Source: Acidimicrobiia bacterium
GTDB lineage: Bacteria > Actinomycetota > Acidimicrobiia > Spongiisociales > UBA5794
Direction of reading: 5' to 3'
NCBI GenBank assembly: GCA_027036355.1
Contig: JALVQZ010000250.1
Location: 3,596 to 67,595, forward strand
DNA length: 64,000 nt
Part shown: one piece after another, positions 1 through 64,000 of the stretch
How positions within the stretch are numbered: position 1 is the first letter of the stretch
Layout: each line of letters begins with the position of its first letter
Notes under the pieces: model-generated
Told to the model about the DNA's origin: nothing
What the model saw: the letters and a program-made list of their open reading frames with translations, nothing else
Database searches by the model: none
Translations under genes and position numbers: made by a program

Positions 1-389
1 GCGTCATCGGGCTTGTTCTCGGTGTTCTCGGTGTGCTTCTTCTCGGACCAGATTCGTGGCAGGAGGTCCTTGCGGGAGCGGTCTTGGCGTGGAGCGTCTC
101 TCTAATCGTGTGGGCGAGGACCTCATACCGTCGTGAGCGCACCGAGTTGGAACAGGCCTTGAGCCGCGCGGCCGAGACCGACGTTCTGCATGCTCGGTTG
201 AACAAGATCTGTGCGGTACTCGGGATTCCACCACTCGATCTGGACTCGGAGCTCCAAGGTGCTATTGACGCCCGGAAGGAGCGCCTGGCCCATTACGCGG
301 GACTCGACGAGTACAGGTCGGGATCTCATGCACAGGGATGCCCTGAGGGGTTCTGGGATGAGGTAGCACTCGGCTGGACTGAGAAGTAG
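1..389 (+). CDS. Hypothetical membrane/coiled-coil protein, 5'-partial (reading frame open to window edge)
   Basis: Frame 3 is open from nt 3 to TAG at 387-389. Translation starts VIGLVLGVLGVLLLGP..., with two hydrophobic segments followed by a charged helical region. Local GC is lower than in the rest of the window. Confidence 0.4.
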   Translation, partial: VIGLVLGVLGVLLLGPDSWQEVLAGAVLAWSVSLIVWARTSYRRERTELEQALSRAAETDVLHARLNKICAVLGIPPLDLDSELQGAIDARKERLAHYAGLDEYRSGSHAQGCPEGFWDEVALGWTEK

Positions 390-597
390 TGCATCGCTAT
401 GGCGGTAGAGCTGATCCTGAGGTGACGGCGATCGTCCACGAGAGCTCCGAGTGCCGTCGACGGGATCGCCATCGGCGAAGTCAAGGTGAGTGCAACCGAC
501 CTGGCTACGGCGATTAGTTCTGGAAGGCCCGTTCTGCCGGGGACCGGCGATGCCTTGACGCGTCAGGTGCACTTCACGGCCCTGCGATAATGCATGC

Positions 598-1662
598 ATG
601 GCGTGGGACAGTCAGCTGTTTCTGGAGCAGCTCGAGGCATTGCTAGTGAGATATGGCGAGGAGGGGACCGCCCTCCAGAAGGAGCTGGGGCAGCTCTACC
701 GCACCGCCGCGAAGGAGATCGTGGACGACGAGCTTAGCGATCTCGCTATGGAGCTATCTGAGAGGAAGGCCCATGCGGCGGCCTTCCGAACTCGCCTTCG
801 AGCCCGATGGGGCTACGCCCTCGATCTGTTCGAGCTGCTCTTGGGCCACTGTTGGGACATCGGACAGGGAACAAACGAGCACTACCGCTCGCTTGCTGTT
901 GAGACGCAGAACCATCGGTTTGAGGCCCTTACTCGCCTCCACGGCAAGGCCACACTTACCGCTTCAGAGATCCTGGTACTTCTTGAGACAGGCCATGCAG
1001 TTGGTGCGATGGCACGGTGGAGAACACTTCACGAAGTCGATGTCGTGTCAGCTTTTCTGTATCAAAACAGTGACGACATCGCGTATCGATACCTGCGGTA
1101 CGAGGACGCTCAAACGCTGAAGATGCGGCGTGCGTACGACAGGTATCACCAGCGACTTGGATACGAGCCTAGCGATCCCGAGATAGACGGGGATCCAGAG
1201 CAGTTAAGAAAGGCACTGGTCGATGAGTTTGGGCACGACTTCCTAGAAAAGAATGGTTGGGCGATCCCCGTGTTCGGGAAGAGACCGACGGACGCGGAGA
1301 TCGAGGAAGCAGCGCGGCTGGACCACTATCGACCCTACTACTACTTGGCTAGCGACGCCGTCCACGCCACTCCCAAGGGACTGATGGCGACGATGCAACA
1401 GATCGGCGATACGCCCATGATCATGGCCGGACCGTCAAACGCGGGGTTGGCCGATCCTGGTCACGGCGCCGCTCTGTCGCTGGCTCGTTGTACGATCACC
1501 TTGATCAACTACTGCGGCATGGATCTGCGAGAGGATCCGGAGCTAGATGAACAGGTGAGCGTTCTGCTCACCACACACATGCTCCTGGAGCTGGCGGATC
1601 GGATTGGGAACGCTTTCGGCGAAGCTCACGAGCAGCTCATGGAAGACGAGAGTCTTGGATAG
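598..1662 (+). CDS. Hypothetical alpha-helical protein (354 aa), lower-GC accessory gene
   Basis: Clean 354-aa ORF with ATG at 598 and protein-like composition (not Arg/Pro-rich). No confident family assignment from sequence alone. Local GC is about 58-60%, against about 70% for the window. Confidence 0.55.
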   Translation: MAWDSQLFLEQLEALLVRYGEEGTALQKELGQLYRTAAKEIVDDELSDLAMELSERKAHAAAFRTRLRARWGYALDLFELLLGHCWDIGQGTNEHYRSLAVETQNHRFEALTRLHGKATLTASEILVLLETGHAVGAMARWRTLHEVDVVSAFLYQNSDDIAYRYLRYEDAQTLKMRRAYDRYHQRLGYEPSDPEIDGDPEQLRKALVDEFGHDFLEKNGWAIPVFGKRPTDAEIEEAARLDHYRPYYYLASDAVHATPKGLMATMQQIGDTPMIMAGPSNAGLADPGHGAALSLARCTITLINYCGMDLREDPELDEQVSVLLTTHMLLELADRIGNAFGEAHEQLMEDESLG

Positions 1663-1935
1663 CAGGGGACGTGCTGTTCTGGGGAAACCAACGACGTCGC
1701 TATCGAGCGTAAGCCCATGGGATGCCTGGAGTGTCGGAAACCAGGTCGCACACTGATCCTCTTCTCCCGACTCGTCCGGCATCATCGGTGTCTTCAATGG
1801 CGCGGCCTAACCATTCCTGTGCAGACCTGCGGAGAGGGCGTGCTGAGGTGGCGGTTGCCGTCGCGTCCGAGGACGCTGGCGTGATGGTCAGGCCCTCCCC
1901 TCTGGTTGTTAGGGGGCTTCTGGCAGCCGGCGCTG

Positions 1936-2823
1936 TCAGTCGGCATCTGCGGCTCCCAGGGTGCGTTCGACGGCAGCGTTCAGGCGTTGCAGATAGGAGT
2001 ACGTTTCGAGCAGGAGTAATCCAGCGCCGGAGTCGTTGAAGTAGCGTTCGAGGTAGTCCGTCTCGTTCCCACGAGGATGCACGCCGTAGTTTCGCAACTG
2101 CCGCATGAGGCTGGCCTGGCTGACGAGCTCGTCTGCCTCACCTCGCGGCGGGACGCGCCGTAGGAGTTCTGCGACACGATTCACGACCTTGGCGGTGCGA
2201 TCCTCATCGAGGGCCTTGTCCAGCTGGTTGTCGAGGTGGCGTAGCTTCTCCCCGGCCGCGTACCAGGCTCCCTCACTTGCCGCACCGAGAAGACTCGCGG
2301 TAGCTAGGTGGAGGCCCTGTCGATACGCAGCGAGAGCTTCCAGGATGCAGCGACGGGTTCGACGGTCGAGAGCGAGCGTTTCGAGGTTTGCGGTGAAGAT
2401 GTCCGGCTCGAAGAACCACTCCTGGCCTACGAACCGTGGTGCGAGGCGATACGCGGGGGAGAACTGTCCGAGGCGAGACCGGATCGCGACACTGGTCCCG
2501 ACGGATCCGAACTGATAGGGGATGCGGATCGCGTCGCCGCCGACGATGGGGTTGGAATCCTCGTGTCGAGGGGGCTCGGCGACGGGTACGAGAATCCCCT
2601 GCGACACTAGATCCTGTACGGCCTCGGCGGCGGCCAACGCCAACCGGTATGCCGCGATTATGGGCTGTCCCGGGTGCACCACTCCGCCGATCGCTTCCGC
2701 GGACGTGACCTCCAGACGAGCCCCATCCGCGGGCTCCGGGAGCCCCTCCTGTTCGATGAGACATCGCTGGAGCTCGCGGATTCCGTGTGGCGCGCCATCA
2801 GCCACGATCTCGCGGATCTGCAT
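1936..2823 (-). CDS. HEPN-like domain protein (C-terminal R-x4-H motif RNYGVH), putative toxin/RNase of an Abi/TA-like pair
   Basis: ORF 1936..3144 (minus). The N-terminal 107 codons are Arg-rich and not protein-like. The first ATG is at 2823-2821 (MQIREIV...), and a GTG near 2895 preceded by AGGAG is an alternative start. The C-terminus carries ...LMRQLRNYGVHPRGNETDYLERYF..., which matches the HEPN Rx4-6H signature. Confidence 0.5.
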   Translation of the reverse strand: MQIREIVADGAPHGIRELQRCLIEQEGLPEPADGARLEVTSAEAIGGVVHPGQPIIAAYRLALAAAEAVQDLVSQGILVPVAEPPRHEDSNPIVGGDAIRIPYQFGSVGTSVAIRSRLGQFSPAYRLAPRFVGQEWFFEPDIFTANLETLALDRRTRRCILEALAAYRQGLHLATASLLGAASEGAWYAAGEKLRHLDNQLDKALDEDRTAKVVNRVAELLRRVPPRGEADELVSQASLMRQLRNYGVHPRGNETDYLERYFNDSGAGLLLLETYSYLQRLNAAVERTLGAADAD

Positions 2824-3043
2824 CTTGGCTCGAACAGTTTCGGTGAACGACGGCGACACGTTGCTCCGAATGACCGCCTCGAGTTCCTCCTGTCCTCTCC
2901 GCACGGCAGCTCCTGTACGCGAGGTTCTTAGCGTACGACCTCCCCACGACAGAACGGACCCCACGCACAGCGCCGCTGTGGACCCGTCGCCGAGAGGGCG
3001 GCTTGAGACGCGCAGACGGACGTCGGGATCAAGACGGCGATTG

Positions 3044-3793
3044 TCAGCGTGCCAGTGCCACGCTCTGGCGCACCCGTCGCTCCGCACGGAGTCGACGCTG
3101 CCGCAATGTTTGTGCGTGCACACCGGTCGCGGCGGCCAGCTCATCCACGGAAACGACTCCGGCTCGGGTCAACACCACCAGCCGGGCAGCGTTCTCATGA
3201 ACTCGGCCGTGCGTACGCACCCAATCGATGAGCTCGTCGAGTCGTTGTTCGTCTGCGCCGGGCCTATTGGGGTTGTCAGTCCCCTCGACGTCGGACAGGT
3301 CGTCCCTGAAGACCACCGGCTCCGCCCGGTCCCGAACCGCCGCCCGCAGCACCCGACGACGCGTGTTCTCATACACCCGAAACGAGGGCGGCGTTCCCGC
3401 AGGCTGCGCCGCGCACCATGCCAACACCTCCACCGCAGCAGCCACCACCCGAGCCGCCCGCTCCTCGACGTCCCAGCCCCGAATACGATCGATCAGGCTC
3501 TTCAATCCCGGTAGCACCACCTGCAGCGCAACCCGCTTCGCCAGGACATCGTCGGGTACCCGTTCCAACAGTGCCGCTAGCACCTGGTCCCGTTCCCTCC
3601 ACGACGATACGTCACGACGCTGAGCCGCCGCCACCAACTCCACCCCGTCGGCGAACGCCAGGCGCGGATCCTCGGTAGCCCAGCTTTGCAGCCGCTCTCG
3701 CAGCCATCGCGACCGAGCCAACGCCTGCCACTCCGCTTCCAGCCGGCGGATGAGCTGTGTCTCCCTTGCCCGCCGTGGGCGACGGTTGTCCAA
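3044..3793 (-). CDS. HTH regulator with sigma-70 region-4-like C-terminal domain
   Basis: 249-aa ORF. The C-terminal segment VSVDELAAATGVHAQTLRQRRLRAERRVRQ resembles a sigma region 4 / LuxR-type HTH. It lies immediately upstream of the HEPN-like gene on the same strand. Confidence 0.45.
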   Translation of the reverse strand: MDNRRPRRARETQLIRRLEAEWQALARSRWLRERLQSWATEDPRLAFADGVELVAAAQRRDVSSWRERDQVLAALLERVPDDVLAKRVALQVVLPGLKSLIDRIRGWDVEERAARVVAAAVEVLAWCAAQPAGTPPSFRVYENTRRRVLRAAVRDRAEPVVFRDDLSDVEGTDNPNRPGADEQRLDELIDWVRTHGRVHENAARLVVLTRAGVVSVDELAAATGVHAQTLRQRRLRAERRVRQSVALAR

Positions 3794-4035
3794 CGACGCT
3801 CCTCTCGTACGACGAGAGCGAGCGTGAAGAAGGGGTGCTCCAACGGGATCTCAGTTCTGTCTCGAGGCCAACTCCAAGAGGGCTCCGGGAGACCGGGACG
3901 ACGGGCTTTGGACGCGTTTTGGACGCGAAATGTCGAAAGATGCCGAACGACGCTGAGCAACGACGAAACCGAAAAGCCCTGGTAGTGCAGGCATTCTGCC
4001 GAATCAGCCCGCTTCTCGGCGGTCATCGATACGGA

Positions 4036-4078
4036 CTCATAATCCGTCGGTCGCAGGTTCGAGTCCTGCCGGGCCCAC
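4036..4078 (+). repeat. tRNA-Met 3' half fragment (anticodon loop CTCATAA, T-arm GCAGGTTCGAGTCCTGC, acceptor CGGGCCC+A), att-scar-like direct repeat, copy 1
   Basis: The segment folds as anticodon stem ACGGA/TCCGT with loop CTCATAA (anticodon CAT), variable loop, T-stem GCAGG/CCTGC, T-loop TTCGAGT and acceptor 3' strand. The complementary 5' acceptor strand GGGCCCG and a D-arm are absent upstream, so this is not a complete tRNA. It is identical over 43 nt to 10272-10314. Confidence 0.6.
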
Positions 4079-4274
4079 TGGCGAAAGCCCGCGTGGTTAT
4101 TGGGGTTTCGGCGTTTCTGATCCCGTCGTACTCACGCCTAGGTCGCCGCCAGGCCGCGCTCAGGCCGCGGGAATCTGAGGAACCGCGGCCTGCGACCGGG
4201 TTCATCGGTGGTGCTGGGGGGTCCGTCTGGTGCGGGGAGAGGTATTGGGGACGTCACGAAGGGCGACGTGACGC

Positions 4275-4769
4275 TCAGTTCCTGGCAGTCACTCGTCGGA
4301 GGCGTTGCAGCGCCCGGCGGTATCGCTGCCGGGCTGTGGCGGGGTGGAGTCCGATGGTGTCGGCGATCGTGCGGAAGCCTCGCTCGCCGAGGATCCGGAG
4401 GGTCACGATCGTGCGATCGGGTGGAGCCAGGGAGGCGAGAGCGGCCGTGGCTTCGAAGGCCATGTGACGGTCGACCACCTGGTCGGCGGTGGGATCTGTA
4501 TCGGGAGGGCTGATCGTCGCGGCGAGCTGCTCCGGACACGTCCGTTTCCGGGTTCGATGCCGGTGGCGGGTGACGTTGTGGGCCACGGTCATGAGCCAGG
4601 CGATCGGCATCGGGCAGTCGGCGAGCCGGTCTCGCCGGACCCAGGCCGTCAGGTACACGTCGGCGAGGGCGTCGTCGATCTCGTCTTGGGGTAGCTGTCG
4701 GGCCAGGTAGCGCCGTACCCGTGGGACGGTGTCGTGGTACGTGTCGGTCCACCACCGGTCGTCGCTCAT
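4275..4769 (-). CDS. ECF-family RNA polymerase sigma factor (sigma-70 regions 2 and 4)
   Basis: ORF 4275..4850. The likely start is the internal ATG at 4769 (MSDDRWW...). Region-2-like DEIDDALADVYLTAWVRRDRL and region-4 HTH RTIADTIGLHPATARQRYRRALQRLRR are present. TGA stop at 4275-4277. Confidence 0.75.
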   Translation of the reverse strand: MSDDRWWTDTYHDTVPRVRRYLARQLPQDEIDDALADVYLTAWVRRDRLADCPMPIAWLMTVAHNVTRHRHRTRKRTCPEQLAATISPPDTDPTADQVVDRHMAFEATAALASLAPPDRTIVTLRILGERGFRTIADTIGLHPATARQRYRRALQRLRRVTARN

Positions 4770-4849
4770 CGGTTCCTCCTCGCCGTCTCGGTTCATATGT
4801 GTCCGGCACGGGTGCGTCCGTTTCACCTTGTTCAGTGTCCGGATACCCA

Positions 4850-5030
4850 TGATTCGTCGCGGGAGGGTTTTGGGTTCCCGGGGGGACGAGGAAGATCGCG
4901 CGTCACATTCCGTCCTCTGCGGGCATTACAGGGGTAGGAGACACCGGCGAAGAGGTGTCGCGGAAGGAAGGAATGCAGGATGGGATCGAGTTTGCGGCGT
5001 CTGACATCGATCGGACTGACCGCGGCTGCG
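4850..5030 (+). repeat. About 175-bp duplicated promoter/leader plus signal-peptide-start module, copy 1 (second copy at about 6540-6730)
   Basis: Near-identical stretches: ...gggttcccg...gtcacattccg.ctctgcgggcattacaggggtaggagacaccggcgaagaggtgtcgcggaag...atgggatcgagtttgcggcgtctgacatcga.cggactgaccgcggctgc. Both copies sit upstream of, and run into, the 5' ends of secreted-protein ORFs. Confidence 0.7.
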
Positions 5031-5501
5031 TTGGCGTTCTTCTCGACCGCGCCGGCCTGGGCGGGTTCCCCACCCGATGCTGCGGTGACGCCGGCTCCCT
5101 CGGTCGTCGAGCGCACCGCGCCCGCGGAACCGCTCGGGGGACCGGGGGTGCTCTCGAACGGCGCGGATTGTCAGGGATGCTACGCCTGGGCCTCGATCAA
5201 CGAGTACAGCTCGTGGCCCGGCGTCAAGGTGCGAGCGAAGACACGGAACTACGCAAGCGAGATCATCGATCGTCAGGAAGCCCATCTCGCCTTGGTTGCC
5301 GGCAGCGCTTGCTACCAGGGTGACTACAAGTACACGGGCGGAACGGGCTACGAGTACAACCGGGAGGACGGCTCCCTCGTCGACTCGGGCTGGAAGTACG
5401 GCGGCCACGGCTGGTGGACGAACGCCAATGGCCATGAGTGGCTGGACGACGGCGCGACTTGGACCGTGTCGGGTGGTGCCGATGTCTGCCGGCAGTACTG
5501 A
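4980..5501 (+). CDS. Secreted hypothetical protein (signal peptide MGSSLRRLTSIGLTAAALAFFSTAPAWA)
   Basis: 173-aa ORF. RBS-like aaggaagga lies upstream. The N-terminus has a signal peptide ending AWA, and the mature part is Gly/Tyr/Trp-rich. The stop TGA overlaps the ATG of the next gene (ATGA at 5499-5503). Confidence 0.6.
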   Translation: MGSSLRRLTSIGLTAAALAFFSTAPAWAGSPPDAAVTPAPSVVERTAPAEPLGGPGVLSNGADCQGCYAWASINEYSSWPGVKVRAKTRNYASEIIDRQEAHLALVAGSACYQGDYKYTGGTGYEYNREDGSLVDSGWKYGGHGWWTNANGHEWLDDGATWTVSGGADVCRQY

Positions 5502-6541
5502 TGGGCCCGCAGACGGCAGTCGTGTGGCGGCTGGTCGGCTTGAGCGTGGCGGCGGCCCTCCTCGCCGCGGCATGCCAGGCACCGACCCGTCCCGCGGCCA
5601 CGGCGTCGTCGTCATCGTCGGTCCCGCCGTCGAGGGTCGCCTCTGTCGTCGTGGGGCAGGTGGCTCCTCCGACCGGGTTCCGCGGCGGTGTGCTCACTGG
5701 GATCGGCCTCACGTTCGATCCTGGTGAGGGCGTGGAGGACTGGGCGTGGAAGCTTCCCGCCGTCGCTCCCGAGCACGTGGCTGCCACGGTCCGGTTCACC
5801 ACGGAACTGTTGAACCTGAACTGTGAGAGCTTCCCGGCGCGGCTCGCTTGCCCGGCTCCTGAGGACGCGGTGCTGCTCCATCGTCTGTCCGGGCTCTGGG
5901 ATCTGGACCGTCGGGTGGTTTTCCAGGGTGTGGGAGGAACGTCCGGCCGGGTCGACATCTACCGCGCGGGACCGGGGCGTCAGGAAGACGACGTGGACTT
6001 CGCGCTCCCCGGAGCCGAGAGGGGGGCGCATTGTCTCGTGCTTGCCGCGTTCGAGGATGACGCTACGATCGTCGAAGGACAGTTCCCGGACCACTCGAAC
6101 TCGGGATTGTGGCTGGTCTCCGTCGGTTCCGATGATCCGGATCGGTGTGGAGCCCCCGACTATGAGGGACGTTGGTGGCCGATGGACGAAGACGGGATCG
6201 TCCTCGGCGACTGTGCAGAGCCGTTCCTCACCGATCGACCCCGACAGTACGCGGCCGGCGTGGCAGCGGACACCGACGGGTTGTGGGCGGTGCTGCCGCG
6301 TTGTGGAACGCCGGGGACCTCCTTCGCGGTGTTCGCCGTCGATGGGGTCCTCCAAGGCGCCGGTGACACGTTGGCGCCGTTCCGGATCCCCGCCACCGAT
6401 GCTCCCGGTGTCGTCGTTCCCGTCGACCGGTCCGACGGGTGGCTGCGCGTATTGGTCGCTGCCCGCCGCCCAGGCAACGACCACGGGCCTCGAGTGCTCA
6501 GGAGCCGACCCTGGCTGCCGAACGGTATGGCAGGACCATGA
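5501..6541 (+). CDS. Putative lipoprotein (hypothetical)
   Basis: Internal ATG at 5501 (MGPQTAVVWRLVGLSVAAALLAAACQAP...) gives a lipobox-like LAAAC. It is translationally coupled to the upstream secreted-protein gene. Confidence 0.5.
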   Translation: MGPQTAVVWRLVGLSVAAALLAAACQAPTRPAATASSSSSVPPSRVASVVVGQVAPPTGFRGGVLTGIGLTFDPGEGVEDWAWKLPAVAPEHVAATVRFTTELLNLNCESFPARLACPAPEDAVLLHRLSGLWDLDRRVVFQGVGGTSGRVDIYRAGPGRQEDDVDFALPGAERGAHCLVLAAFEDDATIVEGQFPDHSNSGLWLVSVGSDDPDRCGAPDYEGRWWPMDEDGIVLGDCAEPFLTDRPRQYAAGVAADTDGLWAVLPRCGTPGTSFAVFAVDGVLQGAGDTLAPFRIPATDAPGVVVPVDRSDGWLRVLVAARRPGNDHGPRVLRSRPWLPNGMAGP

Positions 6542-6730
6542 CACGCTGTGTAGTTCGTCGCGGGACGGTTTCGGGTTCCCCGGGCCGGCGAGGAAGATCC
6601 CGTGTCACATTCCGCCGTCTGCGGGCATTACAGGGGTAGGAGACACCGGCGAAGAGGTGTCGCGGAAGCAATGCTCGATGGGATCGAGTTTGCGGCGTCT
6701 GACATCGACGGACTGACCGCGGCTGCATTG
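6540..6730 (+). repeat. Duplicated promoter/leader module, copy 2
   Basis: See copy 1. This copy differs by scattered substitutions and a 1-nt deletion (atcgatcggact -> atcgacggact) that shifts the downstream reading frame. Confidence 0.7.
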
Positions 6731-6868
6731 GTTCTCGCCATCGCTTCGCTGCCAGCTTCCGCCGGGATGGTGCTGGACGAGCTTGGTGTCGAAGATGCGG
6801 GAGGAGCGGCAGTGCAACCGGCGGGGGGGAGTGTCAGGAATACGGTGTATCTGCCTGTTGGCCTGTGA
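6671..6868 (+). CDS. Small hydrophobic-leader protein (65 aa), paralogous remnant of the 4980 gene family
   Basis: ATG at 6671 gives MLDGIEFAASDIDGLTAAALVLAIASLPASAG MVLDELGVEDAGGAAVQPAGGSVRNTVYLPVGL. It shares the 5' nucleotide sequence with gene 4980 but uses a different frame because of the 1-nt indel. Confidence 0.3.
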   Translation: MLDGIEFAASDIDGLTAAALVLAIASLPASAGMVLDELGVEDAGGAAVQPAGGSVRNTVYLPVGL

Positions 6869-6903
6869 TGCTGATCCGTCTGGGTTAGCGGAAAGGACAG
6901 GCA

Positions 6904-7251
6904 GTGACGGAAGTTACGAAGCCGGCGAGGACGCCGGAGGACAAGCAGCTCGCTGAGGAGCTCGTGGAGCGCGCCCGCGATGAGGGTGTGGATCTTGTTG
7001 GCCCCGGCGGGTTGCTGACGGGTCTCACGAAGAGCGTGCTCGAGGCCGGCCTGGAAGCGGAGATGACGGAGCATCTCGGCTACGACAAGCACGATCCGCA
7101 GGGTCGGGAGGCGGACCTGCGGGCACGGGAGCATCGCCTCGACCTGGTGTCCCGGCTCGCCCGGGGGAAGGCGGCAAGCCCGAAGGTGGGCCGCAACGAA
7201 CGGTGCCCCTGCGGCTCCGGTCGCAAGTACGAACACTGCCACGGGCGGTGA
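6904..7251 (+). pseudogene. IS256-family (mutator-type) transposase N-terminal fragment fused to a SEC-C metal-binding motif
   Basis: 115-aa [41 protein letters not shown] matches the conserved N-terminus of IS256-family transposases. The ORF ends with [17 protein letters not shown], a SEC-C motif. The catalytic DDE region is missing. Confidence 0.55.
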
Positions 7252-7273
7252 GGGCCGACGGGCTCTGAGCCGT

Positions 7274-8139
7274 CTACGTGCCGCCCTTCTCCTCAAGGGC
7301 GGTGAGGAGTCGGGCGACGAAGGTGATGCAGGTGGTTTGGATGGTGGCGGCGTCGAGGATGCCGGTGAGGGCGCGGACGGCCATCCGGGTTCCAAGGCTG
7401 CGGGGTGTGCCGAACAGCGAGTCGAGCAGGGTGACGGCGATCCGGGTCACTTCGGCGCAGCGGGGGTCGTCGAGGAGCAGACAGACGTCCCGTCCGATGC
7501 CCTCGGGTGTCGTGGACATGAAGATGCGCAGGACGTCGCCGGCGTCCTTGTCGGTGAGCCGGTCCGGTTGTTCGCGTCGGTCGTCGATCTTGTGAACCTT
7601 GGCCACCAAGAGGGCGGCAGGGCCGGCGACGTCGACGACGATGCGTCGAGGGTCGGCGTCGTCGAGGGCCCGGATCTCGATGGGCGAGTGGTCCACGAGG
7701 GAGCCTTCGAGGCCGGTGGTCTTGCGGGCGGCACGCTTGCCGTGCTCGCCGCCGAGGCGAACCCCTCGGCGTCCTCCCGGCGGTGCGACCGCTGTGGGCA
7801 CGATGAGGTCCACCGGGACGACCAGATCGTCGATGCGACCGGGGACGGTGATGTGGGCCTCCCAGATCCCGGGTTCGGGATGACCGGTGTCCTCGTTCTT
7901 GAGGCGGAGTCCGGCCTGACGCATGGCGGCTTCGAGACCCGGGCGGGCTGCGAGGAGGTGCGGGTCGATGGTGAGGTCGGCGTCGGTGGTGTGCGGCGGA
8001 TAGCCGGGGAGCGGCACCGTACGCAAGTAGACGGCCTGGGCGCCGACGAGGACCAGCGCGTCGAGGTGATCCGTCAGGGCGTCGAGCACGTCGAGAAGGA
8101 CGCTGCGGGCAGCCACGTACTCCGGGTCGAACGTCGTCA
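7274..8139 (-). CDS. Nucleotidyltransferase of the AbiEii/AbiGii (DUF1814) toxin family
   Basis: The in-frame part of ORF 7274..8791 begins at ATG about 8139 (MTTFDPEYVAARSVLLDVLDALTDHLDALVLVGAQAVYLRTVPLPGYPPHTTDADLTID...). The GG/A-x-A-x...R-x-T-x-D-x-D nucleotidyltransferase motif of the AbiEii family is present. The upstream 218 codons of the ORF are Arg/Pro-rich artefact. Confidence 0.6.
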
Positions 8140-9282
8140 TCGGTCGGGCAGCGGATTCGGGGAGCCGGCGAAGTCGTCGGCTCGCCACCGGCCCTCGTTG
8201 GCGCGCATCCACTCGACCAGGGCTTGGCCTTCGGCCGGCATTCTCCCGATGCCGGTGAGACAGTCCGCGGCGAGCTGGGCGGCCGAGACATAGGTCACCT
8301 CGTCGGCGTTCCAGGAGCGGGCGTAGGCGGCGGCGTCGTAGGGGCGGGCGAGGATGACGTTGGCGCCGACATCGGCGGGAAGGAGCCCAAGCGTCTCGGC
8401 GATCTCGGCAGGGTCGTCGGCGTAGATGACGGCGACCGCCGGGGCTGCCACCGGTGCAAGCAGGTTGGCGCCCAGGGATCCGGTGACCGCCCAGCGGGTT
8501 TCGAGTTGAGATGCCGCCAGCGCCGCAGGCAGGTCCCGGACGACGCCGGGGGCGATCCACGTCGAGGTGGCGTTGGCATCCAGCAGGCGGTAGGTGCTCG
8601 TGAGCTGGGTGAGCAGACCTGGCCAGTCCACCTCGGTCACCGGGCCCCGACGTTCCCGGAACGCCAGCCGTTCTTCTTCCAGGACTTTGAGAACGCGAGA
8701 CGTGTAACCGGGGTCGGTGCCGACGGCGGCAGCCAGCACTCGGACACCGTAGGGGGGCCTCACCTCGATCATCGTCTTGAGCAGCGCCCACGCCTTGGGT
8801 CCCCGAAGGCTGGGGGAGGCCGGCTGCTTCGGTGCGGGGTTCTGCTCCGCTCCGTCGACGCGCACGACGAGACCGGGCTCGTCGAGGACCAGGTCGACGT
8901 TGCCCGTCGGGTCCATGAACCCGACCCCGAGTCGTCGAAGGACCCCGCGGGTGCGGCGGCTTCCCCAGGGTGCAACGACGAGCCCTTGCCCGTCAGGGTT
9001 CTCGCTCAGGTAGGACCGGAGCCGCGCCGCGACCTCGGCGGCGATCTTCGGAGTGATCTCCGGCTCGTACCCGACGATCAGCCGAGCCTCGCGCCCGCCT
9101 CCCGGCGCCTCGACGGTGATCGTCGCGTCGGGTCGCCACGCCCCACGTGGGGGACGAGGTTGCATCTCCACGTCGACCGACCACGACGACGGGAGCTGAG
9201 CGCGCAGCACCTCGAACGCCGACTCGATGATTCGCCGAGCCGAGGTGGCCTTGTTGCCTGTGCGGGCCGGAACTGTGCTCAT
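8137..9282 (-). CDS. Winged-HTH protein, putative AbiEi-like antitoxin/regulator partner of the downstream nucleotidyltransferase
   Basis: 381-aa ORF with a central wHTH-like segment GVRVLAAAVGTDPGYTSRVLKVLEEERLAFRERRGPVTEV. Its TGA stop overlaps the ATG of the nucleotidyltransferase gene (minus-strand ...CCGATGACG...). Confidence 0.5.
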   Translation of the reverse strand: MSTVPARTGNKATSARRIIESAFEVLRAQLPSSWSVDVEMQPRPPRGAWRPDATITVEAPGGGREARLIVGYEPEITPKIAAEVAARLRSYLSENPDGQGLVVAPWGSRRTRGVLRRLGVGFMDPTGNVDLVLDEPGLVVRVDGAEQNPAPKQPASPSLRGPKAWALLKTMIEVRPPYGVRVLAAAVGTDPGYTSRVLKVLEEERLAFRERRGPVTEVDWPGLLTQLTSTYRLLDANATSTWIAPGVVRDLPAALAASQLETRWAVTGSLGANLLAPVAAPAVAVIYADDPAEIAETLGLLPADVGANVILARPYDAAAYARSWNADEVTYVSAAQLAADCLTGIGRMPAEGQALVEWMRANEGRWRADDFAGSPNPLPDR

Positions 9283-9392
9283 GATGTCTACATCATACTG
9301 TTGTCCAGAATGAACAACAAGCGATTCTAGGCAACAGCGCCGGAGGCAACTCCTGGTCGATACCGCTGCTCTCGGAACTCCGACGCCTCTGG

Positions 9393-9943
9393 TTGGGCGC
9401 CTCGTGCGAGACTGATGAGGTGTTCACTGTGCATGCGACCAAGAAGCTGCTGAACCGAGTGCGCCGACCGATGATGCCTTCGGTGGTAGATCCGGACACG
9501 GCGCTGGGCAATTGGTACGCTAACGTCCTGTTCTGGCGGCCCCAGGTGGCGCTGCTGGTGAACGAACGGACGCTGTTCCCGGTGTTCATGCCGCTGCGGG
9601 GGCGACGCTCCTCGAGCGGTTCCCCGGTGCTCTCGGAGAGGTGCTTCACGCCCGTGGAGTCCGTGCCGACTTCGTGGCGGCCGAGATGGCGGCGATGTCC
9701 GAGGGCCGATACGCCAAGACGGCGAGCCGCAGCGTCCTCGGGTCGATGAACGAGTTCGTGTATCTCGCCGGAGCCTACCGAGACCGACGGGGAGCGGACG
9801 ATCTGGTCGCTCTGTCACTGTGGTTGGCGCAGACGCCCTGCGGACCGCTGTACGGCAGCCACGTCACCCCCGAGGCTGCGCTGGGCGCCCTCATCGACGA
9901 GTGGGCGGGAGGGCGAAGCCATCGATCAGCACCGACGACGTGA
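9393..9943 (+). pseudogene. Hypothetical gene disrupted by a frameshift at a G-run (ORFs 9393..9749 and 9641..9943 belong together)
   Basis: Frame A gives ...VHATKKLLNRVRRPMMPSVVDPDTALGNWYANVLFWRPQVALLVNERTLFPVFMPLRG. A +1 shift at ctgcggggg gives ...ATLLERFPGALGEVLHARGVRADFVAAEMAAMSEGRYAKTASRSVLGSMNEFVYLAGAYRDRRGADDLVALSLWLAQTP.... Both halves are protein-like. The upstream leader is lower-GC. Confidence 0.4.
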
Positions 9944-10271
9944 CGATGGCTGAAGGGCATGATCTCGGAGGAATGCCGGTCCATGCAGCCAGGGACCATC
10001 TCCGTGGCCCGAAGCCGCGAGCGAAGAGGCGCTCGCTGCGTGTCAGATCGCCGAACTCGGTAGCGAGGCTTGCCTCCGGTCTGCTCGGTCTGCTCGTGGT
10101 GCAGTTGCTGGTCGACCCATGTGAGGAGCCAACCGCCGGCGTCAGGCCGCGGCCAGGCCGCGGGAGGTCGAAAAACGACGGGAAATGACGAAAACGGACG
10201 AGCAGCGAGAACCGTTGCCAGCATTGAGTTTCCGCCGATTCAGTCTGCTCGGTGAAACCCCCCGTTTCGAC

Positions 10272-10314
10272 CTCATAATCCGTCGGTCGCAGGTTCGAGT
10301 CCTGCCGGGCCCAC
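10272..10314 (+). repeat. tRNA-Met 3' half fragment, copy 2 (43/43 nt identical to 4036-4078)
   Basis: Same anticodon-loop, T-arm and acceptor sequence, followed by CCG. No matching 5' acceptor strand or D-arm lies upstream, so it is also a fragment. Confidence 0.6.
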
Positions 10315-10378
10315 CGTCGAGCAGTCCCGTCGGGGTCGTGGCTCTCGCCGGCGTCGAGAGCGTGGTCGGGGTCCGTGA

Positions 10379-12700
<2,322 letters not shown>

Positions 12701-12703
12701 GCG

Positions 12704-14275
12704 TCACGACGGCGAGGGTCGCGCGCGTGCGCGACCCTCGCCGATCGTGCCCGAGGCGCCCTGGAGCTCGACCACGGGAGCGACCGCCGTCGCGGTGAGA
12801 GCGCCGGCGACACCGAGGAGAACCGCCCCGATCCAGCGCCACCCGGTCGGGAAGATCGACGACACGAACAGGTAGTCCTGCGTTGCCGCCCAGGCGGGAA
12901 TCGCCGCCGCGACCCCCGCCGCGCCGGCCAGGAGGAGGCGGCGCGCCCGGTGGCGGCGTATCAGGGGGCGAAGACGTCGACGCCCGGTGTGGAGCCCCCA
13001 CACGATCCGGCCCACCTGTCCGACCGTCATCGCGGTGACGAGGCCGAGAGCCATCCACAGCCATGCCTGCGCCCGGGCGATCACCGAGAAGCCGACCGTC
13101 CCCAGCCCGTTCCACGCCGCCCACCGGTCCACGACCCCGGCGATCAACGGCCAGCTCCTCTGGCTGTTGGCCACCACGACGATCCCGTCGCCGGTTCCGG
13201 GTACGAGATGGAAGTCCGTCATCCACCCGTTGCCCTGCCCGCCGTGCCACACGACGGTGTCGCCGGACGGTGATTCTTCGATGAAGTGCCCGAGGCCGTA
13301 GGCCGGGGAGACCAGTCGGAAGAGGCCTCCGATCTCCGTGGACGGCGAATGGAGGGCCACGATGCTCTCTCGTCCAAGGACCCGGGAGCCGGGGGCGGCG
13401 GGTCCGGTCGTGCCGGCGGCCACGAAACGGGCGAGGTCGTCGACGGTCGTGAACAAGCCACCCGATGCGGCGGCGGGATAGACGTACGGGGCGATGGGGT
13501 TGCCATCGAGGTCGTAGCCCGTCGGAAGAGATCCGGTGAATGCGTCGTTCCACACGAAGCTCGAGCGCTCCATGCCCAGTGGACCGAGGACGTGGTGTTG
13601 CATGTACGTCGCGAACGGCTCTCCGGAGGATTCCTCGACGACGACCTCGAGGAGATCGAAGCCGACGTTCGAGTACGAGAAGGACCCGCCGGGTTCCCCA
13701 ACGACGCGCACCTGGCTCGACAGGTTCTCCCGAAGAGAGGGCATGTCTGCCCCCGGCGGGTAGTGGATCCCGATGGCCCCCAGGGGGAGTCCCGCGGTGT
13801 GCGAGAGCAGCTCCCGGATCGTGATGTCGTCGATCGGTCCGGCTCCCGGCGGGGGCCGCCATCCACCCAGATGGTCGGACACCCGGTCCTCGAGCCCGAG
13901 GCGTCCCTCCTCGACCAGGCGGAGGACCCCCCATGCCGTCACGGACTTGGAGATGGACTCGGCTCGGACCACATCGCCGGTCGTGATCGGCCGGCCGGTG
14001 GCGATGTCGGCCATCCCGTAGGCGTCCGACCAGACGACGTCACCTCCGTCGACGAGCGCCACGACGATCCCCGGCACGTCGTATGTCTCCATCATGCGGG
14101 GGATCTCCGCGTCGAGGGTCGCAGTGAACGCGTCGAGATCGCCGTCGGCGTCGGCCGCTGCTGGTCCGGATGCGACCATCAACGCAACGACGATCAACCA
14201 GCACGGCCCAGGTACCGAGCGGAACACCGATGCCCGGCGGCCCGCCCGGTTTCTGACGGAAGTGCGATCGAGCAT
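12704..14275 (-). CDS. Beta-lactamase-family serine hydrolase (SxxK motif SISKS) with C-terminal transmembrane region
   Basis: Protein-like part of ORF 12704..14869. Likely start ATG 14275 (MLDRTSV...LIVVALMVASGPAAA signal). ESISKSVTAWGVL matches the class C / esterase family. C-terminal hydrophobic helices are present. The upstream 5' part of the ORF is artefact. Confidence 0.7.
   Translation of the reverse strand: MLDRTSVRNRAGRRASVFRSVPGPCWLIVVALMVASGPAAADADGDLDAFTATLDAEIPRMMETYDVPGIVVALVDGGDVVWSDAYGMADIATGRPITTGDVVRAESISKSVTAWGVLRLVEEGRLGLEDRVSDHLGGWRPPPGAGPIDDITIRELLSHTAGLPLGAIGIHYPPGADMPSLRENLSSQVRVVGEPGGSFSYSNVGFDLLEVVVEESSGEPFATYMQHHVLGPLGMERSSFVWNDAFTGSLPTGYDLDGNPIAPYVYPAAASGGLFTTVDDLARFVAAGTTGPAAPGSRVLGRESIVALHSPSTEIGGLFRLVSPAYGLGHFIEESPSGDTVVWHGGQGNGWMTDFHLVPGTGDGIVVVANSQRSWPLIAGVVDRWAAWNGLGTVGFSVIARAQAWLWMALGLVTAMTVGQVGRIVWGLHTGRRRLRPLIRRHRARRLLLAGAAGVAAAIPAWAATQDYLFVSSIFPTGWRWIGAVLLGVAGALTATAVAPVVELQGASGTIGEGRARARPSPS
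12711..12742. terminator. Perfect 14-bp-stem hairpin (GGCGAGGGTCGCGC gcgt GCGCGACCCTCGCC) between convergent katG and the serine-hydrolase gene
   Basis: The inverted repeat is read directly from the sequence, 11 nt after the katG stop. It overlaps the last codons (GRARARPSPS) of the minus-strand ORF ending at 12704. Confidence 0.45.
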
Positions 14276-14472
14276 GAGCACCGCGAGATCGAACTGATGG
14301 TCGCGCCGGCGCCGGCGCCGGGAAAGGGTCCATGGCCCTGTCTGTCGTGGCCCTTCGGCCCTAGCGGGACCCTCGGTGGCGCGCCACGATCGGTGATGAC
14401 CCTCGCGACGGTCGTCGGGTGGCCGGTCGCTGGATCCCTGCCCGACGGTCGTTGGTTCCAGAGAGGAGCGAC

Positions 14473-14899
14473 GATGTCCAACCGCCTCCGCTGGGGGATC
14501 GGTGCCCTGCTCGTCCTGCACGGCGCGATCCACCTGCTCGGGTTCCTGTCCACCTTCGATCTTGCCCGGTTCGAGCAGCTCGGCGCCCCGACGCTCCTGC
14601 CGTCCGGGCTGGAACCGGGTGATCCTCTGCTGTTGGCGTTCGGCCTGGTGTGGCTCGTCGCGTTCCTGGCGTTCGTGATCGCCGGCGCAGGTGTGGTCAC
14701 CCAAGCCTCGTGGGCGTGGACGGTGACCGGGATCGCGGCCGGGATCTCGCTGGCCGCGACGGTCGTGTGGTGGCGCGACGCGTGGATCGGGGCGGCGGTC
14801 AGCGCCGTCGTGCTGGTCGTCGCCGTGGTCGTTCATCGTCGTGGCGACGCGACGCTCGACCGCGGGCATCGAGCCGGAGCGATGGAGGGTTCCAGGTGA
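14473..14899 (+). CDS. Small integral membrane protein (hypothetical)
   Basis: ATG 14473 preceded by agaggag. 141 aa with 4 predicted hydrophobic helices (MSNRLRWGIGALLVLHGAIHLLGFL...). Confidence 0.5.
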
Positions 14900-15660
14900 T
14901 CGGCACGATCGATCGGGACGCCGCGTGGCGGGAACTCGTACGACCCGACCGGACCCCGCCGATCCACACCGGTGAGGTGCCGTCGGGTCTGCCCGGCGCC
15001 GCGGAGCGGCTGCTGGGGAGGGTCCTCGGCGCCGGGGCGTCCCTGTCGCCTGTCGTGCTTCTCGAGATGGAGGGCGAGATCAAGCTCAAGGGCTGGATGC
15101 CGTTCCGGGCTCGGCAGGTCCTTCGGGCCGGCGAGGGGTTCGTGTGGGAGGCGGCGGTCGGGAAGCTCCCGGTGCGGTTCCGCGGGGGAGACGCCCTGTG
15201 GAGAGGACGGGGATCGCTGGACTTCCGGTTGTGGGGGATCGTCCCCGTCGCCCGAGCGGCGGGACCCGACGTGGACCGCAGCGCGGCGGGTCGACTCGCC
15301 GCCGAGACCGTCGCTTGGCTGCCCCAGGCGCTGTTGCCGTCGGCGGGTTGCCGCTGGCAGGAGGGCGACGACGCGTCGGCGACCGCGTCGATCCCGGTCG
15401 GTACCGACGCTCTCGACGTGACGGTGACGGTCGACGATGAGGGCCTCCTCACGGAGCTGGTCACCCGGCGGTGGGGAGACCCCGACTCGACCGGTGTCCA
15501 CCGAGCGTTGCCCTTCCGTGACCCCGTCGACGCCTACCTCGACATCGACGGGGTCACGATCGCCGCCTCCGGCCGGGTGGGTTGGTGGTGGGGGAGCGAC
15601 CGGCAAGCGGACGGTGAGTTCTTCCGGTACCGCATCACCGACGGGCGGTTCCCCGGTTGA
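14896..15660 (+). CDS. Hypothetical protein (about 254 aa)
   Basis: GTG 14896 overlaps the TGA of the upstream membrane-protein gene. Protein-like composition (VIGTIDRDAAWRELVRPDRTPP...). No family assigned. Confidence 0.45.
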   Translation: MIGTIDRDAAWRELVRPDRTPPIHTGEVPSGLPGAAERLLGRVLGAGASLSPVVLLEMEGEIKLKGWMPFRARQVLRAGEGFVWEAAVGKLPVRFRGGDALWRGRGSLDFRLWGIVPVARAAGPDVDRSAAGRLAAETVAWLPQALLPSAGCRWQEGDDASATASIPVGTDALDVTVTVDDEGLLTELVTRRWGDPDSTGVHRALPFRDPVDAYLDIDGVTIAASGRVGWWWGSDRQADGEFFRYRITDGRFPG

Positions 15661-15669
15661 CGCAGTCGA

Positions 15670-16062
15670 TCATCTCACGTGGAGGGCCTCGACGACGAGC
15701 CGGGTGATGGTCCTGGCCGTCTCGTCGGTCCATGTCGGAACGACCAGATAGCGAACCCGCTTCCCCGTCCCTTCGAGGCGGCCGTCCGAGAGCAGATGGC
15801 CGTGTTCGAAGCCGACCCGTACGTGGTCGGCATCGGGGAAGATCGCGCAGACGTAGCCGGCGGCGGGGTCGTGGAATCCGAGCCCGTGCCAGCCGAGGTA
15901 GACCCGCTCGGTCGCATCGGGCATCGCGTCGAGGATCGCTTCTCGACATCGCAACGTCAGGTCGACCACGTGGGGGTCGTGGTCGACGAGGAGGCGGTCG
16001 AGCTTCGGGGGTGGGTCGGGGACCGGGCTCCTCACGTTCCCCCTCCGGTGGCGGCGATCCAT
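15670..16062 (-). CDS. DUF1801 (YdhG-like) domain protein
   Basis: C-terminal LGWHGLGFHDPAAGYVCAIFPDADHVRVGFEHG is typical of DUF1801. The start is uncertain (ATG about 16062, or a later GTG). Confidence 0.5.
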   Translation of the reverse strand: MDRRHRRGNVRSPVPDPPPKLDRLLVDHDPHVVDLTLRCREAILDAMPDATERVYLGWHGLGFHDPAAGYVCAIFPDADHVRVGFEHGHLLSDGRLEGTGKRVRYLVVPTWTDETARTITRLVVEALHVR

Positions 16063-16475
16063 CGATCGAGGATCGACGCCGCATCGTTCCCGAGCTGGGA
16101 GACGACGACCTGCTGGACCTCGTCCCAGAGGTCTTCGGCCTCGCCCAGGAGCTCCTTCCCGCGGTCGGTCAACGTGAGCAGCTTGCCGCGGCCGGTCGCC
16201 GGCGGTCGCTCCGCGAGCCATCCGTTGTCGACCATGGCGCGGAGGTTCCGGCTGATCGTCGAGCGGTCGGCGTCCACGATGTGGGCGATCTCGACCGGTC
16301 TGATGGGTTCACCCAGTTCGACGATTCCGAGGATCTCGAGTTGCGCCATGGACATCCCCAGGGGGGACAGCGCGGCGTCGTAGCGCCGGGTCAGGACGCG
16401 GCTGAGGTGCCGGACCCGCCGTCCGATGCACTCGTCACGAAGGCGCATGGACGTGGTGGGAGACATGCCGAACAT
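16032..16475 (-). CDS. MarR-family transcriptional regulator
   Basis: LSPLGMSMAQLEILGIVELGEPIRPVEIAHIVDADRSTISRNLRAMVDNGWLAERPPATGRGKLLTLTDRGKELL is a classical MarR wHTH. Confidence 0.75.
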   Translation of the reverse strand: MFGMSPTTSMRLRDECIGRRVRHLSRVLTRRYDAALSPLGMSMAQLEILGIVELGEPIRPVEIAHIVDADRSTISRNLRAMVDNGWLAERPPATGRGKLLTLTDRGKELLGEAEDLWDEVQQVVVSQLGNDAASILDRWIAATGGGT

Positions 16476-16604
16476 GGTAGTGTGTTGTAGATACAACATA
16501 CATCATCTGGTGACCCGAACCCAAGGAGGCTGCATGACCTCTCCCGCCTACCGCACCCGAGGGCCGTTTCCGCGGTCCGCCGACAACCGACCGGGAACGA
16601 CGTC

Positions 16605-17516
16605 GTGACCGGCGGCGCGTTCGAGATCGACCGCCGGCTCTATCCCTTCTCGAGCAGGTTCATGGAGCTGTCCGACGGGACCGCGATCCACTACGTCGAC
16701 GAGGGGACCGGGTCGCCGACGTTCCTGTTCCTCCATGGCAACCCGACGTGGTCGTTCCTCTATCGGGACCTCATCGCGGGTCTCGCGTCGGACCATCGCT
16801 GCATCGCCATGGACTATCCCGGGTTCGGGCTATCGGAGCCATCTGGCGGGTTCGACTTCACCGCCGCCAGCCAGGCGCGGTCGGTCGCCGAGTTCGTCGA
16901 GCGGCTCGGGCTGGCCGACATCGTGCTGGTCATGCAGGACTGGGGAGGTCCGATCGGCTTCTCGCTCGCAGCCGACCGCCCGTCCCTCATCGACGGCGTC
17001 GTGGTGGGCAACACCTGGGCGTGGCCGCTCGCCGGGGACCGGCGCCTGGAGCTGTTCAGCCGGATCATGGGTGGGCCGATCGGCCGTACCGCCGCCCGCA
17101 CGTTCAACGGCGTGTGGCGGTTCTTCATGTTGCGAGGCTTCGCCCATCGACCGGCGGCCGACGTCATGGCCATGTACGCGGCCCCCTTCCGCTCCGGTCG
17201 GCGCATCCAGACCTCGATCTTCCCGCGGGAGTTGATCGCCGCGGTCGATCTCGAGCGGAAGGCCGAACGCGGGCTCCGCGCCGTGCAGAACCGTCCTGCG
17301 CTGCTGCTGTGGGGGTCCCGCGACTTCGGGTTCCGGGACGCCGAACGGAAGCGGTTCGAAGGGGCCCTCCCGGATCACCGGACGGTCCTCCTCGACGCGG
17401 GACACTTCTGGCCCGAGGACCAGCCGGACGTGGCGGTCCGGTCGATCCGGCAGTGGCTGGCCGATCGTGCGGCCGCTCCCGAGCCCTCACCGGTGCCGGA
17501 CGACGTCGAGCCCTGA
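16605..17516 (+). CDS. Alpha/beta hydrolase, haloalkane dehalogenase-like
   Basis: HGNPTWSFLYRDLI...VMQDWGGPIGF (nucleophile elbow-like GGP/DWG), with a cap domain and a C-terminal His region (GHFWPED). The fold family call is confident; substrate is unknown. Confidence 0.75.
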   Translation: MTGGAFEIDRRLYPFSSRFMELSDGTAIHYVDEGTGSPTFLFLHGNPTWSFLYRDLIAGLASDHRCIAMDYPGFGLSEPSGGFDFTAASQARSVAEFVERLGLADIVLVMQDWGGPIGFSLAADRPSLIDGVVVGNTWAWPLAGDRRLELFSRIMGGPIGRTAARTFNGVWRFFMLRGFAHRPAADVMAMYAAPFRSGRRIQTSIFPRELIAAVDLERKAERGLRAVQNRPALLLWGSRDFGFRDAERKRFEGALPDHRTVLLDAGHFWPEDQPDVAVRSIRQWLADRAAAPEPSPVPDDVEP

Positions 17517-17552
17517 TCGCCACCCGAACGGCCGACGGGTAGATTCGGGCGC

Positions 17553-18119
17553 ATGGACGATGCGGTCCGGATCGAGGTGCACGACCGCGCCGCCTGGCGG
17601 GAGTGGCTCACCGAGCACCACGCCACCGTCCCGGCGGTATGGTTGGTGTACCGCAAAGGTGCTCCCGACCGTTCGCTCACCTACGACGAGTCGATCGAAG
17701 AAGCCCTGTGCTTCGGGTGGGTGGACGGGCTCGTCCGAGGGATCGACGACGACCGCTACATGCGTCGGTTCACCCCGCGACGGCCCAAGAGCAAGTGGTC
17801 GGCGTCGAACAAGGAGCGCGTCGCTCGTCTCATCGAGCGCGGAGCGATGGCGCCGCCGGGATCGCGGGTGGTGGAGGCGGCCAAGGCCGACGGATCGTGG
17901 GACCTGATCCCCGACGCCGAGAGGCAGTGGTCGATGCCTGACGAGCTGGAGGAGGCGCTGGCCGGCGATCCCGAGGCGAGCGAAGTGTTCCGTTCCCTCA
18001 GCGACTCCCACCGACGTGCGTACGTGCGATGGGTGGCTTCGGCCAAACGAGAGGCGACCCGCCGTCGGCGCGCGACGAAGGCGCTCGACATGCTCAGGCG
18101 CGGCGACCGACCGTCCTGA
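17553..18119 (+). CDS. YdeI/OmpD-associated family protein
   Basis: 188 aa. WLVYRKGAPDRSLTYDESIEEALCFGWVDG... and a C-terminal basic tail typical of this family. Confidence 0.55.
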   Translation: MDDAVRIEVHDRAAWREWLTEHHATVPAVWLVYRKGAPDRSLTYDESIEEALCFGWVDGLVRGIDDDRYMRRFTPRRPKSKWSASNKERVARLIERGAMAPPGSRVVEAAKADGSWDLIPDAERQWSMPDELEEALAGDPEASEVFRSLSDSHRRAYVRWVASAKREATRRRRATKALDMLRRGDRPS

Positions 18120-18211
18120 CCCTCGGGACGACATCATCGCCATACCGTCGCTCCTGGCCCGTTGCGCACCCCCGGTTGGTTGGTAGCCTGCAACGGCAGC
18201 AGGAGGTACCC

Positions 18212-18670
18212 GTGGCATCTGCGAACACCGACATGGAACGGAGAGCGGCCGAGCGACGGCGCCGTCGTCGGTTCGTGGTTCGGGAGCGCCGCAGCGGCTT
18301 CGACCGGCGCGGGCCGGGCTCCTCGGCGATCGGCGGTGCCTTCGACCGGATGCTCCGGGCCATGGCCGACAACGACCGGATCCTCCTCCTCGTCCTGGCT
18401 CATCTGGCCGTCCTCAACGTGCTGGACCTGCTGTTCACCCGGCGGGCGCTGGGGCTCGGAGCGGTCGAAGCCAACCCCATCATGGCCGTGCTCTTCGCCG
18501 CCGGGCCCGCAGTGGCCGCACTGATGAAGCTCGAGATGGTCATCATCGGCGGCTTCGTGCTGTGGAAGCTCCGCCGCTACCGCCGGGCGCTCCAGTTCGC
18601 CACCTTCGCCACCGCCGGGTACGCGGCGCTCTTCGGCTACCACCTGTTCCTCGTGGCCCGGTTCGGGTGA
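18212..18670 (+). CDS. Small membrane protein (DUF5658-like)
   Basis: GTG 18212 immediately after aggagg; an alternative ATG is at 18233. Basic N-terminus followed by 3-4 TM helices. Confidence 0.45.
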   Translation: MASANTDMERRAAERRRRRRFVVRERRSGFDRRGPGSSAIGGAFDRMLRAMADNDRILLLVLAHLAVLNVLDLLFTRRALGLGAVEANPIMAVLFAAGPAVAALMKLEMVIIGGFVLWKLRRYRRALQFATFATAGYAALFGYHLFLVARFG

Positions 18671-18675
18671 CCGCG

Positions 18676-18912
18676 ATGGCCCGGCGGCCCCGCAACCCCA
18701 TGCCCGACGACGTCCTCGAGCTCCTCGAACGCCGGCGCCTCCTCTCCGCCTACGAGGAGCGCCCCGCCTACCAGCGCAACGACTACCTCGGATGGATCGG
18801 GAGGGCGAAGCGCCCCGAGACCCGGGCCAAACGGATCGGCCAGATGCTCGACGAGCTCGAACGCGGCGGGATCTACATGGGCATGCCCCATCCGCCGAGC
18901 GCCAAGGCCTGA
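18676..18912 (+). CDS. Small YdeI/OmpD-associated-like protein (78 aa)
   Basis: MARRPRNPMPDDVLELLERRRLLSAYEERPAYQRNDYLGWIGRAKRPETRAKRIGQMLDELERGG. Its C-terminal motif is paralogous to that of the 17553 gene product. Confidence 0.45.
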   Translation: MARRPRNPMPDDVLELLERRRLLSAYEERPAYQRNDYLGWIGRAKRPETRAKRIGQMLDELERGGIYMGMPHPPSAKA

Positions 18913-18935
18913 TCGGTTCGTCCTGCCGGCCGAGG

Positions 18936-19331
18936 TCAGCTGCGGGCGCGGCGCCTCGATGCACGCTTGCGCCGGGCGCTGACCCGCTGGTCGATGTACA
19001 GGCCGATCACCGCCACGCCGCTCAACAGGTAGAACACCGTGAAGAGCTTGGCCAGGTCCGTCGTCGGAGACAGATCCCCGAACCCGACGGTGGTCACCGC
19101 GACGGTCGAGAAGTACAGCGAGTCGATCCAGCTCCACCCTTCGAGGAAGTGATAGGCGACGGTTCCCACCGTCAGTACCCCCACGGCCAGGCCGGCGACG
19201 AGGCGGCCACCGGCCTGCTCCCACACCCGCTCCGCGGCGATGCGCTCGGCCAGCAGGCGTTTCGCCATCTCGCGATCGACGCTGTCTCCGTCGGTGTCGC
19301 CGTCGCCGGCACGTCGCGGCGCGTCACCCAT
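18936..19331 (-). CDS. Minimal two-TM potassium channel (selectivity filter TTVGFGD)
   Basis: 131 aa from ATG 19331 (RBS gaggagg). TM1, pore helix plus TVGFGD, TM2, then a basic tail. The remainder of ORF 18936..21188 is artefact. Confidence 0.65.
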   Translation of the reverse strand: MGDAPRRAGDGDTDGDSVDREMAKRLLAERIAAERVWEQAGGRLVAGLAVGVLTVGTVAYHFLEGWSWIDSLYFSTVAVTTVGFGDLSPTTDLAKLFTVFYLLSGVAVIGLYIDQRVSARRKRASRRRARS

Positions 19332-19448
19332 GTCGCGTACCTCCTCGTCGGATCCGACCGTCGGGACACACGGTACCGGTACGGCCCTACCAGCTGGTGC
19401 CATGGACGCCGCTGGTAACCTCCCCGGCAGCGCCGGCGAGGACGGGCG

Positions 19449-21410
19449 ATGAAGCGACGACGCAAGCAACTCGAACGGATCGCGGTGCGGGTCGCCGACT
19501 GGTACAACCCGCTCTTGGGCGGTGCCTCCGGACCGCTGAGCGCCCGCGCCACCTTCGCCTCCCTGGCCCCGTCGCTCATGCCCCGCGCCACCGTCCACCA
19601 AGGCATCGCCAGCGGCATGTCCGTCCTCGCCGCCGAAGCCGTCGGCGAGACGGTCGATGGCCTCGTTCGGACCGTCGTGCCCGCATCCGCACCGTTCCCG
19701 CTCCGGCTCGCCGTCCGAGCCGCGGTGCTCGCCGGGGGCGTGGCCGTCAGCCGCATCCCCGAGACCGACGACGAACCCACCCCGAAGGCGGCATTGCGCA
19801 GCGCAGGCGACCTCGCCGCGGCCGGAGCGATCGGCGGGATCATCAGCGAGTCGGTGATGGAACTCAGACGGAGGTATCCCGCCGGCTCCCCGATCCGTCC
19901 GATGATCACCGGACTGGGGATGTTCGCCGGAGCGCTCTACTACGCCAACCGGCTCCTCGCCCAGCGTCAGGCCGTCGTCAAGCGATGGACCGAGGACGAT
20001 GCCCGAGCGACGATGCCGGGGTCGTTCGCCGTCGGCGCCGGCGTCGCCTGGACCGGCCGGGGACTGGCCAAGGCCTTCACCGCGTCGCGACGCGGCCTGG
20101 CGTCGTACTTCGGCAACGGCGACCCCATCAAGGCCACCTTCGGGCGGGCCCTCAACTCCGCGCTGTGGGCAGCCGGAGGCGCCGCCGCGTACACCGCCGG
20201 CGTCGGCTACATCGCGCGGAGCAACGAGGTCGTCGAGCCGGCCTATTCGACCCTGCCGACCAACCCGCACGTGTCGGGCGGTCCGTCCAGCATCTCGCCC
20301 TTCGAAGAACTCGGGTTGCAAGGACGCCGGTTCGTCAGCGACGTCATCACCCCCGACGAGATCGAGGCCACGCTCGGTGAGCCGGCCGTCGCTCACCCGA
20401 TCCGGGCCTACGTCGGGGTCAACAGCGAACCGCTCTATCCGTCGGGTCGCTCCGAAATGATGCTCCAGGAGCTCGACGCCCTCGGCGCATGGGACCGCAG
20501 CTTCCTGCTGTTGATCTCGCCGACCGGGACCGGATGGGTCGATCAGACGATGATCGAGGCCGCCGAGATCCTCGCCAGGGGCGACATCGCCAGCGCCTGT
20601 GTGCAGTACGGCCGAGGACCGTCGTTCCTCGAGGTGCAGAAGGTGGCCCTCGGTCGAGCCCAGTTCCGCGGTCTGCTGTGGGGTGTCAGACAGCGGCTGC
20701 TGGGGATGCCCGAAGAGGATCGTCCCACCGTGCTCGTCTTCGGCGAGAGCCTCGGGGCATGGTCGTCGTCCGACGTCGTCATGCATCAGGGCATCGCAGG
20801 GTTCGACCACTACGGCATCGACCGGGCCCTCTGGTTCGGTCTCCCGGGGTTCGCGAAGTGGTCCAAGACCGGCATGCGACAGGGGGCATCCGAACTGGTG
20901 CCGCCCGGGACGGTCGCCGCGTTCGATCACTACGAGCAGTTCACCCAGCTCTCCGCCGACGACCAGGACCGCCTGCGAGCGATCGTCGTCGATCACGACA
21001 ACGACCCCATCGCCCAGATCTCGCTGCGGTGGGCGGTCAAGCAGCCGCCGTGGCTCCGCGACGGCGAACGAGGCAGGAACGTCCCCGAAGGCATGGATTG
21101 GGTCCCGCTGATCACGTTCGTGCAGCTCGGCGTCGACGCGATGAACGCCATGAAGAGCATCCCGGGCGACTTCAAGTCCTTCGGTCACGACTACCGCGCC
21201 GACACCCCCGAGTTCGTGCGCGCCGCGTTCCGGCTCCCCGCCGTCACCCCCGAACAGATGGCCGCCGTCTTCGAGACGTTGCGGCGTATCGAACTGGAAC
21301 GTGCCGATCGGATCGCCGAGTCGAAGAAGATCCTCAAGGAACGGCGGGAGGCCACGGCACGCACGCGGCGTCGCCTGCCGTGGCAGAGCCGACCCACCGC
21401 GATCCAGTAG
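19449..21410 (+). CDS. Membrane-anchored alpha/beta-hydrolase family protein (Abhydrolase_9-like, N-terminal TM region)
   Basis: 653 aa. An N-terminal multi-TM region is followed by an alpha/beta hydrolase domain (LVFGESLGAWSS nucleophile elbow GESLG). Confidence 0.65.
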   Translation: MKRRRKQLERIAVRVADWYNPLLGGASGPLSARATFASLAPSLMPRATVHQGIASGMSVLAAEAVGETVDGLVRTVVPASAPFPLRLAVRAAVLAGGVAVSRIPETDDEPTPKAALRSAGDLAAAGAIGGIISESVMELRRRYPAGSPIRPMITGLGMFAGALYYANRLLAQRQAVVKRWTEDDARATMPGSFAVGAGVAWTGRGLAKAFTASRRGLASYFGNGDPIKATFGRALNSALWAAGGAAAYTAGVGYIARSNEVVEPAYSTLPTNPHVSGGPSSISPFEELGLQGRRFVSDVITPDEIEATLGEPAVAHPIRAYVGVNSEPLYPSGRSEMMLQELDALGAWDRSFLLLISPTGTGWVDQTMIEAAEILARGDIASACVQYGRGPSFLEVQKVALGRAQFRGLLWGVRQRLLGMPEEDRPTVLVFGESLGAWSSSDVVMHQGIAGFDHYGIDRALWFGLPGFAKWSKTGMRQGASELVPPGTVAAFDHYEQFTQLSADDQDRLRAIVVDHDNDPIAQISLRWAVKQPPWLRDGERGRNVPEGMDWVPLITFVQLGVDAMNAMKSIPGDFKSFGHDYRADTPEFVRAAFRLPAVTPEQMAAVFETLRRIELERADRIAESKKILKERREATARTRRRLPWQSRPTAIQ

Positions 21411-21474
21411 GCCCCGTCGGACTTCGGGCCGTTCGGCCCTGCGCCCGGTGGGGCCGGCGCGCCATCATCGATCC

Positions 21475-22044
21475 ATGCACACGATCCTGCGGCCGTCCCG
21501 CTGGCACGGGAACCAGGCGGTCGCCGACGCCATCCGCGAGATCGTCTTCGGCGCCGAGGACGGAACGGTTCAGAACATGGCGCTCATCGCGGGGATGGTC
21601 GGAGCCGGGCTGTCGAACCATGTGATCGTCATCGCCGGGCTCGTCAACGCCATCGCCGGGGTGCTGTCGATGTCGATGGGGACCTACCTGTCGTCCAAGG
21701 CCGAACGCGACGCCCGACTGGCGACCGCCGACGGTCCCACCGTCGACCCCCGAACGTTCTCGCCAGGTCGCGACGCCGTCGTGATGGCCGCCGCCTACGC
21801 CGTCGGGGCGCTCATCCCGATCACCCCGTTCGCCGTGGGGTTCGTCGACCCGCATCGGGCCATGCAGGTCGCCGTCGTCGCCACGGGGCTGGCGTTGTTC
21901 GCCATCGGCGCGGGCAAGGCGATCGTCAGCGGCCAAAGGATCGTCCCGTCGGGTCTCGAGATGCTCCTCCTGGCCGCCGGGGCAGGTTTCGCCGGGTACC
22001 TGCTGGGCGTCGTCGCCGGCGCCGTCTTCGGGATCGAGGCCTGA
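21475..22044 (+). CDS. VIT1/CCC1-family (iron/manganese transporter-like) membrane protein
   Basis: 189 aa. IVFGAEDGTVQNMALIAGMVGAG... followed by glycine-rich TM helices typical of the VIT family. Confidence 0.65.
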   Translation: MHTILRPSRWHGNQAVADAIREIVFGAEDGTVQNMALIAGMVGAGLSNHVIVIAGLVNAIAGVLSMSMGTYLSSKAERDARLATADGPTVDPRTFSPGRDAVVMAAAYAVGALIPITPFAVGFVDPHRAMQVAVVATGLALFAIGAGKAIVSGQRIVPSGLEMLLLAAGAGFAGYLLGVVAGAVFGIEA

Positions 22045-22099
22045 GGTCGACCACCGGGAGAGTCGGGCACGCGGTCGACGCGGAACGACCGCCGGTGGC

Positions 22100-22528
22100 T
22101 CACTGCTCCCGGATCTCGACGGTGACCGGTCGCGGCCCCGCCTTCGCGAACTCCAGCGTGAGGTCGACGACCGTGCCGGGAGCGATCTCGGTGGTCTTGT
22201 CGATGCACATCACATGCATCCCGCCGGGGGCGAGCTCGACGGTTCCGCCGGCAGGGATGTCGATCTGGTCGAGACGCTGCATCTTCATCGTTTGGTTCTC
22301 CATGATCGTCGTGTGGAGCTCGACCGCGCCGCAGGCATCGGTGGAGGCCGCCACGAGCGCATCGTCTTCGGCGCCGCCGACGATCGTCATGTAGAACGCG
22401 GCGTTGGTGGCGACCCGAGGCGATGGCCTGCCCCAAGCATCGCGGATCTCGACCGATCCACTCGGGGCCGAGCATGCCGCGAGGACCACGGCGAGTGAAA
22501 CGAGGGTGATCGACAGTGTTCGACGCAT
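22100..22528 (-). CDS. Copper chaperone PCu(A)C (DUF461) lipoprotein
   Basis: Signal peptide and Cys (LAACS), then an H/M-rich copper-binding motif (HTTIMENQTMKMQRLDQ...GGMHVMCID). Confidence 0.7.
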   Translation of the reverse strand: MRRTLSITLVSLAVVLAACSAPSGSVEIRDAWGRPSPRVATNAAFYMTIVGGAEDDALVAASTDACGAVELHTTIMENQTMKMQRLDQIDIPAGGTVELAPGGMHVMCIDKTTEIAPGTVVDLTLEFAKAGPRPVTVEIREQ

Positions 22529-23187
22529 CAGTGCTCCAGTAGGTACTCGATGTCGGCGGCGATCTCCTCGGAGGTGCCCTCGAACGGCAAGACGACCTTC
22601 AGGTAGCCCTCCCGATCCACGAGCATCAACGTGGCCGTGTGGTTCACCAGGTAGCCGGTGGCCGCCGATCCTTGCTCTGTCTCGTAGTAGACGCCATAGA
22701 CGGTCGCGACACGGTCGATCACGTCAGGAGGGCCGGTCACGCCGATGAACCGGGGATCGAAGTGGCGAACGTACTCGCTGACCTTCTCGGGCGTGTCACG
22801 CTCGGGATCGACCGACACCATCACCACGTTCACCTCGTCCGCTCGCTCGCCGAGCTGGTCCATCGCCCGGGCGAGCTTGGCCAGGGTCGTCGGGCAGACG
22901 TCGGGACAGAAGGTGTAGCCGAAGTACAGGACGACGACCTCGCCTTCGAAGTCCGACAGCGACACCGGTCCGTCCCCGGACTCGAGGCTGACCCGCGGGG
23001 CCTTCTCGCTGGACTGGATCACGCTCCCGTGGAACACGTAGGGTCGGAATCTGGGCATGATCACCTTGACGGCCAGGCCCGCCACCGCGGCGATCACCGC
23101 CAGGGTGATGCCGATGCTCAGGAGGCGTCGCGGCCTCGACCTTCTGTTGTCTCGAGTGGGTTGCTCGGTCACGGTCTCGGTATGCAT
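22528..23187 (-). CDS. SCO1/SenC-family copper chaperone (thioredoxin-like, CPDVCP)
   Basis: 219 aa from ATG 23187 (RBS gaggaagg). Motifs LYFGYTFCPDVCPTTL and a conserved His. The stop overlaps the PCuAC start (ATGA). Confidence 0.8.
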   Translation of the reverse strand: MHTETVTEQPTRDNRRSRPRRLLSIGITLAVIAAVAGLAVKVIMPRFRPYVFHGSVIQSSEKAPRVSLESGDGPVSLSDFEGEVVVLYFGYTFCPDVCPTTLAKLARAMDQLGERADEVNVVMVSVDPERDTPEKVSEYVRHFDPRFIGVTGPPDVIDRVATVYGVYYETEQGSAATGYLVNHTATLMLVDREGYLKVVLPFEGTSEEIAADIEYLLEH

Positions 23188-23197
23188 CGGTCCTTCC

Positions 23198-23869
23198 TCA
23201 GGGGTAGCAGAGGAACAGGTGGGCGGCCTCGTAGGCGACGGCTGCGGCGCCATGCGCATTGCGGATCTCGTCGGCGAGGACGTCGAGGTGCCGTACGATC
23301 CGGTCGGCATCCGACGTCTGGGTTTGGTAGCGATACTCGCCCCGAACCACGCCCCATCCATCGACCAGGACGAGGGCCGGGTCGAAGGAGAAGGTGCCAT
23401 CGTCCTGCTTCTCGAACCACGTCTTGAACCCGGCTCTCACGACATTGTCGACGTGCCCGGGTCGAGCAGTCGCCAGTACCCAGCGGTCGCCATCGGCGCC
23501 GATCGTTCTCGCGTAGGACCGGAGCCGCTCGGGGGTGTCGGTGTCGGGGTCGAACGAGATCGTCACGAAACGGATCTCGGTGTCGGGACCCATCTCGATC
23601 TCGTCGAGCCGGTCGATGATCTCTCGGACCGTCGCATTGAGACGATCACACGCAGATCCGCATTGCGAGTAGCCGAAGGTGTAGACCGTGACGCTCCCGC
23701 GAAGATCCTCCGAGGTGAGGGAGTCGCCGTTCTGGTCGACCAGGGAGAACCCGGGAGCGAGGCGGATCCTCGGCAGCACCTGGATGGGCTCGAACACCAC
23801 GAACGCGAGGGTCGCGAGGAGGATCGCGGCGACGGGGATCACGGTACCGAGGATCGCTTTCCTGTTCAT
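23198..23869 (-). CDS. Second SCO-family protein (CxxxC = CGSAC)
   Basis: Start at ATG 23869 (MNRKAILGTVIPVAAILLATLAFVV TM anchor). Motif YTFGYSQCGSACDRL. Confidence 0.7.
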   Translation of the reverse strand: MNRKAILGTVIPVAAILLATLAFVVFEPIQVLPRIRLAPGFSLVDQNGDSLTSEDLRGSVTVYTFGYSQCGSACDRLNATVREIIDRLDEIEMGPDTEIRFVTISFDPDTDTPERLRSYARTIGADGDRWVLATARPGHVDNVVRAGFKTWFEKQDDGTFSFDPALVLVDGWGVVRGEYRYQTQTSDADRIVRHLDVLADEIRNAHGAAAVAYEAAHLFLCYP

Positions 23870-23925
23870 AGGGCGGACCTGCCGATCGGAGATCTCGTGG
23901 GCTCGGGGCACGGTATCCTCGCGTC

Positions 23926-24381
23926 ATGATGCCTTGGCGGTCGCGTTCCCCTAGGGCCAATGGTCCTCATCGTCGCCGGAGTCCGCTGGTGGGTCTGCTC
24001 GCGGTCGTTGCGCTGGTCGTCGCTGCATGCGCCGCTCTGCCTCCGCAGCGCACCGATACCGGCGGCGCGCTCGCCGAGTCGTACCTCCTCAACGGCGTGG
24101 GACCCGGCGGCGTCGAGTACTCGGGCATCCTCGAGGTTTCTGCGACCGACTCGCCGTCGCGCTTCGATCTGCAGTGGATCGTCACCGGGGCGGTGCTCGA
24201 AGGCTCCGGAGTCCTCGAGGGCGACCAACTCGAGGCGGAGTGGTACACCGTCGAGGACCCGACGGAAGGCCCCCGCGGCGTGGTCGTCTACACGGTCATG
24301 CCCGACGGTGAGCTGCAAGGAGCCCGCACCGTCGCCGGATCCGATGGGGTGTTCACCGAGACGGCGGTTCCGGTCAAGTGA
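23926..24381 (+). CDS. Putative lipoprotein (hypothetical)
   Basis: LLAVVALVVAAC lipobox-like signal. 151 aa. No family assigned. Confidence 0.45.
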   Translation: MMPWRSRSPRANGPHRRRSPLVGLLAVVALVVAACAALPPQRTDTGGALAESYLLNGVGPGGVEYSGILEVSATDSPSRFDLQWIVTGAVLEGSGVLEGDQLEAEWYTVEDPTEGPRGVVVYTVMPDGELQGARTVAGSDGVFTETAVPVK

Positions 24382-24404
24382 CGTGATCATCATCGACGGG
24401 CCGG

Positions 24405-26777
24405 TCATTCGAGGGTGAGGAGGAAGGCGACGAGATCGTCGATCTCCTGATCGGTGAGCAGTTCATCGAAGTTCTTCAACATCGCGTCGGGGAAGCCTTC
24501 CACGACGTAGGCGCTCGGATCGACGATCGACTGGCGCAGGTACTCCTTCGCCGACATCCCCGGTACGCGGTCCGCTGCTCGGGTCGCGACCCCGTCGAGG
24601 GACGGACCGACGACCACCTTCCCGGGCACGAGCGAGTGGCACACCCGGCAGCCCGAATTGTGGCCGAGGGTCGTCTCGAAGAACAGCGACTTGCCGACAT
24701 CGGCCCGGGAGCCGGTCCGGCTGTCGCTGTACGACAGTGCGAACACCTCGCCGCCGTCGAGTCCGACGGTGCCGTCGAACAGCAGCCACGGCCGGGTCTG
24801 CTCCTGGCGGTCGAACAGCTCCACTCGGACCGTGTGCTGACCGGGGGTCAGCTCGATCTGCTCGTACGCCAGTGAATGGGGGGCACCGTCGACCTCGGCG
24901 GGAGGGTAGGTCTCGTCCAGCACCACGGCGCCGTCGGCTTGAACGATCAAGCGGCTCGCCGTGCCCGCGGCGAGGTCGACCGGGAACCCGAAGCCCTCGA
25001 TGGGAGCCCCGCCCCGATGGTCCAAGGCGACCGTGACGAACGCTGCGTCCGTTGGTCGGGCGGTGAACGGCAACTGCGACGCGACGATCGACAGCACGGT
25101 GGCCAGGGCGACGAGCATCGCCACTCGGGCGAGTCTCGAAGGAGCCGGCCGGTCACATGGATCGGCGACGGGTTGAGATCCCGGATGGTCGAGCGAGAAC
25201 GTGAACTCGGTCGGTGCGACCCAGTCCGAGAACACCCGACCGAGGTATGGCTTCTTCAGCCGCGGGACCCGGGTGCGGTCGATGCGGGCTTGCATCCACG
25301 TGTTGCCCTCGCGGTTGGCGCAGTCCGCCGGAGGGCAGCCGAGGACCTGGACGTCGCCGGCGCCGGCATCGAGGGCGGTGCCGATGAGATCCGGATGCAC
25401 CATCCCGAGGCACGTCACCGGGATGACGTGAACCGGATGATCCGCGTCTTCGACGGATTCGCCGATGAGCGTCCCGCCGGAGAACACTGCGTGCCGTTCG
25501 CAGGTGTACACGATCCGAGGGGAAGAGCCGGTTGCGGCGAGTCGGCGGGTCTCGTCCCATAGCTCTTCGGCGGGGACCGGACCCAAGGTGAGCGCCTCGA
25601 CCGGGCAGCTCCCGATGCAGATCCCGCAAGAGACGCATCGATCATCGACGAGCGCAGCGAGTTGGCGATGGGGGCCGTTGTCGGTCGGGATCATCTCGAG
25701 GGCGCCGTAGGGACAGTCGGCTACGCACAGGGTGCACCCGGTGCACCGCTCGGGGTCGACGACGATCGGCTCGAGCGGGGGACGCCGCAGTGCCCACGGA
25801 AGCGCCGTCAACAGTCCCGCGACGACGACGAAGCCACCCCACACGAGCCCCGGTGGGAGACCCAGCCCGGGGGGCAGCAGGAACAGGTAGAACGGATCGA
25901 GCGGGATGGTGCCTGCGACGTGGCCCGGGTCGACCGGCGGCAGGATCCCGACCGGCCACAGGAGGGCCACCACGACGATCGCCCCTCCGATCGTCATCAT
26001 CCAGTACCTCGGGGGGAACACGAGCGGTCGGTTCAGCCTCTTCAGGTGGTAGTACAACAAGACGCCCACGCCGATCGATACGCCGGCATGGATGAAGAAC
26101 AACAGCAGGATGAACGGCCATCCCGTCTTGGCGACCGGGGTCAGCACGTTGTCGAGCAGGAAGTCGAGGCCGGCGGCGGAGCCGCCGATCGTGCGGGTCA
26201 GCAGGTCGTTGAGGGCTTGGGATCGACGGTCCCAGAGCAGCCAATAGCCGGTGACGCCGATCACCCAGACGAACACCATCATGACCACCCCGGTGGTCCA
26301 GGCCAGCCAGCGGGGCCCTCGGAAGCGGTCCTGGAACACCATGCGCCAGCCGTGGAGGAGGGAGGTGACGACCAGGGCCTGGGAGGCGTACCGGTGGACC
26401 GCCCGGATCACCCGTCCGACGAAGTTGGCTTCGAGACGGCTGATCGCGTCGTACGACGCAGAGAACCCGTACTGGAAGAAGAACGTGACGTAGATGCCGG
26501 TCGCCACCACGATCGCGAACAGGAACACCGAGATCGTTCCGGTGTGGTAGAGGGGATTGAGGCGGGGAGTGCCGACGGCCTTCCCGATCGGGCGCTCGAC
26601 TCGCAGTGTCGCCCGCTCCAGTCGGATCAGGGCCCTCCGCACCCGGTTGCTGGTGCGGAGGGCCCAATCGACCGACGGGCCGACGAGCTCGCGCGGACGC
26701 TTCCGATCCAACCTACGGAGCGATCCGCGGCGACGTCGCCGACATCCCGAAGATCTGGTCGATGAGCTGCGGTCCAT
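24405..26777 (-). CDS. Multidomain redox protein: cytochrome b (N-terminal di-heme membrane domain) + 2x[4Fe-4S] ferredoxin + MvhD/FlpD-like domain + TM + C-terminal mono-heme cytochrome c (CRVCH)
   Basis: 790 aa. The domain order read from the translation is: cytochrome-b-like TM helices with conserved His (HRYASQALVVTSLLHGW...); CTGCTLCVADCPY...CVSCGICIGSCP; IVYTCERHAVF...VIPVTCLGMVHPDL...VLGCPPADC (FlpD/MvhD-like); a hydrophobic helix; and a C-terminal CxxCH heme-c site. It is first (5'-proximal) in the same strand run as the ba3 oxidase genes. Confidence 0.65.
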   Translation of the reverse strand: MDRSSSTRSSGCRRRRRGSLRRLDRKRPRELVGPSVDWALRTSNRVRRALIRLERATLRVERPIGKAVGTPRLNPLYHTGTISVFLFAIVVATGIYVTFFFQYGFSASYDAISRLEANFVGRVIRAVHRYASQALVVTSLLHGWRMVFQDRFRGPRWLAWTTGVVMMVFVWVIGVTGYWLLWDRRSQALNDLLTRTIGGSAAGLDFLLDNVLTPVAKTGWPFILLLFFIHAGVSIGVGVLLYYHLKRLNRPLVFPPRYWMMTIGGAIVVVALLWPVGILPPVDPGHVAGTIPLDPFYLFLLPPGLGLPPGLVWGGFVVVAGLLTALPWALRRPPLEPIVVDPERCTGCTLCVADCPYGALEMIPTDNGPHRQLAALVDDRCVSCGICIGSCPVEALTLGPVPAEELWDETRRLAATGSSPRIVYTCERHAVFSGGTLIGESVEDADHPVHVIPVTCLGMVHPDLIGTALDAGAGDVQVLGCPPADCANREGNTWMQARIDRTRVPRLKKPYLGRVFSDWVAPTEFTFSLDHPGSQPVADPCDRPAPSRLARVAMLVALATVLSIVASQLPFTARPTDAAFVTVALDHRGGAPIEGFGFPVDLAAGTASRLIVQADGAVVLDETYPPAEVDGAPHSLAYEQIELTPGQHTVRVELFDRQEQTRPWLLFDGTVGLDGGEVFALSYSDSRTGSRADVGKSLFFETTLGHNSGCRVCHSLVPGKVVVGPSLDGVATRAADRVPGMSAKEYLRQSIVDPSAYVVEGFPDAMLKNFDELLTDQEIDDLVAFLLTLE

Positions 26778-28386
26778 AGGCCAGCAGGACCAGAACGGCG
26801 GTGCCGACCAGCCATGGCTTCCAGCTGTCGAGCCAGACCGGCGTTCGTTGCGGATCCTCGATCGACTCCGCGACGGGAACGTCCACGAACTCGCCTTCGG
26901 GGAGTTCCTTCTTGCGGAAGGCCGTCACGGCGACGACCACGATGGTCGCCATGATGCCGATCCACATCAGCGATCCGCCGAACCCGACGCGCCACAGGTA
27001 GCCGCTCCACTCCGCCGGCACGTAGGGCGCCAGACCCAACGTCGTGCGCCGGGGCGCTCCCAGCAGCCCCACGGTGTGCATCGCGTTCGAGAAGATCAGC
27101 ATCCCGACGAAGTACGTCCACACCCCGGCCAGGGCGACCTTCGGCTGCCACAGCGGCTTGTGGGTCAGATGGGGAACGAGCCAGAACGAGATGCCGATGA
27201 ACGAGAGCGTCACCGCCGAGGCCACGGTCAGGTGGAAGTGCCCGGGAACCCACGCCGTGTTGTGCAACACCAGGTTCACGTTGTAGGCGGCGTTGGCGAG
27301 GCCGCCGATGCCGCCGAACACGAACAAGATCCCGGCCAGCAACTGGGCGGTCACCGACGGGTTGCTCCAAGGAAGGGCCCTGATCCAACCGAACCGGCCC
27401 TTTCCACCGCGTTGCCTGGCTCCGTACTCGAGGCTGGCGATCACGGTGAAGAACGTCAGCAGCGACGGGAAGAAGACCGAGAAGGTCAAGATCGCGTGGA
27501 CGTACTTCCATCCTGCGGGAACGCCGGGATCGACGAACTGATGGTGGAACCCGAGGGGAACCGACAGGAGGAGGAACAGCCAGAACGCGAGCCTCGCCAG
27601 CGAGTCGCTGAACAGCTTGCCGTCGACCTGCTTGGGAAGCATGCCGTACCACGACACGTACGCAGGCAGCAGCCAGAAGTACACCAACGGATGGCCCGTG
27701 AACCAGAAGAAGGTCCGCGAGAGCTGCGGGTCGATACCGTCGGTCAGCCCCATCGACCAGGGCAGCAGCAGCCCGAGGATCTCGGCAGCGACGCCGAGCG
27801 TGGCGATCTGCCACATCACCATCGTGATGAGTGACGCGAAGGCGATGAACGGGGTGCGGGTCTTCGGGTTGTCCTTCCGCCACTGCCAGTAGGTCGCGTA
27901 GAACCCCCATCCTTCGATCCAGCTCCCGACGACCACCAGCGTCAGTCCCAGGTAGAACCACGTGCTGGCCTGCATCGGCGGGTAGAAGGTGAACAGCACG
28001 GTCGCCTTGTTGAGCAACAGCGGGACGGCGGCCATGAGCAGCCCGACCACCATCGTCCAGAACCCGAACTGGTTCAGCCCCGGGTACGCGAGACGGCGCT
28101 GGAACCCGCGGATGATCGCCACCGTGAGGAAGCCGGTGATGAAGAACGTCGTCCAGACGAGGGCGTTGAGCACTCCATGGAGGGTCAGCCCCTGGTAGTA
28201 CGACTGGATCCCGAACTTCTCGAGCGTCGGGTACAGGTCGAGGCCGGCGTGCTCGAGGGCCTGCAGCGGGCCGAAGAGGCTGCCGATGGTCAATGCCGCG
28301 AAGGCGAACACGAGATGGAGGCCGACGAACCGCCGTTCCTCTCGTGTCAGCGCATAGACAGGTGTCTTTGTCGTTGTTTCAGCCAC
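26713..28386 (-). CDS. Heme-copper oxidase subunit I (ba3-type cytochrome c oxidase)
   Basis: 557 aa. GTG start at 28386 (RBS aggaggg). Conserved His ligands and 12+ TM helices (…WFTGHPLVYFWLLP…HHQF…). Its start overlaps the last 64 nt of the upstream fusion gene. Confidence 0.9.
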   Translation of the reverse strand: MAETTTKTPVYALTREERRFVGLHLVFAFAALTIGSLFGPLQALEHAGLDLYPTLEKFGIQSYYQGLTLHGVLNALVWTTFFITGFLTVAIIRGFQRRLAYPGLNQFGFWTMVVGLLMAAVPLLLNKATVLFTFYPPMQASTWFYLGLTLVVVGSWIEGWGFYATYWQWRKDNPKTRTPFIAFASLITMVMWQIATLGVAAEILGLLLPWSMGLTDGIDPQLSRTFFWFTGHPLVYFWLLPAYVSWYGMLPKQVDGKLFSDSLARLAFWLFLLLSVPLGFHHQFVDPGVPAGWKYVHAILTFSVFFPSLLTFFTVIASLEYGARQRGGKGRFGWIRALPWSNPSVTAQLLAGILFVFGGIGGLANAAYNVNLVLHNTAWVPGHFHLTVASAVTLSFIGISFWLVPHLTHKPLWQPKVALAGVWTYFVGMLIFSNAMHTVGLLGAPRRTTLGLAPYVPAEWSGYLWRVGFGGSLMWIGIMATIVVVAVTAFRKKELPEGEFVDVPVAESIEDPQRTPVWLDSWKPWLVGTAVLVLLAYGPQLIDQIFGMSATSPRIAP

Positions 28387-28398
28387 GTTCCCTCCTGT

Positions 28399-28899
28399 CT
28401 ACGGTGCTTCCGTCACGGTCACGGCGCCTGCCATGACCGCATGGCCCAACCCGCAGTACTCGGTGCAGACGTACGGGTACACGCCGGGCTCGTCGAACGT
28501 CGTGCTCAGTTTCGACACCTGGCCGGGGATGGCCATGAAGTTGATGTTGGTGTCTTGGAGTTTGAAGCCGTGCTGGACGTCGGTCGAGGTGACGTAGAAC
28601 GTCACCTTCGCTCCGACCGGGACCTCGATCTCGTTCGGAGTGAACGAGAACCGATGGGCCAGGACGTACACCTCGTACTCCTCACCGGGAACGATCTCCC
28701 TGACGCCCGGTTCGGACCACGGTGGCTGCTCCGCGACCGTGTTCGGATCGACCCTGCGCTCCCTCGTCGGCACCTGGATCCCGAGCATGAACCCGGCGAC
28801 CGTCACCGCGGCGAAGAAGATCAGCAGCAGGATGACGGAGGCGATCATCCATCGTTTCTCCGTCGGATCGATGTGGATGTGTTCCGTCGTCGCGCTCAT
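28399..28899 (-). CDS. Cytochrome c oxidase subunit II, short ba3-type (CuA site CTEYCGLGHAVM)
   Basis: 166 aa from ATG 28899. Single N-terminal TM, cupredoxin fold, CuA ligands H...C..C...H.M. Confidence 0.8.
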   Translation of the reverse strand: MSATTEHIHIDPTEKRWMIASVILLLIFFAAVTVAGFMLGIQVPTRERRVDPNTVAEQPPWSEPGVREIVPGEEYEVYVLAHRFSFTPNEIEVPVGAKVTFYVTSTDVQHGFKLQDTNINFMAIPGQVSKLSTTFDEPGVYPYVCTEYCGLGHAVMAGAVTVTEAP

Positions 28900-29042
28900 A
28901 TCGTCGCTCCCCGCGTCACCAGGATCGCCCACACGGAGAACCACAGGATCAGCATGATGAGCACGAACACAACGGTGAGCGCAACCGTACCCGTCGGCTT
29001 GAAGCGCTCCACCTCGACGGACCCACCGTCTTGCGTGGCCAT
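28896..29042 (-). CDS. ba3-type oxidase subunit IIa (single-TM micro-protein)
   Basis: 48 aa. MATQDGGSVEVERFKPTGTVALTVVFVLIMLILWFSVWAILVTRGATI matches the length and pattern of Thermus CbaD-like subunit IIa. RBS aaggaggg. It overlaps the subunit II start. Confidence 0.5.
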   Translation of the reverse strand: MATQDGGSVEVERFKPTGTVALTVVFVLIMLILWFSVWAILVTRGATI

Positions 29043-29250
29043 CGTCTTCCCTCCTTCGTTCCGCCCGACCTCGCGGTCGAGCCCCGTGAGGAACGGACGC
29101 TCGAGAGCTCGTGCGGTTGACGGCCACGCGAACCCCGTGACATCGCGTTCCAGCCAGTGCAGCCAAGCTGCGGCCATCGAGAGGATGTCATCCGAATGAA
29201 CGAGCGGGAATGGACTAAAGACCCTATTCCGAGGCGGAGATCGCGAGTCC

Positions 29251-29832
29251 CTATCCCGAGCCGGAGGTCGCGAACGGCGGTCCTTCGAGGAGGGGCTCCA
29301 TGATCTTCTCGAACGGCACTCCCAATGCCGTCGCCACCGTGGAGGTGTACTTCAACAGCGCCACCGTCGTGACCATCTCGACGACCTCGGCGTCGGTCCA
29401 TCCGAGCGAGCGCAGCTCGTCGACCATGTCGTCGGTGACCCCCGCCGGTCGGGCCGCGACCGTGCGAGCGAAGGCGAGGGCGGCGTTGCCCTTGTCGTCG
29501 AGACGGTCCGATCGGTCCCCGACGGCGATCGCCGCGCAGTCCTCGACGCTCCAGCCGAAACGGAACAGCGCCAGCATGTGGGCGGCGGTGCAGTAGTCGC
29601 ACTCGCCGGCGGCTGCGGTCACCACGAACATCGCCCGCTTCAGCTCCTCGCTCAGCGTGCCCTCCTTCATCGTCACCAAGCTCAGGTCCCACAGCGCGTT
29701 CGTCGTCTCCGGAAGGGGCGCCAACGCCTGCTGCAACGTCGGCACCATGCCGTAGTAGCCGGCGACCCGATCGAACACCTCCTTGGTGCGGCCCGTGGCC
29801 GTGGCGGGATCTTGCAAGGGCACTCTCGTCAT
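29251..29832 (-). CDS. Carboxymuconolactone decarboxylase / AhpD-like family protein (CxxC ECDYC)
   Basis: 193 aa from ATG 29832. ...FVVTAAAGECDYCTAAHM... is typical of AhpD-like peroxidase-related proteins. Confidence 0.65.
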   Translation of the reverse strand: MTRVPLQDPATATGRTKEVFDRVAGYYGMVPTLQQALAPLPETTNALWDLSLVTMKEGTLSEELKRAMFVVTAAAGECDYCTAAHMLALFRFGWSVEDCAAIAVGDRSDRLDDKGNAALAFARTVAARPAGVTDDMVDELRSLGWTDAEVVEMVTTVALLKYTSTVATALGVPFEKIMEPLLEGPPFATSGSG

Positions 29833-30767
29833 CGTTGGCTCCTGGTCTCGTCGGGTCCCGTCTCGACGGGAAGGTCCTCTCTGGCGGCCCACTCCTCCCA
29901 CGAGCCGTCGTACAACGCCGCGTCGTAGCCGAGGAGATGGAGAACGAACAGGTCGAACGCGCCGTACACGCCGCCGCCGCAATAGGTGATGATCCGTTCG
30001 CCGTCGCCGACGACGCCAGCCCACCGCTCGGCCAGCTCGGTGGGGGAGCGGAGCATCCAGGTGGCCGGGTCGAGGTTCTCGGGCGCCGGGACGTTCCGGG
30101 CTCCCGGGATGTGGCCGGCCCGAAGACCCGGATAGAGCGACACGTGCCCTGCGTAGAAGGGTTCCGGAAGCGCGTCCACGATCACGGTTCCCGGGTCCGC
30201 GATCGCCGCCATCACGTCGTCGACCTCGACCCGGAGGTCGGGACGGACTCGAGGGGTGAAGGAGGCGGTGAGCGGTTCGGGCCGGCCCGTTTCGACCGGG
30301 AGCCCCTCGTCGAGCCACCGCACGAAGCCGCCATCGAGGAGGCGCACCCGATCGTGTCCGTGGTAGCGAAGCGCCCACCACAGGCGCGCGGCCCACGTTC
30401 CGCCTTCGGTGTCGTAGATCACCACCTCGCGGTCGCTGCCGATCCCCGCCGACGCCATCTTGGCGGCGAAGGACTCCGGCGGCAGGATCCGGGTGGGATC
30501 GGCCGGATCGCGAAGTTCGTCGAGGTCGACGAAGACGGCGCCCGGGATGTGTCCGTCGGCGAACTCCGCCGCGCCCGGGACGGCTCGGAAGCGGCCACGA
30601 TCGTCGAGCTCGACCGTGTAGCGGGTGTCCACGATGGTCAGGTCGCCGGAGCCGAGCCGTTCGGCCAGCGCGGCAGGCGAGATCAACGCCGTATCGGCAT
30701 GGACGAACCCCTGGCCGGCCTGACCCTCCATGGGACGCAACGTAGGGCCGTCACCGGCAGACGTCAA
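29829..30767 (-). CDS. Two-domain rhodanese: 3-mercaptopyruvate/thiosulfate sulfurtransferase (active site CGGGV)
   Basis: Tandem rhodanese domains with catalytic Cys in ITYCGGGVYGAF. The stop overlaps the start of the AhpD-like gene. Confidence 0.8.
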   Translation of the reverse strand: MTSAGDGPTLRPMEGQAGQGFVHADTALISPAALAERLGSGDLTIVDTRYTVELDDRGRFRAVPGAAEFADGHIPGAVFVDLDELRDPADPTRILPPESFAAKMASAGIGSDREVVIYDTEGGTWAARLWWALRYHGHDRVRLLDGGFVRWLDEGLPVETGRPEPLTASFTPRVRPDLRVEVDDVMAAIADPGTVIVDALPEPFYAGHVSLYPGLRAGHIPGARNVPAPENLDPATWMLRSPTELAERWAGVVGDGERIITYCGGGVYGAFDLFVLHLLGYDAALYDGSWEEWAAREDLPVETGPDETRSQR

Positions 30768-30874
30768 CGACGCTCGGGCACCCCCGCGCCCTGAGCGCGA
30801 CGCTGTCAGATTTCCCGCCCATGGTCCGTATGCATCACATAGGATGGAACGGAATGCGGACCTGGGAGGGAACC

Positions 30875-33145
30875 ATGCGGCGTCGATCGATCCTGCTGGC
30901 GGTGGCGATGAGCCTCGCGTCGGCCATCGTGGCGGGTCCCGTCGGGGCGCAGCCGACCGGTCCGATCCCGTTGTCGGCGGTCCCGTGGGACAAGGTCTCG
31001 TCCACGCCCCCGATCCGTCAGCTCGAGATCCTCGGTTTCAACGAGACCGAGCAACGACTCATCAACTACGCCGGACACGAGGTCGCGGATCCTCAGGAGT
31101 ACCGGTTCGGTGACGACCCCGCCGGGGAGGCCACCTTGGATCTCCCCGGTACGAGGGTGGAACGGTTCGGCGCCATGCGATTCATGTGGGAGGGAACCGA
31201 ACGCATGCCGTTCTGGCCGGTCGACTCCCTCGTCGACGGTTCGACGGTGTTCCTGCGGTCGGGCGAGGGCATCATGCCGGGAGTGGAGTACACCCTCTTG
31301 TGGACGATGACGGAGCGTCCGTACGACCCGGTCGGCATGGAGTTCTTCGTCAACCAAGGCTTCGTCGTCAGTTTCCCGGGCGCTCCGGGCTGGCAGCCGC
31401 TCGATCAGTTCCCCGGCGACACATGGGACGGTGGTTACCGGATGCCGACCGTCCAGTACGGTCCCGACCCCTGGCGCCTGGACCTGTTCCGGACCGATCC
31501 CGAGACCGGGCAGTTCCCGTCCGACCAGTGTGACTGCATCGGGGCGATCGATGGCAACGTCTTCTTCCTGGTCATCCCCTCTCACCAACTCGCCAACACG
31601 GTCGCCGACTACGACATCGCCGACATGCGGATCGGCTACCACATCCACCATCACGATGGAACCTACGGCGCCACCGACGATTCGCTCTCGTACGTGTCGA
31701 CCTACCCCGAGATCCCCGGCCGGACCTATGACTCCCTTCTGCCGTTCGTCGTTTCGGACCCCATCACCGTGGGGACGACCACGGCGCCGGCTCCGACGAC
31801 CACGACCACCACCACGACCACGACCACGACCACGACGGTCGCGCCGACGACCACGCTCACGGCAACGGGAGACGCTACCGCCGGCGGCAGCGAAGGATCC
31901 GGTGGTTCCCTCCCGCTGCCGCTGATCTTCGTCGCCGTCGTGCTCCTGGTGATCTTCGGATGGTGGTGGTGGAACCGTCGCGGAAAGGGCGATGGGGCCG
32001 GCCCCGATGACGGGGAGGACCCCCGCGACCTACCGCCCCCAGCGGTCTATGGGGAGGAGCAAGAACACACGAGCTGTGACTGGCAGGTCTACTTCGTCGA
32101 CGCCAAGCGTGGTCGGGTGCCTCTGCGCAAGGTCGGCGTCGCCTCCCACGAATGTTGCAGCTACGTGATCGAGGTCGCCACCGAGACCCTCGAGCACGAA
32201 CAGGCGGCCCGAGGCCGACAGGACGCCGGCGACGAACGGCTCCGCATGCCCGACTTCGACTTCGCCTGGGACATGCTCGACCTCTCCGGTCACGCTTCCG
32301 CTCGGAGCGGTCCCCTCGGCCGGCAGGACTGGATGCACGGTGATGGAGACCCGATCGATCAACGAGCGCTGGGAACCGACACCGCGTACCTGCAGCGGTT
32401 CCAGGGACAGGAACCGCCCGACGTCGCTGCGCACCTCCTTCACCGAGAGGAGACGACGATCACGGTCGACCTGAACGCCGGATGCCCGGACCACGACAAC
32501 GAGTACACGCTGTTCGGTTCCGCAGAACTGTCCATGCTCGCCACCCAGGAGTGCACCAACGACGACCCTGCGGCCCCATGTCCGGTCGAGCTGAGTTCGG
32601 GCGGCTGGTACTACGGAAGGGTCGGCGACGACCTGGACGCCCAGGTGTGGGACGAGAACCTCGGGGATCTCGACGACCTCGAGCGGGGTTCCGACCAGCC
32701 GAGGTGGTACGAGTTGAGCCACCGGCACGTCGATGACCTGGCCCGGGAGAGGCCGACCTACGAGCACACCAGCCGCGACTCCGATAGGGCGACGATCCGC
32801 GCCGACTCCACGAAGGTCAGCGTCTACAGCTCGATCCTCGCCGATGCCGGTGTCGTCGTGCCCGTCGATGTCTGGCCGACCACCGAGCGAGTCACCGCAC
32901 ATCTCGAGGGCTCCTTGCACTACGGCATCGACGTGAAAGGCCGAATGGAAGCCGGCGCATGTGCCGAGACCTCCTGCGGCGGACACGGCGAGTGCCGATG
33001 TCGGCCGAGTTTCGAGCTGAGCATCACCGCGGGGTCCGCCACGATCGTGGTCGACGACACCGTCCACCACCTCCGCCGTCGACCACCGGCTGCGGATCGC
33101 AACGATCCTCCGACGCCAGGGACACAGCGGTGGGTGCTGGCATGA
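30875..33145 (+). CDS. Large single-pass membrane protein: secreted N-domain, poly-Thr linker, TM helix, Cys/His-rich cytoplasmic domain (hypothetical)
   Basis: ORF 30821..33145. Likely start ATG 30875 (MRRRSILLAVAMSLASAIVAGPVGAQ signal). Thr run TTTTTTTTTTTTTT, TM LPLPLIFVAVVLLVIFGWWWW, and a C-terminal domain of about 380 aa rich in Cys and His. Confidence 0.5.
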   Translation: MRRRSILLAVAMSLASAIVAGPVGAQPTGPIPLSAVPWDKVSSTPPIRQLEILGFNETEQRLINYAGHEVADPQEYRFGDDPAGEATLDLPGTRVERFGAMRFMWEGTERMPFWPVDSLVDGSTVFLRSGEGIMPGVEYTLLWTMTERPYDPVGMEFFVNQGFVVSFPGAPGWQPLDQFPGDTWDGGYRMPTVQYGPDPWRLDLFRTDPETGQFPSDQCDCIGAIDGNVFFLVIPSHQLANTVADYDIADMRIGYHIHHHDGTYGATDDSLSYVSTYPEIPGRTYDSLLPFVVSDPITVGTTTAPAPTTTTTTTTTTTTTTVAPTTTLTATGDATAGGSEGSGGSLPLPLIFVAVVLLVIFGWWWWNRRGKGDGAGPDDGEDPRDLPPPAVYGEEQEHTSCDWQVYFVDAKRGRVPLRKVGVASHECCSYVIEVATETLEHEQAARGRQDAGDERLRMPDFDFAWDMLDLSGHASARSGPLGRQDWMHGDGDPIDQRALGTDTAYLQRFQGQEPPDVAAHLLHREETTITVDLNAGCPDHDNEYTLFGSAELSMLATQECTNDDPAAPCPVELSSGGWYYGRVGDDLDAQVWDENLGDLDDLERGSDQPRWYELSHRHVDDLARERPTYEHTSRDSDRATIRADSTKVSVYSSILADAGVVVPVDVWPTTERVTAHLEGSLHYGIDVKGRMEAGACAETSCGGHGECRCRPSFELSITAGSATIVVDDTVHHLRRRPPAADRNDPPTPGTQRWVLA

Positions 33146-33237
33146 GACGACGGTCCCGGGTCCCTCCGCAAACGGGGGTCTGAGGTAGTCTGTGGCGACG
33201 GTCGGGGCGTCGGTCACATGGCTGAGAGGGGTCCGAG

Positions 33238-34167
33238 ATGCCGATGAGCCAGGATCATCGAAGCGAGGTCCCGGTCGCGTGGTCTCGGGGTCCCGGATGC
33301 CAGGAGCTGGCCACGATCCTCGGAGGGGCGTCGGCCGTCCAGGTCGACGGCGATCCCGTCGGGAGCTGCATCCGCACCCGCTCGTTGCTGATGGTCACCC
33401 GCAAGCTGTCGTCCTTCGACCTGTGCTCGGTCGCCGTCCCGACCGATTTCGACCCCGACGCCACCACCGAGGTCGTCGCCGCCGTCGGCAGCGGTCCGCA
33501 TTCGCCGCTCGCCGCGGCGATCGCCCTCCGACTCGGGTACCGCCTCGACGTTCCCGCCCGCGGGGTCTACGCGCACGGCGCGCCCGGGCCGGTACCGTCG
33601 GCCCGGAGGGTGCTCCCGGAGATCGTCGATCGGTTCCCCGCGCTGCAGGTCGAGGCCATCCACGCCCCCAGCCCGGCCGACATGGTCGACGCGCTCCCGG
33701 CCGGGGCGCTGCTGATCGTCGGCGCACCGGGCGGTTCGTGGTTCCAACGCCAGTTCTTCGGCCCCGGAGCCAGGATCCGGCACCGAGCCCCTTCGGGCAC
33801 GATCGTCGTCAAGGCGGCACCGCGGCGTGTCTACCAGGCGATGGAGCCGCCCCAGGCGTACGGGCCCCAGATGAGGGCCGGTGACGCCGTCGCCCTGGGT
33901 CTGGGGGACATCGTCGTGGCCGCAACCGGCACGCTCGTCGGCATCGTCTCGTCGGCGGATCTCCACCGGGCAGATCCCGACAGGGAACTCGCCGACCTCG
34001 TCGCGCACGCTCCGCACCTGGAACCCGACGAGCCGATGGACCACGCCATCGAGCTGTTCGCCGAGTCGAACACGGCGATCCTGCCCGTCGTCGATCGACG
34101 TGGCCGTCTCGTCGGGGTGCTCTACCGAGACGGCACCGGAGCGTCCGCCCTGCCCTGGGCGGGATGA
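33238..34167 (+). CDS. Universal-stress-protein-like plus CBS-domain protein
   Basis: The central region resembles a USP alpha/beta fold (LLIVGAPGGSWFQRQFFGPGARIRHRAPSGTIVV). The C-terminus is CBS-like (IVSSADL...ILPVVDRRGRLVGVL). Confidence 0.5.
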   Translation: MPMSQDHRSEVPVAWSRGPGCQELATILGGASAVQVDGDPVGSCIRTRSLLMVTRKLSSFDLCSVAVPTDFDPDATTEVVAAVGSGPHSPLAAAIALRLGYRLDVPARGVYAHGAPGPVPSARRVLPEIVDRFPALQVEAIHAPSPADMVDALPAGALLIVGAPGGSWFQRQFFGPGARIRHRAPSGTIVVKAAPRRVYQAMEPPQAYGPQMRAGDAVALGLGDIVVAATGTLVGIVSSADLHRADPDRELADLVAHAPHLEPDEPMDHAIELFAESNTAILPVVDRRGRLVGVLYRDGTGASALPWAG

Positions 34168-34177
34168 CCACCGCCGA

Positions 34178-34756
34178 TCAGGACTTCAGGGCCATGTTCA
34201 GGCAGACGTGGGTGAGGGGATCGAACCAGCCATCGACCTTCGGGTGGAGCTCGCAACCTTCTTCCAACTTCTCGACCGCCGCCCTCGTGCCCTTGCCGTA
34301 GTCACCGTCGATCGGCCCCGAGTACAGGCCGATCTCCTTCAGATCCTTCTGTAGGTCCTCGACGTAGTCCTTGTCCTTGGCCAGGGCCTTCGCCATCGCC
34401 AGGCCCGTCTGGGGACCGAACTCGCCGTCCACCTCGATGCCGGCGTCCTTCTGGAACGCCGTCACGGCGGCGGTCGTCACCGGGCCGTAGATGCCGTCGA
34501 TGACGTCGTCGAAATAGCCCAGGACCTCCAGGTCCTGCTGGACGGCGTACGTCAGGTCGGTCGCCTGCAGGGTCGGGTCGACCTTGGCGAGGGTCGTGCT
34601 GGTGGTCGACGTCGAGCTCGTCGTGGTCGTCGACGAGGTCGTGCTGGTGGGAGGCGCCGCCGTCGTGGTGGTGGTGTCGACCGATCCGCTCCCCGAACAC
34701 GCTGCCGCGACGAGCGCGGAACCGAAGACGAGAGCGAGTCTGCCCTTGATGCCCAT
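34178..34756 (-). CDS. Lipoprotein with two peptidoglycan-binding (PG_binding_1) repeats
   Basis: 192 aa from ATG 34756. Signal peptide and Cys (LVAAACSGS), a Thr/Ser-rich linker, then two LxxLGYxxxxIDGxxGxxTxxAVxxFQ repeats. Confidence 0.65.
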   Translation of the reverse strand: MGIKGRLALVFGSALVAAACSGSGSVDTTTTTAAPPTSTTSSTTTTSSTSTTSTTLAKVDPTLQATDLTYAVQQDLEVLGYFDDVIDGIYGPVTTAAVTAFQKDAGIEVDGEFGPQTGLAMAKALAKDKDYVEDLQKDLKEIGLYSGPIDGDYGKGTRAAVEKLEEGCELHPKVDGWFDPLTHVCLNMALKS

Positions 34757-34859
34757 CGACGCCTCCCGATCGCCTGACGACAGGCTAGTGCCCGCGTCCC
34801 CGCCCCTGCCGGGCGGGCGGCCCGGCGAGTCGGCGCACACGGCGGGTAGCCTTCCTCCG

Positions 34860-35654
34860 ATGGGGTGGATCCTGCTCACCAACGACGACGGTGTCGAAGC
34901 CCCCGGGCTGGTGGCGACCGCTCGCGCCCTGGCCGGCCTCGGGCCGGTTCGGGTCGTGGTTCCCGCCCAAGAGCGCAGCTGGGTCGGCAAGGCGATCAGC
35001 AGGTACGGGAGCCTGCAGGTCGCCCGCACCGAACGCGACGGCGTCGAGATCTGGACGTGCTCGGGCTACCCGGCCGACACGGTCCAGATCGCCGTCCACG
35101 ACCTCTTCGACGAACCGCCCTCGCTGGTCGTCTCGGGGATCAACGTCGGCTACAACCACGGCGCCGGGTTCGTCATGTCGTCGGGCACCGTGGGCGCCGC
35201 CGCCGAGGCCTGGGTCTCGGGGATCCCCGCCGTCGCGGTGTCGACCGGAACCGTGGCCGGCGACTGGCCCACCTGGCGCGCCCACGTCCATTCCGGGTCG
35301 GCCGTCGACGGCTGGGGGAGGCTCGCCGGGGAGGTGGCGAACCTCGTCGGTCTCGTCGTCGACGTGGGCCTGACCCGGCACGCCGATGTCGTCAGCATCA
35401 ACCTGCCGTTCGACACCGGTCCCGACACGCCGCGGAGGGTCACCGCGGTGGCGAGGGTCGGCTACGAGCGACTGTTCCGTCCCGACGGCCCGGGCACGTA
35501 CGTGCACGACTTCAGTGGCAGGCTCGTGCCGTTCGCCCCGCTCGACGGCACCGACGTCCAGGCCGCTCGTGACGGGGCCGTCTCGATCACCCCGCTCATG
35601 CTCCCCGCCGCCGGCGCCGTACCCGACGAGGTCAGACGGAAACTCGAGGGCTGA
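34860..35654 (+). CDS. surE: 5'/3'-nucleotidase SurE
   Basis: MGWILLTNDDGVEAPGL...SGINVGYNHG is the SurE signature. 264 aa. Confidence 0.85.
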   Translation: MGWILLTNDDGVEAPGLVATARALAGLGPVRVVVPAQERSWVGKAISRYGSLQVARTERDGVEIWTCSGYPADTVQIAVHDLFDEPPSLVVSGINVGYNHGAGFVMSSGTVGAAAEAWVSGIPAVAVSTGTVAGDWPTWRAHVHSGSAVDGWGRLAGEVANLVGLVVDVGLTRHADVVSINLPFDTGPDTPRRVTAVARVGYERLFRPDGPGTYVHDFSGRLVPFAPLDGTDVQAARDGAVSITPLMLPAAGAVPDEVRRKLEG

Positions 35655-35665
35655 CCGGCACGTTC

Positions 35666-36881
35666 ATGGACACCCCCCGGCCCGCCACCGCCGCCCTCGC
35701 CGCCGCGAGGCGCGGATGGTCCGTCGTTCCCGTTCACGGCATCGTCGACGGACGATGTACCTGCGGCCGCGACGGCTGCCCGTCCCCCGGCAAGCATCCT
35801 CGGATCCGGTGGAGAGCGTTCATGACCGAGCCGGCTTCCCCCGGGCAGGTGGGCGCCTGGTGGCGACGCTGGCCCGACGCCAACGTCGGCATCGTGACCG
35901 GGGTGGTGTCGGGCCTCGCCGTCGTCGACGTCGATCCTCGCAACGACGGCGACCGGACGCTCGACGAGCTCGAGGCAGGGTACGGGCCGCTGCCCGACAC
36001 CGTCGTGTCCCTCACCGGCGGCGGCGGCGAGCACCTCTGGTTCGAGGTGGGCGATCGACCCGTCCCGTCGGTCGTGCTCGGCGACGGAGTCGAGCTCAAG
36101 GCCGAAGGGGGCATGGTCGTCGCTCCGCCGAGTCGACACGTCTCGGGGGGCACGTACCGCTGGCTCAACGGCGCCGGACCCGACCGCCATCGGTTCGCTC
36201 CGCTACCGGACTGGATCGCCCACCTCGCCGGCGCCGGGTTCCGGCGGGGGAGCGCCGCCGGTGCGGCACCCCCCAGGACCGAAGCCGAGCAAGCCGAGTT
36301 CGCCGACACCTGGGCCCGGGTCGGGGTCGTGGTCGTCCCCCGGCGACAACTACTACCTGTGTCCGTTCCACGACGATCATCATCCCTCGCTCCACATCGA
36401 CGCCGAAGGATGCCGCTGGTACTGCTTCGCCTGCCGCATCGGGGGAGGCATCGGGGCGTTGCGGCGCAAGCTCGGCGATCGGGCGCCGACCCGCCCGCGT
36501 CGACGGCTGCGGGGCTGGGTCGGGCCGCAGCGGATGATCACCATCGTCGGCGACACCGAGATCGACGTCGTCGGCGAGTCCGACCACCAAGACGAGCTCC
36601 TCGAGTTGAGCGGGGGACGGCGGTCCTACGCCGGGGTCGAGCTGGACGCCGCCGCCGAACTGATCCCCGACGAGGAGGAACATCACCTGATCGAGGTCTG
36701 GATCGCGGATCGTCCGGTCGGTCGGCTCCGGTTCGAGGACGGGGCCCGTCTCCGTCACGTCGTCGACGAGGCCATCGAGCGGTTCGGCTCGGCGACCTGC
36801 CGGGCCCAGATCCGCGGCGGATGGGACCTCGGTGACGGCGACGTCGGCATGTTCGGCGTGGTCCTGTACTGCGACGGCTGA
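35666..36881 (+). pseudogene. Bifunctional primase-polymerase (PrimPol N-terminal domain) + CHC2 zinc finger gene, interrupted by a +1/-1 frameshift in a C5 run near 36340
   Basis: Frame A (35666..) carries the PrimPol_N domain (GWSVVPVHGIVDGRCTCGRDGCPSPGKHPRIRW...VDVDPRND...). After ...TWARVGVVVVP the frame A product turns into Arg-rich artefact. Frame B (36261..36881) continues with GDNYYLCPFHDDHHPSLHIDAEGCRWYCFACRIGG (zf-CHC2) and an extra C-terminal domain. The junction is gtcgtcccccggcgac. Confidence 0.6.
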
Positions 36882-36928
36882 GCGGGCATCTCGCATCGCG
36901 TAGAGTGGGGCGCCGGAGAGGAGGTGAG

Positions 36929-38821
36929 ATGCGAAAGGGACGCACACGGCTGACCGAACCGCTCGTCCGCGATGGCGACGGCTTCCGGACGGCAACCTGG
37001 GACGAAGCCCTCGATCGGGCCGCCGCCGGGTTCCGAGCCACCGTGGACACCCACGGCCCCACGGCGTTCGGGATGTTCTCGTGCTCGAAGGCGACCAACG
37101 AGATGAACTTCGTCGCCCAGAAGTTCGCCAGGGTCGCGATCGGCTCGAACAACATCGACAGCTGCAACCGCACCTGACACGCTCCTTCCGTCGTCGGTCT
37201 GGCGACAGTGTTCGGAGCGGGAGGCGGTACGAGCTCCTACGAGGAGATCGAGCACACGGATCTCATCGTCCTGTGGGGCTCGAACGCCCGCGCCGCGCAT
37301 CCGATCTTCTTCCACCACCTCCTGAAGGGCATCGACAACGGGGCCCGCATGATCGCCATCGACCCGCGGCGCACCGAATCGGCGGCCTGGGCGGACCTGT
37401 GGCTCGGCCTCGACGTCGGCACCGACATCGCGCTCGCCAACGCCGTCGGACGCGAGATCATCGCCGCCGGGCTCACCAACGACGACTTCATCGCTCGGGC
37501 CACCACCGGGTTCGACGCCTACGCCGAGGCGGTCGAGCCCTACACGCTCGAGCACGCGGCCGAGCTCACCGGCGTCCCCGCCGAAGCGATCCGGGAGCTC
37601 GCCCACGCGTACGCCAAGGCCCCGACCGCGCAGCTCTGCTGGACCCTCGGGATCACCGAGCACCACAACGCCTCCGACAACGTGTTCGCGCTCATCGACC
37701 TGGCGCTGCTCACCGGGCACGTCGGTCGGTACGGGTCGGGTCTCGTTCCGATCCGGGGCCAGAACAACGTCCAAGGGGGCGGCGACATGGGCGCCCTGCC
37801 GAACAAGCTCCCCGGCTTCCAGGACGTCGCCGACGACGACGCTCGCCGGCGCTTCGAGGAAGCGTGGGGATGCACCGTCCCCGCCGAGCCGGGCTGGCAT
37901 CTCTCCCAGATGTTCGAAGCGATGGAGCGCGGCGACCTGCGGGCGCTGTACGTGATCGGCGAGAACCCTGCCCAATCGGAAGCCGACGGCACGCGGGCCC
38001 GCCGGGCGCTCGAAGGACTCGACCATCTCGTCGTCCAGGACATCTTCCTCACCGCGACCGCCGAGCTGGCCGACGTGGTCCTCCCCGCCGGGGCCGCATG
38101 GGCAGAGTCGGAGGGAACCGTCACATCGTCCGAGCGTCGGGTCCAGCGGGTGCGGCGGGCCGTGCCGCCGCCGGGCAACGCCAGGGACGACACCGACATC
38201 ATCGTCGATCTGGCCCGCCGTCTCGGTCACGACTGGGGTCATCCCTCCGCAGAGGAGGTCTGGGACGAGCTGAGGTCGTTGTCGCCGATCCACGCCGGCA
38301 TGAGCTACCGGCGTCTCGAGGAGCTCGGCGGTCTCCGATGGCCGTGCCGGGACGAGGACGACCCCGGCGCGCTGTTCCTCCACGGCCGGCTCTGGGAGGA
38401 CCCGCCCCGCGGCCCGAAAGCCCCCTTCACGCCGGTCGAGCACGACCCCCCGAAGGACGAGCTGACCGACGACTTCCCGATCCGGCTCACCACCGGCCGG
38501 CATCTCGACTCGTACAACACCGGGGTCCAGTCCGGCCGGTACCGGTCGCCCCGCCGGACCGGCGGCACCATCGACCTGTCACCCGAAGACGCCGCTTCCC
38601 TGGGGCTCGCCGCCGGTGACCGGGCTCGGATCACGTCGCGGCGGGGAAGCGTCGTCGCCCCGGTGCGGATCGACCGGTCGTTGCGGCCCGGCTTGGCCTT
38701 CATGGCGTTCCACTACCCCGAGGACGTGGACACGAACCGGCTGACCTTGGACGAGTGGGACCCGAAGTCGGGAACGGCCGAGTTCAAGGCCACCGCGGTG
38801 CGCATCGAGAAGGAGGCCTAG
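36929..38821 (+). CDS. fdhA: Formate dehydrogenase catalytic (Mo-bisMGD) subunit with in-frame TGA at 37175-37177 (putative selenocysteine)
   Basis: ORFs 36905..37177 and 37208..38821 are in the same frame, separated only by TGA. The context is SCSKATNEMNFVAQKFARVAIGSNNIDSCNRT-TGA-HAPSVVGLATVFGAGGGTSSYEEIEHTDLIVLWGSN, which reproduces the FdhF/FdnG ...CARV-U-HGPSVAGL... selenocysteine motif. ATG 36929 follows ggagaggagg. The N-terminal Fe-S domain of typical alpha subunits is absent here. Confidence 0.7.
37178..37222 (+). promoter_or_regulatory. Candidate SECIS-like hairpin immediately 3' of the in-frame TGA
   Basis: CGCTCC (37180-37185) can pair with GGAGCG (37214-37219), enclosing further pairable segments (ccgtcg...cgacag). 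The fold was not computed. Confidence 0.3.
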
Positions 38822-40576
38822 GTGGACATCCGTCTCCCCGCCGCAGTGGCGACCGACGACGAACGCCGCGCCGTCGACCGGATCCTGGGACCGCCGACGA
38901 CCGGATGGGAGGGCGGTGAACGGCGCCGTGTCGACGGTCACGTCGCGACCGGCGGCCACGCGGCCCGGGCTCGTCGCCATCTCCTCCTGCCCGTGCTCCA
39001 CGCCCTCCAGGACGACATCGGGTGGATCTCCGACGGCGCGGTCGGGTACGTCTGCGAGCGCCTCGTCGTTCCCGCGGCCGAGGTCTACGGGGTGGCGACC
39101 TTCTACGGGCTCCTGTCGGTGGCCGAGGCGCCGCCCGTCGCCATCCATCTCTGCGACGACATCGTGTGCCGGACGGCAGGAGCCAAGGAGCTGTTCACCG
39201 CACTGGCGGACACCGTCGGCCCCGAAGGCTCCTCGGACGGCAGCCGCACGTGGCATCGGAGCAACTGCCTGGGACAGTGCGACGCGGCTCCCGCAGCGTT
39301 CGTCCAGGCGGCCGGAGAGGGGCGACGGACCGTGATCCGGGCCGATCTCGACCGACTCGCCGCAGCGCCGACCGACGACCGCGAACCGGCCTACGCGGTG
39401 ATCGGCGATCCGGTGCTGACGGCCCGGTTCGGCGCCGCCGACCCGGGCGACCTGGACGCCTATCGAGCTTCCGGCGGGTACGTCGCGCTCCGTCGAGCCC
39501 TCGAGATCGGTCCCGACGCCGTCGTCGCCATCGTCGAGGCGTCGGGACTTCGGGGTCGTGGCGGCGCCGCGTTCCCGACCGGTCGCAAATGGCGGGCGGT
39601 CGCGGACACCGAAGCCGCCGAACGCCTCGTCGTATGCAACGCCGACGAGTCCGAGCCCGGAACGTTCAAGGACCGCATGCTGATGGAGCGCGACCCCTTC
39701 GCGGTCGTCGAAGGCCTGACCATCGCCGGTCACGCCACCGGGGCCACGAAGGGCTTCATCTACGTGCGAGGCGAGTACCCCGACGCCGAGAACCGACTGG
39801 TTGCCGCCATCGAGGAAGCCGAAGCGGCCGGCCTCCTCGGCGACGACGTCCTCGGCTCCGGGTTCCCGTTCCACATCGAGCTGCGCCGCGGCGCGGGCGC
39901 CTACATCTGCGGTGAGGAGACGGCGCTGTTCGAGTCCATCGAGGGCTTCCGAGGCGAACCGCGAGCCAAACCCCCGTACCCGACGACCGACGGCCTGTTC
40001 GGGAGACCGACGGCCGTCAACAACGTCGAGACCCTGGCGGCGGCCGTCGCGATCGTCGCCGAGGTGCCGGGTGCGGCGAACACGAAGCTGTTCTGCGTCT
40101 CGGGGCACGTCGAGGCCCCCGGGGTGGTCGAAGCGCCCTTCGGGGTGACCGTGCGGGAGCTGCTGACGGTGGCCGGATCCGCTCGTCCCCCTCAGGCCGT
40201 CCTCTTCGGAGGTGCGGCCGGTCGGTTCCTGGCCCCCGCCGAACTCGACGTTCCGCTCGGGTACGAGCCGCCGTCGCCGCCGCTGGGCTCGGGCGCGGTC
40301 GTCGCGTTCGGTCCCGGCGTCGACATGGACGACGTCGTCCAGCGGATCGCCGAGTTCTTCCGAGACGAATCGTGCGGACAGTGCGTCCCGTGCCGGGAAG
40401 GGACGGTGCGCCAGGACGAAGCCCTTCGTCGTCTCGTCGCCGGATCCGACGAGCGCGGTCTGATCGACGAGATCGCCCGGGTGATGCGGGACGCGTCGAT
40501 CTGCGGGCTCGGCCAGACCGCGGCCGAGGCGGTCACCTCGGCGATCGCCCTGGGACTGGTCGGAGGGGCGCGATGA
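38822..40576 (+). CDS. NAD-linked formate dehydrogenase beta subunit: fused NuoE-like (2Fe-2S) and NuoF-like (FMN/NADH, 4Fe-4S) domains
   Basis: 584 aa. The N-terminal thioredoxin-like 2Fe-2S Cys pattern is followed by GRGGAAFPTGRKW, the glycine-rich NAD/FMN motifs and the C-terminal 4Fe-4S ESCGQCVPCREG of NuoF/FdsB proteins. Confidence 0.85.
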   Translation: MDIRLPAAVATDDERRAVDRILGPPTTGWEGGERRRVDGHVATGGHAARARRHLLLPVLHALQDDIGWISDGAVGYVCERLVVPAAEVYGVATFYGLLSVAEAPPVAIHLCDDIVCRTAGAKELFTALADTVGPEGSSDGSRTWHRSNCLGQCDAAPAAFVQAAGEGRRTVIRADLDRLAAAPTDDREPAYAVIGDPVLTARFGAADPGDLDAYRASGGYVALRRALEIGPDAVVAIVEASGLRGRGGAAFPTGRKWRAVADTEAAERLVVCNADESEPGTFKDRMLMERDPFAVVEGLTIAGHATGATKGFIYVRGEYPDAENRLVAAIEEAEAAGLLGDDVLGSGFPFHIELRRGAGAYICGEETALFESIEGFRGEPRAKPPYPTTDGLFGRPTAVNNVETLAAAVAIVAEVPGAANTKLFCVSGHVEAPGVVEAPFGVTVRELLTVAGSARPPQAVLFGGAAGRFLAPAELDVPLGYEPPSPPLGSGAVVAFGPGVDMDDVVQRIAEFFRDESCGQCVPCREGTVRQDEALRRLVAGSDERGLIDEIARVMRDASICGLGQTAAEAVTSAIALGLVGGAR

Positions 40577-41418
40577 CCGACCGCCACACGGTCCAGATCG
40601 ACGGCGTCGCCGTGGTCGTCGAAGCCGGCGCCACGATCCTCGACGCCTGCCGCGCCGGCGGTGTCGACGTCCCGACCCTGTGCTACCTCGAGACGCTGAC
40701 CCCGGCCAATGCCTGCCGTCTCTGCTCGGTCGAGGTCGAAGGAAGCCGCACGCTGGTTCCCGCGTGTTCCCGGATCGCCGAGGACGGGATGGTCGTCCAC
40801 ACCGGATCGGACCGGGTCCGGCATGCTCGGCGCATGATCCTGGAGTTCCTCGGAGCGGCCGTCGACCTGACGACGGCGCCCGAGCTGCTGGAGGCCATGG
40901 CCGCCTACGGGGCCGACCCGTCCCGGTATGGGGCCGGGGGAGGGTCGCCGAGGTCGAGCGCCGTCGTCGACAACGACCTGTACGTCCGCGACCTCGACAA
41001 GTGCGTGCTGTGCTACCGCTGCGTCGAGGCGTGCGGGGACGATGCCCAACACACCTACGCGATCACGATCGCCGATCGCGGCGCCGGTGCCCGGGTGGCC
41101 ACCGAATTCGACGTGGCGCTGCCCGACTCGGCGTGCGTCTTCTGCGGGAACTGCGTCGCGGTGTGCCCGACCGGAGCGTTGATGGTCAGGACCGAGTTCG
41201 ACATGCGCGCCGCGGGAACGTGGCACGAGGACGTCCAGACGGTGACCCGGACGGTCTGTGGGTACTGCGGGGTCGGCTGCAACCTCGACGTGCACGTGCA
41301 AGACGGGGCCATCGTCAAGGTCACCTCACCGTTCGACCACGACGTCACCTCAGGGAACCTCTGCATCAAGGGCCGGTTCGGGTGGACCCACGTCCGAGCC
41401 GGCGTCGACGGGAGCTGA
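40573..41418 (+). CDS. NuoG/FdsA N-terminal-like Fe-S subunit (2Fe-2S ferredoxin + 4Fe-4S clusters + molybdopterin-oxidoreductase Fe4S4 domain), separate from the catalytic subunit
   Basis: 281 aa. ATG 40573 overlaps the upstream stop (ATGA). Motifs LCYLETLTPANACRLCSVEV, CVLCYRCVEACGD, CVFCGNCVAVCPTGAL, VCGYCGVGCNLDV...CIKGRF. Confidence 0.8.
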   Translation: MTDRHTVQIDGVAVVVEAGATILDACRAGGVDVPTLCYLETLTPANACRLCSVEVEGSRTLVPACSRIAEDGMVVHTGSDRVRHARRMILEFLGAAVDLTTAPELLEAMAAYGADPSRYGAGGGSPRSSAVVDNDLYVRDLDKCVLCYRCVEACGDDAQHTYAITIADRGAGARVATEFDVALPDSACVFCGNCVAVCPTGALMVRTEFDMRAAGTWHEDVQTVTRTVCGYCGVGCNLDVHVQDGAIVKVTSPFDHDVTSGNLCIKGRFGWTHVRAGVDGS

Positions 41419-41523
41419 CCCGGTCGGACCCGCGGCGAGGAACTGTCACCGCGGTGACACTCGAGGGTGATCCGTGTCCTTCCACGCGTTGACGGATCGG
41501 GACGCTGCGGAAGGAGAAAGATC

Positions 41524-42471
41524 ATGACCGCAACCCTCGACAAGATCGTCCACCCGGACGTCGAGTATCAAGAGAAGACGAACCATCGCAAGATCGGGAT
41601 CGGTCTCGGAGTCGCCGGCCTGCTGCTCGGGATGGTCGTGGCCGTCCTCGGCATCGTCGCCGGCAACCTCGTCGGCGGGGCAGGGGACGAGCAGACGGTC
41701 GCCCAGCTGAAGGCCGTCGCCTTCGGGCTCAACACGACGGCCCTGCTCCTGCTCAAGACCGGCATCGCGGTCGTCCTTCTCGGCATCCTGGTGCGGATCT
41801 GGATCCGCGTGGACAGCGTGCGTCAGTCGCTCGCCGTCCTCAAGCCCGAGGCCGAGGTGGGAACCATCGCGACCGGACCGATCGACACCGAGCACGGGGC
41901 GGCAACGGTGACGACGACCGCACCCGAACGGATGGCGCTGCACCGCATGGCGAACACCATGTGGGCGCCGATGGCGGTCATGGGCGTCATGGCGGTCCTC
42001 GGCGGCCTCGTCGTGTCGTGGGTGTGGGCCGGCAACGTCGGCACCCGCACCGGCCTCGGTGCGGCGGCATGGACCCAGGGATTGCAGTTCCTCGGAGAGG
42101 GCTTCATCCTGTCGTCCATCGCGTTCCTGCTCGCCTCCATCCTGAGCGCGCTGCGCGAAGGCGGCGGCGAGGTCCAGGAAGCCCTCGGGATCCCGGTCAA
42201 GACTCTCGAGATGCCGGCGACGGCCAAGGCCTTCGTCGTGCTGATGATGATGGGACTGATGATCGAGATCGCGCAGTTCGGTCTCTACGTGTACATCACG
42301 ACCTTCGACGACCTGGCGCGGTACACGCTGTGGTCATCGTGGCTCGGCCCTCTCCGGGAGCTGGGCCTCGGCCTGCTGCTGGCGGGCATCGTGCTGGCGC
42401 TGGCGACCATCGCCAACGCCCTCGGATTCCAGTTCAACCGTATCCGCGACATCGTCGTCGCAGGGAAGTAG
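41524..42471 (+). CDS. Integral membrane protein (hypothetical), paralog 1
   Basis: 316 aa. ATG 41524 follows gaaggagaaa. Six or more hydrophobic helices. It begins MTAT like the next gene. Confidence 0.5.
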   Translation: MTATLDKIVHPDVEYQEKTNHRKIGIGLGVAGLLLGMVVAVLGIVAGNLVGGAGDEQTVAQLKAVAFGLNTTALLLLKTGIAVVLLGILVRIWIRVDSVRQSLAVLKPEAEVGTIATGPIDTEHGAATVTTTAPERMALHRMANTMWAPMAVMGVMAVLGGLVVSWVWAGNVGTRTGLGAAAWTQGLQFLGEGFILSSIAFLLASILSALREGGGEVQEALGIPVKTLEMPATAKAFVVLMMMGLMIEIAQFGLYVYITTFDDLARYTLWSSWLGPLRELGLGLLLAGIVLALATIANALGFQFNRIRDIVVAGK

Positions 42472-42480
42472 GAGGATCTC

Positions 42481-43098
42481 ATGACCGCAACCACACACGG
42501 ATTCGACGTCGAGACGTCCGCTGCGGCGTTCGACAAGATCCTCCCCCAGAAGGCGGGGACGGCCCTGTGGGCGCCGGCGTTCGTCATGGCGTTGGCCGGC
42601 TTCGTCGGAGGCATCGTCCTCCACATCGTCAAGGCCACGGCGATCGCCGACGGCGACGCCGTCCGGGCGGTGACGCTCGGGAACCTCGGTACCGCATCGA
42701 TGTTCTTCGGGTTCACCATGGTCTTCTCGGCCATCGCCTTCGCCATCGCTCGGATCCTCGGAGAGTTCCGGGTCGGCGGGAGCGGCGTTCAGGCCTCGCT
42801 CGGCGGCGGCGTGAAGGTGCTCCAGATGCCGGTCGTCGGCAAGGCCTTCATCGGGCTCATGGCGATGGGGATGATGATCATCCTGGCCGGTGTCATCGGC
42901 CACGTCGTCGTGGCGATCCAGGTGAACTCGGGGACCATGCCCCTGCTCCAGGCCGAGCAGTGGGATTGGTGGCTGGAAGCTGCCCGCCGGTTCGGCGTGC
43001 AGGTCTACCTGTTCTCGATCCTGCTGGGTCTCGCCACGATCATCTACGTGGTCCGCTTCCAGACCATCAGGATCCGGGAACTCGCCCAGATCGGCTGA
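42481..43098 (+). CDS. Integral membrane protein (hypothetical), paralog 2
   Basis: 205 aa. Clear similarity to the C-terminal half of the preceding gene (KAFVVLMMMGLMIEI vs KAFIGLMAMGMMIIL; QVYLFSILLGLATI vs LGLGLLLAGIVLALATI). Confidence 0.5.
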   Translation: MTATTHGFDVETSAAAFDKILPQKAGTALWAPAFVMALAGFVGGIVLHIVKATAIADGDAVRAVTLGNLGTASMFFGFTMVFSAIAFAIARILGEFRVGGSGVQASLGGGVKVLQMPVVGKAFIGLMAMGMMIILAGVIGHVVVAIQVNSGTMPLLQAEQWDWWLEAARRFGVQVYLFSILLGLATIIYVVRFQTIRIRELAQIG

Positions 43099-43159
43099 AC
43101 GGGGACCGAGCGGACGTTGCGATGGAGGGCCACCGAACGGTGGCCCTCCATCGCGTCCG

Positions 43160-44467
43160 TCAGTCGAGCCGCGGGACCGTGTCGAGCGCGGAGATCTCCG
43201 GCAGGCCCTGCGCCGCGCACGCCGCCTTCGGGGACGCACCCACGATCGCATCGGCCGGCTCGGCGAGGCGGCGCAGCGCGACCAGGATCGGCAACGCCGC
43301 CGCGGTGACGACGCCGGCCGTCACGTAGCCTGCCGCGAGACCCTGCCGATCCGACAGGCGTCCGAGGCCGACCTGGCCGAGCACGCTTCCGCCCGAGCCG
43401 ATCATCGAGTCGAACGACACGACGGTGGCCCGCTCGCTCGAAGGGATCACCTGATGCAGGTACCCCTGCTTCACCGGCGACAGCACCCCCGTCGCTCCCA
43501 TCACCACCAGCAGCAGCGCGGTCGCCACCCAGAACGACGACGTGAGACCCATCCCCGCCGCGGCGGCGGCTTCCACCCCGACCGCCCACATCAGCAACGT
43601 CGATCGCCGGCCGCAGACGCGGGTCAGGCGATCGGCGATGGCGTTGCCGAGCATCATCGCCACCGCGATCGCCCCCGCTACGGCGCCCGCCACCCACACC
43701 GCATCGGCATCCAGCAGCTCCAGCAGGTACGGAGGCCAGGCATAGAACATCCAGGTGAGGACGCCGCCCTGGACGAACGAGAAGCCCATGAGCATCCGGA
43801 CCGACCGCCGGTCCCATCCGTGGCGGATGCCCGCGAGGGCGATCCGGCGCATCTCGGACGGGTACGCACCCAGCGGGATCTTGCGGGTCTCGAACCCCAC
43901 GTCGTGCATTCCCGCCAAGGCCAGTGAGAACACGACCACCAGCAGCACCGCGCGAACGACGTAGGGCAGCGCCAGGGACGCCTGCCCGAGGAAGCCGCCG
44001 CCGACGGTCCCCACTAGCATCGCCGCTCCGGTCACGTAGCCGCCCTTGGCGAACACCGAGTCCAGCGGACCGTCGAAGCCGGTCGTCGCCAAGGCATCGA
44101 CGAGCCACGCCTCGACCGCTCCCGAATAGAACGTGAAGCCCAGTCCGAGGAGCACCGACGCCGCCGAGAACGCGACGACGCCGGCCTGGATCTCGTACAG
44201 CCACAGGTACGCCAGCGTGCCGGCGAACAGCACCACGATCGAAGCCAGGAACGAGACCCGCCTCCCCGACGTGTCGGCCACGACGCCGGTGGGGATCTCG
44301 AAGAGCATCATCCCGGCCGTGAACGCCGCGTTGGCCACGAACACCTCGGTGATCGTCAACCCGGCCGCGAGGAGGAACAACGTGTTCACCCCCCAGATGA
44401 GCGACGCCGACAGCGTGTAGAGACCGGCGATGGCGAGGTACGTGCCGATGACGCGTCGAGAGCTCAC
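43160..44467 (-). CDS. MFS transporter
   Basis: 435 aa with 12 predicted TM helices. MFS-like GRR loop motifs (ADTSGRRVSF, ADRLTRVCGRRST). Confidence 0.75.
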   Translation of the reverse strand: MSSRRVIGTYLAIAGLYTLSASLIWGVNTLFLLAAGLTITEVFVANAAFTAGMMLFEIPTGVVADTSGRRVSFLASIVVLFAGTLAYLWLYEIQAGVVAFSAASVLLGLGFTFYSGAVEAWLVDALATTGFDGPLDSVFAKGGYVTGAAMLVGTVGGGFLGQASLALPYVVRAVLLVVVFSLALAGMHDVGFETRKIPLGAYPSEMRRIALAGIRHGWDRRSVRMLMGFSFVQGGVLTWMFYAWPPYLLELLDADAVWVAGAVAGAIAVAMMLGNAIADRLTRVCGRRSTLLMWAVGVEAAAAAGMGLTSSFWVATALLLVVMGATGVLSPVKQGYLHQVIPSSERATVVSFDSMIGSGGSVLGQVGLGRLSDRQGLAAGYVTAGVVTAAALPILVALRRLAEPADAIVGASPKAACAAQGLPEISALDTVPRLD

Positions 44468-45227
44468 CGTCCGACCCTAGGCCACACGGCGTCCGGCGGC
44501 GCCGATCTGTCGGCAACGCGCCGGTCGTTCGCACGGTGGATTCAACTGGTCGTTGCAACACCTCGATGTGGAGGTGTGCGATGGGACGGCCAGCTGGGTG
44601 GATGGTGAAGCTGACGGGGCGGGCGCCGATGAAGTCGCCTGGGAAGCTCCCCGGTCGTCAGCCCCTCCCTAGTGCCGTCGTCGATGTCGGCCTGGGCCAT
44701 CCACCGGCCCAGCACGCGAGCTCGGAGACCCCCCTGGATCCTCAGCCAACAGACGGATCGGCTTCGGCCGCCACCGTCGCCAACTCCACCGCCCTTCGCC
44801 GGAACTCCGGCGGGAACGCTGCAGGCATCCGCCTCTCCTCTCCGAGACCCCTCAGGCCTCACACGATACGTGTCCGGAGAAACGGGGGAAGCTCACAGCG
44901 CTATGACTCCCGGGGGGCACGATCCTAGCTTCCCGGCCCCCGCCGTGCTCGGGGACGACCGCGGCGGCCACCCCTCACCGGTGATCGCGACCCCGATGCC
45001 ACGGAGCCGGGGACGCGGTCACACACCCTGGACCCGGCAAGCGGCACGGGCGGCCCGGAGCACCGTCGGGAAGGGGTGAGCAGGGCCGGTGGGGGCGCGT
45101 TCAGTGAGTGTTCAGTGGCCGCTGATACGGTGCCCGGCAAAGTCGAGCGAGATCCCAACGCCACCCAACCGGCGTCATGCCCGCCCGACGCCGCGCCGTG
45201 ATGCCGTCGAGAAATAGGGGAGACACC

Positions 45228-46799
45228 ATGTCGGAGAGATCGAGTACCGGTGGTGCAGGTCCGGTGAGGGGCTCGAAACCGGGGCGCTCCCCGTCGACGC
45301 GCCGCTTCGGGATAGCCGTGCTGGTGGCGGCAGGACTGCTGCTCGCAGCCTGTGGAGGCTCCGTAGAGGACACCGCCACGACGCTGCCCCCCACCACGGT
45401 GGCGCCCGCCGCCGCCCCGGTCCCCGACGAACTGGCACTCGGCGCCGAGGTCACGTTCCGCATGCCCGACGACGCCACCTCCCAGCGCCTCACCTTCGAG
45501 GTGCCCCCAGGCGGCGTCGTCACCCTCGCCGTCGAGGGAGCCGCAACGAACGCTGCGGTGGCCTCGGTCGCCGTCGGGCCGACGGGCCAGACGGTGTCGC
45601 GCGTCGACGTGGACCCCGGTGAGACCGCAGCCCCGTTCCGTTACGTCACCAGCACCGACGGCGGCGGGACCTGGGCACTGGACATCCAGAGCAGGTCCGG
45701 CGACTCGGTCACCCTCCTGGTCGACGCACCCGTCCAGGCCGACGGCGGAAGCCCGGGAGACGCAGGTCCGAACGCAGCAGATCCCAAGCCAATCGACACC
45801 GCCACCGAGCTCACCGGCCTGCTCGGAGACGCGGACAACGAGGACTGGTACGTGATCCCGCTCGCAGGCGGCGACATCGTAGCGGTGACGGTCGCCGTGC
45901 CACCCGGCGACGGGACCGCGAGCGTCTTCGGTGACCTCGTCTACAACGGCAACCAGGTCGCCTCGTTCTCCGTCAACGAGGGCGGCGAAGAGTCCATGCG
46001 GCAGATCTTCGCCGGGGACCAGACCGGCGAAACGTACCTGCGCGTCTCGGGCATCGGGGACTACAGCTTCACCGTGGAGGTCGGACCCCAGACCGACGGC
46101 GGGAGCGAGGGGGACGCCGGCGGGGACCTCGCCGACGCCAAGGACGTCGGCTTCGGGGACGTCTCCGGGATCCTGGGAGGAGACGACGCGCAGGACTACT
46201 ACGTGGCGAACCTGCCCAAGGACGCCGTGATCGTCGGGACGTTCACCTCGTCGCCCGAAGCGCTCGGGGAGCTGCGCATCGAGCTGATCCACAACGGTGC
46301 GAAGTTCACAACGGCCAGCCTCAACCCCGGACAGAGCGAAGAGATGACCTTCGCCCAGGTCAACGGCGAAGGCGACCAGCTCTACATCCGGGTAGCGAGC
46401 CAGGGCGGCGAGTACACCATGACCCTCGAAGCAAGCACTCAGCCGGACGGCGGCGACGGCACGGGGGATGCCCAGGACGAACCGGGACTCGCGAAACAAA
46501 TCGCTCCCGATGCCACCTTCGACGGCATCATCAACAACACGGGGAGCATCGACCCACGGGACTTCTACACCTTCACGGCGGCCGCAACCGGCGTGCTCAC
46601 CCTCGATGTGTCGGTCGACGCCCGGGTGGGGGCCGACACCCGCATCCAGGTCAGGGATGACGCCAACGTGAAGGTCGCAGACTTCAGCGTCGGACAGGGC
46701 GGGTCGTCCACGGCGTCGATCGACGTCACCGAAGGCACCGTGTACGTGATGGAACTCACGACCCCGGGCCAGGCGCGTTACACGGTGGCGTTGCGATGA
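45228..46799 (+). CDS. Lipoprotein with four pre-peptidase C-terminal (PPC)-like repeats
   Basis: ATG 45228 follows aggggagaca. Signal LLLAACGGS. Four modules of about 105 aa each begin [QT]xDGG[SD]xGDAG and contain DxDWYVIPL/YYVANL/FYTFT motifs. Confidence 0.6.
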   Translation: MSERSSTGGAGPVRGSKPGRSPSTRRFGIAVLVAAGLLLAACGGSVEDTATTLPPTTVAPAAAPVPDELALGAEVTFRMPDDATSQRLTFEVPPGGVVTLAVEGAATNAAVASVAVGPTGQTVSRVDVDPGETAAPFRYVTSTDGGGTWALDIQSRSGDSVTLLVDAPVQADGGSPGDAGPNAADPKPIDTATELTGLLGDADNEDWYVIPLAGGDIVAVTVAVPPGDGTASVFGDLVYNGNQVASFSVNEGGEESMRQIFAGDQTGETYLRVSGIGDYSFTVEVGPQTDGGSEGDAGGDLADAKDVGFGDVSGILGGDDAQDYYVANLPKDAVIVGTFTSSPEALGELRIELIHNGAKFTTASLNPGQSEEMTFAQVNGEGDQLYIRVASQGGEYTMTLEASTQPDGGDGTGDAQDEPGLAKQIAPDATFDGIINNTGSIDPRDFYTFTAAATGVLTLDVSVDARVGADTRIQVRDDANVKVADFSVGQGGSSTASIDVTEGTVYVMELTTPGQARYTVALR

Positions 46800-47902
46800 C
46801 GGCGCAGAGCCGGAGACGGAGGCGCCGATGGTTCCCCGTGGCACTCGCCGGGTTCGCCATCGTTGCTGCATCCGTGCCGGCCGCAGCCCAGGTGCGGTCG
46901 CCTGCAGACTACGTCGGATCTCCCTCCGACCTGTTCCCACCCCCCGGCGTCTACGTCGGGACGATCGAACAGGCCGTCGACGTTGGTGGCTTCATGGGGG
47001 ACGGGATCACGCTTGCCTACGCCGGGAGCTGGAACGGCCCGGCGACCTACACGATCGCCGATGACGTCACAGGAGAGGGCACCTGGAGTCTCGAAGCGAC
47101 CGGGACGATGACCTTCAGCGGCAAGTTCAGTGGGACGCGGTCGTTCTCCATGTCCGAGTCGGGTTCCCTCGACGGTGGGAACCGCGGGTTCCTGATGAAG
47201 GGCTCCGGCTCCGGAACCTCGTCGGGATCCGGCGGATCCGTCACCCTGACCCCCTGGTCGGTGGGCCCGTACGAGGTGAACTTCACCCTCATCGACTGCA
47301 ACCTCGTGTGGGCGGAGTTCGCCCCCGACCTGCTCGAGCTCGCCAGAGGCGTCGGATGGAAGACGGGCTGGGTCGAAGGCCAGTACTACCTCACGAGGGT
47401 TCCCGAGCCGGGCGACGAAGCGCAGTACTCGGCCGAGATGCAGGCTGCCCGCAACTCCCTGCAGTGGACCACAGGTGCAGTCAATGATCTCCTCGATGTG
47501 ACCTTCGCTGCAGCAGAAGCCGGCCAACAACCGGACATGACCGGGTTCGCCCCGCTCCTCGCCAGCATGGAGGAAGACCTGACCCGTGTCGCCCGCCTCG
47601 GCAGGTGCCGAGACGACGACACGAAAGCGGCGCAGTGGCGTACGACGTGGTCGAACGCCATGCTCGACAACCTCCTGGCGCTGCTGGCCTTGTCAGGTGA
47701 GACCATCACCTACTCGGGGGAGACGCTCAACGAGTTCATCACGCTGGCCGCTCGCGCCGGGTCACTCGGGCAGGGAAGCGCCTCCGGGCAGGCACAGGCG
47801 TTCGACGCCGCACTCGGTGACGCCATGGCCGACACGTTGAGCGCCCAAACGGGTCAAGACGCCGCGGTCGCACGAGCGGACCGGCGAATGGGGAACGGCT
47901 GA
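46796..47902 (+). CDS. Tat/Sec-secreted hypothetical protein
   Basis: N-terminal SRRRRRRWFPVALAGFAIVAASVPAAAQ, followed by a Gly/Ser/Thr-rich region. Overlapping start/stop with its neighbours indicates an operon. Confidence 0.5.
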   Translation: MTAQSRRRRRRWFPVALAGFAIVAASVPAAAQVRSPADYVGSPSDLFPPPGVYVGTIEQAVDVGGFMGDGITLAYAGSWNGPATYTIADDVTGEGTWSLEATGTMTFSGKFSGTRSFSMSESGSLDGGNRGFLMKGSGSGTSSGSGGSVTLTPWSVGPYEVNFTLIDCNLVWAEFAPDLLELARGVGWKTGWVEGQYYLTRVPEPGDEAQYSAEMQAARNSLQWTTGAVNDLLDVTFAAAEAGQQPDMTGFAPLLASMEEDLTRVARLGRCRDDDTKAAQWRTTWSNAMLDNLLALLALSGETITYSGETLNEFITLAARAGSLGQGSASGQAQAFDAALGDAMADTLSAQTGQDAAVARADRRMGNG

Positions 47903-48420
47903 TGGCCCTCCGACGCCGGATCACGAACGCGGTGATCGTCGCTGCAGGCATGGCGGTCGTCGTGGCTGCGTGTTCGGGTGGCGCCACCGACGGGCCCGCC
48001 GAGGGATCCGGCACCACGGCGAGCCCGACGACGTCGGCCGCTACGGATCCGACGAGTACCACGACCACACAGCAGGCATCGACGACGACAACGATCCTCG
48101 AAGAGGAGCTGTTCCTCACCGGTCTCGACGTGCCCGAGATCGAGCAGCTCACACCACGATCCGGGGTCGGTCACCGGCCGTTGCTCGAATGGGTATCCGT
48201 CCCTGGAGCCGGGAGCTACGAGGTGACGTTCTTCGACGAGGACGGCTTCCTGTACTGGGCATGGACCGGCAACGAGACGTCGGTGTACCTGGGCGGTGTG
48301 GCCGCCCCCGATGGTACACCCGGACCCGCGGCGCTCGAAGGGATGTCGTGGGCCGTCGTGGCCCTCGACGACACGGGGGCCGTGATCGCCCAGAGCAGGG
48401 TCCGGTCGATCGCACGGTGA
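47902..48420 (+). CDS. Lipoprotein (hypothetical)
   Basis: MALRRRITNAVIVAAGMAVVVAACSGG lipobox, then a Thr-rich linker. 172 aa. Confidence 0.5.
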   Translation: MALRRRITNAVIVAAGMAVVVAACSGGATDGPAEGSGTTASPTTSAATDPTSTTTTQQASTTTTILEEELFLTGLDVPEIEQLTPRSGVGHRPLLEWVSVPGAGSYEVTFFDEDGFLYWAWTGNETSVYLGGVAAPDGTPGPAALEGMSWAVVALDDTGAVIAQSRVRSIAR

Positions 48421-48448
48421 GCAAAACGACCATCGCACGGCGCACCGT

Positions 48449-48766
48449 TCACCCCGTGCGTCGTGCCTGGGTGATGGCGACGCATGCCGCGTCGACCTCG
48501 AAACCCGCCGTCTCGGTGTCGACACAGACGGTGACGACGACGGTGTCCGAGCCCGACCAGTACTCACAGCGCGTCGTGTCCGGCCCCGACTCCGAGGTGC
48601 GGTCCCACCCCTCGAGCACAGCATCGAAGAACGCGATGAGCCGCAGATAATCGTCGAGCGGGTACACGACGGCGACCGTGACCACGGTGGTCGACGCGTA
48701 GGCGGCCGTGATCGTTCCACCCTCCGGGATCGGGATCTCGAGGCTCGTCGGTGCCCCATCGGCCAT
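48449..48766 (-). CDS. Small hypothetical protein (105 aa)
   Basis: C-terminal part of ORF 48449..49285, starting at ATG 48766 (MADGAPTSLEIPIPEGGTITAAYAST...). The upstream part of that ORF is artefact. Confidence 0.3.
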   Translation of the reverse strand: MADGAPTSLEIPIPEGGTITAAYASTTVVTVAVVYPLDDYLRLIAFFDAVLEGWDRTSESGPDTTRCEYWSGSDTVVVTVCVDTETAGFEVDAACVAITQARRTG

Positions 48767-48937
48767 GCGTTCGTCCCTTCCCGGGCGCTCGTGGCTCCAC
48801 GGGCGCCTCATCGCCAGCGGTGCGCCGGGGTCCCCCGATCCCCGGGGACCGTACCCCGCAGGCGTGTCGTTCCTCCCCTCGGGGCCCTGGTAGCGTACGC
48901 CGTCACGCTGAACGATCACTGAACGAAGGGGGCGTGC

Positions 48938-51817
48938 ATGACGGACGCGCCGACCTCCGAGGGGGTGTGGTTCGGCGTCCTGGGGGACCTGCGCATCCGC
49001 GGGACCCGCGGCGATGTCACGCTGACACGGCCGGGGTACCGGCGCACGCTCGCCTGGCTGCTCCTCGACGCACCCCGCCGTGTCGAGTACGACGAGCTCA
49101 TCGACCGCCTGTGGCCCGACGAGGTCCCACCGACGGCGCGCAACACGCTCCAGCACTACGTCTCGGCTCTCCGGCGTGCCCTCGGCAAGGACCGGATCGT
49201 CACGGTCGGCGGCGGGTACGAGTTGCAACTCACCGACGCCGTGCTCGACGCACGCGAGTTCGACGTGCTCGTCGACCTCGCGCACCGGGCGTCGCGCGAC
49301 GGGTACGTCGAGCGTGCCGTGTCCCTCGCAGACAGCGCACTCGAGATGTGGAGGGGCAGGCCGTACCAGGATGTGTCCGGGAGCGACGCCGCCCTTCCCG
49401 AGATCCGGCGGCTCACCCGTTCGAGACAGGAGATCGAGGAGGTACGGCTAGCGTCCCTCATCGACATGGGCCGGCCCCAGCTCGCGGTCCCCGAGCTCGA
49501 GGCGATCACCCACGCCGAGCCGCTGCGGGAGCGGCCCTGGGAACTGCTGATGATGGCCAGGTACCGCAGCGGTGAACAGGCCGAGGCGCTCAGAGCGTTC
49601 CACACAGCCCGTGCACAGCTCGCCGAGCAGGTGGGTCTCGAGCCGGGCCCCGGGCTCGTGCGCCTCGAACGTCAGATTCTCCGCCACGACCCGACGCTCG
49701 TGGAGGTGACCGTTCCGAGGAGGACGAACCTCCCTCCCCCCGAGTGCGAGCTGCTGGGACGCTCGGAGGAGCTGGCGACCCTCGCCGAGCTCGCGACCCG
49801 CGGACCGGTCGTGACGTTGACCGGACCACCGGGGATGGGCAAGACGCACCTGGCGATCGAGACCGCCAGATCGATGGTGGATGTGCACGAGGACGGCGTC
49901 TGGATGGTGTCGCTGCGCGCAGAGACCACGATGCAGGAGGTCACCCGGGCGTTCTCCACCGGTGTCGGCGTGGACACCGGGGCCGATCTCGAGAAGCTCA
50001 CGACCCACCTCCGCCATCTCGATGCGCTCATCGTCATCGACAACGCCGAGCATGTGACCGCCGAGTGTCGCCGGGTGATCGCCGAAGCACTCAAGGGCTC
50101 CCACGCGTTGCGGTTCCTCGTGACCAGCCGCGTGCCGATCGGCGTGTCGGGTGAGACAATCTGGCGGCTGCGGGGCCTCGAGACCGACACGGTGGAGGCC
50201 GGCACGCTCAGTCCCGCCGCAGAGCTCCTCACCTGGCGGATCCAGATGGTGGAGTCCTCGTTCCGGGTGACACGCGCCAACGTTGACAAGCTCAACGCGA
50301 TCGCTTCACGGGCCGACGGCGTGCCCCTCGCCATGGTCCTGATGGCGTCGTGGCTCCCCGCGGTCGGCCTCGACGACGTGGTCGACCTGATGTCGTCACA
50401 GCAGGGCGCACCGGGAGCCGCCACCCTCGACAACGCCCTCAAGTGGAGCTACCGCTTGCTGTCGCCCGAGGACGTCGATCGTTTCAACAGCCTCGCGGTG
50501 TTCGTCGCGTCGTTCGATCTCGACGCCGCCCACGGGGTTGCAGGGCCGGAGCTGGACCGCCGGGCGATGATCGGTGTGATGGCCCGTCTCGTCGAGGCGT
50601 CCCTGCTCGAGACCCTGCGCGCACCCGACGGCTCCCTGCGCTACCGGATGCTGCTACCCATACGGGACCACGCCGTGTCGCTGCTGGAGGGATCCGGGCA
50701 CCTCGAACGGGTCCACGCAGCGTACATCGCGGTGTTCCACGCCCGGGCACGGGAGTTCACGGCCGAGGGCTCGAGCACGGCGGGCCTGGTGCTGTGGCCG
50801 GTCGACCAGGACATCGCCGAGTACCGGGAAGTGATGCGTCTGGCGCTCACCCTCCGGGAGCCCGACGTCACCGCCGACATCGCGTCCGGGCTCACCGAGT
50901 ACTGGTTCGCCCGGTTCCTCGCCTCCGAGGCACGGACCTGGCTCGCGCGCGCAGCACAGCTGTCCTCCCGGCCGCCCACGGCGTTCCACTCGTGGGCGGC
51001 CGGGTTCCTCGCCTACCTCGACGACGACCGGGACGCGGCGCGGCGCCACTTCCGGGCGAGCCTCGACGCAGCCTCCTCCGACGGGGACGACCCGATGCGG
51101 GCACGGGCCCTGTTCGGCCTCGGCCGACTCGAGCTCTTCCACGCCGAGGGCACCCTCGGTGCCGAACATATCGAAGAGGCGATCGCGATCTGGGCCGACG
51201 ACCCATGCACCCTCCGGCTGCGCACCGAAGCACATCTGCTACTCGGCATGCGGGCGACGAGGCTCGGGGCCACCACCGATCCCCATCTCACGGCGGCCGC
51301 GTCGCTGCTCGACACCGTCGACGACGCCAGCCTGCAATCCTCGCTGCTCCGCTACCGGTCGCTGTCGGCGTGGAACCGTGGCGAGTTCGGGGCCGCAGCC
51401 GCACTCGCCGCCGACGCCGTCGCCGCGGCGCGCCGTGCCGACGACGCACCCAAGCTCTGCGGCGCCCTGACGCAGCTGTCGTTCTCGCTCACCGGCAACG
51501 GCGAGCCCGCCGAGGCAGCCCGGGTGATGCTCGAGGCACTCGACGTCGTCGAGGGTCGCAGCCTCGCCGACGTCGCGCAGGTGCTCTCGGGTGCGGTCGG
51601 GCTGATGCTCGACGGTGGCCATCACAGCGAGGCGGCCGAGGTGCTCGCCCTCCTCGACGAGCAGTACGAGCTCGCCGGGATGGGCCCGGTCGACACCGAC
51701 CTGGCTGTGGTCGGCGAGTGGCGCAGCCGGCTCGCGGGGATCGAGCCGCCGGACCGGCCTGCTGCAGACACCATCGAGGCGGCTCGCCGGGTGCTGGTCG
51801 ACACCGCGGGCACCTGA
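48938..51817 (+). CDS. SARP/AfsR-family regulator (OmpR-type wHTH + BTAD + NB-ARC/P-loop ATPase + TPR-like C-terminus)
   Basis: 959 aa. The N-terminal wHTH and BTAD (RAFHTARAQLAEQVGLEPGPGL...LERQIL) are followed by the P-loop LTGPPGMGKTHLA and a long helical-repeat C-terminus. Confidence 0.8.
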   Translation: MTDAPTSEGVWFGVLGDLRIRGTRGDVTLTRPGYRRTLAWLLLDAPRRVEYDELIDRLWPDEVPPTARNTLQHYVSALRRALGKDRIVTVGGGYELQLTDAVLDAREFDVLVDLAHRASRDGYVERAVSLADSALEMWRGRPYQDVSGSDAALPEIRRLTRSRQEIEEVRLASLIDMGRPQLAVPELEAITHAEPLRERPWELLMMARYRSGEQAEALRAFHTARAQLAEQVGLEPGPGLVRLERQILRHDPTLVEVTVPRRTNLPPPECELLGRSEELATLAELATRGPVVTLTGPPGMGKTHLAIETARSMVDVHEDGVWMVSLRAETTMQEVTRAFSTGVGVDTGADLEKLTTHLRHLDALIVIDNAEHVTAECRRVIAEALKGSHALRFLVTSRVPIGVSGETIWRLRGLETDTVEAGTLSPAAELLTWRIQMVESSFRVTRANVDKLNAIASRADGVPLAMVLMASWLPAVGLDDVVDLMSSQQGAPGAATLDNALKWSYRLLSPEDVDRFNSLAVFVASFDLDAAHGVAGPELDRRAMIGVMARLVEASLLETLRAPDGSLRYRMLLPIRDHAVSLLEGSGHLERVHAAYIAVFHARAREFTAEGSSTAGLVLWPVDQDIAEYREVMRLALTLREPDVTADIASGLTEYWFARFLASEARTWLARAAQLSSRPPTAFHSWAAGFLAYLDDDRDAARRHFRASLDAASSDGDDPMRARALFGLGRLELFHAEGTLGAEHIEEAIAIWADDPCTLRLRTEAHLLLGMRATRLGATTDPHLTAAASLLDTVDDASLQSSLLRYRSLSAWNRGEFGAAAALAADAVAAARRADDAPKLCGALTQLSFSLTGNGEPAEAARVMLEALDVVEGRSLADVAQVLSGAVGLMLDGGHHSEAAEVLALLDEQYELAGMGPVDTDLAVVGEWRSRLAGIEPPDRPAADTIEAARRVLVDTAGT

Positions 51818-51863
51818 CCACCCACCCGGCACCCCGGCGCTCGGGTCGCCCGCGGAGCTCCCG

Positions 51864-52185
51864 TCTAGGTGTACTCGGCCATCAGGTTGGTGTCACTCGG
51901 CTGATGGGCGGGCGACGTCCGAGGGAGGAGTGTCTCCGTCGGTGGTTGTAGTGCTCGAGCCATGATGGCAGAGCGTTGGTGCGTTCGTCGTTGCTTGTGA
52001 AGACCTGCCGGTAGGCCCATTCGGTTTGCAGGGTCCGGTTGAAGCGTTCGACCTTGCCGTTCTGCCAGGGGCAGTGGGGCCGTATCGTGACGTGTCGGGC
52101 CCCGATCGCGTCCAGTGCGTCGGTGAACGCCCGGCTCTTGGTATAGGACCAGTGGTTGTCGGTGTCCCGATTCAGGTGAAACGCT
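51864..52185 (-). mobile_element. IS481-family transposase 3' fragment (integrase-core C-terminus)
   Basis: The reverse-strand translation ...HVTIRPHCPWQNGKVERFNRTLQTEWAYRQVFTSNDERTNALPSWLEHYNHRRRHSSLGRRPPISRV matches the rve-domain C-terminus of IS481-type transposases. The N-terminal two-thirds is absent. Confidence 0.6.
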
Positions 52186-52680
52186 CAGCGATCGGCGCAC
52201 TTGTCGAGCGCACCACGCGATTCACGATGTTCATTCATCTGCCACGCGAGGACGGATACGGCAAGGTCCCCCGCACGAAGAACGGACCGGCCTTGGCCGG
52301 CTACGGCGCCATCACCATGAAGAACCGACTCGCCGAGTCGATGACCACCCTGCCCGACCAGCTCCGCCGATCCCTCACATGGGACCGAGGTAAGGAACTC
52401 TCCGCCCACGCCCAGTTCACTGTCGAGACCGATATCCAGTCTTCTTCGCCGACCCGAAAAGCCCCTGGCAGCGCGGCACCAACGAGAACACCAACGGACT
52501 GCTCCGCCAATACTTCCCCAAGGGCACCGACCTCTCCCGCTGGGACGCCGAAGAGATCGAAGCCGTCGCCGCCACCATCAACTCGCGTCCACGCAAGATC
52601 CTCGGCTGGCGAACACCCGCCGAAGCCCTCGACGAGCATCGACGATCCCTCCAACAACCCGGTGTTGCGACCACCGATTG
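52186..52680 (+). mobile_element. IS30-family transposase C-terminal fragment with internal frameshift near 52435
   Basis: ...RSAIGALVERTTRFTMFIHLPREDGYGKVPRTKNGPALAGYGAITMKNRLAESMTTLPDQLRRSLTWDRGKELSAHAQFTVETDIQ. After a 1-nt frame change this continues VFFADPKSPWQRGTNENTNGLLRQYFPKGTDLSRWDAEEIEAVAATINSRPRKILGWRTPAEALDEH. It abuts the IS481 fragment at about 52185. Confidence 0.6.
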
Positions 52681-52762
52681 AATCCGCCCACAACCCCAGG
52701 ATCCATGTGCTAGGCATGTGGGGAGCTATCGCCTCGGTGGAGGCGCAGAAGGAGACACACGT

Positions 52763-54538
52763 ATGCAGCGCTCTCGAAGGAGATCCATGGGGCGGTTCAC
52801 GACCCTGCTCGTCGCCGTCCTCATCGCCGGGCTCGCCGCTCCCGTCGCGGCCGGCGCGAGCAGATCGGACGATCGAGACGAACGACCCGATCACGGAAGG
52901 GAAGAACGCGAACACGACATCGTCGACCTGCGGTTCCTGACCTTCTCGGACTGGCACGGTCAGATCGATCCCCTGTTCGTGTTCGGTCAAGGGACCTTCG
53001 GGGGGGCCGCCGAACTGTCGGCCTACTTCCGCGCCGAGGAGGCGGACAACCCGAACACCCTGATCTTCACCGCAGGGGACGCCTACGGGGCTTCGCCGCC
53101 GTTGTCGAGCTTCTTCGGTGAGGAACCCGCGGTGCGTTCCATGCGCATGATGGGCGTCGACGCCGACGGCCTCGGCAACCACAACTTCGACCGTGGCATC
53201 GCCCCCTTGCAAGGGCTCATCGACATCGCACGGAGCCGCAGCGCCAACGAGCCGGGTGACCCCTTCGTGTACGTCTCGGCCAACCTCAAGAACCGTAGGA
53301 ACCAGCTCAAGCACGTCAAGGACTACAAGATCTTCGAGATCGACGACGTCAAGGTGGCGGTCATCGGGGTCATCAACCCGGAAGCGCCGACGCTCGTGTT
53401 CCCCGGATCGTTCGGCGACCTCCGGATCACCGACCCGGTGAAGGCCGCGAACCGGGCTCGCCGGGAAGCCAAGCGGCGCGGCGCGGACGTGTTCGTCCTC
53501 CTCGCCCACATGGGTGTCACCGACTTCGATGCCTCCGGCGCTCCGATGGGACCGCTCGTCGACCTCGCCAACGGCGTGCGGGGCTTCGACGTGATCGTCG
53601 GCGATCACACGAACGTCGAGTTCGCCGGTGAGATCAACGGCGCGTTGGTGGTCGAGAACCGGAGCAAGGGGCGCACCTACGCCAGGGTGGACGTCCAGGT
53701 CGAGGAGCGGCGCAAGCACCGTTTCCGTGTCACCGACCGGTCGGCGGCCTTCGTGGAGCCGGTCAGCTCCGCCGTGACCCCCGACCCCGACATCGTGTCG
53801 TTCCTCGAGCCGCTGCGAGCCCAGCTCAACGCGATCTTGGGGACCGTGATCGGGCAGTCGACCGTCTTCATCCCCAGGGCCGACGAGTGCGGGCAGTCCT
53901 CCGGCCGAACCTGCGAGTCGCTGGTCGGCGACGTCGTGACCGACGCCCTGCGCGACCGCTACGGCACGGACTTCGCCATCACCAACTCGGGAGGCCTGCG
54001 GGCCGACCTGACATGTCCGACGACCGACGACCCGAACGATCTGTGCCCCGCTCCCGATGGCGGCGACTTCGAGATCACCGCAGGTCAGGTGCTCACCGTC
54101 CTGCCGTTCGGCAACTCGGCGGTCACCTTGTCGGTGACGGGCGACGAACTGAAGCAGCACCTCGAGCAGGGTGTCTCGGCCATGCCGGGCGTGTCGGGAC
54201 GGTTCGCCCAGGTGTCGGGCCTGTGCTTCACCTACGACATCGACGCCCCCGTCGGGAGCCGGGTGCTCTCTGCGGTGTTCCAGAACGCCGACGGGACGTG
54301 CTCGGCCACGGCGGTCGATCTGACGGCGGCGAGCACCTACACCCTGGCCGAGAACGACTTCATGGCCAGCGGCGGCGACGGGTACCCGAACCTCATCTCG
54401 AGGGCCGTGACCCGGGACCTGCTCGACCAGGTCGTCTCCGACTACATCGCAGCGAACACGCCGATCACCCCCACCATCGACGGGCGGATCACCTGCACCG
54501 CGTCGGCAGGGGGAACCTGCCCGGCGCCGCTGCCCTAG
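52763..54538 (+). CDS. Bifunctional metallophosphatase / 5'-nucleotidase (UshA-like), secreted
   Basis: ATG 52763 follows gaaggagaca. Signal peptide, calcineurin-like metallophosphoesterase motifs (DWHGQ, GNHNFD) and a 5'-nucleotidase C-terminal domain. Confidence 0.8.
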   Translation: MQRSRRRSMGRFTTLLVAVLIAGLAAPVAAGASRSDDRDERPDHGREEREHDIVDLRFLTFSDWHGQIDPLFVFGQGTFGGAAELSAYFRAEEADNPNTLIFTAGDAYGASPPLSSFFGEEPAVRSMRMMGVDADGLGNHNFDRGIAPLQGLIDIARSRSANEPGDPFVYVSANLKNRRNQLKHVKDYKIFEIDDVKVAVIGVINPEAPTLVFPGSFGDLRITDPVKAANRARREAKRRGADVFVLLAHMGVTDFDASGAPMGPLVDLANGVRGFDVIVGDHTNVEFAGEINGALVVENRSKGRTYARVDVQVEERRKHRFRVTDRSAAFVEPVSSAVTPDPDIVSFLEPLRAQLNAILGTVIGQSTVFIPRADECGQSSGRTCESLVGDVVTDALRDRYGTDFAITNSGGLRADLTCPTTDDPNDLCPAPDGGDFEITAGQVLTVLPFGNSAVTLSVTGDELKQHLEQGVSAMPGVSGRFAQVSGLCFTYDIDAPVGSRVLSAVFQNADGTCSATAVDLTAASTYTLAENDFMASGGDGYPNLISRAVTRDLLDQVVSDYIAANTPITPTIDGRITCTASAGGTCPAPLP

Positions 54539-54547
54539 CCACCGGAG

Positions 54548-54587
54548 GGGCGTTCGTCGCGACGCGCTCGCGTCGCGACGAACGCCC
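54548..54587. terminator. Long GC hairpin between convergent 5'-nucleotidase and gamma-CA genes
   Basis: GGGCGTTCGTCGCGACGCG..CGCGTCGCGACGAACGCCC is an inverted repeat read directly from the sequence. Confidence 0.45.
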
Positions 54588-54592
54588 TGCCG

Positions 54593-55105
54593 TCATCCCG
54601 AGGCCAGGTTCCGGTACGTCGCCGCGAAGCGGAGGTACGTATCGACGCCGTCGTCCTGACGGGCGATCTCGGCCTCGGTGAGGTCCCGCAGCGGTCTGGC
54701 GGGGATCCCGACCCCCAGCGTCCACGGTGGGATCTCCTTGCCTTCGGGGAGGATCGAACCGGCCGCCAGCCAGGCCCCTTCGCCGACCCGCGAGCCGCTC
54801 AGCACGATGGCGCCGATGCCGATGAGGCAGCGATCGCCGACGGTGGCGCCGTGAACGATCGCGCCATGACCGACGGTCACCCGCCGCCCGATGGTGCACG
54901 GCACGCCCTCGTCGGCGTGGAACACGGCGTTGTCCTGGAGGTTCGTCTCGTCGCCGACCGAGATCGGGGCGAGCTCGGCCCGCATGACCACCCCGAACAT
55001 GATCACGGCCAGGCGGCCGATCTCGACGTCCCCGTAGATACGGGCGGTCGGCGCGACGAACGCCGTCGGATCGATGGTGGCGGCAGGGAGGTCCATGGGT
55101 TCCAT
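54593..55105 (-). CDS. Gamma-class carbonic anhydrase / hexapeptide-repeat (LbH) family protein
   Basis: Left-handed beta-helix hexapeptide repeats with His ligands (VGHGAIVHGATVGD). Confidence 0.75.
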   Translation of the reverse strand: MEPMDLPAATIDPTAFVAPTARIYGDVEIGRLAVIMFGVVMRAELAPISVGDETNLQDNAVFHADEGVPCTIGRRVTVGHGAIVHGATVGDRCLIGIGAIVLSGSRVGEGAWLAAGSILPEGKEIPPWTLGVGIPARPLRDLTEAEIARQDDGVDTYLRFAATYRNLASG

Positions 55106-55168
55106 GGGCGGTCACCGTAGCGCACGGAGGCGACGGGCCCGCGGCTCTCTCGGCGGTACGCTGGTGCG

Positions 55169-57910
55169 ATGGACATCGACCGGATCGACGGCGCGTTCCG
55201 CGAGGCGGACGAGTCGCTCAGGACCGACATCCGTCGCGTGGGGAACCAGCTCGGCGAGGCGCTCGTCCGTCAGCATGGCGCCGGGTTGCTGGAACGCGTC
55301 GAGGCGGTGCGAGCCATGGCCAAGCGCGCTCGCGGTGGCGACACGGCCGCGGGCGACGAGCTCCGTGCGCTCGTCGAGGCCATGCCGGTGGGGGACACGA
55401 TCCCGCTCGTGCGCGCCTTCACGACCTACTTCCACCTCGCCAACGCCGTCGAGCAGGTCCATCGGGTCGGGGATCTGGCTGCCGAGTCCCATGTCCCGCC
55501 GATGGTCGATGCGGTCGATCGCATCGCCGCCGCCGAGGTACCCGTGGAACTGGTCGAGAGGGTCCTGTCCGAGCTCGAACTCCGCCCGGTGCTCACGGCG
55601 CATCCGACCGAGGCGGCTCGCCGGACGTTGCAGGTGAAGCTGCGGATCATCGCCGAGCTGCTCGACGATCGGCTCGATCCCCGGATCACGCCCTTGGAGA
55701 TCGACCGGATCGACCGCCGGATCGCCGAGCTGATCGACGAGATCTGGGAGACCGACGAGCTCCGGGTCGAGAAGCCCACCCCCGTCGACGAGGCTCGATC
55801 GATGATCTTCTACCTCGATCAGCTCCATCGCGCCGTCATGGGCGACCTCGCCGAGGAACTGGACCTCCAGCTCGGTCGTCTCGTCCCTGGCTCCACCGAA
55901 CGCGTCGCCATCCGGTTCGGCACCTGGGTGGGCGGGGACCGTGACGGCAATCCGGCCGTCACCCCGGAGGTCACCCTCGACGTCCTCCGCCTCCAGCATC
56001 AGCACGGGATCCGCGACCTCATCGAGGATGTCGAGTCCCTTGCCGAAGAGCTGTCGGTGTCGGAGCGGATCTGGCCGGTGTCCGACGAGCTCGTGGCGTC
56101 CCTGGACCGCGACCGGGATCTGTTGCCCGACACGTGGCGACGGTTCCGGTCGCTCAACGCGTACGAGCCGTATCGCCTCAAGCTCGCCTACGTCCATCGC
56201 CGGCTCCACGCCACCTCCGAGCGGATCCTCGAAGGCAGCGTCCACGTCCCCGGCGTCGACTACGCCGGACCCGAGGAGCTGCTGGCCGAGCTCCGCATCG
56301 TGCAGCGATCCCTCGATCAGCACGCCGGCGGGCTGATGGCCCACGGCTCGGTGGCGCGCCTGATCAGGAAGGTGGAGACGTTCGGGTTCCATCTCGCCAC
56401 GATGGACGTGCGCGCCCACGCCGAGCGGCACCACGAGACCCTCGCGGTGCTGTACCGCAGGATCGGGATCGACTACGGGGACCTCGATGCCGGTCGACGA
56501 GCGGAGCTGCTGGGCCGGGATCTCGACGGAGGCCGACCGATCGCTCCCGCCGACGCCGTCGGCCCGACCTTGGGCGACACCTTCGGCACGTTCGTGGCGA
56601 TCCGCGAGGCCCTCGACGCGTACGGCCCGCGGGTCATCGAGTCCTACATCGTGTCGATGACCCGCGACGTCGACGACATCTTGGCGGCGGTGGCCCTGGC
56701 CAGGGAGGCCGGCCTCGTCGACATCCCCGGCGGCGTCGCCCGCGTCGGGTTCGTTCCGCTCCTCGAGACCATCGAGGAGCTGAGGCGAGCCGGCGGGTTC
56801 CTCGACCGTCTCCTGGCGGTGCCGTCGTACCGGCGCCTGGTCGAACTCCGCGGGGACCTGCAGGAGGTCATGCTCGGCTACTCGGATTCCAACAAGCAAG
56901 GCGGGATCACCACCAGCCAGTGGGAGATCTACAAGGCACAGCGGGAACTGCGCGACGCCGCTGCGCGCCACGGGGTCATCCTGCGCCTGTTCCACGGCCG
57001 CGGAGGGACCGTGGGCCGGGGCGGGGGCCCGACGCACGAGGCGATCCTCGCTCAGCCCTTCGGGACGATCGAGGGCGCCCTCAAGCTGACCGAGCAAGGC
57101 GAGGTCGTCTCCGACAAGTACGGGCTACCCAAGCTGGCGAGCCGCAACCTCGAACTCGCCGTTGCCTCGGTCCTGGAGGCGTCGCTCCTCCACCGCGAGC
57201 CGCGGCAGCCGCCGGAGGTCCTGGCCCGATGGGACGAGGCGATGGATCACATGTCGTCGGCGGCGTACCGAGCGTACCGGCGTCTGGTCGACGATCCCGA
57301 CCTGGTCCCGTACTTCCTCGCTTCGACGCCCGTCGAGGAGCTCGCCGAGATGAACATCGGGTCGCGTCCGTCGCGGCGTCCGGGGGGTGGCGGGGGCCTC
57401 GAGGATCTACGGGCGATCCCGTGGGTGTTCGGGTGGACCCAGTCCCGCCAGATCGTGCCGGGGTGGTTCGGCGTCGGGTCGGGCCTGCACGCGCTGGAAC
57501 GGGCGGGTGAATGGCCCCAGGCGGAGGAGATGCTGCGCGAATGGTCCTTCTTCCGGACGTTCCTGTCGAACGTCGAGATGACGTTGGCCAAGACCGACCT
57601 CGTGATCGCCCGCTCCTACGTGGAGCAGCTCGTTCCTCGGTCGAGGTGGCACGTCTTCGAAGCGATCGAGGAGGAACACGCCCGCACGGTGGCCGCCATC
57701 GGGAAGCTGACGGGCCGCCCGCTGCTCGCCGACAACCCGATCCTGGCGCGGACCCTTCGGGTTCGGGACGCGTACCTCGACCCGATCAACCATCTCCAGG
57801 TGTCGCTGCTGGCCCGGTCGCGCGGCGAGGCCGATCCCGATCCGGAGCTGCGCCGGGCCTTGCTGCTGACCGTCAACGGCATCGCCGCCGGTATGCGGAA
57901 CACGGGATGA
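55169..57910 (+). CDS. ppc: Phosphoenolpyruvate carboxylase
   Basis: 913 aa. VGYSDSNKQGG, FHGRGGTVGRGGGP and the C-terminal ...GMRNTG are PEPC hallmarks. Confidence 0.95.
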   Translation: MDIDRIDGAFREADESLRTDIRRVGNQLGEALVRQHGAGLLERVEAVRAMAKRARGGDTAAGDELRALVEAMPVGDTIPLVRAFTTYFHLANAVEQVHRVGDLAAESHVPPMVDAVDRIAAAEVPVELVERVLSELELRPVLTAHPTEAARRTLQVKLRIIAELLDDRLDPRITPLEIDRIDRRIAELIDEIWETDELRVEKPTPVDEARSMIFYLDQLHRAVMGDLAEELDLQLGRLVPGSTERVAIRFGTWVGGDRDGNPAVTPEVTLDVLRLQHQHGIRDLIEDVESLAEELSVSERIWPVSDELVASLDRDRDLLPDTWRRFRSLNAYEPYRLKLAYVHRRLHATSERILEGSVHVPGVDYAGPEELLAELRIVQRSLDQHAGGLMAHGSVARLIRKVETFGFHLATMDVRAHAERHHETLAVLYRRIGIDYGDLDAGRRAELLGRDLDGGRPIAPADAVGPTLGDTFGTFVAIREALDAYGPRVIESYIVSMTRDVDDILAAVALAREAGLVDIPGGVARVGFVPLLETIEELRRAGGFLDRLLAVPSYRRLVELRGDLQEVMLGYSDSNKQGGITTSQWEIYKAQRELRDAAARHGVILRLFHGRGGTVGRGGGPTHEAILAQPFGTIEGALKLTEQGEVVSDKYGLPKLASRNLELAVASVLEASLLHREPRQPPEVLARWDEAMDHMSSAAYRAYRRLVDDPDLVPYFLASTPVEELAEMNIGSRPSRRPGGGGGLEDLRAIPWVFGWTQSRQIVPGWFGVGSGLHALERAGEWPQAEEMLREWSFFRTFLSNVEMTLAKTDLVIARSYVEQLVPRSRWHVFEAIEEEHARTVAAIGKLTGRPLLADNPILARTLRVRDAYLDPINHLQVSLLARSRGEADPDPELRRALLLTVNGIAAGMRNTG

Positions 57911-58005
57911 GGCGGCGGCGTCGAACGTCGGGAACCCGACGGTTCGGGATGCCGGGGGACCGTCGCGGCTTGACAGCATCGTCACCGAAGTGAGCGGGAG
58001 GGACG

Positions 58006-58824
58006 ATGTCCTCATTGCCGGAACTGCCAGCCGATTGGGAGCCCACACGAGCCACGTTGCACGCGTACGCCAAGGCCGTCGGGGCGCTCCCGCGGGCGTT
58101 CGCCGTGTTCCATCCCAAGTGGTGGCACATCTCCTTGAAGGTGCGTCCCGACGGTCTGGTGACCGAACCGATGCCCCTGCCCGACGGGGCGACGGCGTTC
58201 GTGCGGATGGATCTGCGCTCGCATCGGGCCATCGTGGAGTCGAGCCATGGGGATCGCTTCGAGTTCCCCTTGGACGCGGGGACGACCGCGACCGAGCTGG
58301 GGGATGCCATGGTCGCTGCCGTCGCCGAGCTCGGGCTCGCCGGTGACGTCGATCGCGCGAAGTACGACGACGGCGAGCCGCGGGTCTACGACCCGGCGGC
58401 GGCCTCGGCGTACTTCGATCTCGTCCAGGTCGTCGACACCGTGTTCACCCGGCATCGCAACACCCTCGAGGGCGTCGTCGGTCCGATCCAGTTGTGGCCC
58501 CACGGTTTCGATCTCGCCTTCGAGTGGTTCGGAACCTGCGTGGAGACCTACGAGGAGGACGGCGAGACCACCGAGTACCCGTCGCAGCTCAACCTGGGCT
58601 TCTACCCGGCGGGCGACGCCTACTTCTATTCGAACCCGTGGCCCTTCGAGAAGGACCGGCTCGTGGGCCGCGAGCTGCCCGCTCCGGCCCGGTGGCACAC
58701 CGAAGGATGGGAAGGCACGATGTTGCCGTACGACGAGATCCGGTCGGATCCCGATGCCACCGAGAAGCTCCTCGCCTTCGCCAAGGCGGTCCATGAGATC
58801 GCCGCGCCCACGCTCATGGCCTGA
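58006..58824 (+). CDS. Hypothetical protein (DUF5996-like)
   Basis: 272 aa with protein-like composition. No catalytic motif recognised. Confidence 0.45.
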   Translation: MSSLPELPADWEPTRATLHAYAKAVGALPRAFAVFHPKWWHISLKVRPDGLVTEPMPLPDGATAFVRMDLRSHRAIVESSHGDRFEFPLDAGTTATELGDAMVAAVAELGLAGDVDRAKYDDGEPRVYDPAAASAYFDLVQVVDTVFTRHRNTLEGVVGPIQLWPHGFDLAFEWFGTCVETYEEDGETTEYPSQLNLGFYPAGDAYFYSNPWPFEKDRLVGRELPAPARWHTEGWEGTMLPYDEIRSDPDATEKLLAFAKAVHEIAAPTLMA

Positions 58825-58853
58825 CCCGAACGTGGGGCGGCGCCTCGATGTCC

Positions 58854-59144
58854 TCAGGCCTCGGTTCTGAGTCGCCTGATCTCTTCGGCGATGTCGGCGG
58901 CGGCCTGCTCGAGGTCCCGTTGACGTTCCTCGAGCAGCGCCAGGACGTCGTCGACGTCGGCGGGGTCCCGGTGGCGTTCGCCGCCGCAGCAGTGGCCGCG
59001 GCTCGCCCCTGGTCCCATGTCCCGGCGCATGCGTCCGCCCATGCCTGGTCCCATGTCCCGGCGCATGCGTCGACCCATGCCTCGGCCCATGCCTCGGCGC
59101 AGGCCTCGGCCCGATCGCTCGTCGGTGTGTTCGTGACAGCTCAC
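58854..59144 (-). CDS. Small Gly/Met/Arg-repeat protein with C-terminal coiled coil, translationally coupled to PadR
   Basis: GTG at 59144..59142 overlaps the PadR TGA stop. The product contains RGMGRGMGRRMRRDMGPGMGGRMRRDMGPG repeats, followed by HCCGGERH and a helical DVDDVLALLEERQRDLEQAAADIAEEIRRL tail. Confidence 0.35.
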   Translation of the reverse strand: MSCHEHTDERSGRGLRRGMGRGMGRRMRRDMGPGMGGRMRRDMGPGASRGHCCGGERHRDPADVDDVLALLEERQRDLEQAAADIAEEIRRLRTEA

Positions 59145-59563
59145 GTTGGCGCTCCTTGCTCGTATCGGCCGATGAAGTCGGCGATGGATGTGTGTGTGCG
59201 TCTCAGCGCCTCCACCCAGGCGTCGAGGAGGTCTCGACCCTCGGGGGTCAGCTCGTAGGTCCGTTTCGATCGTCCGGGGAGATCGTGGCGCCACTGGCTG
59301 GTCACGATCCCCTCCGCCTCGAGCGACCGGAGGAGCCGGTAGAGGTTGCCGATGTCGACGCCGTCTCCCGCCAAGCCGGTGTAGAGGCGCTCGAGCAGGT
59401 CGTAGCCGTGGGTGGGCCCGTTGCGGATCGCCAGGAGCAGCTCCGGCTCGATCGAACGGGCCACCCTGGCGTCGACCTGCCATGTCCCATCGGGAGCCTT
59501 CCGCCGGAAGCGGCTGGATCGGGGACCGCGGCGTCGTCCTGGGTGGTGTCCACGCTGATGCAT
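59141..59563 (-). CDS. PadR-family transcriptional regulator
   Basis: LLLAIRNGPTHGYDLLERLYTGLAGDGVDIGNLYRLLRSLEAEGIVTSQWRHDLPGRSKRTYELTPEGRDLL is a canonical PadR wHTH. The start is ATG 59563 or 59578. Confidence 0.7.
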   Translation of the reverse strand: MHQRGHHPGRRRGPRSSRFRRKAPDGTWQVDARVARSIEPELLLAIRNGPTHGYDLLERLYTGLAGDGVDIGNLYRLLRSLEAEGIVTSQWRHDLPGRSKRTYELTPEGRDLLDAWVEALRRTHTSIADFIGRYEQGAPT

Positions 59564-59606
59564 GTCGATAGCATACATGTGTGTCACATATATGTGAACG
59601 ACATCC
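59561..59606. promoter_or_regulatory. AT-rich palindromic operator-like element (perfect 12-bp palindrome CACATATATGTG at 59585-59596) in the divergent PadR / FAD-oxidoreductase promoter region
   Basis: catgtcgatagcatacatgtgtgtcacatatatgtgaacgacat is a sharp drop in GC within a 70% GC genome and contains nested inverted repeats. Confidence 0.4.
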
Positions 59607-59667
59607 TTTCGCCCGGCGGCGGGAGCCGAGGATCGAGGGCGCTGCGGGCGGCGGTAACGTACGGGGC

Positions 59668-61041
59668 ATGGAGACGCATCCGACGAGCCTGTGGGAGGCC
59701 ACCGCCGGAGACCGGCCACGGCGCCCGGCCGTCGCCGGCGACATCGCGGTGGACGTCGCCATCGTCGGTGGCGGCTACACCGGTCTGTGGACGGCCTATG
59801 CCCTCAAGACCACCGACCCCGCGCTCCGGGTGGCGCTCATCGAGGCCGAGCAGGTCGGGTTCGGCGCCTCGGGACGCAACGGCGGCTGGGTCTCGGGCAA
59901 GCTGTCGGGGCTCGATATGCTGCTCGCCGACCCCCGGGGACGTACCTCGGCCATCCGGCTGCAACGGGAGATGATCGACACCGTCTCCCGCATCGGCGAC
60001 GTCATCTACGAGGAAGGCATCGACTGCGGATGGGCCCATGGCGGCACGATCGTCGCCGCCACCCGACCCCCGCACGTCGACCGGCTCAAGGAGACCATCG
60101 AGCTCCGTCATGCCGTCGGCTTCGGCGAGGACGACTACCGATGGCTCGACGCCGCCGAAGCGCAAGAGCGACTCCACACCTCGCGGAGCTACGGCGCGTC
60201 GTACACGCCGCACTGCGCCGCGGTCGATCCTCTGCGACTCGCCCGCGGTCTGGCCGATGCCATCGACCGCCTCGGCGTGGACGTCTACGAATCGACCCCG
60301 GCTCGTCGGATCGATCCGGGCATGGTCAGGACCGACCATGGCGACGTCCGGGCCGAGGTCGTCGTCCGCGCGACCGAGGCGTACACGGCCCGGTTCCCGG
60401 AGCTGCGACGCGACATCGTGCCCGTCTACTCGCTGATGATCTCCACCCCTCCGCTCGACCCGGCCACCTGGTCGCAGCTCGGGCTGCAGCGACGCGAGAC
60501 GTTCTCCGACGGCAGGAAGCAGGTGATCTACGGCCAGCGGACCGACGACGGCCGGCTGGCCTTCGGCGGTCGGGGAGCCCCGTACCACTTCGGGTCGCGG
60601 ATCCGGCCCTCCTACGACTCGGAACCCGCGGTCTTCGAAGGCCTGCGGGAGGCCCTCGTCGATCTCTTCCCGGTCCTCGAAGGCGTCGAGATCGACCACC
60701 GCTGGGGCGGTCCACTGGCGGTCACCAGGGATTGGCTGCCCACGGTCACCTTCGATCGTGACACGAAGATCGGATGGGCCGGGGGCTACGCCGGTCAAGG
60801 GGTGGCGACGGCGAACCTGGCCGGGAGGATCATGTCCGACCTCATCCTCGGGCGGGACACCGACATCACCTCGCTCCCGATCGTGGGGCATCGGTCCCGG
60901 CGCTGGGAACCCGAGCCGCTGCGCTGGCTCGGGATCAACCTCGGGCTGGCGATGAGCAAGCACGTCGACCGTTCCGAGGACCGGACGGGCCAGGCCCCGC
61001 GCCGCCGCAGCGCGGTGATGAAGCGGCTCATCGGCCTCTGA
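59668..61041 (+). CDS. FAD-dependent oxidoreductase (DAO family; glycine/D-amino-acid or gamma-glutamylputrescine oxidase-like)
   Basis: ATG 59668. VAIVGGGYTGLWTAYAL Rossmann dinucleotide motif. 457 aa. Confidence 0.75.
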   Translation: METHPTSLWEATAGDRPRRPAVAGDIAVDVAIVGGGYTGLWTAYALKTTDPALRVALIEAEQVGFGASGRNGGWVSGKLSGLDMLLADPRGRTSAIRLQREMIDTVSRIGDVIYEEGIDCGWAHGGTIVAATRPPHVDRLKETIELRHAVGFGEDDYRWLDAAEAQERLHTSRSYGASYTPHCAAVDPLRLARGLADAIDRLGVDVYESTPARRIDPGMVRTDHGDVRAEVVVRATEAYTARFPELRRDIVPVYSLMISTPPLDPATWSQLGLQRRETFSDGRKQVIYGQRTDDGRLAFGGRGAPYHFGSRIRPSYDSEPAVFEGLREALVDLFPVLEGVEIDHRWGGPLAVTRDWLPTVTFDRDTKIGWAGGYAGQGVATANLAGRIMSDLILGRDTDITSLPIVGHRSRRWEPEPLRWLGINLGLAMSKHVDRSEDRTGQAPRRRSAVMKRLIGL

Positions 61042-61130
61042 CGACCGGCCGCATCTCGGCCGGACGTGGTCCGTCGACCGCTTCCCGGGTGGACGTCGGA
61101 GGCGGCCGGCAGCCACTAGCGTCGACACCC

Positions 61131-63557
61131 ATGACGACCGACGCCTCCTCATCGTCAGATCCGAACACACCCGTGCCGTCGACCCCGTTCCCGGGGTTGT
61201 CGGCCGACGCGGTGGCCGAACGGCGACGTGCCGGCCTCGTCAACGGCAGCCCCTCGCGGGGCTCACGCTCGGTGGGGAGCATCCTCGCCGCCAACATCTT
61301 CACGCGCTTCAACGCCATCATCTCGGCGATGCTCGCCGTCGTGCTGACCTTCGGCAGGCTGCCGGACGCCCTCTTCGGTGGCGTCATGATCGTCAACGCC
61401 GCCATCGGCATCGTCCAGGAGCTCCGCGCCAAGATCACCCTGGATCGCCTGCGGCTCATCGTCACGCCGACCATCACGGTGGTCCGGGACGGTGAGGCGT
61501 CGGAGATCCCGGTCGACGAGATCGTCCTCGGCGACGTGATGATCCTCCGCCAGGGGGACCAGATCCCTGCGGACGGAGAGGTGCTCGCCGCCGACGGGCT
61601 CCAGGTCGACGAGTCCCTCGTCACCGGCGAAGCCGACCCGATCGACCGGCTCCCCGGAGACCCGGTGCTGTCCGGGTCGTTCGTCATCGCCGGCAACGCC
61701 TACGTCCGGACCACCGCCGTCGGTGAAGCCGCCTACGCCCGCCGTCTGGCGGCCGAAGCCCGGGAGTTCTCCCTCGCTCGAAGCGAGCTCCGCGACGGGA
61801 TCGACCGGATCCTCAGCTTCGTCACCTGGCTCATCCTGCCGACCGCCGCGCTGTTGGTGTGGAGCCAGCTCCAGACCGGACACGGTGTGCCCGCTGCAGC
61901 CGTGTCGACCGTCGCCGGGGTCGTCGGGATGGTCCCGCAGGGACTCGTGCTCCTCGTGTCGATGGCGTTCGCCGTGTCGGTGATCCGACTGGGCCGGCGG
62001 AACGCGCTCGTCCAGGAGCTCCCCGCGGTCGAGACCCTGGCCAGGGTCGATCTGGTCGCCGTCGACAAGACCGGCACGTTGACGACCGGGCAGATGAGCG
62101 TCGACGCGGTGGAGCCGATCGCCGTCGACCCGGTCGAGTTGCGATCGGCCCTGGCCGCGATCGCCGCCACCGAACCGCATCCGAACCCGACCCTGGCGGC
62201 TATCCGGCGCGCGTACCCCGACGACCCCGGATGGACGATCACGGGTCGGGTGCCGTTCTCGTCACATCGCAAGTACTCGGCGGTGGAGTTCGCCGAACAC
62301 GGCGTGTGGATCCTCGGTGCGCCGTCGAGCGTTGGCGCCGGGCTGTCCGAGGACCGTCACAGGAGGGTCGCCTATCTGGCGTCCACGGGCAGGCGGGTCC
62401 TCCTCGTCGCCAGGGCCGAACGGCTTCCGGATCCATCCGAGCCGCTGGACGGTGTGGTGCCGGTGGCGATCGTCTCGATCCTCGAGGAGGTGCGGGACGA
62501 CGCCGAGGCGACGATCGCCTACTTCCTCGAGCAGGGGGTTCGGGTCAAGGTGATCTCGGGGGACGACCCCGGAACGGTCGCGGCCATCGCCGCCAAGGTC
62601 GGGATCCCGGGCGCGCAGCGGGCCGTGGACGCACGGGAGCTTCCCGCGTCGGGAACCCCTCGGTATCGGGAGGCGGCCGATGGGTACGTCGTCTTCGGCC
62701 GGGTCGTTCCCGAGCAGAAACGGGACCTCGTCACCGCGTTCCAGGATGCGGGCCACGTGGTGGCGATGACCGGTGACGGCGTCAACGACGTTCCGTCGCT
62801 CAAACGGGCCGACATCGGCATCGCCATGGGCTCGGGATCGCCCGCGACCCGGGCGGTGGCTCAACTCATCCTCCTCGACGACCGGTTCGCGTCGCTGCCG
62901 GCGGTCGTGGCGGAAGGCAGGAGGGTGATCGCCAACATGGAACGGGTGGCGAAGCTGTTCCTGGCCAAGACGGTCTACGCCACCCTGCTGGCGATCGCCT
63001 TCGGGGTCGCGGTGCTGCCGTTCCCGCTGCTCCCGCGACATCTCACGCTGATCGGGACGCTGTCGATCGGGATCCCCGCGTTCGTTCTGTCCTTCGAGCC
63101 CTCCAAGGAGCCCGCTCGTTCGGGGTTCGTGGGTCGGGTGCTCCGGTTCGCGATCCCTGCGGGTCTGGTCGCGGGTCTGGTCGGGTTCGAGACCTTCGTG
63201 ATCGCCCGCAGCCCGTTCGTCGGGATGTCGCTCGAGTCCGCGCGTAGCGTCACCTCGATCACGCTCCTGGCGGTGGGTCTGGTGATCCTGCGCGAGCTGA
63301 TGGAGCCGCTCGACGTGTCACGCCGCCGCTTGCTCGTCGCCTTGGTGGTCGCCGCGGTCGCCGCCGTCGCGGTGCCGCCGGCCAGACGGTTCTTCGCGTT
63401 GGAGGTCCCCGACCTCGCCGGCTTGGCGATCGTCGCCGTCGGTGCGTTGACGTCGCTGGTCGCGCTCCATCTGGCGGTCATCGCGGTGGCCTGGATCGCG
63501 GATCGATGGTTCCCGGATCGGGCCGGACTCGAGCGCGAGGTCCTCAGGAGCGGCTGA
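61131..63557 (+). CDS. Cation-transporting P-type ATPase
   Basis: 808 aa. DKTGTLT phosphorylation site, TGDGVNDVPSLK hinge, and 8-10 TM helices. Ion specificity cannot be determined from the sequence. Confidence 0.85.
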   Translation: MTTDASSSSDPNTPVPSTPFPGLSADAVAERRRAGLVNGSPSRGSRSVGSILAANIFTRFNAIISAMLAVVLTFGRLPDALFGGVMIVNAAIGIVQELRAKITLDRLRLIVTPTITVVRDGEASEIPVDEIVLGDVMILRQGDQIPADGEVLAADGLQVDESLVTGEADPIDRLPGDPVLSGSFVIAGNAYVRTTAVGEAAYARRLAAEAREFSLARSELRDGIDRILSFVTWLILPTAALLVWSQLQTGHGVPAAAVSTVAGVVGMVPQGLVLLVSMAFAVSVIRLGRRNALVQELPAVETLARVDLVAVDKTGTLTTGQMSVDAVEPIAVDPVELRSALAAIAATEPHPNPTLAAIRRAYPDDPGWTITGRVPFSSHRKYSAVEFAEHGVWILGAPSSVGAGLSEDRHRRVAYLASTGRRVLLVARAERLPDPSEPLDGVVPVAIVSILEEVRDDAEATIAYFLEQGVRVKVISGDDPGTVAAIAAKVGIPGAQRAVDARELPASGTPRYREAADGYVVFGRVVPEQKRDLVTAFQDAGHVVAMTGDGVNDVPSLKRADIGIAMGSGSPATRAVAQLILLDDRFASLPAVVAEGRRVIANMERVAKLFLAKTVYATLLAIAFGVAVLPFPLLPRHLTLIGTLSIGIPAFVLSFEPSKEPARSGFVGRVLRFAIPAGLVAGLVGFETFVIARSPFVGMSLESARSVTSITLLAVGLVILRELMEPLDVSRRRLLVALVVAAVAAVAVPPARRFFALEVPDLAGLAIVAVGALTSLVALHLAVIAVAWIADRWFPDRAGLEREVLRSG

Positions 63558-63843
63558 TGCGGGCCGCCCGCTCGCGTTCGGAGAGGCGGAGGCGACGTTC
63601 GATGGCCTCCAGGGTCGAGTCACTCGCCGGGAGATCGAACGCCCCGGAGACCGCAGCGGCGAGGTCGGCGCGATAGTCGTGACCGTGGGCACGGAACTCG
63701 CCGGGGACGACGTCGGCGGCGTTCTTCGTGTCCACGGCGGTGAGCCAGAACGTCGCCGCGGGAGCCCAGCGTTCGCGGGCCGGCACCGCGGTCGGTCGAC
63801 CGTTCGCGCCGAGCCATGAGGGTCGGTGGGTGAGGAGCGACAC
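63544..63843 (-). CDS. Hypothetical protein (possibly the 3' part of a gene extending beyond the window)
   Basis: 99-aa ORF with moderate protein-like character. The alternative overlapping ORF 63620..63988 is Arg-rich. Confidence 0.2.
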   Translation of the reverse strand: MSLLTHRPSWLGANGRPTAVPARERWAPAATFWLTAVDTKNAADVVPGEFRAHGHDYRADLAAAVSGAFDLPASDSTLEAIERRLRLSERERAARISRS

Positions 63844-64000
63844 GTCGAAGCGGGTGACGGGATCCTCCGGATGTTCGAGGAACGAGTGGCGCCATCGCCG
63901 ACCCGATCGTCGGGCGGCTCGGATGGCGGCGCCGCTGGCGAAGCTGAGGGCGTAGGACGGACCGGCCTCCAGGGCTCGGTACCGCCACCTGCTGCGATAC

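Follow-up and report, generated by a model that had tools for sequence, protein, structure and literature searches.

The left end of this stretch carries two neighbouring minus-strand genes, one for a HEPN-like protein and one for a sigma-like protein, and raises the question of whether the two form a functional pair, as an earlier note on this DNA had proposed. We addressed the question in the window, i.e. the whole stretch of 64,000 nucleotides, and the pairing was not supported. Taking the explanation as a whole, we consider it likely that positions 1-4084 form the right-hand end of an ICE (integrative conjugative element) that is integrated at tRNA-Met in an Acidimicrobiia-like actinobacterium, with its own sigma-like regulator and inserted cargo that includes a stand-alone HEPN effector.

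Genes and composition of the block

The four open reading frames reported for the block were present at about the positions given for them. The first (1..389, plus strand) had been described as a 5'-partial membrane/coiled-coil protein. It is partial and has two hydrophobic segments, and its extent was corrected: it represents the final 128 codons of a gene for 183 aa that starts 163 bp before the window and is found in full length, at 5446-5997, on L065, a metagenome scaffold identical to the window and reaching 5.6 kb beyond its start. The hydropathy peaks of the protein fall at residues 51-72 and 77-95, its Pfam matches are all sub-threshold, and no homologue was found in the other fetched loci (numbered here with an L).

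The second gene (598..1662, plus strand) encodes an all-helical protein of 354 aa, previously placed in an unknown family. Its sequence matches Pfam DUF5677 (PF18928) above the cut-off, with E=1.3e-23, and phrog_27456 with E=1e-38. DUF5677 is a known family of unknown function. The protein has 529 homologues, with R140, R142, H145, E146 and H256 invariant, and its AF2 model (pLDDT 92.7) found no fold match in the PDB.

The HEPN-like gene (1936..2904, minus strand) encodes 322 aa plus the stop. Its start codon lies at GTG 2904, behind the Shine-Dalgarno sequence AGGAG at 2910-2914, and not at ATG 2823 or at a GTG near 2895, from which a product of about 296 aa had been expected. The homologues, 316-327 aa long and aligned at 100% coverage, agree with this gene model, gene calls on identical contigs likewise give 322 aa, and the start and the Shine-Dalgarno sequence are kept in L005 and L006. 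Therefore, the spacer between it and the sigma-like gene (2905..3043) measures 139 bp, not 220 bp. The two minus-strand genes, called convergent in the earlier note, lie in tandem; it is with the 354-aa gene that the HEPN gene is convergent, across the intergenic region 1663..1935. The fourth gene (3044..3793, minus strand, TTG start) encodes a 249-aa ECF-sigma-like protein with a region-4-type helix-turn-helix (HTH), assigned from its homologue clusters, Sigma70 matches and neighbours.

A GC content of 58-62% had been attributed to the entire block. This holds for positions 1-1662 (58.5-61%, with 58.5% in the 354-aa gene), and the first two of the 64 1-kb segments are the lowest of all, but it does not hold for the HEPN gene (64.3%) and the sigma-like gene (67.7%). 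The block as a whole has 62.8% GC, against 69% in the remaining window.

The end of the conjugative element and its cargo slot

The view of the block as accessory DNA ending at a tRNA-Met scar was upheld by a pseudo-tRNA-Met, or attachment (att) scar, at 4005..4084 (plus strand; ARAGORN, Rfam and repeat family D7). The tRNA-Met-like element (4005-4078) has a weak Rfam score of 31.2 bits, and its tRNA-derived 3' half (4027-4084) is repeated at 10263..10320 (plus strand, family D7), so that "scar" is a fair description; the 5' half is poorly paired, yet conserved with related elements. The second repeat copy bounds a further accessory segment of 6.2 kb, and katG comes after this copy. The stretch from the sigma-like gene to the scar (3794..4004) is a conserved element end region that aligned in full length with L008 and L011, in which the scar sequence also adjoins the sigma-like gene.

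The 249-aa sigma-like protein is the product of a core gene that is conserved in the conjugative element, lies at its end and precedes the transfer operon. In the uninterrupted relatives L009, L012, and L013, this gene comes first and is followed by a 108-aa gene, TcpC, TcpE-like, VirB4, and TrbL, in a transfer module that also includes a coupling protein. On L065, the order is VirB4-like, TcpE-like, 91 aa, TcpC, 108 aa, a sigma-gene remnant, the cargo, the intact sigma-like gene, and the att scar. In L008, L009, L011, L012, and L013, the transfer genes are collinear and 55-91% identical. The stop of the sigma-like gene lies 109-157 bp from the 108-aa gene in L009, L012, and L013, and 3.3-4.8 kb from it in L008, L011, and the window element. 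In the latter, the transfer genes are about 3.7 kb off, against about 110 bp in uninterrupted elements, and therefore cargo was inserted beside the tRNA-Met attachment scar. The block is the slot for variable cargo with which the integrated element ends: the same slot is occupied by a SMODS/QueC-like operon in L011, by an 881-aa PHP-domain protein in L008, and by the HEPN gene plus KwaA/KwaB (Kiwa) in L005. A truncated duplicate of the sigma-like gene flanks the slot in the window element, a hint of recombinational exchange between related elements. Against the reading as an ICE, neither an integrase nor a relaxase nor the left end of the element was seen in the 5.6 kb that the scaffold adds before the window.

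The C-terminal HTH of the 249-aa protein, recognised in the earlier note, aligns to region 4 of a genuine ECF sigma factor encoded at 4275-4850. Sigma70_r4_2 is matched by 23 of the 35 family members and Sigma70_ECF by 19/35; sigma models cover only the C-terminal third of the protein, and a region 2 cannot be made out clearly. The protein is probably the element's own conserved ECF-sigma-like regulator. In the basic form of the element, its gene precedes the type IV secretion operon by about 110 bp, and from this position it may direct or control transcription of that operon. In the window copy, about 3.4 kb of inserted cargo separates the regulator from the transfer genes, with three accessory genes that are unrelated and presumably independently mobile (for the 183-aa membrane protein, the DUF5677 protein, and the 322-aa HEPN-domain protein).

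The HEPN gene shares the strand of the transfer operon and is located between the regulator and the 108-aa/TcpC genes. Alternatively, it may belong to one transcript with that operon, controlled by the sigma-like regulator, and may work for the element itself instead of for host immunity, as a post-segregational stabiliser or as a weapon against competing plasmids or elements. Coherently, the 139-bp spacer that separates it from the sigma-like gene contains no detected promoter-like or terminator-like site, a 61% identical homologue adjoins the relaxase on the L007 ICE, and a distant homologue is borne by the Clavibacter plasmid pCSL1. However, most elements of the family have no HEPN gene, so the gene is dispensable for transfer, and the DUF5677 gene, in convergent orientation, stands between it and the transfer genes. 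Moreover, L001, L004, and L071 have homologues on chromosomal islands where no transfer genes are visible, and a stabiliser normally needs a cognate antidote, of which none is conserved. On balance, we regard a role for the element itself as unlikely.

The HEPN-like protein and its neighbours

The reading of the C-terminus of the 322-aa protein as a HEPN RNase had been based on the string RNYGVH. This Rx4H motif (R271-N-Y-G-V-H276) is indeed encoded at 2077..2094 of the minus strand, as read directly from the sequence. It falls in a C-terminal HEPN-like domain (residues about 165-322; 1939..2412, minus strand) outlined by the AF2 model (pLDDT 92.9), weak DUF4145 matches, and Foldseek. The structure prediction proposed as a check gave the four-helix bundle (helices at 181-195, 199-224, 255-271, and 283-321), with inserts at 226-248 between helices 2 and 3 and the motif placed where helix 3 ends. 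Across 32 sequences, R271, N272, Y273, G274, H276, P277, and the helix-2 residue E211 are invariant. [quoted passage not shown]

The hallmarks of the domain thus stand, while its profile and fold matches are weak, and the same bundle could be a nucleic-acid- or ligand-binding regulator, for example, that bears an Rx4H-like string by chance. Indeed, every HEPN profile and fold match is below significance: the best HEPN-clan Pfam match has E=0.01, below threshold, and the HEPN structures 2q00, 1ufb, 4nqf, and 3o10, although among the top domain-sized Foldseek matches (probability up to 0.89, TM-score 0.53-0.60), have E values of 0.89 or worse. A sequence-profile search of the PDB gave nothing relevant, and the first 60 residues of the model are helix-rich, possibly a DNA-binding module. 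Conversely, a chance string hardly accounts for a motif R, N, and H and a helix-2 glutamate that are invariant among homologues down to 32% identity, for the agreement with the published definition, or for DUF4145 matches that recur in 13/32 members, all below threshold but centred on the motif. A non-catalytic bundle therefore appears quite unlikely.

The N-terminal alpha/beta domain (residues 1-164; 2413..2904, minus strand) is modelled with helices at 5-16, 20-34, and 81-101 and strands at 105-108, 125-132, 135-142, and 151-154. P18, R25, A26, K27, and R87 are conserved in the 32-sequence alignment, the domain has no Pfam match, and we propose that it may be sensory or regulatory.

Then, we compared 58 other loci with a HEPN homologue, seeking the sigma-like gene by tblastn. 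According to the earlier note, the two genes would constitute a two-gene toxin-antitoxin or abortive infection (Abi) module, with the HTH protein as regulator or antitoxin. They are adjacent, on the same strand and 139 bp apart, and the same pair is found in L005 and L006 (HEPN 92%, sigma-like gene 84% identical). However, the L005 and L006 scaffolds overlap and stem from a single relative, the closest one, so that their shared gene order is explained by recent common descent, and the spacer in this relative measures about 420 bp against 139 bp in the window. In the other 56 of the 58 loci, the sigma-like gene is absent beside the HEPN homologue. The sigma-like family is also far larger, with at least 259 protein clusters (about 65% identity) against 48 for HEPN in the same kind of search, and in its sampled loci the next genes are transfer genes or other cargo. 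The genes are thus non-syntenic in relatives, a result that the earlier note had itself named as contrary to its reading; by this comparison of sequences the two-gene module appears largely refuted, and we hold it to be very improbable. PADLOC, suggested there as a defence-system check, has no model matching any of the four block proteins.

Among 31 full-length loci in which the HEPN homologue is less than 80% identical, the only neighbour in common is a small ORF downstream. An upstream ORF without assigned function recurs beside the homologue in one distant subclade (about 36% identity), so some relatives may have partners. The surroundings include large helicases and integrase fragments (L002), a Schlafen-type ATPase (L001), NACHT plus an integrase (L071), and, on the L007 ICE, ArdC, a restriction-like gene pair of a methylase and a ResIII helicase, and Hypoth_Ymh. 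The HEPN homologues are associated with defence islands on the basis of a handful of annotated loci, not of statistics.

It is likewise highly doubtful that the HEPN protein is a toxin whose antidote, a small ORF or RNA, lies in the flanking non-coding DNA, i.e. in the 139-bp upstream gap, where the earlier note had left room for one, or in a roughly 230-bp downstream stretch (1661-1887) that is kept in L005/L006 although the next gene differs (68% identity by blastn and tblastx): indels disrupt every reading frame of the latter, which is thus non-coding, both strands of the convergent region fold no better than shuffled controls (z = -0.38 and +0.82), Rfam gives no match, the upstream gap is conserved with the 92% relative for only about 55 bp beside the HEPN start (roughly 2905-2955, by alignment and blastn), and more distant homologues have no common flanking sequence.

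Coming back to the stand-alone effector, sequence and model together suggest that the 322-aa protein is probably an RNA-cutting, defence-type protein of an undescribed family. As a self-contained single-gene effector, it would be kept inactive by its N-terminal alpha/beta domain, or would use it to sense a trigger, for instance a product of a phage or of a foreign element. The C-terminal HEPN domains could then dimerise, with R271, N272, H276, and E211 making up an RNase site that needs no metal, and cleavage of cellular or invader RNA would stop the growth of the infected cell (abortive infection).

Comparison with known systems

Integrative conjugative elements have cargo and defence hotspots, such as those of SXT/R391. 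The slot described here is similar in being a fixed intergenic site of a conserved backbone with varying cargo (Kiwa, SMODS, the PHP-domain protein, or HEPN plus DUF5677). It differs in element family and host phylum, and in being flanked by a truncated sigma-like duplicate. Conjugative elements can encode ECF/sigma-70-like regulators at their ends, an example being Orf7 of Tn916. By its placement, the 249-aa protein may be a counterpart of Orf7: it is small, has a sigma region-4-type HTH, and is encoded just upstream of, and co-oriented with, a transfer module of the Firmicutes/Actinobacteria type (TcpC, TcpE, VirB4, TrbL, and coupling protein), although it matches sigma models in its C-terminal third only.

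With the HEPN-MNT pairs of type II/VII toxin-antitoxin systems, the 322-aa protein shares the putative HEPN RNase toxin domain with Rx4H. Unlike these toxins, it is double the size and has an extra domain of its own, and neither a minimal nucleotidyltransferase gene nor another conserved neighbour is found beside it.

AbiJ, AbiU2, AbiV, Ymh, and the DUF4145 fusions (Anantharaman et al. 2013, PMC3710099) are HEPN abortive-infection proteins with family-specific N-terminal domains, whose genes are found on mobile elements and in defence islands. Their layout recurs in the 322-aa protein, an N-terminal domain followed by a C-terminal HEPN domain with the motif ending helix 3 and an acidic residue in helix 2, and its gene family also occurs in mobile elements and defence islands. 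Conversely, none of their models is matched at threshold, its N-terminal domain is unrelated by sequence, and its acidic residue stands in E-G-A-W-Y, against the usual HEPN context Ex3[KR].

RAZR (PD-T7-4) is an abortive-infection RNase in which one protein joins an N-terminal sensor to a DUF4145-type HEPN domain; it is activated by ring assembly, and its conserved R and H are needed for defence, R/H mutants being defence-negative (PMC13017515). The N-terminus of RAZR is a Cys4 zinc ribbon, whereas that of the 322-aa protein is a 160-residue alpha/beta domain without a match, and the spacing from R to H is longer in RAZR (R146...H154) than in Rx4H. No sequence relationship is detectable between the two, and no model of PADLOC, which we assume to include PD-T7-4, matches the 322-aa protein. 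Nevertheless, DUF4145 is the sole HEPN-clan Pfam model touched by its family and, as in RAZR, a non-catalytic N-terminal domain and a divergent C-terminal HEPN domain appear to be joined in one polypeptide that would need no partner gene.

Gene models and composition of the block

ORF calling recovered all four ORFs that the earlier note had described at window positions 1-4035 (hereafter, the block). As a whole the block is low in GC, as claimed (62.8%, against 69% in the window outside it and 68.5% in the window overall), and the first two of the 64 1-kb windows have the lowest GC of all. The lowering is uneven: GC is 60.9% in the 5'-partial ORF (1-389), 58.5% in the 354-aa gene (598-1662), 64.3% in the RNYGVH gene (1936-2904, minus strand) and 67.7% in the 249-aa sigma-like gene (3044-3793, minus strand). 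The two minus-strand genes, which had been called convergent, stand in tandem, and the convergent partner of the RNYGVH gene is the 354-aa gene.

The RNYGVH ORF is open from ATG 3144, with the first 80 codons of non-coding character, and a Shine-Dalgarno sequence (AGGAG, 2910-2914) precedes GTG 2904. The 322-aa product that begins at this GTG agrees with the homologue lengths (316-327 aa, coverage 100%) and is the model called on contigs identical to the window. The closest relative (92% identical, overlapping scaffolds L005 and L006) keeps the GTG and the Shine-Dalgarno sequence, but not the sequence farther upstream. Judged by the lengths of the homologues, by the Shine-Dalgarno sequence and by the conservation of the GTG, starts at ATG 3144 (402 aa) and ATG 2823 (295 aa) were rejected, and the 440-aa call for P0002 is over-extended.

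The spacer between the RNYGVH gene and the 249-aa gene is 139 bp long and is replaced in the 92% relative by about 420 bp of unrelated sequence, which argues against a conserved small ORF or RNA there, for which the earlier note had seen room. Conservation ends about 55 bp upstream of the gene, and the upstream gap gave neither an Rfam match nor a promoter-like or terminator-like site. What the window and L005 have in common as a conserved unit is the gene with these roughly 55 bp. Downstream of the gene, a non-coding stretch of about 230 bp (1661-1887) is 68% identical to its equivalent in L005/L006, and the gene beyond it differs (DUF5677 in the window, KwaA in the relative). Two candidates were rejected in this convergent region: a structured RNA at 1663-1935, for which neither strand beats shuffled controls (fold z-scores -0.38 and +0.82), and an ORF of 50 to 80 aa (called at 7151-7393 of L065, a scaffold identical to the window), whose reading frame is not conserved.

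The RNYGVH protein and the HEPN arrangement

A word-indexed search returned 48 clusters of homologues, none with a Pfam domain, and an exhaustive profile search (E <= 0.001) returned 665 representatives of 50%-identity clusters, nearly all of the same architecture of about 315 aa. No Pfam, PADLOC or PHROG model exists for the family, and the 322-aa protein itself found no match in the PDB sequence-profile search, PADLOC or PHROGs. Across 32 aligned sequences, down to 32% identity, residues R271, N272, Y273, G274, H276, P277 and E211 are invariant. The AF2 model (pLDDT 92.9) consists of an N-terminal alpha/beta domain (1-164), which matches no known family, and a C-terminal helical domain with helices at 181-195, 199-224, 255-271 and 283-321.

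HEPN domains, as described by Anantharaman et al. (PMC3710099), carry an Rx4-6H motif at the end of helix 3 with a polar residue next after the arginine; helix 2 contributes an acidic residue, and inserts occur between it and helix 3. The 322-aa protein is alike in all these respects. The string R271-N272-Y-G-V-H276 has a polar residue of the N/D/H set directly after the arginine; R271 is the last residue of helix 3 in the predicted structure, and H276 lies in the loop that follows. Short inserts (226-233 and 237-248) separate helices 2 and 3, and the invariant E211 lies inside helix 2, where the usual Ex3[KR] context is absent. To judge from the alignment, the putative catalytic constellation of HEPN type is conserved family-wide.

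The profile and structure checks that had been proposed gave a divided result: the model places the motif at the end of helix 3, but HEPN-clan profiles and fold matches stay below significance. DUF4145 (PF13643) matches 13 of the 32 members weakly (E = 0.01-0.17, all below the 23.1-bit cut-off), in every case on the motif region, and the window's protein itself has no DUF4145 match in Pfam. In Foldseek, the HEPN structures 2q00, 1ufb, 4nqf and 3o10 are among the top domain-sized matches, with E >= 0.89, probability <= 0.89 and TM-scores of 0.53-0.60. The HEPN-like C-terminus proposed by the earlier note is supported by the invariant motif, by E211 in helix 2 and by the position of the motif in the model, and we consider it quite probable that the 322-aa protein is HEPN-like and, in all likelihood, catalytic. 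A HEPN-MNT arrangement was also considered, and neither an ORF nor a Pfam match for a minimal nucleotidyltransferase was found in 1-4035. The suggested search of PADLOC-DB v2 came back empty, without a match at E <= 1 for any of the four proteins of the block.

Synteny, the conjugative element and its cargo slot

The HEPN-like protein and the sigma-region-4-like HTH protein had been proposed as a toxin-antitoxin or abortive-infection pair. Synteny does not support this: among 58 other loci encoding HEPN-protein homologues, tblastn found the sigma-like gene beside the HEPN homologue only in L005/L006, the 92% relative, and found neither the DUF5677 gene nor that part of the membrane-protein gene which falls inside the window in any of the 58. 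Six-frame ORF clustering of the neighbours was dropped, because shadow ORFs in high-GC DNA and partial matches dominated it, and was replaced with tblastx of the flanks of full-length loci and targeted tblastn. In the 31 full-length loci, pairs whose HEPN proteins are less than 80% identical to each other have no common flanking coding sequence, with the one exception of a 72-aa downstream ORF common to L001 and L016. Across these loci the HEPN-like gene has no conserved partner. In a distant HEPN subclade (about 36% identity), a same-strand upstream ORF of unknown family recurs (L071 316-1098, L004 2304-2654, L049-L053 at about 5331-5609, L047 and L055); Pfam has no match for it, the window lacks it, and it may be a clade-specific partner.

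The surroundings of the homologues are typical mobile and defence DNA. L005 has Kiwa, and L007 an ICE that encodes an integrase, a TrwC relaxase, ArdC and Hypoth_Ymh, together with a restriction-like pair of methylase and ResIII helicase genes. L002 has giant helicases and integrase fragments, L001 a Schlafen/AlbA_2 ATPase, L004 a methylase, a kinase and a PD-(D/E)XK protein, and L071 a 1732-aa NACHT protein with an integrase. No copy of the family was found in viral contigs and phage records, and the plasmid search found only a 26% relative, a hypothetical protein on Clavibacter pCSL1 that adjoins a DUF3800 gene and an IS element.

The sigma-like gene and the HEPN-like gene adjoin in the window because the former belongs to the backbone, next to a cargo slot. 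Its 249-aa product has at least 259 homologue clusters; among the 120 listed, nearly all are about 249 aa long, with identities of 62-98% (62-74% in most), and the few named members come from Acidimicrobiia MAGs. Among 35 family members, 23 match Sigma70_r4_2 over the region 4 HTH (best E 5e-6) and 19 match Sigma70_ECF weakly (best E 0.001), and Sigma70_r2 is not matched by any of them in the families listed. The sigma matches of the window copy alone are sub-threshold, and this copy aligns with region 4 of a genuine ECF sigma factor at 4275-4850. In three relatives carrying the sigma-like gene (L009, L012 and L013), a same-strand transfer module begins 109-157 bp past it, in the order 108/109-aa gene, TcpC, 91-aa membrane protein, TcpE-like, VirB4 (AAA_10) and TrbL, followed by an M23/SLT hydrolase and a VirD4-type coupling protein. 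The full set was found in L012 and L013, and as far as the VirB4-like gene in the scaffolds identical to the window (L065/L066). This collinear module is that of a T4SS of the Firmicutes/Actinobacteria type, and the 249-aa protein is a conserved core gene product of a conjugative element. From the position of its gene, the sigma-like protein might control the transfer operon.

Scaffold L065 matches window 1-4086 at 100% identity and reaches 5.6 kb farther left. Leftward from the sigma-like gene it carries the HEPN gene (minus strand), the DUF5677 gene (plus strand), the complete 183-aa gene (plus strand, with two hydrophobic segments in the product) and what remains of a second sigma-like gene, 70 codons with 64% identity to residues 180-249; 113 bp on, the 108-aa, TcpC, 91-aa, TcpE-like and VirB4-like genes follow. 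Since the corresponding intergenic spacer of uninterrupted elements is only about 110 bp long, the block is cargo, about 3.4 kb of it, within this spacer. Other elements carry other cargo in the slot: the same HEPN gene followed by KwaA/KwaB in L005, an 881-aa PHP-domain protein in L008, and in L011 (4790-8603), whose sigma-like gene is 85% identical to the window's, an opposite-strand operon for a SMODS cyclase, a QueC/Asn-synthase-like protein and three unknown proteins. The L011 operon may be a CBASS-like variant. Where the cargo borders the transfer operon, each of the three cargo-bearing elements has a truncated second copy of the sigma-like gene (L065 5020-5229, which begins 589 bp and ends 380 bp to the left of the window; L008 13706-13876; L011 8840-9058). 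The pattern points to an exchange of cargo by recombination inside the sigma-like gene, between related elements or tandem copies.

Of the element's two ends, the right-hand one is in view, whereas the left one lies past the window and L065. ARAGORN calls a tRNA-Met at 4005-4078, with an Rfam score of only 31 bits. The 3' half (4027-4084) is directly repeated at 10263-10320, and the odd 5' half, with the whole 210 bp up to the 249-aa gene, is conserved beside the orthologues in two Acidimicrobiia contigs (L008 and L011). On these grounds, and in agreement with the tRNA-Met scar proposed at the end of the block, we read 4005-4084 as a probable attachment scar whose left arm derives from the mobile element. 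A functional tRNA-Met was rejected: the score is low, the acceptor and D arms pair poorly, and in L008 and L011 the 5' half belongs to the conserved sequence of the element. The two repeats bound a second accessory segment of 6.2 kb. The genuine ECF sigma factor (minus strand, 4275-4850) is encoded there, the start of a secreted-protein gene occurs twice (4865-5010 and 6567-6708), and a SEC-C/Mutator-transposase fragment (6904-7251) and a DUF6933 gene with a frameshift (9393-9943) follow; katG (10406-12700) lies past the segment. The segment has the look of a tandem integration into the same site that has since decayed. Elsewhere in the window, the repeat scan found four tandem or overlapping copies of the 36-nt unit CCTGGTCCCATGTCCCGGCGCATGCGTCCGCCCATG at 59008-59115, and overlapping GTCGTG-rich direct repeats with 9- and 18-nt spacing at 34592-34675, probably a repetitive coding segment.

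As for the other cargo, the 354-aa protein is DUF5677 (PF18928; 84.3 bits against a cut-off of 27.1), with 529 homologues, all those listed carrying PF18928. Relatives at 62% adjoin a SIR2_2 gene in L067/L068, and a further 62% relative, in L069, shares its island with HsdR, GmrSD and a large DNA methyltransferase plus DUF499 gene (BREX-like). In an Enterococcus phage-defence assay, a DUF5677 gene was among nine candidates, outside the five reported active (PMC12632615). R140, R142, H145, E146 (in 'ARWRTLHE'), W221 and H256 are invariant in the alignment, the model is all-helical (pLDDT 92.7), no fold counterpart was found in the PDB, and the PDB sequence-profile search brought little or nothing. 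R140xxxxH145 is formally an Rx4H string; it lies mid-helix in the model and HEPN structures are not matched, and we do not claim a second HEPN domain. The 183-aa membrane protein has no match in the other fetched loci.

Proposed mechanism and relation to known systems

The proposal of the earlier note is thus partly supported: HEPN-like, yes; a pair, no. The HEPN protein may act alone, its N-terminal domain gating the C-terminal RNase, which would be switched on by the sensing of an invader and would arrest the cell. RAZR follows this scheme with a HEPN domain of DUF4145 type (PMC13017515).

It is conceivable, if somewhat short of likely, that the family is an undescribed one of single-gene immune effectors, in which a new alpha/beta sensor of about 160 residues gates a HEPN RNase. 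It would travel as a minimal cassette (the gene and about 55 bp) through a defence hotspot of Acidimicrobiia conjugative elements, remodelled by recombination in duplicated sigma-like genes. Acidimicrobiia are little studied and known mainly from metagenomes. The part most worth study is the N-terminal domain, matching no known family. Furthermore, a cargo hotspot has been mapped in a widespread family of actinobacterial conjugative elements, and it could be mined for more defence genes, the candidate DUF5677 included.

The 322-aa protein is an uncharacterised member of a well-known kind, in an ordinary cargo hotspot. If the proposed mechanism is true, it adds one more sensor-plus-HEPN single-gene effector to the abortive-infection systems. 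Current concepts are left unchanged, and two known themes are extended, namely the part of HEPN RNases in conflict systems and the carriage of defence cargo by conjugative elements.

Follow-up and report, generated by a model that had tools for sequence, protein, structure and literature searches.

An ICE and a decayed att-flanked remnant probably lie in tandem at a tRNA-Met attachment site upstream of katG in an Acidimicrobiia contig

Results

Layout of the locus

The window, i.e., the whole 64-kb stretch of Acidimicrobiia DNA that was analysed, contains two identical copies of a 43-bp sequence ahead of the peroxidase gene katG. To the left of copy 1 lies the end of a conjugative element, hereafter ICE-A, and between the end of copy 1 and the end of copy 2 lies a stretch of 6.2 kb, hereafter segment B (4079-10314). 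The features of the region are listed below by coordinates and strand (+, - or none).

1-3030, no strand: variable cargo region of ICE-A, with a DUF5677 gene (598-1662, +) and orphan ORFs (Pfam, composition)
3044-3793, -: 249-aa ICE-family gene, the last ICE gene before the att arm; weak DUF6362 match (sigma-70 region-4 / HTH-like)
3794-4035, +: P arm of ICE-A, retained along with the ICE in L204 and L214; its last part is a degenerate tRNA 5' half (4005-4035)
3910-3927, +: tandem repeat GGACGCG-TTTT-GGACGCG, 126 nt upstream of core copy 1; the same repeat lies at the same distance in L186
4036-4078, +: core copy 1, attR core of ICE-A and attL core of segment B
4079-4259, +: left arm (P'-type) of segment B, not followed by an integrase gene; contains CAGGCCGCG-CT-CAGGCCGCG (4150-4169) and a further, inverted copy (4184-4192)
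4260-10136, no strand: cargo of segment B, without an integrase, relaxase or T4SS gene
4275-4850, -: ECF sigma factor
4865-5034 and 6567-6731: duplicated leader of about 170 nt (repeat analysis)
4980-5501, +: secreted protein
5501-6541, +: lipoprotein-like protein
6904-7251, +: SEC-C / IS256-like fragment, the IS256 match being sub-threshold
7274-8140, - and 8137-9282, -: orphan ORFs
9393-9943, +: DUF6933 / PDC-S63 gene split over two frames
10137-10271, +: right arm (P-type) of segment B, with CAGGCCGCG-GC-CAGGCCGCG at 10143-10162, 127 nt upstream of core copy 2
10272-10314, +: core copy 2, attR core of segment B, without a tRNA 5' half
10315-12700, +: chromosomal flank, a 175-nt spacer and then katG (10490-12700; Pfam peroxidase domain)

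The repeated core is the 3' part of a tRNA-Met gene

In sequence, the 43-mer equals the part of genuine elongator tRNA-Met genes that covers the anticodon loop, variable loop, T-arm and 3' acceptor strand. Such genes are present on almost all of the metagenome contigs compared, which number more than 120. In other words, the direct repeats that bracket the element are the portion of a tRNA gene that starts with the anticodon loop and runs through to the 3' end. The repeat is exact over 43 bp, as an earlier note on this DNA had claimed, and extends at 90% identity to 58 nt (4027-4084 and 10263-10320). When a 22-nt sub-pattern of it was searched with up to three mismatches, only the two copies were found in the 64 kb (0 expected).

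Such a repeat could in principle stem from segmental duplication or gene conversion with no site-specific integration involved, as short, weak similarity continues upstream of both copies and segment B holds another duplication, that of the leader. However, the block of identity has the anticodon loop and the tRNA 3' end as its exact limits, as is typical of tRNA-targeting integrases; its outer flanks are not duplicated, and the arm repeats described below keep a conserved spacing and are seen again next to integrase genes in other loci. We therefore give this origin almost no credence.

Arm-type repeats flank both cores

Tandem heptamers of the form GGVCGCG-N4-GGVCGCG (11-nt period) occur three times in the 64 kb (at 3910, 4152 and 10145) against 0.21 expected, and each of these sites flanks a core copy. 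At copy 1, copy 2 and the scar in L186 alike, the tandem repeats lie 126-127 nt upstream of the core. The motif was found in 13 of the 217 loci compared, and 11 of the 13 are these att, integrase or RNase P regions. A moderate local similarity exists between the right arm of segment B and the arm of ICE-A, with 1-37 of 1000 mononucleotide shuffles reaching the observed score.

In related loci the same repeats lie within the 3' end of tyrosine integrase genes adjoining tRNA-Met. The 23-nt CAGGCCGCG repeat of the left arm of segment B recurs exactly inside the 3' end of the integrase gene in L213. L109 has an intact tRNA-Met (73.1 bits) with a tyrosine integrase gene 16 nt behind it; the 3' end of that gene contains GGGCGCGTTTT three times, the analogous repeats there beginning 64 nt past the tRNA core. 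All three analogous loci, L109, L186 and L213, have a tyrosine integrase, and in L186 and L109 the repeats show the geometry found in the window. Judged by their sequence, the repeated sites flanking the cores of the window are of arm type and are putative integrase sites.

A conjugative element probably ends at copy 1

The 5.6 kb of upstream DNA examined (L001) places a conjugation module (VirB4-like ATPase, TcpC and TcpE) directly upstream of the window, and ICE-A reaches at least 5.6 kb leftward beyond it. The VirB4 gene is interrupted in its reading frame at about residue 309, and this upstream DNA holds no other tRNA. A coupling protein was seen only in sister elements, and neither a relaxase nor an integrase was found in the examined DNA of ICE-A or of its closest sisters.

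The 249-aa protein at the right end of the ICE is 85-86% identical in L204 and L214, and 66-72% identical in L208-L210 and L217, where its gene adjoins TcpC and VirB4. Furthermore, the arm and the pseudo-tRNA described below are co-inherited with the ICE: L204 and L214, both from other metagenomes, retain them at 83-84%. The cargo at the same place in L204 is different and includes SMODS and QueC-like genes. The conjugation module directly upstream and the arm that travels with the ICE bear out the view of the earlier note that the DNA left of copy 1 is a separate element, and its lower GC was likewise recovered (58-64% in 1-2500; composition). More distant relatives of the ICE have serine recombinases and other integration sites. 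The ICE-A family is widespread in Acidimicrobiia metagenome genomes (MAGs), and no published description of it was found in the literature searched.

Copy 1 is part of a pseudo-tRNA

The stretch 4005-4078 is called a tRNA-Met by ARAGORN and scores 31.2 bits with Rfam RF00005, just over the 29-bit threshold, because copy 1 is preceded by a degenerate 5' half. In this half (4005-4035), 20 of 32 aligned positions match the canonical tRNA-Met 5' half (manual count) and the anticodon-stem strand ACGGA is retained. The claim that both copies lack their 5' part therefore holds for copy 2, a bare 3' half in which neither program called a tRNA, and fails for copy 1.

Taken at face value, these calls would make 4005-4078 the host's own, unusual tRNA-Met, at which a single island of 6.2 kb integrated with the ICE merely adjacent; a hairpin after copy 1, as is found after genuine tRNA-Met genes, also fits this. 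The earlier note had itself named a covariance-model score for a complete tRNA as evidence against its reading, and copy 1 formally attains one, but its score is below the 73.1 bits of genuine genes that share its 3' half. Its fold has five acceptor pairs instead of seven and a poor D-arm, so that copy 1 lacks the typical covariance score, the 7-bp acceptor stem and the D-arm of a functional tRNA-Met, and in the sister locus L204 an uncompensated change breaks the T-stem. Moreover, the 5' half and the sequence upstream of it were inherited with the ICE in three different flanks, and the arm upstream of copy 1 has the repeat architecture of the copy 2 arm and the L186 scar. A single island beside a host tRNA gene is therefore highly improbable. 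Copy 1 is a pseudo-tRNA carried in the arm of ICE-A and not a functional gene, and on these comparisons its 5' half and the arm upstream are assigned to the type IV secretion ICE.

Segment B keeps both att sites and lacks mobility genes

Segment B retains both attL and attR, i.e., two identical cores, each arm with the same CAGGCCGCG repeats. Searches with Pfam, NCBIfam, PADLOC and tblastn found no integrase, relaxase, coupling protein or T4SS gene in 4079-10314. In agreement with the earlier note, there was no Pfam match to an integrase among the scanned ORFs in 1-14.9 kb. Two integrases of the relevant family, used as tblastn queries against the whole window, had no significant match, and no tyrosine integrase gene was found next to an att site there. 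As segment B has both att arms without integrase or transfer genes, it is best described as a decayed att-flanked remnant that is CIME-like.

Among the cargo, the ECF sigma factor, the duplicated leader and the frameshifted gene were all as first described. The supposed AbiE-like pair, i.e., the two orphan ORFs, had no match in Pfam, PADLOC or NCBIfam, which leaves that label unsupported; the IS256 remnant has a weak basis, its match reaching 18.5 bits against a cut-off of 21.

Sister loci and the katG flank

The gene katG begins 175 nt past copy 2, the distance originally given for it. In L214 a sister ICE is also found with katG, at 80.5% nucleotide identity and in the same orientation relative to the ICE end, and there is no second core, no 6.2-kb segment and no left arm of segment B, so that the two loci form a presence/absence polymorphism. 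Homology to the ICE stops about 13 nt past the tRNA 3' end, where other DNA follows, and katG lies 3.7 kb away. L214 is not a clean empty site, because this different DNA separates the ICE end from katG; the comparison with relatives proposed in the earlier note thus yielded a locus free of segment B and the second core, but not one with the tRNA core directly next to katG. One gene of the 3.7-kb stretch of L214 lies at 15740-16009 in the window.

In contrast to L214, which ends at copy 1, the equally close sister L204 shares the left arm of segment B up to about 4259 (180 nt) before it diverges, and no second core was found in the approximately 2 kb of L204 beyond copy 1. As L204 has these 180 nt, the junction between ICE-A and segment B is either older than the divergence of the two ICEs or carried along with the ICE, so that a plain succession of two independent insertions in this genome cannot be taken as given.

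These sister loci bear on a composite arrangement, in which there would be one ICE with segment B as cargo and copy 2 as its working right end, while copy 1 and its arms would be an internal relic of accretion, carried along when the composite is transferred. L204, from another metagenome and with another flank, has the same copy 1 and 180-nt arm, as would be expected if the junction travels with the ICE, and the transfer of a CIME-ICE tandem as a unit has been documented in other bacteria (PMC5704250). However, L214 ends at copy 1 with neither the arm of segment B nor a second core, and the second core is missing from the 2 kb of L204 as well. We consider a composite ICE possible, though rather unlikely.

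Discussion

The locus is probably made up of an ICE and a decayed att-flanked remnant, in tandem at one tRNA-Met attachment site. The earlier note had proposed tandem, partly decayed elements at a tRNA-Met, and this proposal is strengthened by the ICE upstream, the comparisons with L204 and L214, and the arm geometry at both copies. Copies 1 and 2 would be the right-hand junctions (attR type) of two elements with a common site, the 3' part of an elongator tRNA-Met, which were apparently inserted one after the other, the order of insertion being inferred. The right end of ICE-A would consist of the 249-aa gene, the arm with its GGACGCG repeats, the decayed tRNA 5' half and copy 1, while segment B would have kept both arms with the CAGGCCGCG repeats together with copy 2, and lost its integrase and any transfer genes. 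Recombination would have been carried out by a tyrosine integrase with crossover in the anticodon loop. Since L109 has an intact tRNA-Met followed by a tyrosine integrase, an intact tRNA-Met and the ICE integrase are by analogy expected at the far left end of the ICE, upstream of the window. Mobilisation of segment B, alone or with the ICE, is putative; the 180-nt arm common to L204 is only suggestive of it.

Accretion in tandem at tRNA genes is a textbook phenomenon and an ordinary, well-known route by which genomic islands pile up. CIMEs and accretion have been defined (PMC5704250), and both are described with ICESt1 and ICESt3 of Streptococcus thermophilus (Pavlovic et al. 2004; Bellanger et al. 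2011; via PMC5704250). Like those CIMEs, segment B has on its two sides attL and attR sites akin to those of the ICE next to it. Unlike them, the target here is the 3' end of a tRNA-Met in an actinobacterium, and cis-mobilisation of segment B is putative from its sequence; ICESt1 and ICESt3 target fda in Streptococcus.

Tyrosine integrases that target tRNA genes reportedly cross over in the anticodon loop. The locus resembles islands of such integrases in its identity block of about 43 bp, which spans the tRNA from anticodon loop to 3' end, in the direct repeats that bracket the island, and in the integrase gene abutting the tRNA in the related locus L109, but differs in the decayed tRNA 5' half added to the ICE arm and in the absence of an integrase from the window. 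Among the integrative elements of actinomycetes, pSAM2 resides in tRNA-Pro and SLP1 in tRNA-Tyr, the identity segment of SLP1 covering most of the tRNA. The high-GC Gram-positive host, the tRNA 3' part as target and the long identity segments are shared with these elements. However, pSAM2 and SLP1 transfer double-stranded DNA by an FtsK-like Tra protein, whereas the present ICE family has a VirB4 / T4CP / TcpC type IV secretion module. Another reported actinobacterial case of site-specific accretion, of an island and a mobile element, is alike in kind, but its elements, att site and cargo differ.

It is improbable that the decayed yet conserved tRNA 5' half has been kept in the ICE arm for a purpose and is not mere debris. 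If it were purposeful, the integrase might read tRNA-shaped or cruciform DNA, or the P arm, core and P' arm might together form a complete hybrid attP-like site. With such a hybrid site, the ICE would pick up neighbouring remnants and carry them as exchangeable cargo, and a purposeful attachment region would mean that this ICE family builds islands by repeated accretion at tRNA-Met.

For annotation, a confusing entry is cleared up: what ARAGORN, and Rfam by a narrow margin, took for a tRNA-Met is a pseudo-gene at an att site, and the 6.2 kb upstream of katG would be a dead mobile remnant rather than core genome. More broadly, the analysis reveals a family of ICEs in uncultured Acidimicrobiia that are probably marine; variable, defence-rich cargo flanks the transfer module of these ICEs on either side.

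Two tRNA-Met fragments upstream of katG

A repeat search of positions 1-14000 found a 58-nt direct repeat (4027-4084 and 10263-10320, 90% identity) with an exact core of 43 bp, in agreement with the earlier note, which had described two identical tRNA-Met 3' copies 6.2 kb apart with katG 175 bp after the second.

4036-4078: core 1 (copy 1), 43-bp tRNA-Met 3' part
10272-10314: core 2 (copy 2), identical to core 1
10490: katG start, 175 nt past copy 2

From the anticodon loop CTCATAA (anticodon CAT) the core runs through the 3' strand of the anticodon stem, the variable loop and the T-arm to the 3' acceptor strand. A 22-nt part of it, searched with up to three mismatches, occurs at just two sites in the 64 kb, which are both copies, with 0 expected by chance. 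Exact matches to the 43-mer in metagenome contigs (> 120 listed) were mostly genuine tRNA-Met genes from unrelated AT-rich marine genomes, and they also supplied three contigs used below for comparison (L109, L133 and L186). As the canonical 5' half GGGCCYGTAGCTCAGTTGGTYAGAGCARCGGA precedes nearly all of the matches listed, the 43-mer represents the 3' part of a genuine elongator tRNA-Met that is widely conserved. A scan of viral contigs gave no match to it.

The earlier note had also stated that both copies lack the 5' acceptor strand and D-arm. This is true of copy 2, which has no tRNA 5' part and was not called as a tRNA by ARAGORN or Rfam, but not of copy 1, which has a degenerate 5' half. 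ARAGORN called 4005-4078 as tRNA-Met, and the Rfam tRNA model gave 4007-4075 a score of 31.2 bits (threshold 29), with an acceptor stem of 5 bp and a poor D-arm in the alignment. By manual count, the 31 nt ahead of core 1 agree with the canonical 5' half in 20 of 32 aligned positions; the anticodon-stem strand ACGGA is retained. Given this degenerate 5' half, and a score of 31.2 bits versus 73.1 bits for genuine tRNA-Met genes with an identical 3' half (L109, L133), copy 1 is a pseudo-tRNA. Its counterpart in L204, a sister element described below, has two changes in the tRNA 3' half, one of which disrupts the T-stem with no compensating change and so speaks against tRNA function. The remaining weak Rfam matches (PYLIS_2, HIV SL4, beta-tmRNA and others) were all far below their thresholds and were discarded.

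A probable integrative and conjugative element left of copy 1

An exact-protein look-up recovered two metagenome contigs from the same population, L001 (window -5607 to 4086) and L003 (window 4032 to 13003). Upstream of the window, L001 carries genes for a VirB4-like AAA_10 ATPase, TcpC and a TcpE-like protein, a set that we read as a type IV secretion (T4SS) conjugation module. With this module upstream, the segment left of copy 1 would be the right part of an integrative and conjugative element (ICE). In metagenome genomes named Acidimicrobiia, the ATPase has a large family of homologues, whose loci have a common order: small ORF, TcpC, two small ORFs, VirB4, TrbL-like protein, SLT/M23 hydrolase and coupling protein. 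Literature searches turned up no account of this ICE family in Acidimicrobiia. Distant relatives have serine recombinases and other targets (L206; L217 with tRNA-Leu), and we therefore infer the integrase type for the tRNA-Met sublineage only.

Both sides of the T4SS module in these loci carry variable cargo, largely of defence type. The lower GC noticed earlier left of copy 1 is real (58-64% in 1-2500), and this stretch is a cargo hot spot of the ICE; at the matching position L204 has SMODS and other genes instead. Defence-type cargo in the family (L204, L205, L206, L210, L211, L217) includes SMODS, SNF2 with DUF1156, an Eco57I-like enzyme, PLD-SNF2, SduA_C, BrxL with PglZ, and AbiEii.

Several further details of these contigs were recorded. 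L001 and L003, two ENA contigs from one sample, overlap by 55 nt at 4032-4086, exactly on copy 1; the break could be repeat-induced, or it could point to alternative junctions within the population. In the window's ICE, the VirB4-like gene (L001 451-2936, window ~ -5157 to -2672) lies in two reading frames, split near residue 309 relative to the intact 832-aa sister protein, reflecting either a decaying ICE or an assembly error in L001. A partial second copy of the last ICE gene before the attachment (att) arm, which encodes 249 aa (3044-3793, minus strand), lies beside the T4SS (window ~ -577 to -391 via L001; L204 7527-7749), so that the cargo region is bracketed by one full and one partial copy. 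In L208-L210 and L217 the full 249-aa gene directly adjoins the T4SS.

Sister elements and the end of the ICE

Two sister ICEs, L204 (88% nucleotide identity over the T4SS module) and L214 (84%, as in L215, over the aligned 249-aa gene and arm), have the 249-aa gene, the intergenic arm and the pseudo-tRNA, including its degenerate 5' half, all as in the window. The arm and pseudo-tRNA thus belong to the ICE itself. No homologue of the 249-aa gene was found upstream of copy 2.

In L214, homology to the window ends ~13 nt past the tRNA 3' end and unrelated genes follow, which places the ICE boundary near the tRNA 3' end, as expected of an attR junction. A katG gene (80.5% nucleotide identity, same orientation) lies 3.7 kb from the ICE end, and hence a related host also has the ICE near katG. 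L214 has a single core and nothing of 4079-10271, showing that the 6.2-kb segment and copy 2 are not constant parts of the locus. As an empty site it is not perfectly clean, one gene of its 3.7 kb corresponding to window 15740-16009. This region and window 33387-33873 are 71-73% matches to L214 genes placed elsewhere relative to katG, one in the stretch from the ICE end to katG and the other just past katG, and the katG neighbourhood has thus been rearranged between the two hosts. A katG scan of species-representative genomes for an empty site gave a best match of 74% identity, and none of the six katG matches from these genomes that were scanned for tRNAs had a tRNA-Met nearby.

The first 180 nt after copy 1, the left arm of the segment between the copies (segment B, 4079-10314), are also present in L204, which then diverges; nothing in the window corresponds to the flank that follows its arm. 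The ICE and this type of left arm were therefore joined before the two ICEs split, or their junction travels with the ICE. The arm in L204 leaves room for a composite element, in which the ICE and segment B would be one unit with its working right end at copy 2; L214 is without the arm of segment B, which argues that the ICE can also end at copy 1.

Repeats in the arms

The 64 kb contain three occurrences of the pattern GGVCGCG-N4-GGVCGCG (0.21 expected), all on the plus strand.

3910, plus strand: arm repeat GGACGCG, 126 nt before core 1
4152, plus strand: arm repeat GGCCGCG, 74 nt after core 1
10145, plus strand: arm repeat GGCCGCG, 127 nt before core 2

The repeats after core 1 and before core 2 are part of a 29-nt repeat, D4, with 86% identity in the repeat search. 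On an unrelated metagenome contig (L186), a scar has CAGGACGCG-CT-CAGGACGCG 126 nt ahead of an identical core. In L109, the stop codon of a tyrosine integrase gene lies 16 nt past an intact tRNA-Met, and an ArdC-primase gene comes next; GGGCGCGTTTT is present three times within the 3' end of the integrase gene, beginning 64 nt past the tRNA core. A tyrosine integrase gene of the IMG/VR contig L213, with HDLRH and RYGHL motifs, has the exact 23-nt CAGGCCGCGCTCAGGCCGCGGGA in its 3' end. Of the 217 loci fetched, 13 have the pattern, 11 of them being these att, integrase or RNase P regions, and a scan of viral contigs gave no match to the GGACGCG-type arm pattern. Apart from the repeats the arms are weakly similar (1-37 of 1000 mononucleotide shuffles reach the observed local alignment scores), and the conserved distance from repeat to core is a stronger signal than overall arm similarity. 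We consider the GGVCGCG repeats to be putative arm-type integrase-binding sites.

Contents of segment B

The left arm (4079-4259) and the right arm (10137-10271) of segment B have repeats in common, and an identical core stands on each side. The cargo is as follows.

ECF sigma factor
Secreted protein and lipoprotein-like protein
Second copy of a ~170-nt leader
SEC-C / IS256-like fragment
Two orphan genes
DUF6933 / PDC-S63 gene, split over two frames

The sigma factor, duplicated leader and frameshifted gene that the earlier note had placed between the copies were all found, and its claim that no integrase lies there held in profile searches and in tblastn with the L109 and L213 integrases, which found no integrase, relaxase or transfer gene. 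Its label of an AbiE-like pair, applied to the two orphan genes, had no support in three profile libraries and was dropped. Directly past the left arm, where L109 and L213 carry the integrase gene, the window sequence is unrelated from ~4260 onward. An integrase C-terminal remnant in 4079-4259 was not established, as only seven repeat-encoded residues match and tblastn was blank. The ~170-nt duplication (4865-5034 and 6567-6731, 88-96% identity) covers an upstream region and a signal-peptide start (MGSSLRRLTS...), and the second copy heads merely a 65-aa ORF.

Other loci with possible related attachment sites

In L212 (1-462; IMG/VR UViG_3300044703_000110), a bacterial RNase P RNA gene (200.7 bits) is followed after ~90 nt by the same CAGGCCGCG tandem repeats, which suggests that relatives of this integrase system may use rnpB as attachment site. 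L186 (1-5303) is a 5-kb element that encodes a tyrosine integrase, a primase-like Zn-ribbon protein and a DUF3631 protein; its ends are mismatched, with tRNA-Val (CAC) beside the integrase on the left and the tRNA-Met scar with GGACGCG arm repeats on the right. In L133 (180-3032), a shorter scar from the T-loop to the 3' end (one mismatch in 22 nt) lies 2.8 kb downstream of an intact tRNA-Met. This points to another element class using this tRNA-Met in another GC-rich genome. L129, L197 and L203 have a common sequence just before tRNA-Met and three different ones right after it, and L109, L129 and L197 have homologous upstream genes in common; the tRNA-Met of these four loci looks like a recurrent integration hot spot.

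Interpretation

The ICE on the left, the arm repeats and the lack of segment B in L214 support the original proposal of tandem, decayed elements targeted to tRNA-Met. This proposal predicts an intact tRNA-Met and the ICE integrase at the far left end of the ICE. The arrangement is that of an ICE with a remnant resembling a cis-mobilizable element (CIME) at a tRNA gene, and is a further example of a well-known kind.

Follow-up and report, generated by a model that had tools for sequence, protein, structure and literature searches.

The last gene of a four-gene oxidase operon in an Acidimicrobiia bacterium encodes a single polypeptide that joins a cytochrome b domain, two [4Fe-4S] ferredoxin motifs, an MvhD/FlpD-like domain, a seventh transmembrane helix (TM7), an Ig-like domain and a cytochrome c. 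Our tentative reading, with a probability of roughly 0.45, is that this fusion protein may be the dedicated electron-input subunit of the ba3-type oxidase encoded with it, i.e., a hard-wired, quinol-oxidising, Rieske-less substitute for complex III. The window (the whole stretch of DNA that was analysed, 64,000 nucleotides) carries the operon on the minus strand, in the co-directional order CoxIIa, CuA subunit II, subunit I and fusion gene (Table 1). All four genes of the preliminary description, from 29042 to 24405, were found, including the 48-aa subunit IIa (PF08113); since the fusion gene is the last of them, the operon is not led by it, as had been stated. No Rieske motif, second cytochrome b or other CxxCH open reading frame (ORF) was found in the 64-kb window, which agrees with the earlier claim that there is neither a Rieske protein nor a separate cytochrome c1/c.

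Table 1. Features of the operon, the fusion protein and the adjoining genes, with coordinates in the window.
Feature	Coordinates	Strand	Basis
CoxIIa, subunit IIa of B-family oxidase, 48 aa, one TM helix	28896..29042	-	PF08113 5e-5
Subunit II, 166 aa, short CuA cupredoxin without cytochrome c domain	28399..28899	-	PF00116
Subunit I, 557 aa, B-family (ba3-type) O2 reductase, GTG start 28386	26713..28386	-	PF00115 8e-90
Fusion protein, 768 aa, cyt b/2x[4Fe-4S]/MvhD/TM7/Ig-like/cyt c	24405..26711	-	Domain matches, AF2, homologues
Cytochrome b domain, helices A-F, residues 23-307	25791..26645	-	Cytochrome b6 match, Foldseek
Ferredoxin-type domain, two CxxCxxCxxxC, residues 316-395, cytoplasmic	25527..25766	-	Fer4 families
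MvhD/FlpD-like domain, residues 399-508, cytoplasmic	25188..25517	-	PF02662 45 bits, cutoff 22
Seventh TM helix, residues 524-544, chain returns to periplasm	25080..25142	-	AF2 helix, hydropathy scan of relatives
Ig-like beta-sandwich, periplasmic, residues 547-663	24723..25073	-	Conserved, between TM7 and cytochrome c
Class I cytochrome c domain, residues 670-768	24408..24704	-	PF00034
Small conserved neighbour, predicted lipoprotein, LIC10280-like family	23926..24381	+	NF050085 1e-10, below family cutoff
SCO1/SenC copper chaperone	23198..23911	-	PF02630 2e-18; kept near operon in relatives
Second SCO1/SenC copper chaperone; longest ORF to 23400	22528..23187	-	PF02630 1e-42
PCuAC copper chaperone for CuA assembly	22100..22528	-	PF04314 2e-33

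In the preferred reading, the six-helix cytochrome b domain would oxidise menaquinol in a Qo-type pocket that faces the periplasm. One electron would pass to the fused cytochrome c, which TM7 and the Ig-like domain keep on the periplasmic side, and from there to CuA of subunit II; the other would cross the membrane through hemes bL and bH. At the place of the Qi site of bc complexes, the b hemes would be followed by an arm of three cytoplasmic clusters (two [4Fe-4S] and beyond them one of MvhD type), through which electrons would be exchanged with a redox partner in the cytoplasm, most probably an NAD(P)-linked flavoprotein. The low-potential electron might leave through this arm, or a cytoplasmic reductant might feed electrons in; by our own estimate from textbook potentials, ferredoxin-type clusters and NAD+ would lie uphill from heme bH, which argues against an outlet.

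Subunit I matches Thermus thermophilus ba3 at 1e-142 and contains GHPLVY (active-site His-Tyr pair) and the HH ligands of CuB; subunit II matches its T. thermophilus ba3 counterpart at 6e-39, and direct reading gave the CuA motif CTEYCGLGHAVM with an upstream His (DVQHGF). The CoxIIa gene starts at ATG 29042 behind a GGAGG site, and its stop overlaps the ATG of subunit II (ATGA). The longest ORF of the fusion gene starts at ATG 26777 (790 aa), so that its first 65 nt lie within the end of subunit I; the preliminary description had taken the start of subunit I to overlap the end of the fusion gene, and its argument for co-translation was based on this misread overlap. The sequence context makes TTG 26711, one base past the subunit I stop (TAG-G-TTG), the likely start, giving 768 aa, in agreement with the N-termini of homologues and with database twin P0001; an identical 768-aa protein is present on another assembly. 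Full-length homologues occur at no fewer than 557 places in species-representative genomes of Acidimicrobiia and Chloroflexota, and in an alignment of 105 full-length homologues with the same architecture (44-81% identity) the four heme-ligating His, the eight Cys of Fer4, the four Cys of the MvhD domain and the CxxCH are invariant. The domains named beforehand (cytochrome b, two Fer4, FlpD/MvhD, Cytochrom_C) were all recovered by Pfam (in 790-aa numbering, Cytochrome_B 71-186, 2e-15; two Fer4, 338-397; FlpD/MvhD 424-502, 1e-11; Cytochrom_C 695-789, 4e-6), and the further TM helix is seen in the AF2 model (pLDDT 89.5, pTM 0.84), which is confident across all domain junctions; the conserved Ig-like domain of ~120 aa before cytochrome c had gone unmentioned. 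The full-length homologues and the model identify the fusion as one real gene, a point that had been marked for checking.

The tie of the fusion gene to the oxidase is much stronger than could be known from the window, because COX2-COX1 lies directly upstream of it in 76 of the 85 related loci, each of the remaining nine having at most 778 nt of upstream DNA; wherever upstream DNA exists, the fusion gene is obligately paired with oxidase genes. Four of six distant relatives that were looked up likewise adjoin heme-copper oxidase genes (the contigs of the other two are too short). Transfer from heme c to CuA would fit a subunit II whose CuA site is intact and which carries no cytochrome c, and the closest solved relatives of the fusion's cytochrome c domain (C688-x-x-C691-H692, with M744 the likely sixth heme ligand as judged from the sequence) include that of Rhodothermus caa3 subunit II (1w2l, 1.6e-12). 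The Ig-like domain is not a redox fold and lacks conserved Cys; its H565 is kept in 17 of 18 cytochrome c-bearing representatives and is mostly H/Y in long forms that lack cytochrome c. The chain runs through six TM helices, the Fe-S domains, TM7 and then heme c, and since the CxxCH domain must be periplasmic, the Fe-S arm is cytoplasmic; together with the Arg-rich N-terminus and even-numbered loops, this bears out the topology proposed earlier.

The lipoprotein gene, with a lipobox (VAAC) read from the sequence, adjoins the fusion gene in 71/85 loci. Beyond it, on the operon strand, lie copper-site assembly genes (two SCO1, one PCuAC); the second SCO1/SenC is called as a 219-aa gene on the twin contig.

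The heme ligands of the cytochrome b domain are H106/H120 and H208/H222. Its best sequence match is cytochrome b6 (4e-22), and Foldseek ranks actinobacterial QcrB first (315-354 aligned columns). The Foldseek alignments to full-length cytochrome b (QcrB, bc1) extend over 290-354 columns, versus ~195 for the four-helix b6, which shows helices E and F to be retained; the domain is predicted to be more than a four-helix electron wire. D272 of the Qo-type motif (codon 25896-25898) lies at the start of the short ef helix; it does not vary among the 105 aligned sequences, and 241/251 superfamily members have Asp there. Most of these 251 read D-W-F-Y, i.e., the PDWF Qo motif of Kao and Hunte (PMC4122944), which has drifted to D-P-F-Y in the fusion subfamily. 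A profile-profile comparison of TM5-6 to subunit IV sequences was not significant; the putative equivalence of D272 to the PEWY glutamate is therefore based on the motif, secondary structure and Foldseek alignment length. The cd1 helix reads ERAQVLN in place of the canonical Y/F-W-G/A stretch of bc1 and b6f, and its Arg163 is highly conserved (165 of 251 sequences), suggesting that the Qo-type pocket is remodelled and may not bind quinol. It also counts against quinol as the substrate that no Rieske cluster or other obvious high-potential acceptor was found within hydrogen-bonding reach of a Qo quinol.

In the cytoplasmic arm, the ferredoxin-type domain resembles the C-terminal ferredoxin domain of HdrA, its eight Cys being essentially invariant in the 251 superfamily members. 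The MvhD/FlpD-like domain has four conserved Cys (C404, C434, C459, C464) and matches MvhD chain 9sw2_D (2e-10); the Fer4 and MvhD domains as a pair match the C-terminal part of HdrA2 at 3e-22. No partner gene for the arm was found in the operon or within the 10 kb examined on either side, and the suggested link to hydrogenases and heterodisulfide reductases has to be dropped, such genes occurring in no neighbourhood examined. Two features of relatives link the protein to the quinone pool: 17 Anaerolineae loci carry a gene for an SQR-like flavoprotein ~1 kb downstream, and a menaquinone biosynthesis gene adjoins a relative consisting of the core only. A cytoplasmic partner is suggested by the NuoF gene described below.

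It is possible, though on balance unlikely, that the fusion protein is a quinol-free transmembrane conduit, in which NAD(P)H (via a flavoprotein) or reduced ferredoxin would reduce the MvhD cluster, from which electrons would pass via the two [4Fe-4S] clusters, heme bH, heme bL and the periplasmic heme c to CuA. Conservation of the three clusters is strict throughout the superfamily, the MvhD family is a connector between proteins, and in two loci (L088 and L091) a NuoF-family gene (470 bits to TIGR01959) sits between two paralogues, overlapping or abutting both, beside oxidase genes. Transfer from NADH through Fe-S clusters, b hemes, heme c and CuA to O2 is downhill overall, low-potential electrons are usual in ferredoxin-type clusters, and B-family oxidases have a high O2 affinity. 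A four-helix bundle would, however, be enough for a wire, which leaves the near-invariant helices E/F, ef loop and acidic Qo residue of the 251 sequences unexplained, and most of the 85 loci, like the operon and its surroundings, contain no flavoprotein partner gene. Judging from bc1 structures, heme bL would be too far from the periplasmic surface for fast transfer unless the Qo pocket is occupied, and by our own estimate electron export would cancel most of the charge separation by the oxidase. If true, the conduit would oxidise NAD(P)H or ferredoxin with O2 without involving the quinone pool, at low energy yield, and would be of use in redox balancing or in scavenging O2 (NO in relatives). 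The two alternatives of the preliminary description stand side by side as possible readings: the quinol module gained the retained helices E/F and the Qo-type motif with its invariant Asp, and the cytoplasmic partner gained the conservation of all 12 cluster Cys and the NuoF gene between two paralogues in distant relatives.

Clearly less probable is a bc-type Q cycle with the Fe-S arm as an additional cytoplasmic inlet. Quinol would be oxidised at the Qo-type site, heme bH would reduce quinone at a retained Qi-like site, and the arm would supply more electrons to that site from a cytoplasmic donor, so that the complex would combine NAD(P)H:quinone and quinol:oxidase activities. Every conserved element would be in use at a normal energy yield, and the Rieske/cytochrome b operons next door in 14 of the 85 loci encode, in the equivalent place, a GltD-like NAD(P)-Fe-S flavoprotein. 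In cytochrome b6f, ferredoxin is thought to feed heme cn during cyclic electron flow, and Cys35 of cytochrome b6 is the attachment site of this heme. The aligned position 56 is His in 101 of the 105 family sequences and mostly a hydrogen-bond donor (H, Y, Q or W) in the superfamily, which would fit a contact with quinone or a heme propionate. Conversely, the canonical Qi ligands of bc1 (His, Asp, Ser) are not identifiable, the bc1-type spacing of helix D (Hx13H) makes heme ci unlikely, and the Fer4 domain, which begins only ~12 residues after helix F in the AF2 model, may fill the Qi region; there is no Rieske equivalent either, as in the preferred reading. Finally, although the 65-nt overlap of the longest ORF with subunit I could resemble a boundary problem, an artefact (genes joined by a frameshift or missed boundary, or a chance neighbour of the oxidase) is rejected by the identical twin protein, the 105 aligned homologues and relatives at 557 or more places, the confident model at every junction and a gene order kept across two phyla.

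The cytochrome b-FeS-MvhD core belongs, by published description and motif, to the 'PDWF-FeS clade', a fusion of cytochrome b, a 4Fe-4S dicluster and MvhD to which Kao and Hunte devoted a few sentences in 2014, function and gene context not being given (PMC4122944). The core fusion, a gene cluster without a Rieske gene and Asp at position 2 of the Qo motif are shared with that clade, whereas TM7, the Ig-like domain and cytochrome c are additions of the fusion subfamily, which also differs by D-P-F-Y and by the tie to a B-family oxidase. The claim of an unusual architecture is tempered by this publication and by the 14/85 loci that adjoin a Rieske/cytochrome b operon. With bc1, b6f and QcrB the protein shares the four-His di-heme bundle, helices E and F and a Qo-type motif; in contrast to them, it has neither Rieske nor helices G and H, no Qi ligands are recognisable, the cd1 helix is remodelled and helix F is followed by the fused cytoplasmic Fe-S arm. 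The predicted wiring to the oxidase by a membrane-held cytochrome c, rather than a soluble carrier, is shared with the actinobacterial bcc-aa3 supercomplex. The caa3 oxidases likewise have a tethered class I cytochrome c feeding CuA (as predicted for the fusion); here, however, it is carried by the cytochrome b partner rather than by subunit II, and the oxidase is of the B family, not A.

For anammox complexes, a published idea is that quinol electrons are split between a high-potential c-type branch and NAD(P)+, and by analogy this would be the nearest existing mechanistic proposal for the fusion. These Rieske/cytochrome b complexes reportedly have an NAD(P)-binding Fe-S flavoprotein subunit (Kartal et al. 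2013), and an operon of this type adjoins relatives of the fusion in loci L002, L003, L005 and L088. The tie between the cytoplasmic face of cytochrome b and Fe-S clusters, with an NAD(H) flavoprotein in some relatives, is common to both, whereas the anammox-type complexes keep Rieske and have the Fe-S flavoprotein as a separate GltD-like subunit. NarGHI, the di-heme succinate:menaquinone/fumarate reductases and QmoABC follow the logic proposed for the fusion (an outer-face quinone site, two b hemes across the membrane and a cytoplasmic Fe-S chain), and HdrA2 or QmoB combine Fer4 with MvhD (the pair matching the HdrA2 C-terminus); all these systems differ in that their anchors are of the NarI, SdhC or HdrE type instead of a bc-type cytochrome b and lack a periplasmic heme c output to an oxidase, and the operon studied here has no gene for a catalytic cytoplasmic subunit. 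Alternative complex III (ActABCDEF) is also a Rieske-less route from menaquinol to a heme-copper oxidase, found in some of the same phyla, but it is not homologous: its NrfD-type membrane subunit, molybdopterin-like Fe-S subunit and multiheme cytochromes c are types absent from the Pfam matches of the operon.

The pairing of a ba3 oxidase with this fusion protein recurs in hundreds of uncultured bacteria, and it therefore appears to be a route of electron supply to respiratory oxidases that has not been described before.

The ba3-type operon with a fusion of cytochrome b, ferredoxin, MvhD and cytochrome c, proposed in a preliminary description of this DNA, is real, as judged from domain searches, homologues, the AF2 model and synteny; the fusion gene, which had been described as leading the operon, is its last gene (Table). 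The region has a G+C content of about 68%, and its closest relatives are Acidimicrobiia MAGs. Only two in-frame starts are available to the fusion ORF, ATG 26777, which gives the longest reading of 790 aa that was originally reported and overlaps subunit I by 65 nt, and TTG 26711, which gives 768 aa and sits one base past the subunit I stop. The ATG was dropped in favor of the TTG, at which homologues also begin and where the database places the gene start; the product is thus likely to have 768 aa. The overlap that had been taken as a sign of co-translation, and described as one of the subunit I start with the end of the fusion gene, is one of the fusion start with the end of subunit I and exists only for the longer reading. 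A frameshift or gene-fusion artefact, i.e., two separate genes read as one, is ruled out by the identical twin protein on another assembly, hundreds of full-length homologues and confident AF2 junctions. A scan of the operon for promoters and terminators gave nothing above chance. Between the operon and the copper-assembly genes (two for SCO1 and one for PCuAC, which share the strand of the oxidase) lies a small gene on the opposite strand. The small gene encodes a predicted lipoprotein (lipobox VAAC) with a weak match to the LIC10280 family and no Pfam domain, which may be a subunit or an assembly factor, because a homologue adjoins the fusion gene, on either strand, in 71 of the 85 loci examined.

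Table. Coordinates of features in the window and in related loci (handles beginning with L denote loci of relatives; residues refer to the 768-aa protein)
Feature	Position	Strand	Remarks
Subunit IIa gene	ATG 29042	minus	48 aa; GGAGG site ahead of the ATG
Subunit II gene	28899-28399	minus	166 aa; ATG overlaps the IIa stop as ATGA
Subunit I gene	GTG 28386 to TAG 26715-26713	minus	557 aa
Fusion ORF	end 24405	minus	
His56 codon	26544-26546	minus	
Six TM helices	residues 53-302		AF2
Ferredoxin domain	residues 316-395		AF2
MvhD domain	residues 399-508		AF2
Seventh TM helix	residues 524-544		AF2
Beta-sandwich (Ig-like)	residues 547-663		AF2
Cytochrome c	residues 670-768		AF2
Small lipoprotein-like gene	23926-24381	plus	
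Double-rhodanese and AhpD/CMD-family genes	29251-30767	minus	directly upstream of the operon
774-aa ORF	30821-33145	plus	signal-like N-terminus, 14-threonine run, TM segment, Cys-/Asp-rich C-terminal half
Molybdopterin + Molydop_binding gene, NuoE+NuoF fusion, Fer2_4/Fer4/Molybdop_Fe4S4 gene	37208-41418	plus	in this order; crude ORF calls
Rieske/cytochrome b operon	L002 2481-7254; L003 5966-11290; L005 13357-18680; L088 14003-18121		
SQR-like flavoprotein gene	L089 5620-7056		further examples in L039, L040, L043, L044, L048, L053, L054 and others
Paralogues A/B	L088 4617-10121; L091 5556-11112		
First subunit I gene	L088 2634-4169; L090 5221-6951; L091 1951-3486		GH(A/S)SQQ in place of GHPxVY

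The domains of the fusion protein came out alike in Pfam, in NCBIfam and in a profile search against PDB sequences, and thus the preliminary list (cytochrome b, ferredoxin, MvhD, a TM helix and cytochrome c) stands, with the addition of an Ig-like domain that it had missed. The N-terminal cytochrome b domain is closest to cytochrome b6 (4e-22); the domain with two [4Fe-4S] motifs resembles the C-terminal domain of HdrA; the MvhD/FlpD domain scores 45.4 bits with PF02662 (cutoff 22.3) and matches the MvhD chain 9sw2_D at 2e-10; and the latter two domains jointly match the C-terminus of HdrA2 (3e-22). The class I cytochrome c domain exceeds the PF00034 cutoff and has the cytochrome c domain of Rhodothermus caa3 subunit II among its closest solved relatives (1.6e-12). 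The heme b ligands H106/H120 and H208/H222, both spaced Hx13H, align with those of b6 and are invariant in the 105 family sequences as well as in the 251 superfamily sequences. Also invariant in the family are the eight Cys of the two CxxCxxCxxxC motifs, C688-x-x-C691-H692, and C404/C434/C459/C464, putative [2Fe-2S] ligands of the MvhD-type domain that are kept in nearly all of the 251 superfamily sequences; the distal M744 is conserved in at least 90% of the family. An AF2 model built from 105 homologues (pLDDT 89.5, pTM 0.84) supplied the domain boundaries. Arg residues abound at the N-terminus and in the loops that follow helices B, D and F. With six helices ahead of them, the Fe-S domains come to lie in the cytoplasm, and the seventh helix brings the CxxCH domain to the periplasm, so that the predicted topology agrees with the one initially supposed. 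Heme attachment to CxxCH requires a periplasmic location.

Subunit I matches T. thermophilus ba3 at 1e-142 over residues 17-548, compared to about 1e-12 for A-family chains, and contains the CuB HH pair in LGFHHQF and the active-site His-Tyr pair GHPLVY in FFWFTGHPLVYFWLLP. The active-site Tyr (GHPxVY) divides O2 reductases from B-family-derived NO reductases (PMC11214002); subunit I keeps GHPLVY and therefore bears the tyrosine that marks O2 reductases. Subunit II is short and lacks a cytochrome c domain; its CuA motif, CTEYCGLGHAVM, is intact, and it aligns with ba3 subunit II at 6e-39. The one-helix subunit IIa is recognized by CoxIIa PF08113 at 5e-5. Taken together, subunits I, II and IIa identify the predicted enzyme as a B-family (ba3-type) heme-copper O2 reductase, which would be expected to carry heme b and heme a3 (or As) and to pump protons during O2 reduction. 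Little is known of electron delivery to B-family oxidases outside Thermus, though these oxidases are widespread.

A search of the protein database yielded 848 proteins (representatives of 90%-identity clusters) at E≤1e-5, usually named "hydrogenase iron-sulfur subunit" or "ferredoxin". The best 120 of these 848 are, with the exception of one partial sequence, about 720-830 aa long, cover 91-99% of the query and share 44-81% identity with it. When each species was represented by a single genome, a scan placed relatives at at least 557 sites; every one of the top 80 comes from an uncultured organism, in nearly all cases labelled as a MAG, and they belong to Acidimicrobiia and Chloroflexota (Anaerolineae, Caldilineae, Candidatus Villigracilis). 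Among 85 loci, which include the twin of the window and one duplicate, COX2-COX1 lie directly upstream of the fusion gene in 76, with gaps of about 5-360 nt and two exceptions of 1.1 and 2.1 kb, and the other nine have at most 778 nt of upstream DNA; synteny across relatives thus confirms the pairing. SCO1 and PCuAC genes commonly flank the cluster, and a separate small cytochrome c gene, absent from the window, follows the fusion gene in about 30 loci. As first noted, there is neither a Rieske protein nor a separate cytochrome c: the 64-kb window contains neither a Rieske homologue or CxHxGC...CxxH motif nor a second cytochrome b or a further CxxCH ORF. No Rieske gene lies between COX1 and the downstream genes in the related loci either, and where Rieske genes occur nearby, they are part of another operon, which encodes a cytochrome b as well. 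Such an operon, which begins with a GltD-like NAD(P)-binding Fe-S flavoprotein and ends with a multiheme cytochrome c, stands alongside in 14 of the 85 loci; it is also present in one distant relative and absent from the window. Operons of this kind have been discussed in connection with anammox bacteria. In 17 of the 85 loci, all from Anaerolineae, a gene for an SQR-like flavoprotein (478 aa, Pyr_redox_2, weak similarity to type III sulfide:quinone reductase) is located about 0.8-1 kb downstream of the fusion gene, a hint that sulfide may feed the oxidase by a short chain via quinone. A link to sulfur metabolism through the double-rhodanese (3-mercaptopyruvate sulfurtransferase-like) and AhpD-like genes upstream of the operon was rejected for the family, since these are conserved in none of the 85 loci.

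In a Foldseek comparison with the PDB, actinobacterial QcrB came first (9gy6_B and 6hwh_Y, 315-354 aligned columns), followed by bc1 cytochromes b with about 290-315 columns, compared to only about 195 for the four-helix b6. Because the alignment to QcrB and bc1 is longer than that to b6, we equate TM5 and TM6 with helices E and F. The segment that joins the two contains, where a short helix begins, the motif P-x-D272-P-F-Y-L-F-x-x-P, in which D272, L276 and P280 are invariant. The position of Asp272 is Asp in 241 of the 251 superfamily sequences and is mostly followed by W-F-Y; by sequence, this D-W-F-Y corresponds to "PDWF", a variant of the Qo motif PEWY, whereas the ba3-linked subfamily, including the window, has D-P-F-Y, with Pro at position 273 where Trp prevails. 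Overall the motif reads D-[PW]-F-[YF], compared to P[ED]W[YF] in the ef loop of Rieske/cytochrome b complexes, where helix C, the cd helices and helix F also contribute to the Qo site. An hhalign comparison of TM5-6 to two locus-derived cytB_C-type sets and to a PetD sequence gave probabilities below 1%. This comparison to subunit IV being not significant, the equivalence of the Qo motif is drawn from motif, secondary structure and length of the structural alignment; on these grounds, the modelled cytochrome b appears to retain Qo-type elements (helices E/F and the acidic motif). The cd1 helix is remodelled compared to canonical cytochromes b, and its Arg163 is highly conserved (165/251). Position 56 is His in 101 of the 105 ba3-linked sequences and aligns with Cys35 of cytochrome b6, to which heme cn is covalently attached; across the superfamily it is occupied by H, Y, Q or W, all hydrogen-bond donors. 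That His56 ligates a heme cn-like cofactor, or that the fusion protein carries heme ci, is unlikely because of this variation and of the bc1-type spacing of helix D (Hx13H). No canonical Qi ligands were identified in the fusion cytochrome b, and the heme ci signature (Cys, Hx14H in helix D) is absent.

The core of the protein was already in the literature: Kao and Hunte 2014 (PMC4122944) described a PDWF-FeS clade with cytochrome b, a 4Fe-4S domain and MvhD, and no Rieske gene in the cluster. The fusion protein shares this core and the absence of Rieske with the clade; it has D-P-F-Y in place of PDWF, and is set beside the clade, for which the paper names one protein each of Magnetospirillum and Turneriella, by the published description. 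Three architectures occur among the 344 representatives (E≤1e-30) retrieved by an exhaustive search with residues 1-515: about 740-800 aa with a C-terminal CxxCH (the family of the fusion protein), about 640-730 aa ending in the Ig-like tail after TM7, without heme c, and about 480-560 aa with the cytochrome b-Fer4-MvhD core only. The TM-Ig module seems to be part of the system irrespective of architecture, because in L086, the one core-only locus compared, a separate TM-plus-Ig gene is immediately downstream, and the remote member L090 has a gene of similar size at the same position. It should be noted that this 2014 remark on the core was the only one found in the full-text literature, from which most subscription journals fall outside coverage, and that the same literature held nothing on function, on an oxidase link or on a version with cytochrome c. 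The architecture, called unusual in the preliminary description, is therefore known since 2014 as far as its core is concerned, whereas the literature searched contained no description of its constant association with heme-copper oxidases, of a subfamily with cytochrome c or of the NuoF triad of remote members.

Six remote members were examined, with database names mostly of Nitrospinota, Nitrospirota and Deltaproteobacteria MAGs. Heme-copper oxidase genes adjoin four of them; the remaining two contigs, of about 7 kb each, carry no oxidase genes, and one has a PCuAC gene. No more than a few genes beyond COX2-COX1, L088 and L091 have paralogue A, then a NuoF-family gene and then paralogue B, with a second subunit I further on. 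Both paralogues consist of cytochrome b-FeS-MvhD with a TM-Ig tail and without heme c; the NuoF-family product (FMN and [4Fe-4S]) scores 470 bits with TIGR01959, and its gene overlaps or nearly abuts its neighbors, an arrangement that suggests a heterodimeric cytochrome b complex with an NAD(H) module. After paralogue B, both loci have a single-domain rhodanese unrelated to that of the window. L090 contains the genes CtaA, COX1, UbiA and SCO1, those of the core protein and of the TM-Ig module, and a second COX1, beside nirS and heme d1 genes; in L092 the gene has SCO1, UbiA and COX1 as its neighbors. The active-site Tyr is missing (GHSSQQ) from the first subunit I of L088, L090 and L091; therefore, these proteins may be B-family-derived NO reductases (eNOR-like) with the same partner protein, by the criterion of PMC11214002. 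In L090 and L091, the tyrosine-less genes are near nirS-type or heme d1 genes. In the window itself, the cluster at 37208-41418 encodes formate dehydrogenase- or NuoG-like proteins in an unusual order; its NuoEF protein is 36.7% identical to NuoF of L088 and is a conceivable candidate partner of the Fe-S arm.

Compared to known systems, the fusion protein has the four-His di-heme ligation on helices B and D of bc1 and b6f, whereas the Rieske [2Fe-2S] partner, obligate and encoded alongside in those complexes, is missing from its operon, and neither a Qi site nor heme ci could be recognized. With MvhD/FlpD it shares the domain profile and the Cys. However, the association with Mvh hydrogenase or HdrA-type proteins, suggested in the preliminary description, was not found: the annotated neighborhoods of the twin and ten other relatives contain no hydrogenase or Hdr genes, and their nearest flavoprotein genes are NuoF-, GltD- or SQR-like. 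The Pfam hits of the four operon genes and their neighbors include none of the components of alternative complex III, namely a quinol-interacting subunit of the NrfD type, an Fe-S subunit of the molybdopterin family, and cytochromes c with five hemes and with one. An analogue of the heme c of the fusion protein is the tethered cytochrome c that feeds CuA in caa3.

The analyses show the domains with their ligands, the modelled topology and the constant genomic pairing with oxidase and copper-assembly genes. Beyond these, four mechanistic steps can be proposed, in decreasing order of support. First, the tethered heme c would reduce CuA, because of the caa3 analogy and because the operon has no other cytochrome c. 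Second, the b hemes and the three clusters would form one transmembrane electron path; Fer4 begins about 12 residues past helix F. Third, menaquinol would be oxidized in the Qo-type pocket. Fourth, a cytoplasmic flavoprotein might dock on the MvhD cluster. The reading we prefer, with a probability of about 0.45, is that of a quinol:ba3 module without Rieske, whose Fe-S arm would stand in for the Qi end of the b-heme chain, as either an outlet or an inlet for electrons. In the main rival reading, the protein could be a pure conduit from cytoplasm to periplasm, passing electrons from NAD(P)H or ferredoxin to the oxidase. This is thermodynamically simple, as estimated from textbook potentials, and agrees with the NuoF context of relatives; however, it leaves the conserved Qo elements unexplained and, by our own estimate from the same kind of potentials, wastes most of the charge separation of the oxidase, so that we consider it possible, albeit doubtful. 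Unlikely, in our opinion, though it would be mechanistically new, is a Rieske-less quinone-based bifurcation, in which menaquinol at the Qo-type site would send one electron downhill via heme c and CuA to O2 and, with the energy thus set free, drive the second through the b hemes and the Fe-S/MvhD arm to a low-potential acceptor, either NAD(P)+ via a NuoF- or GltD-type flavoprotein or ferredoxin. Less probable still is a retained Q cycle with the Fe-S arm as an extra inlet at the cytoplasmic face, which parallels a proposal for ferredoxin and heme cn in b6f.

If the fusion protein is a Rieske-less quinol oxidizer, it would be a third kind of "complex III", beside the bc complexes and alternative complex III. 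If its arm exchanges electrons with NAD(P)H, a cytoplasmic redox pool would be joined directly to a terminal oxidase, with consequences for energy yields in models of uncultured bacteria and for N2O production. Were bifurcation true, respiration would directly yield low-potential reductant, and the same partner would serve B-family-derived NO reductases in other phyla; four of the six distant relatives accompany heme-copper enzymes, three of which are NO reductase-like. The ba3 pairing occurs at at least 557 places in genomes that represent species, and the groups that carry it, Acidimicrobiia and Chloroflexota, are common in oceans, soils, groundwater and wastewater plants.
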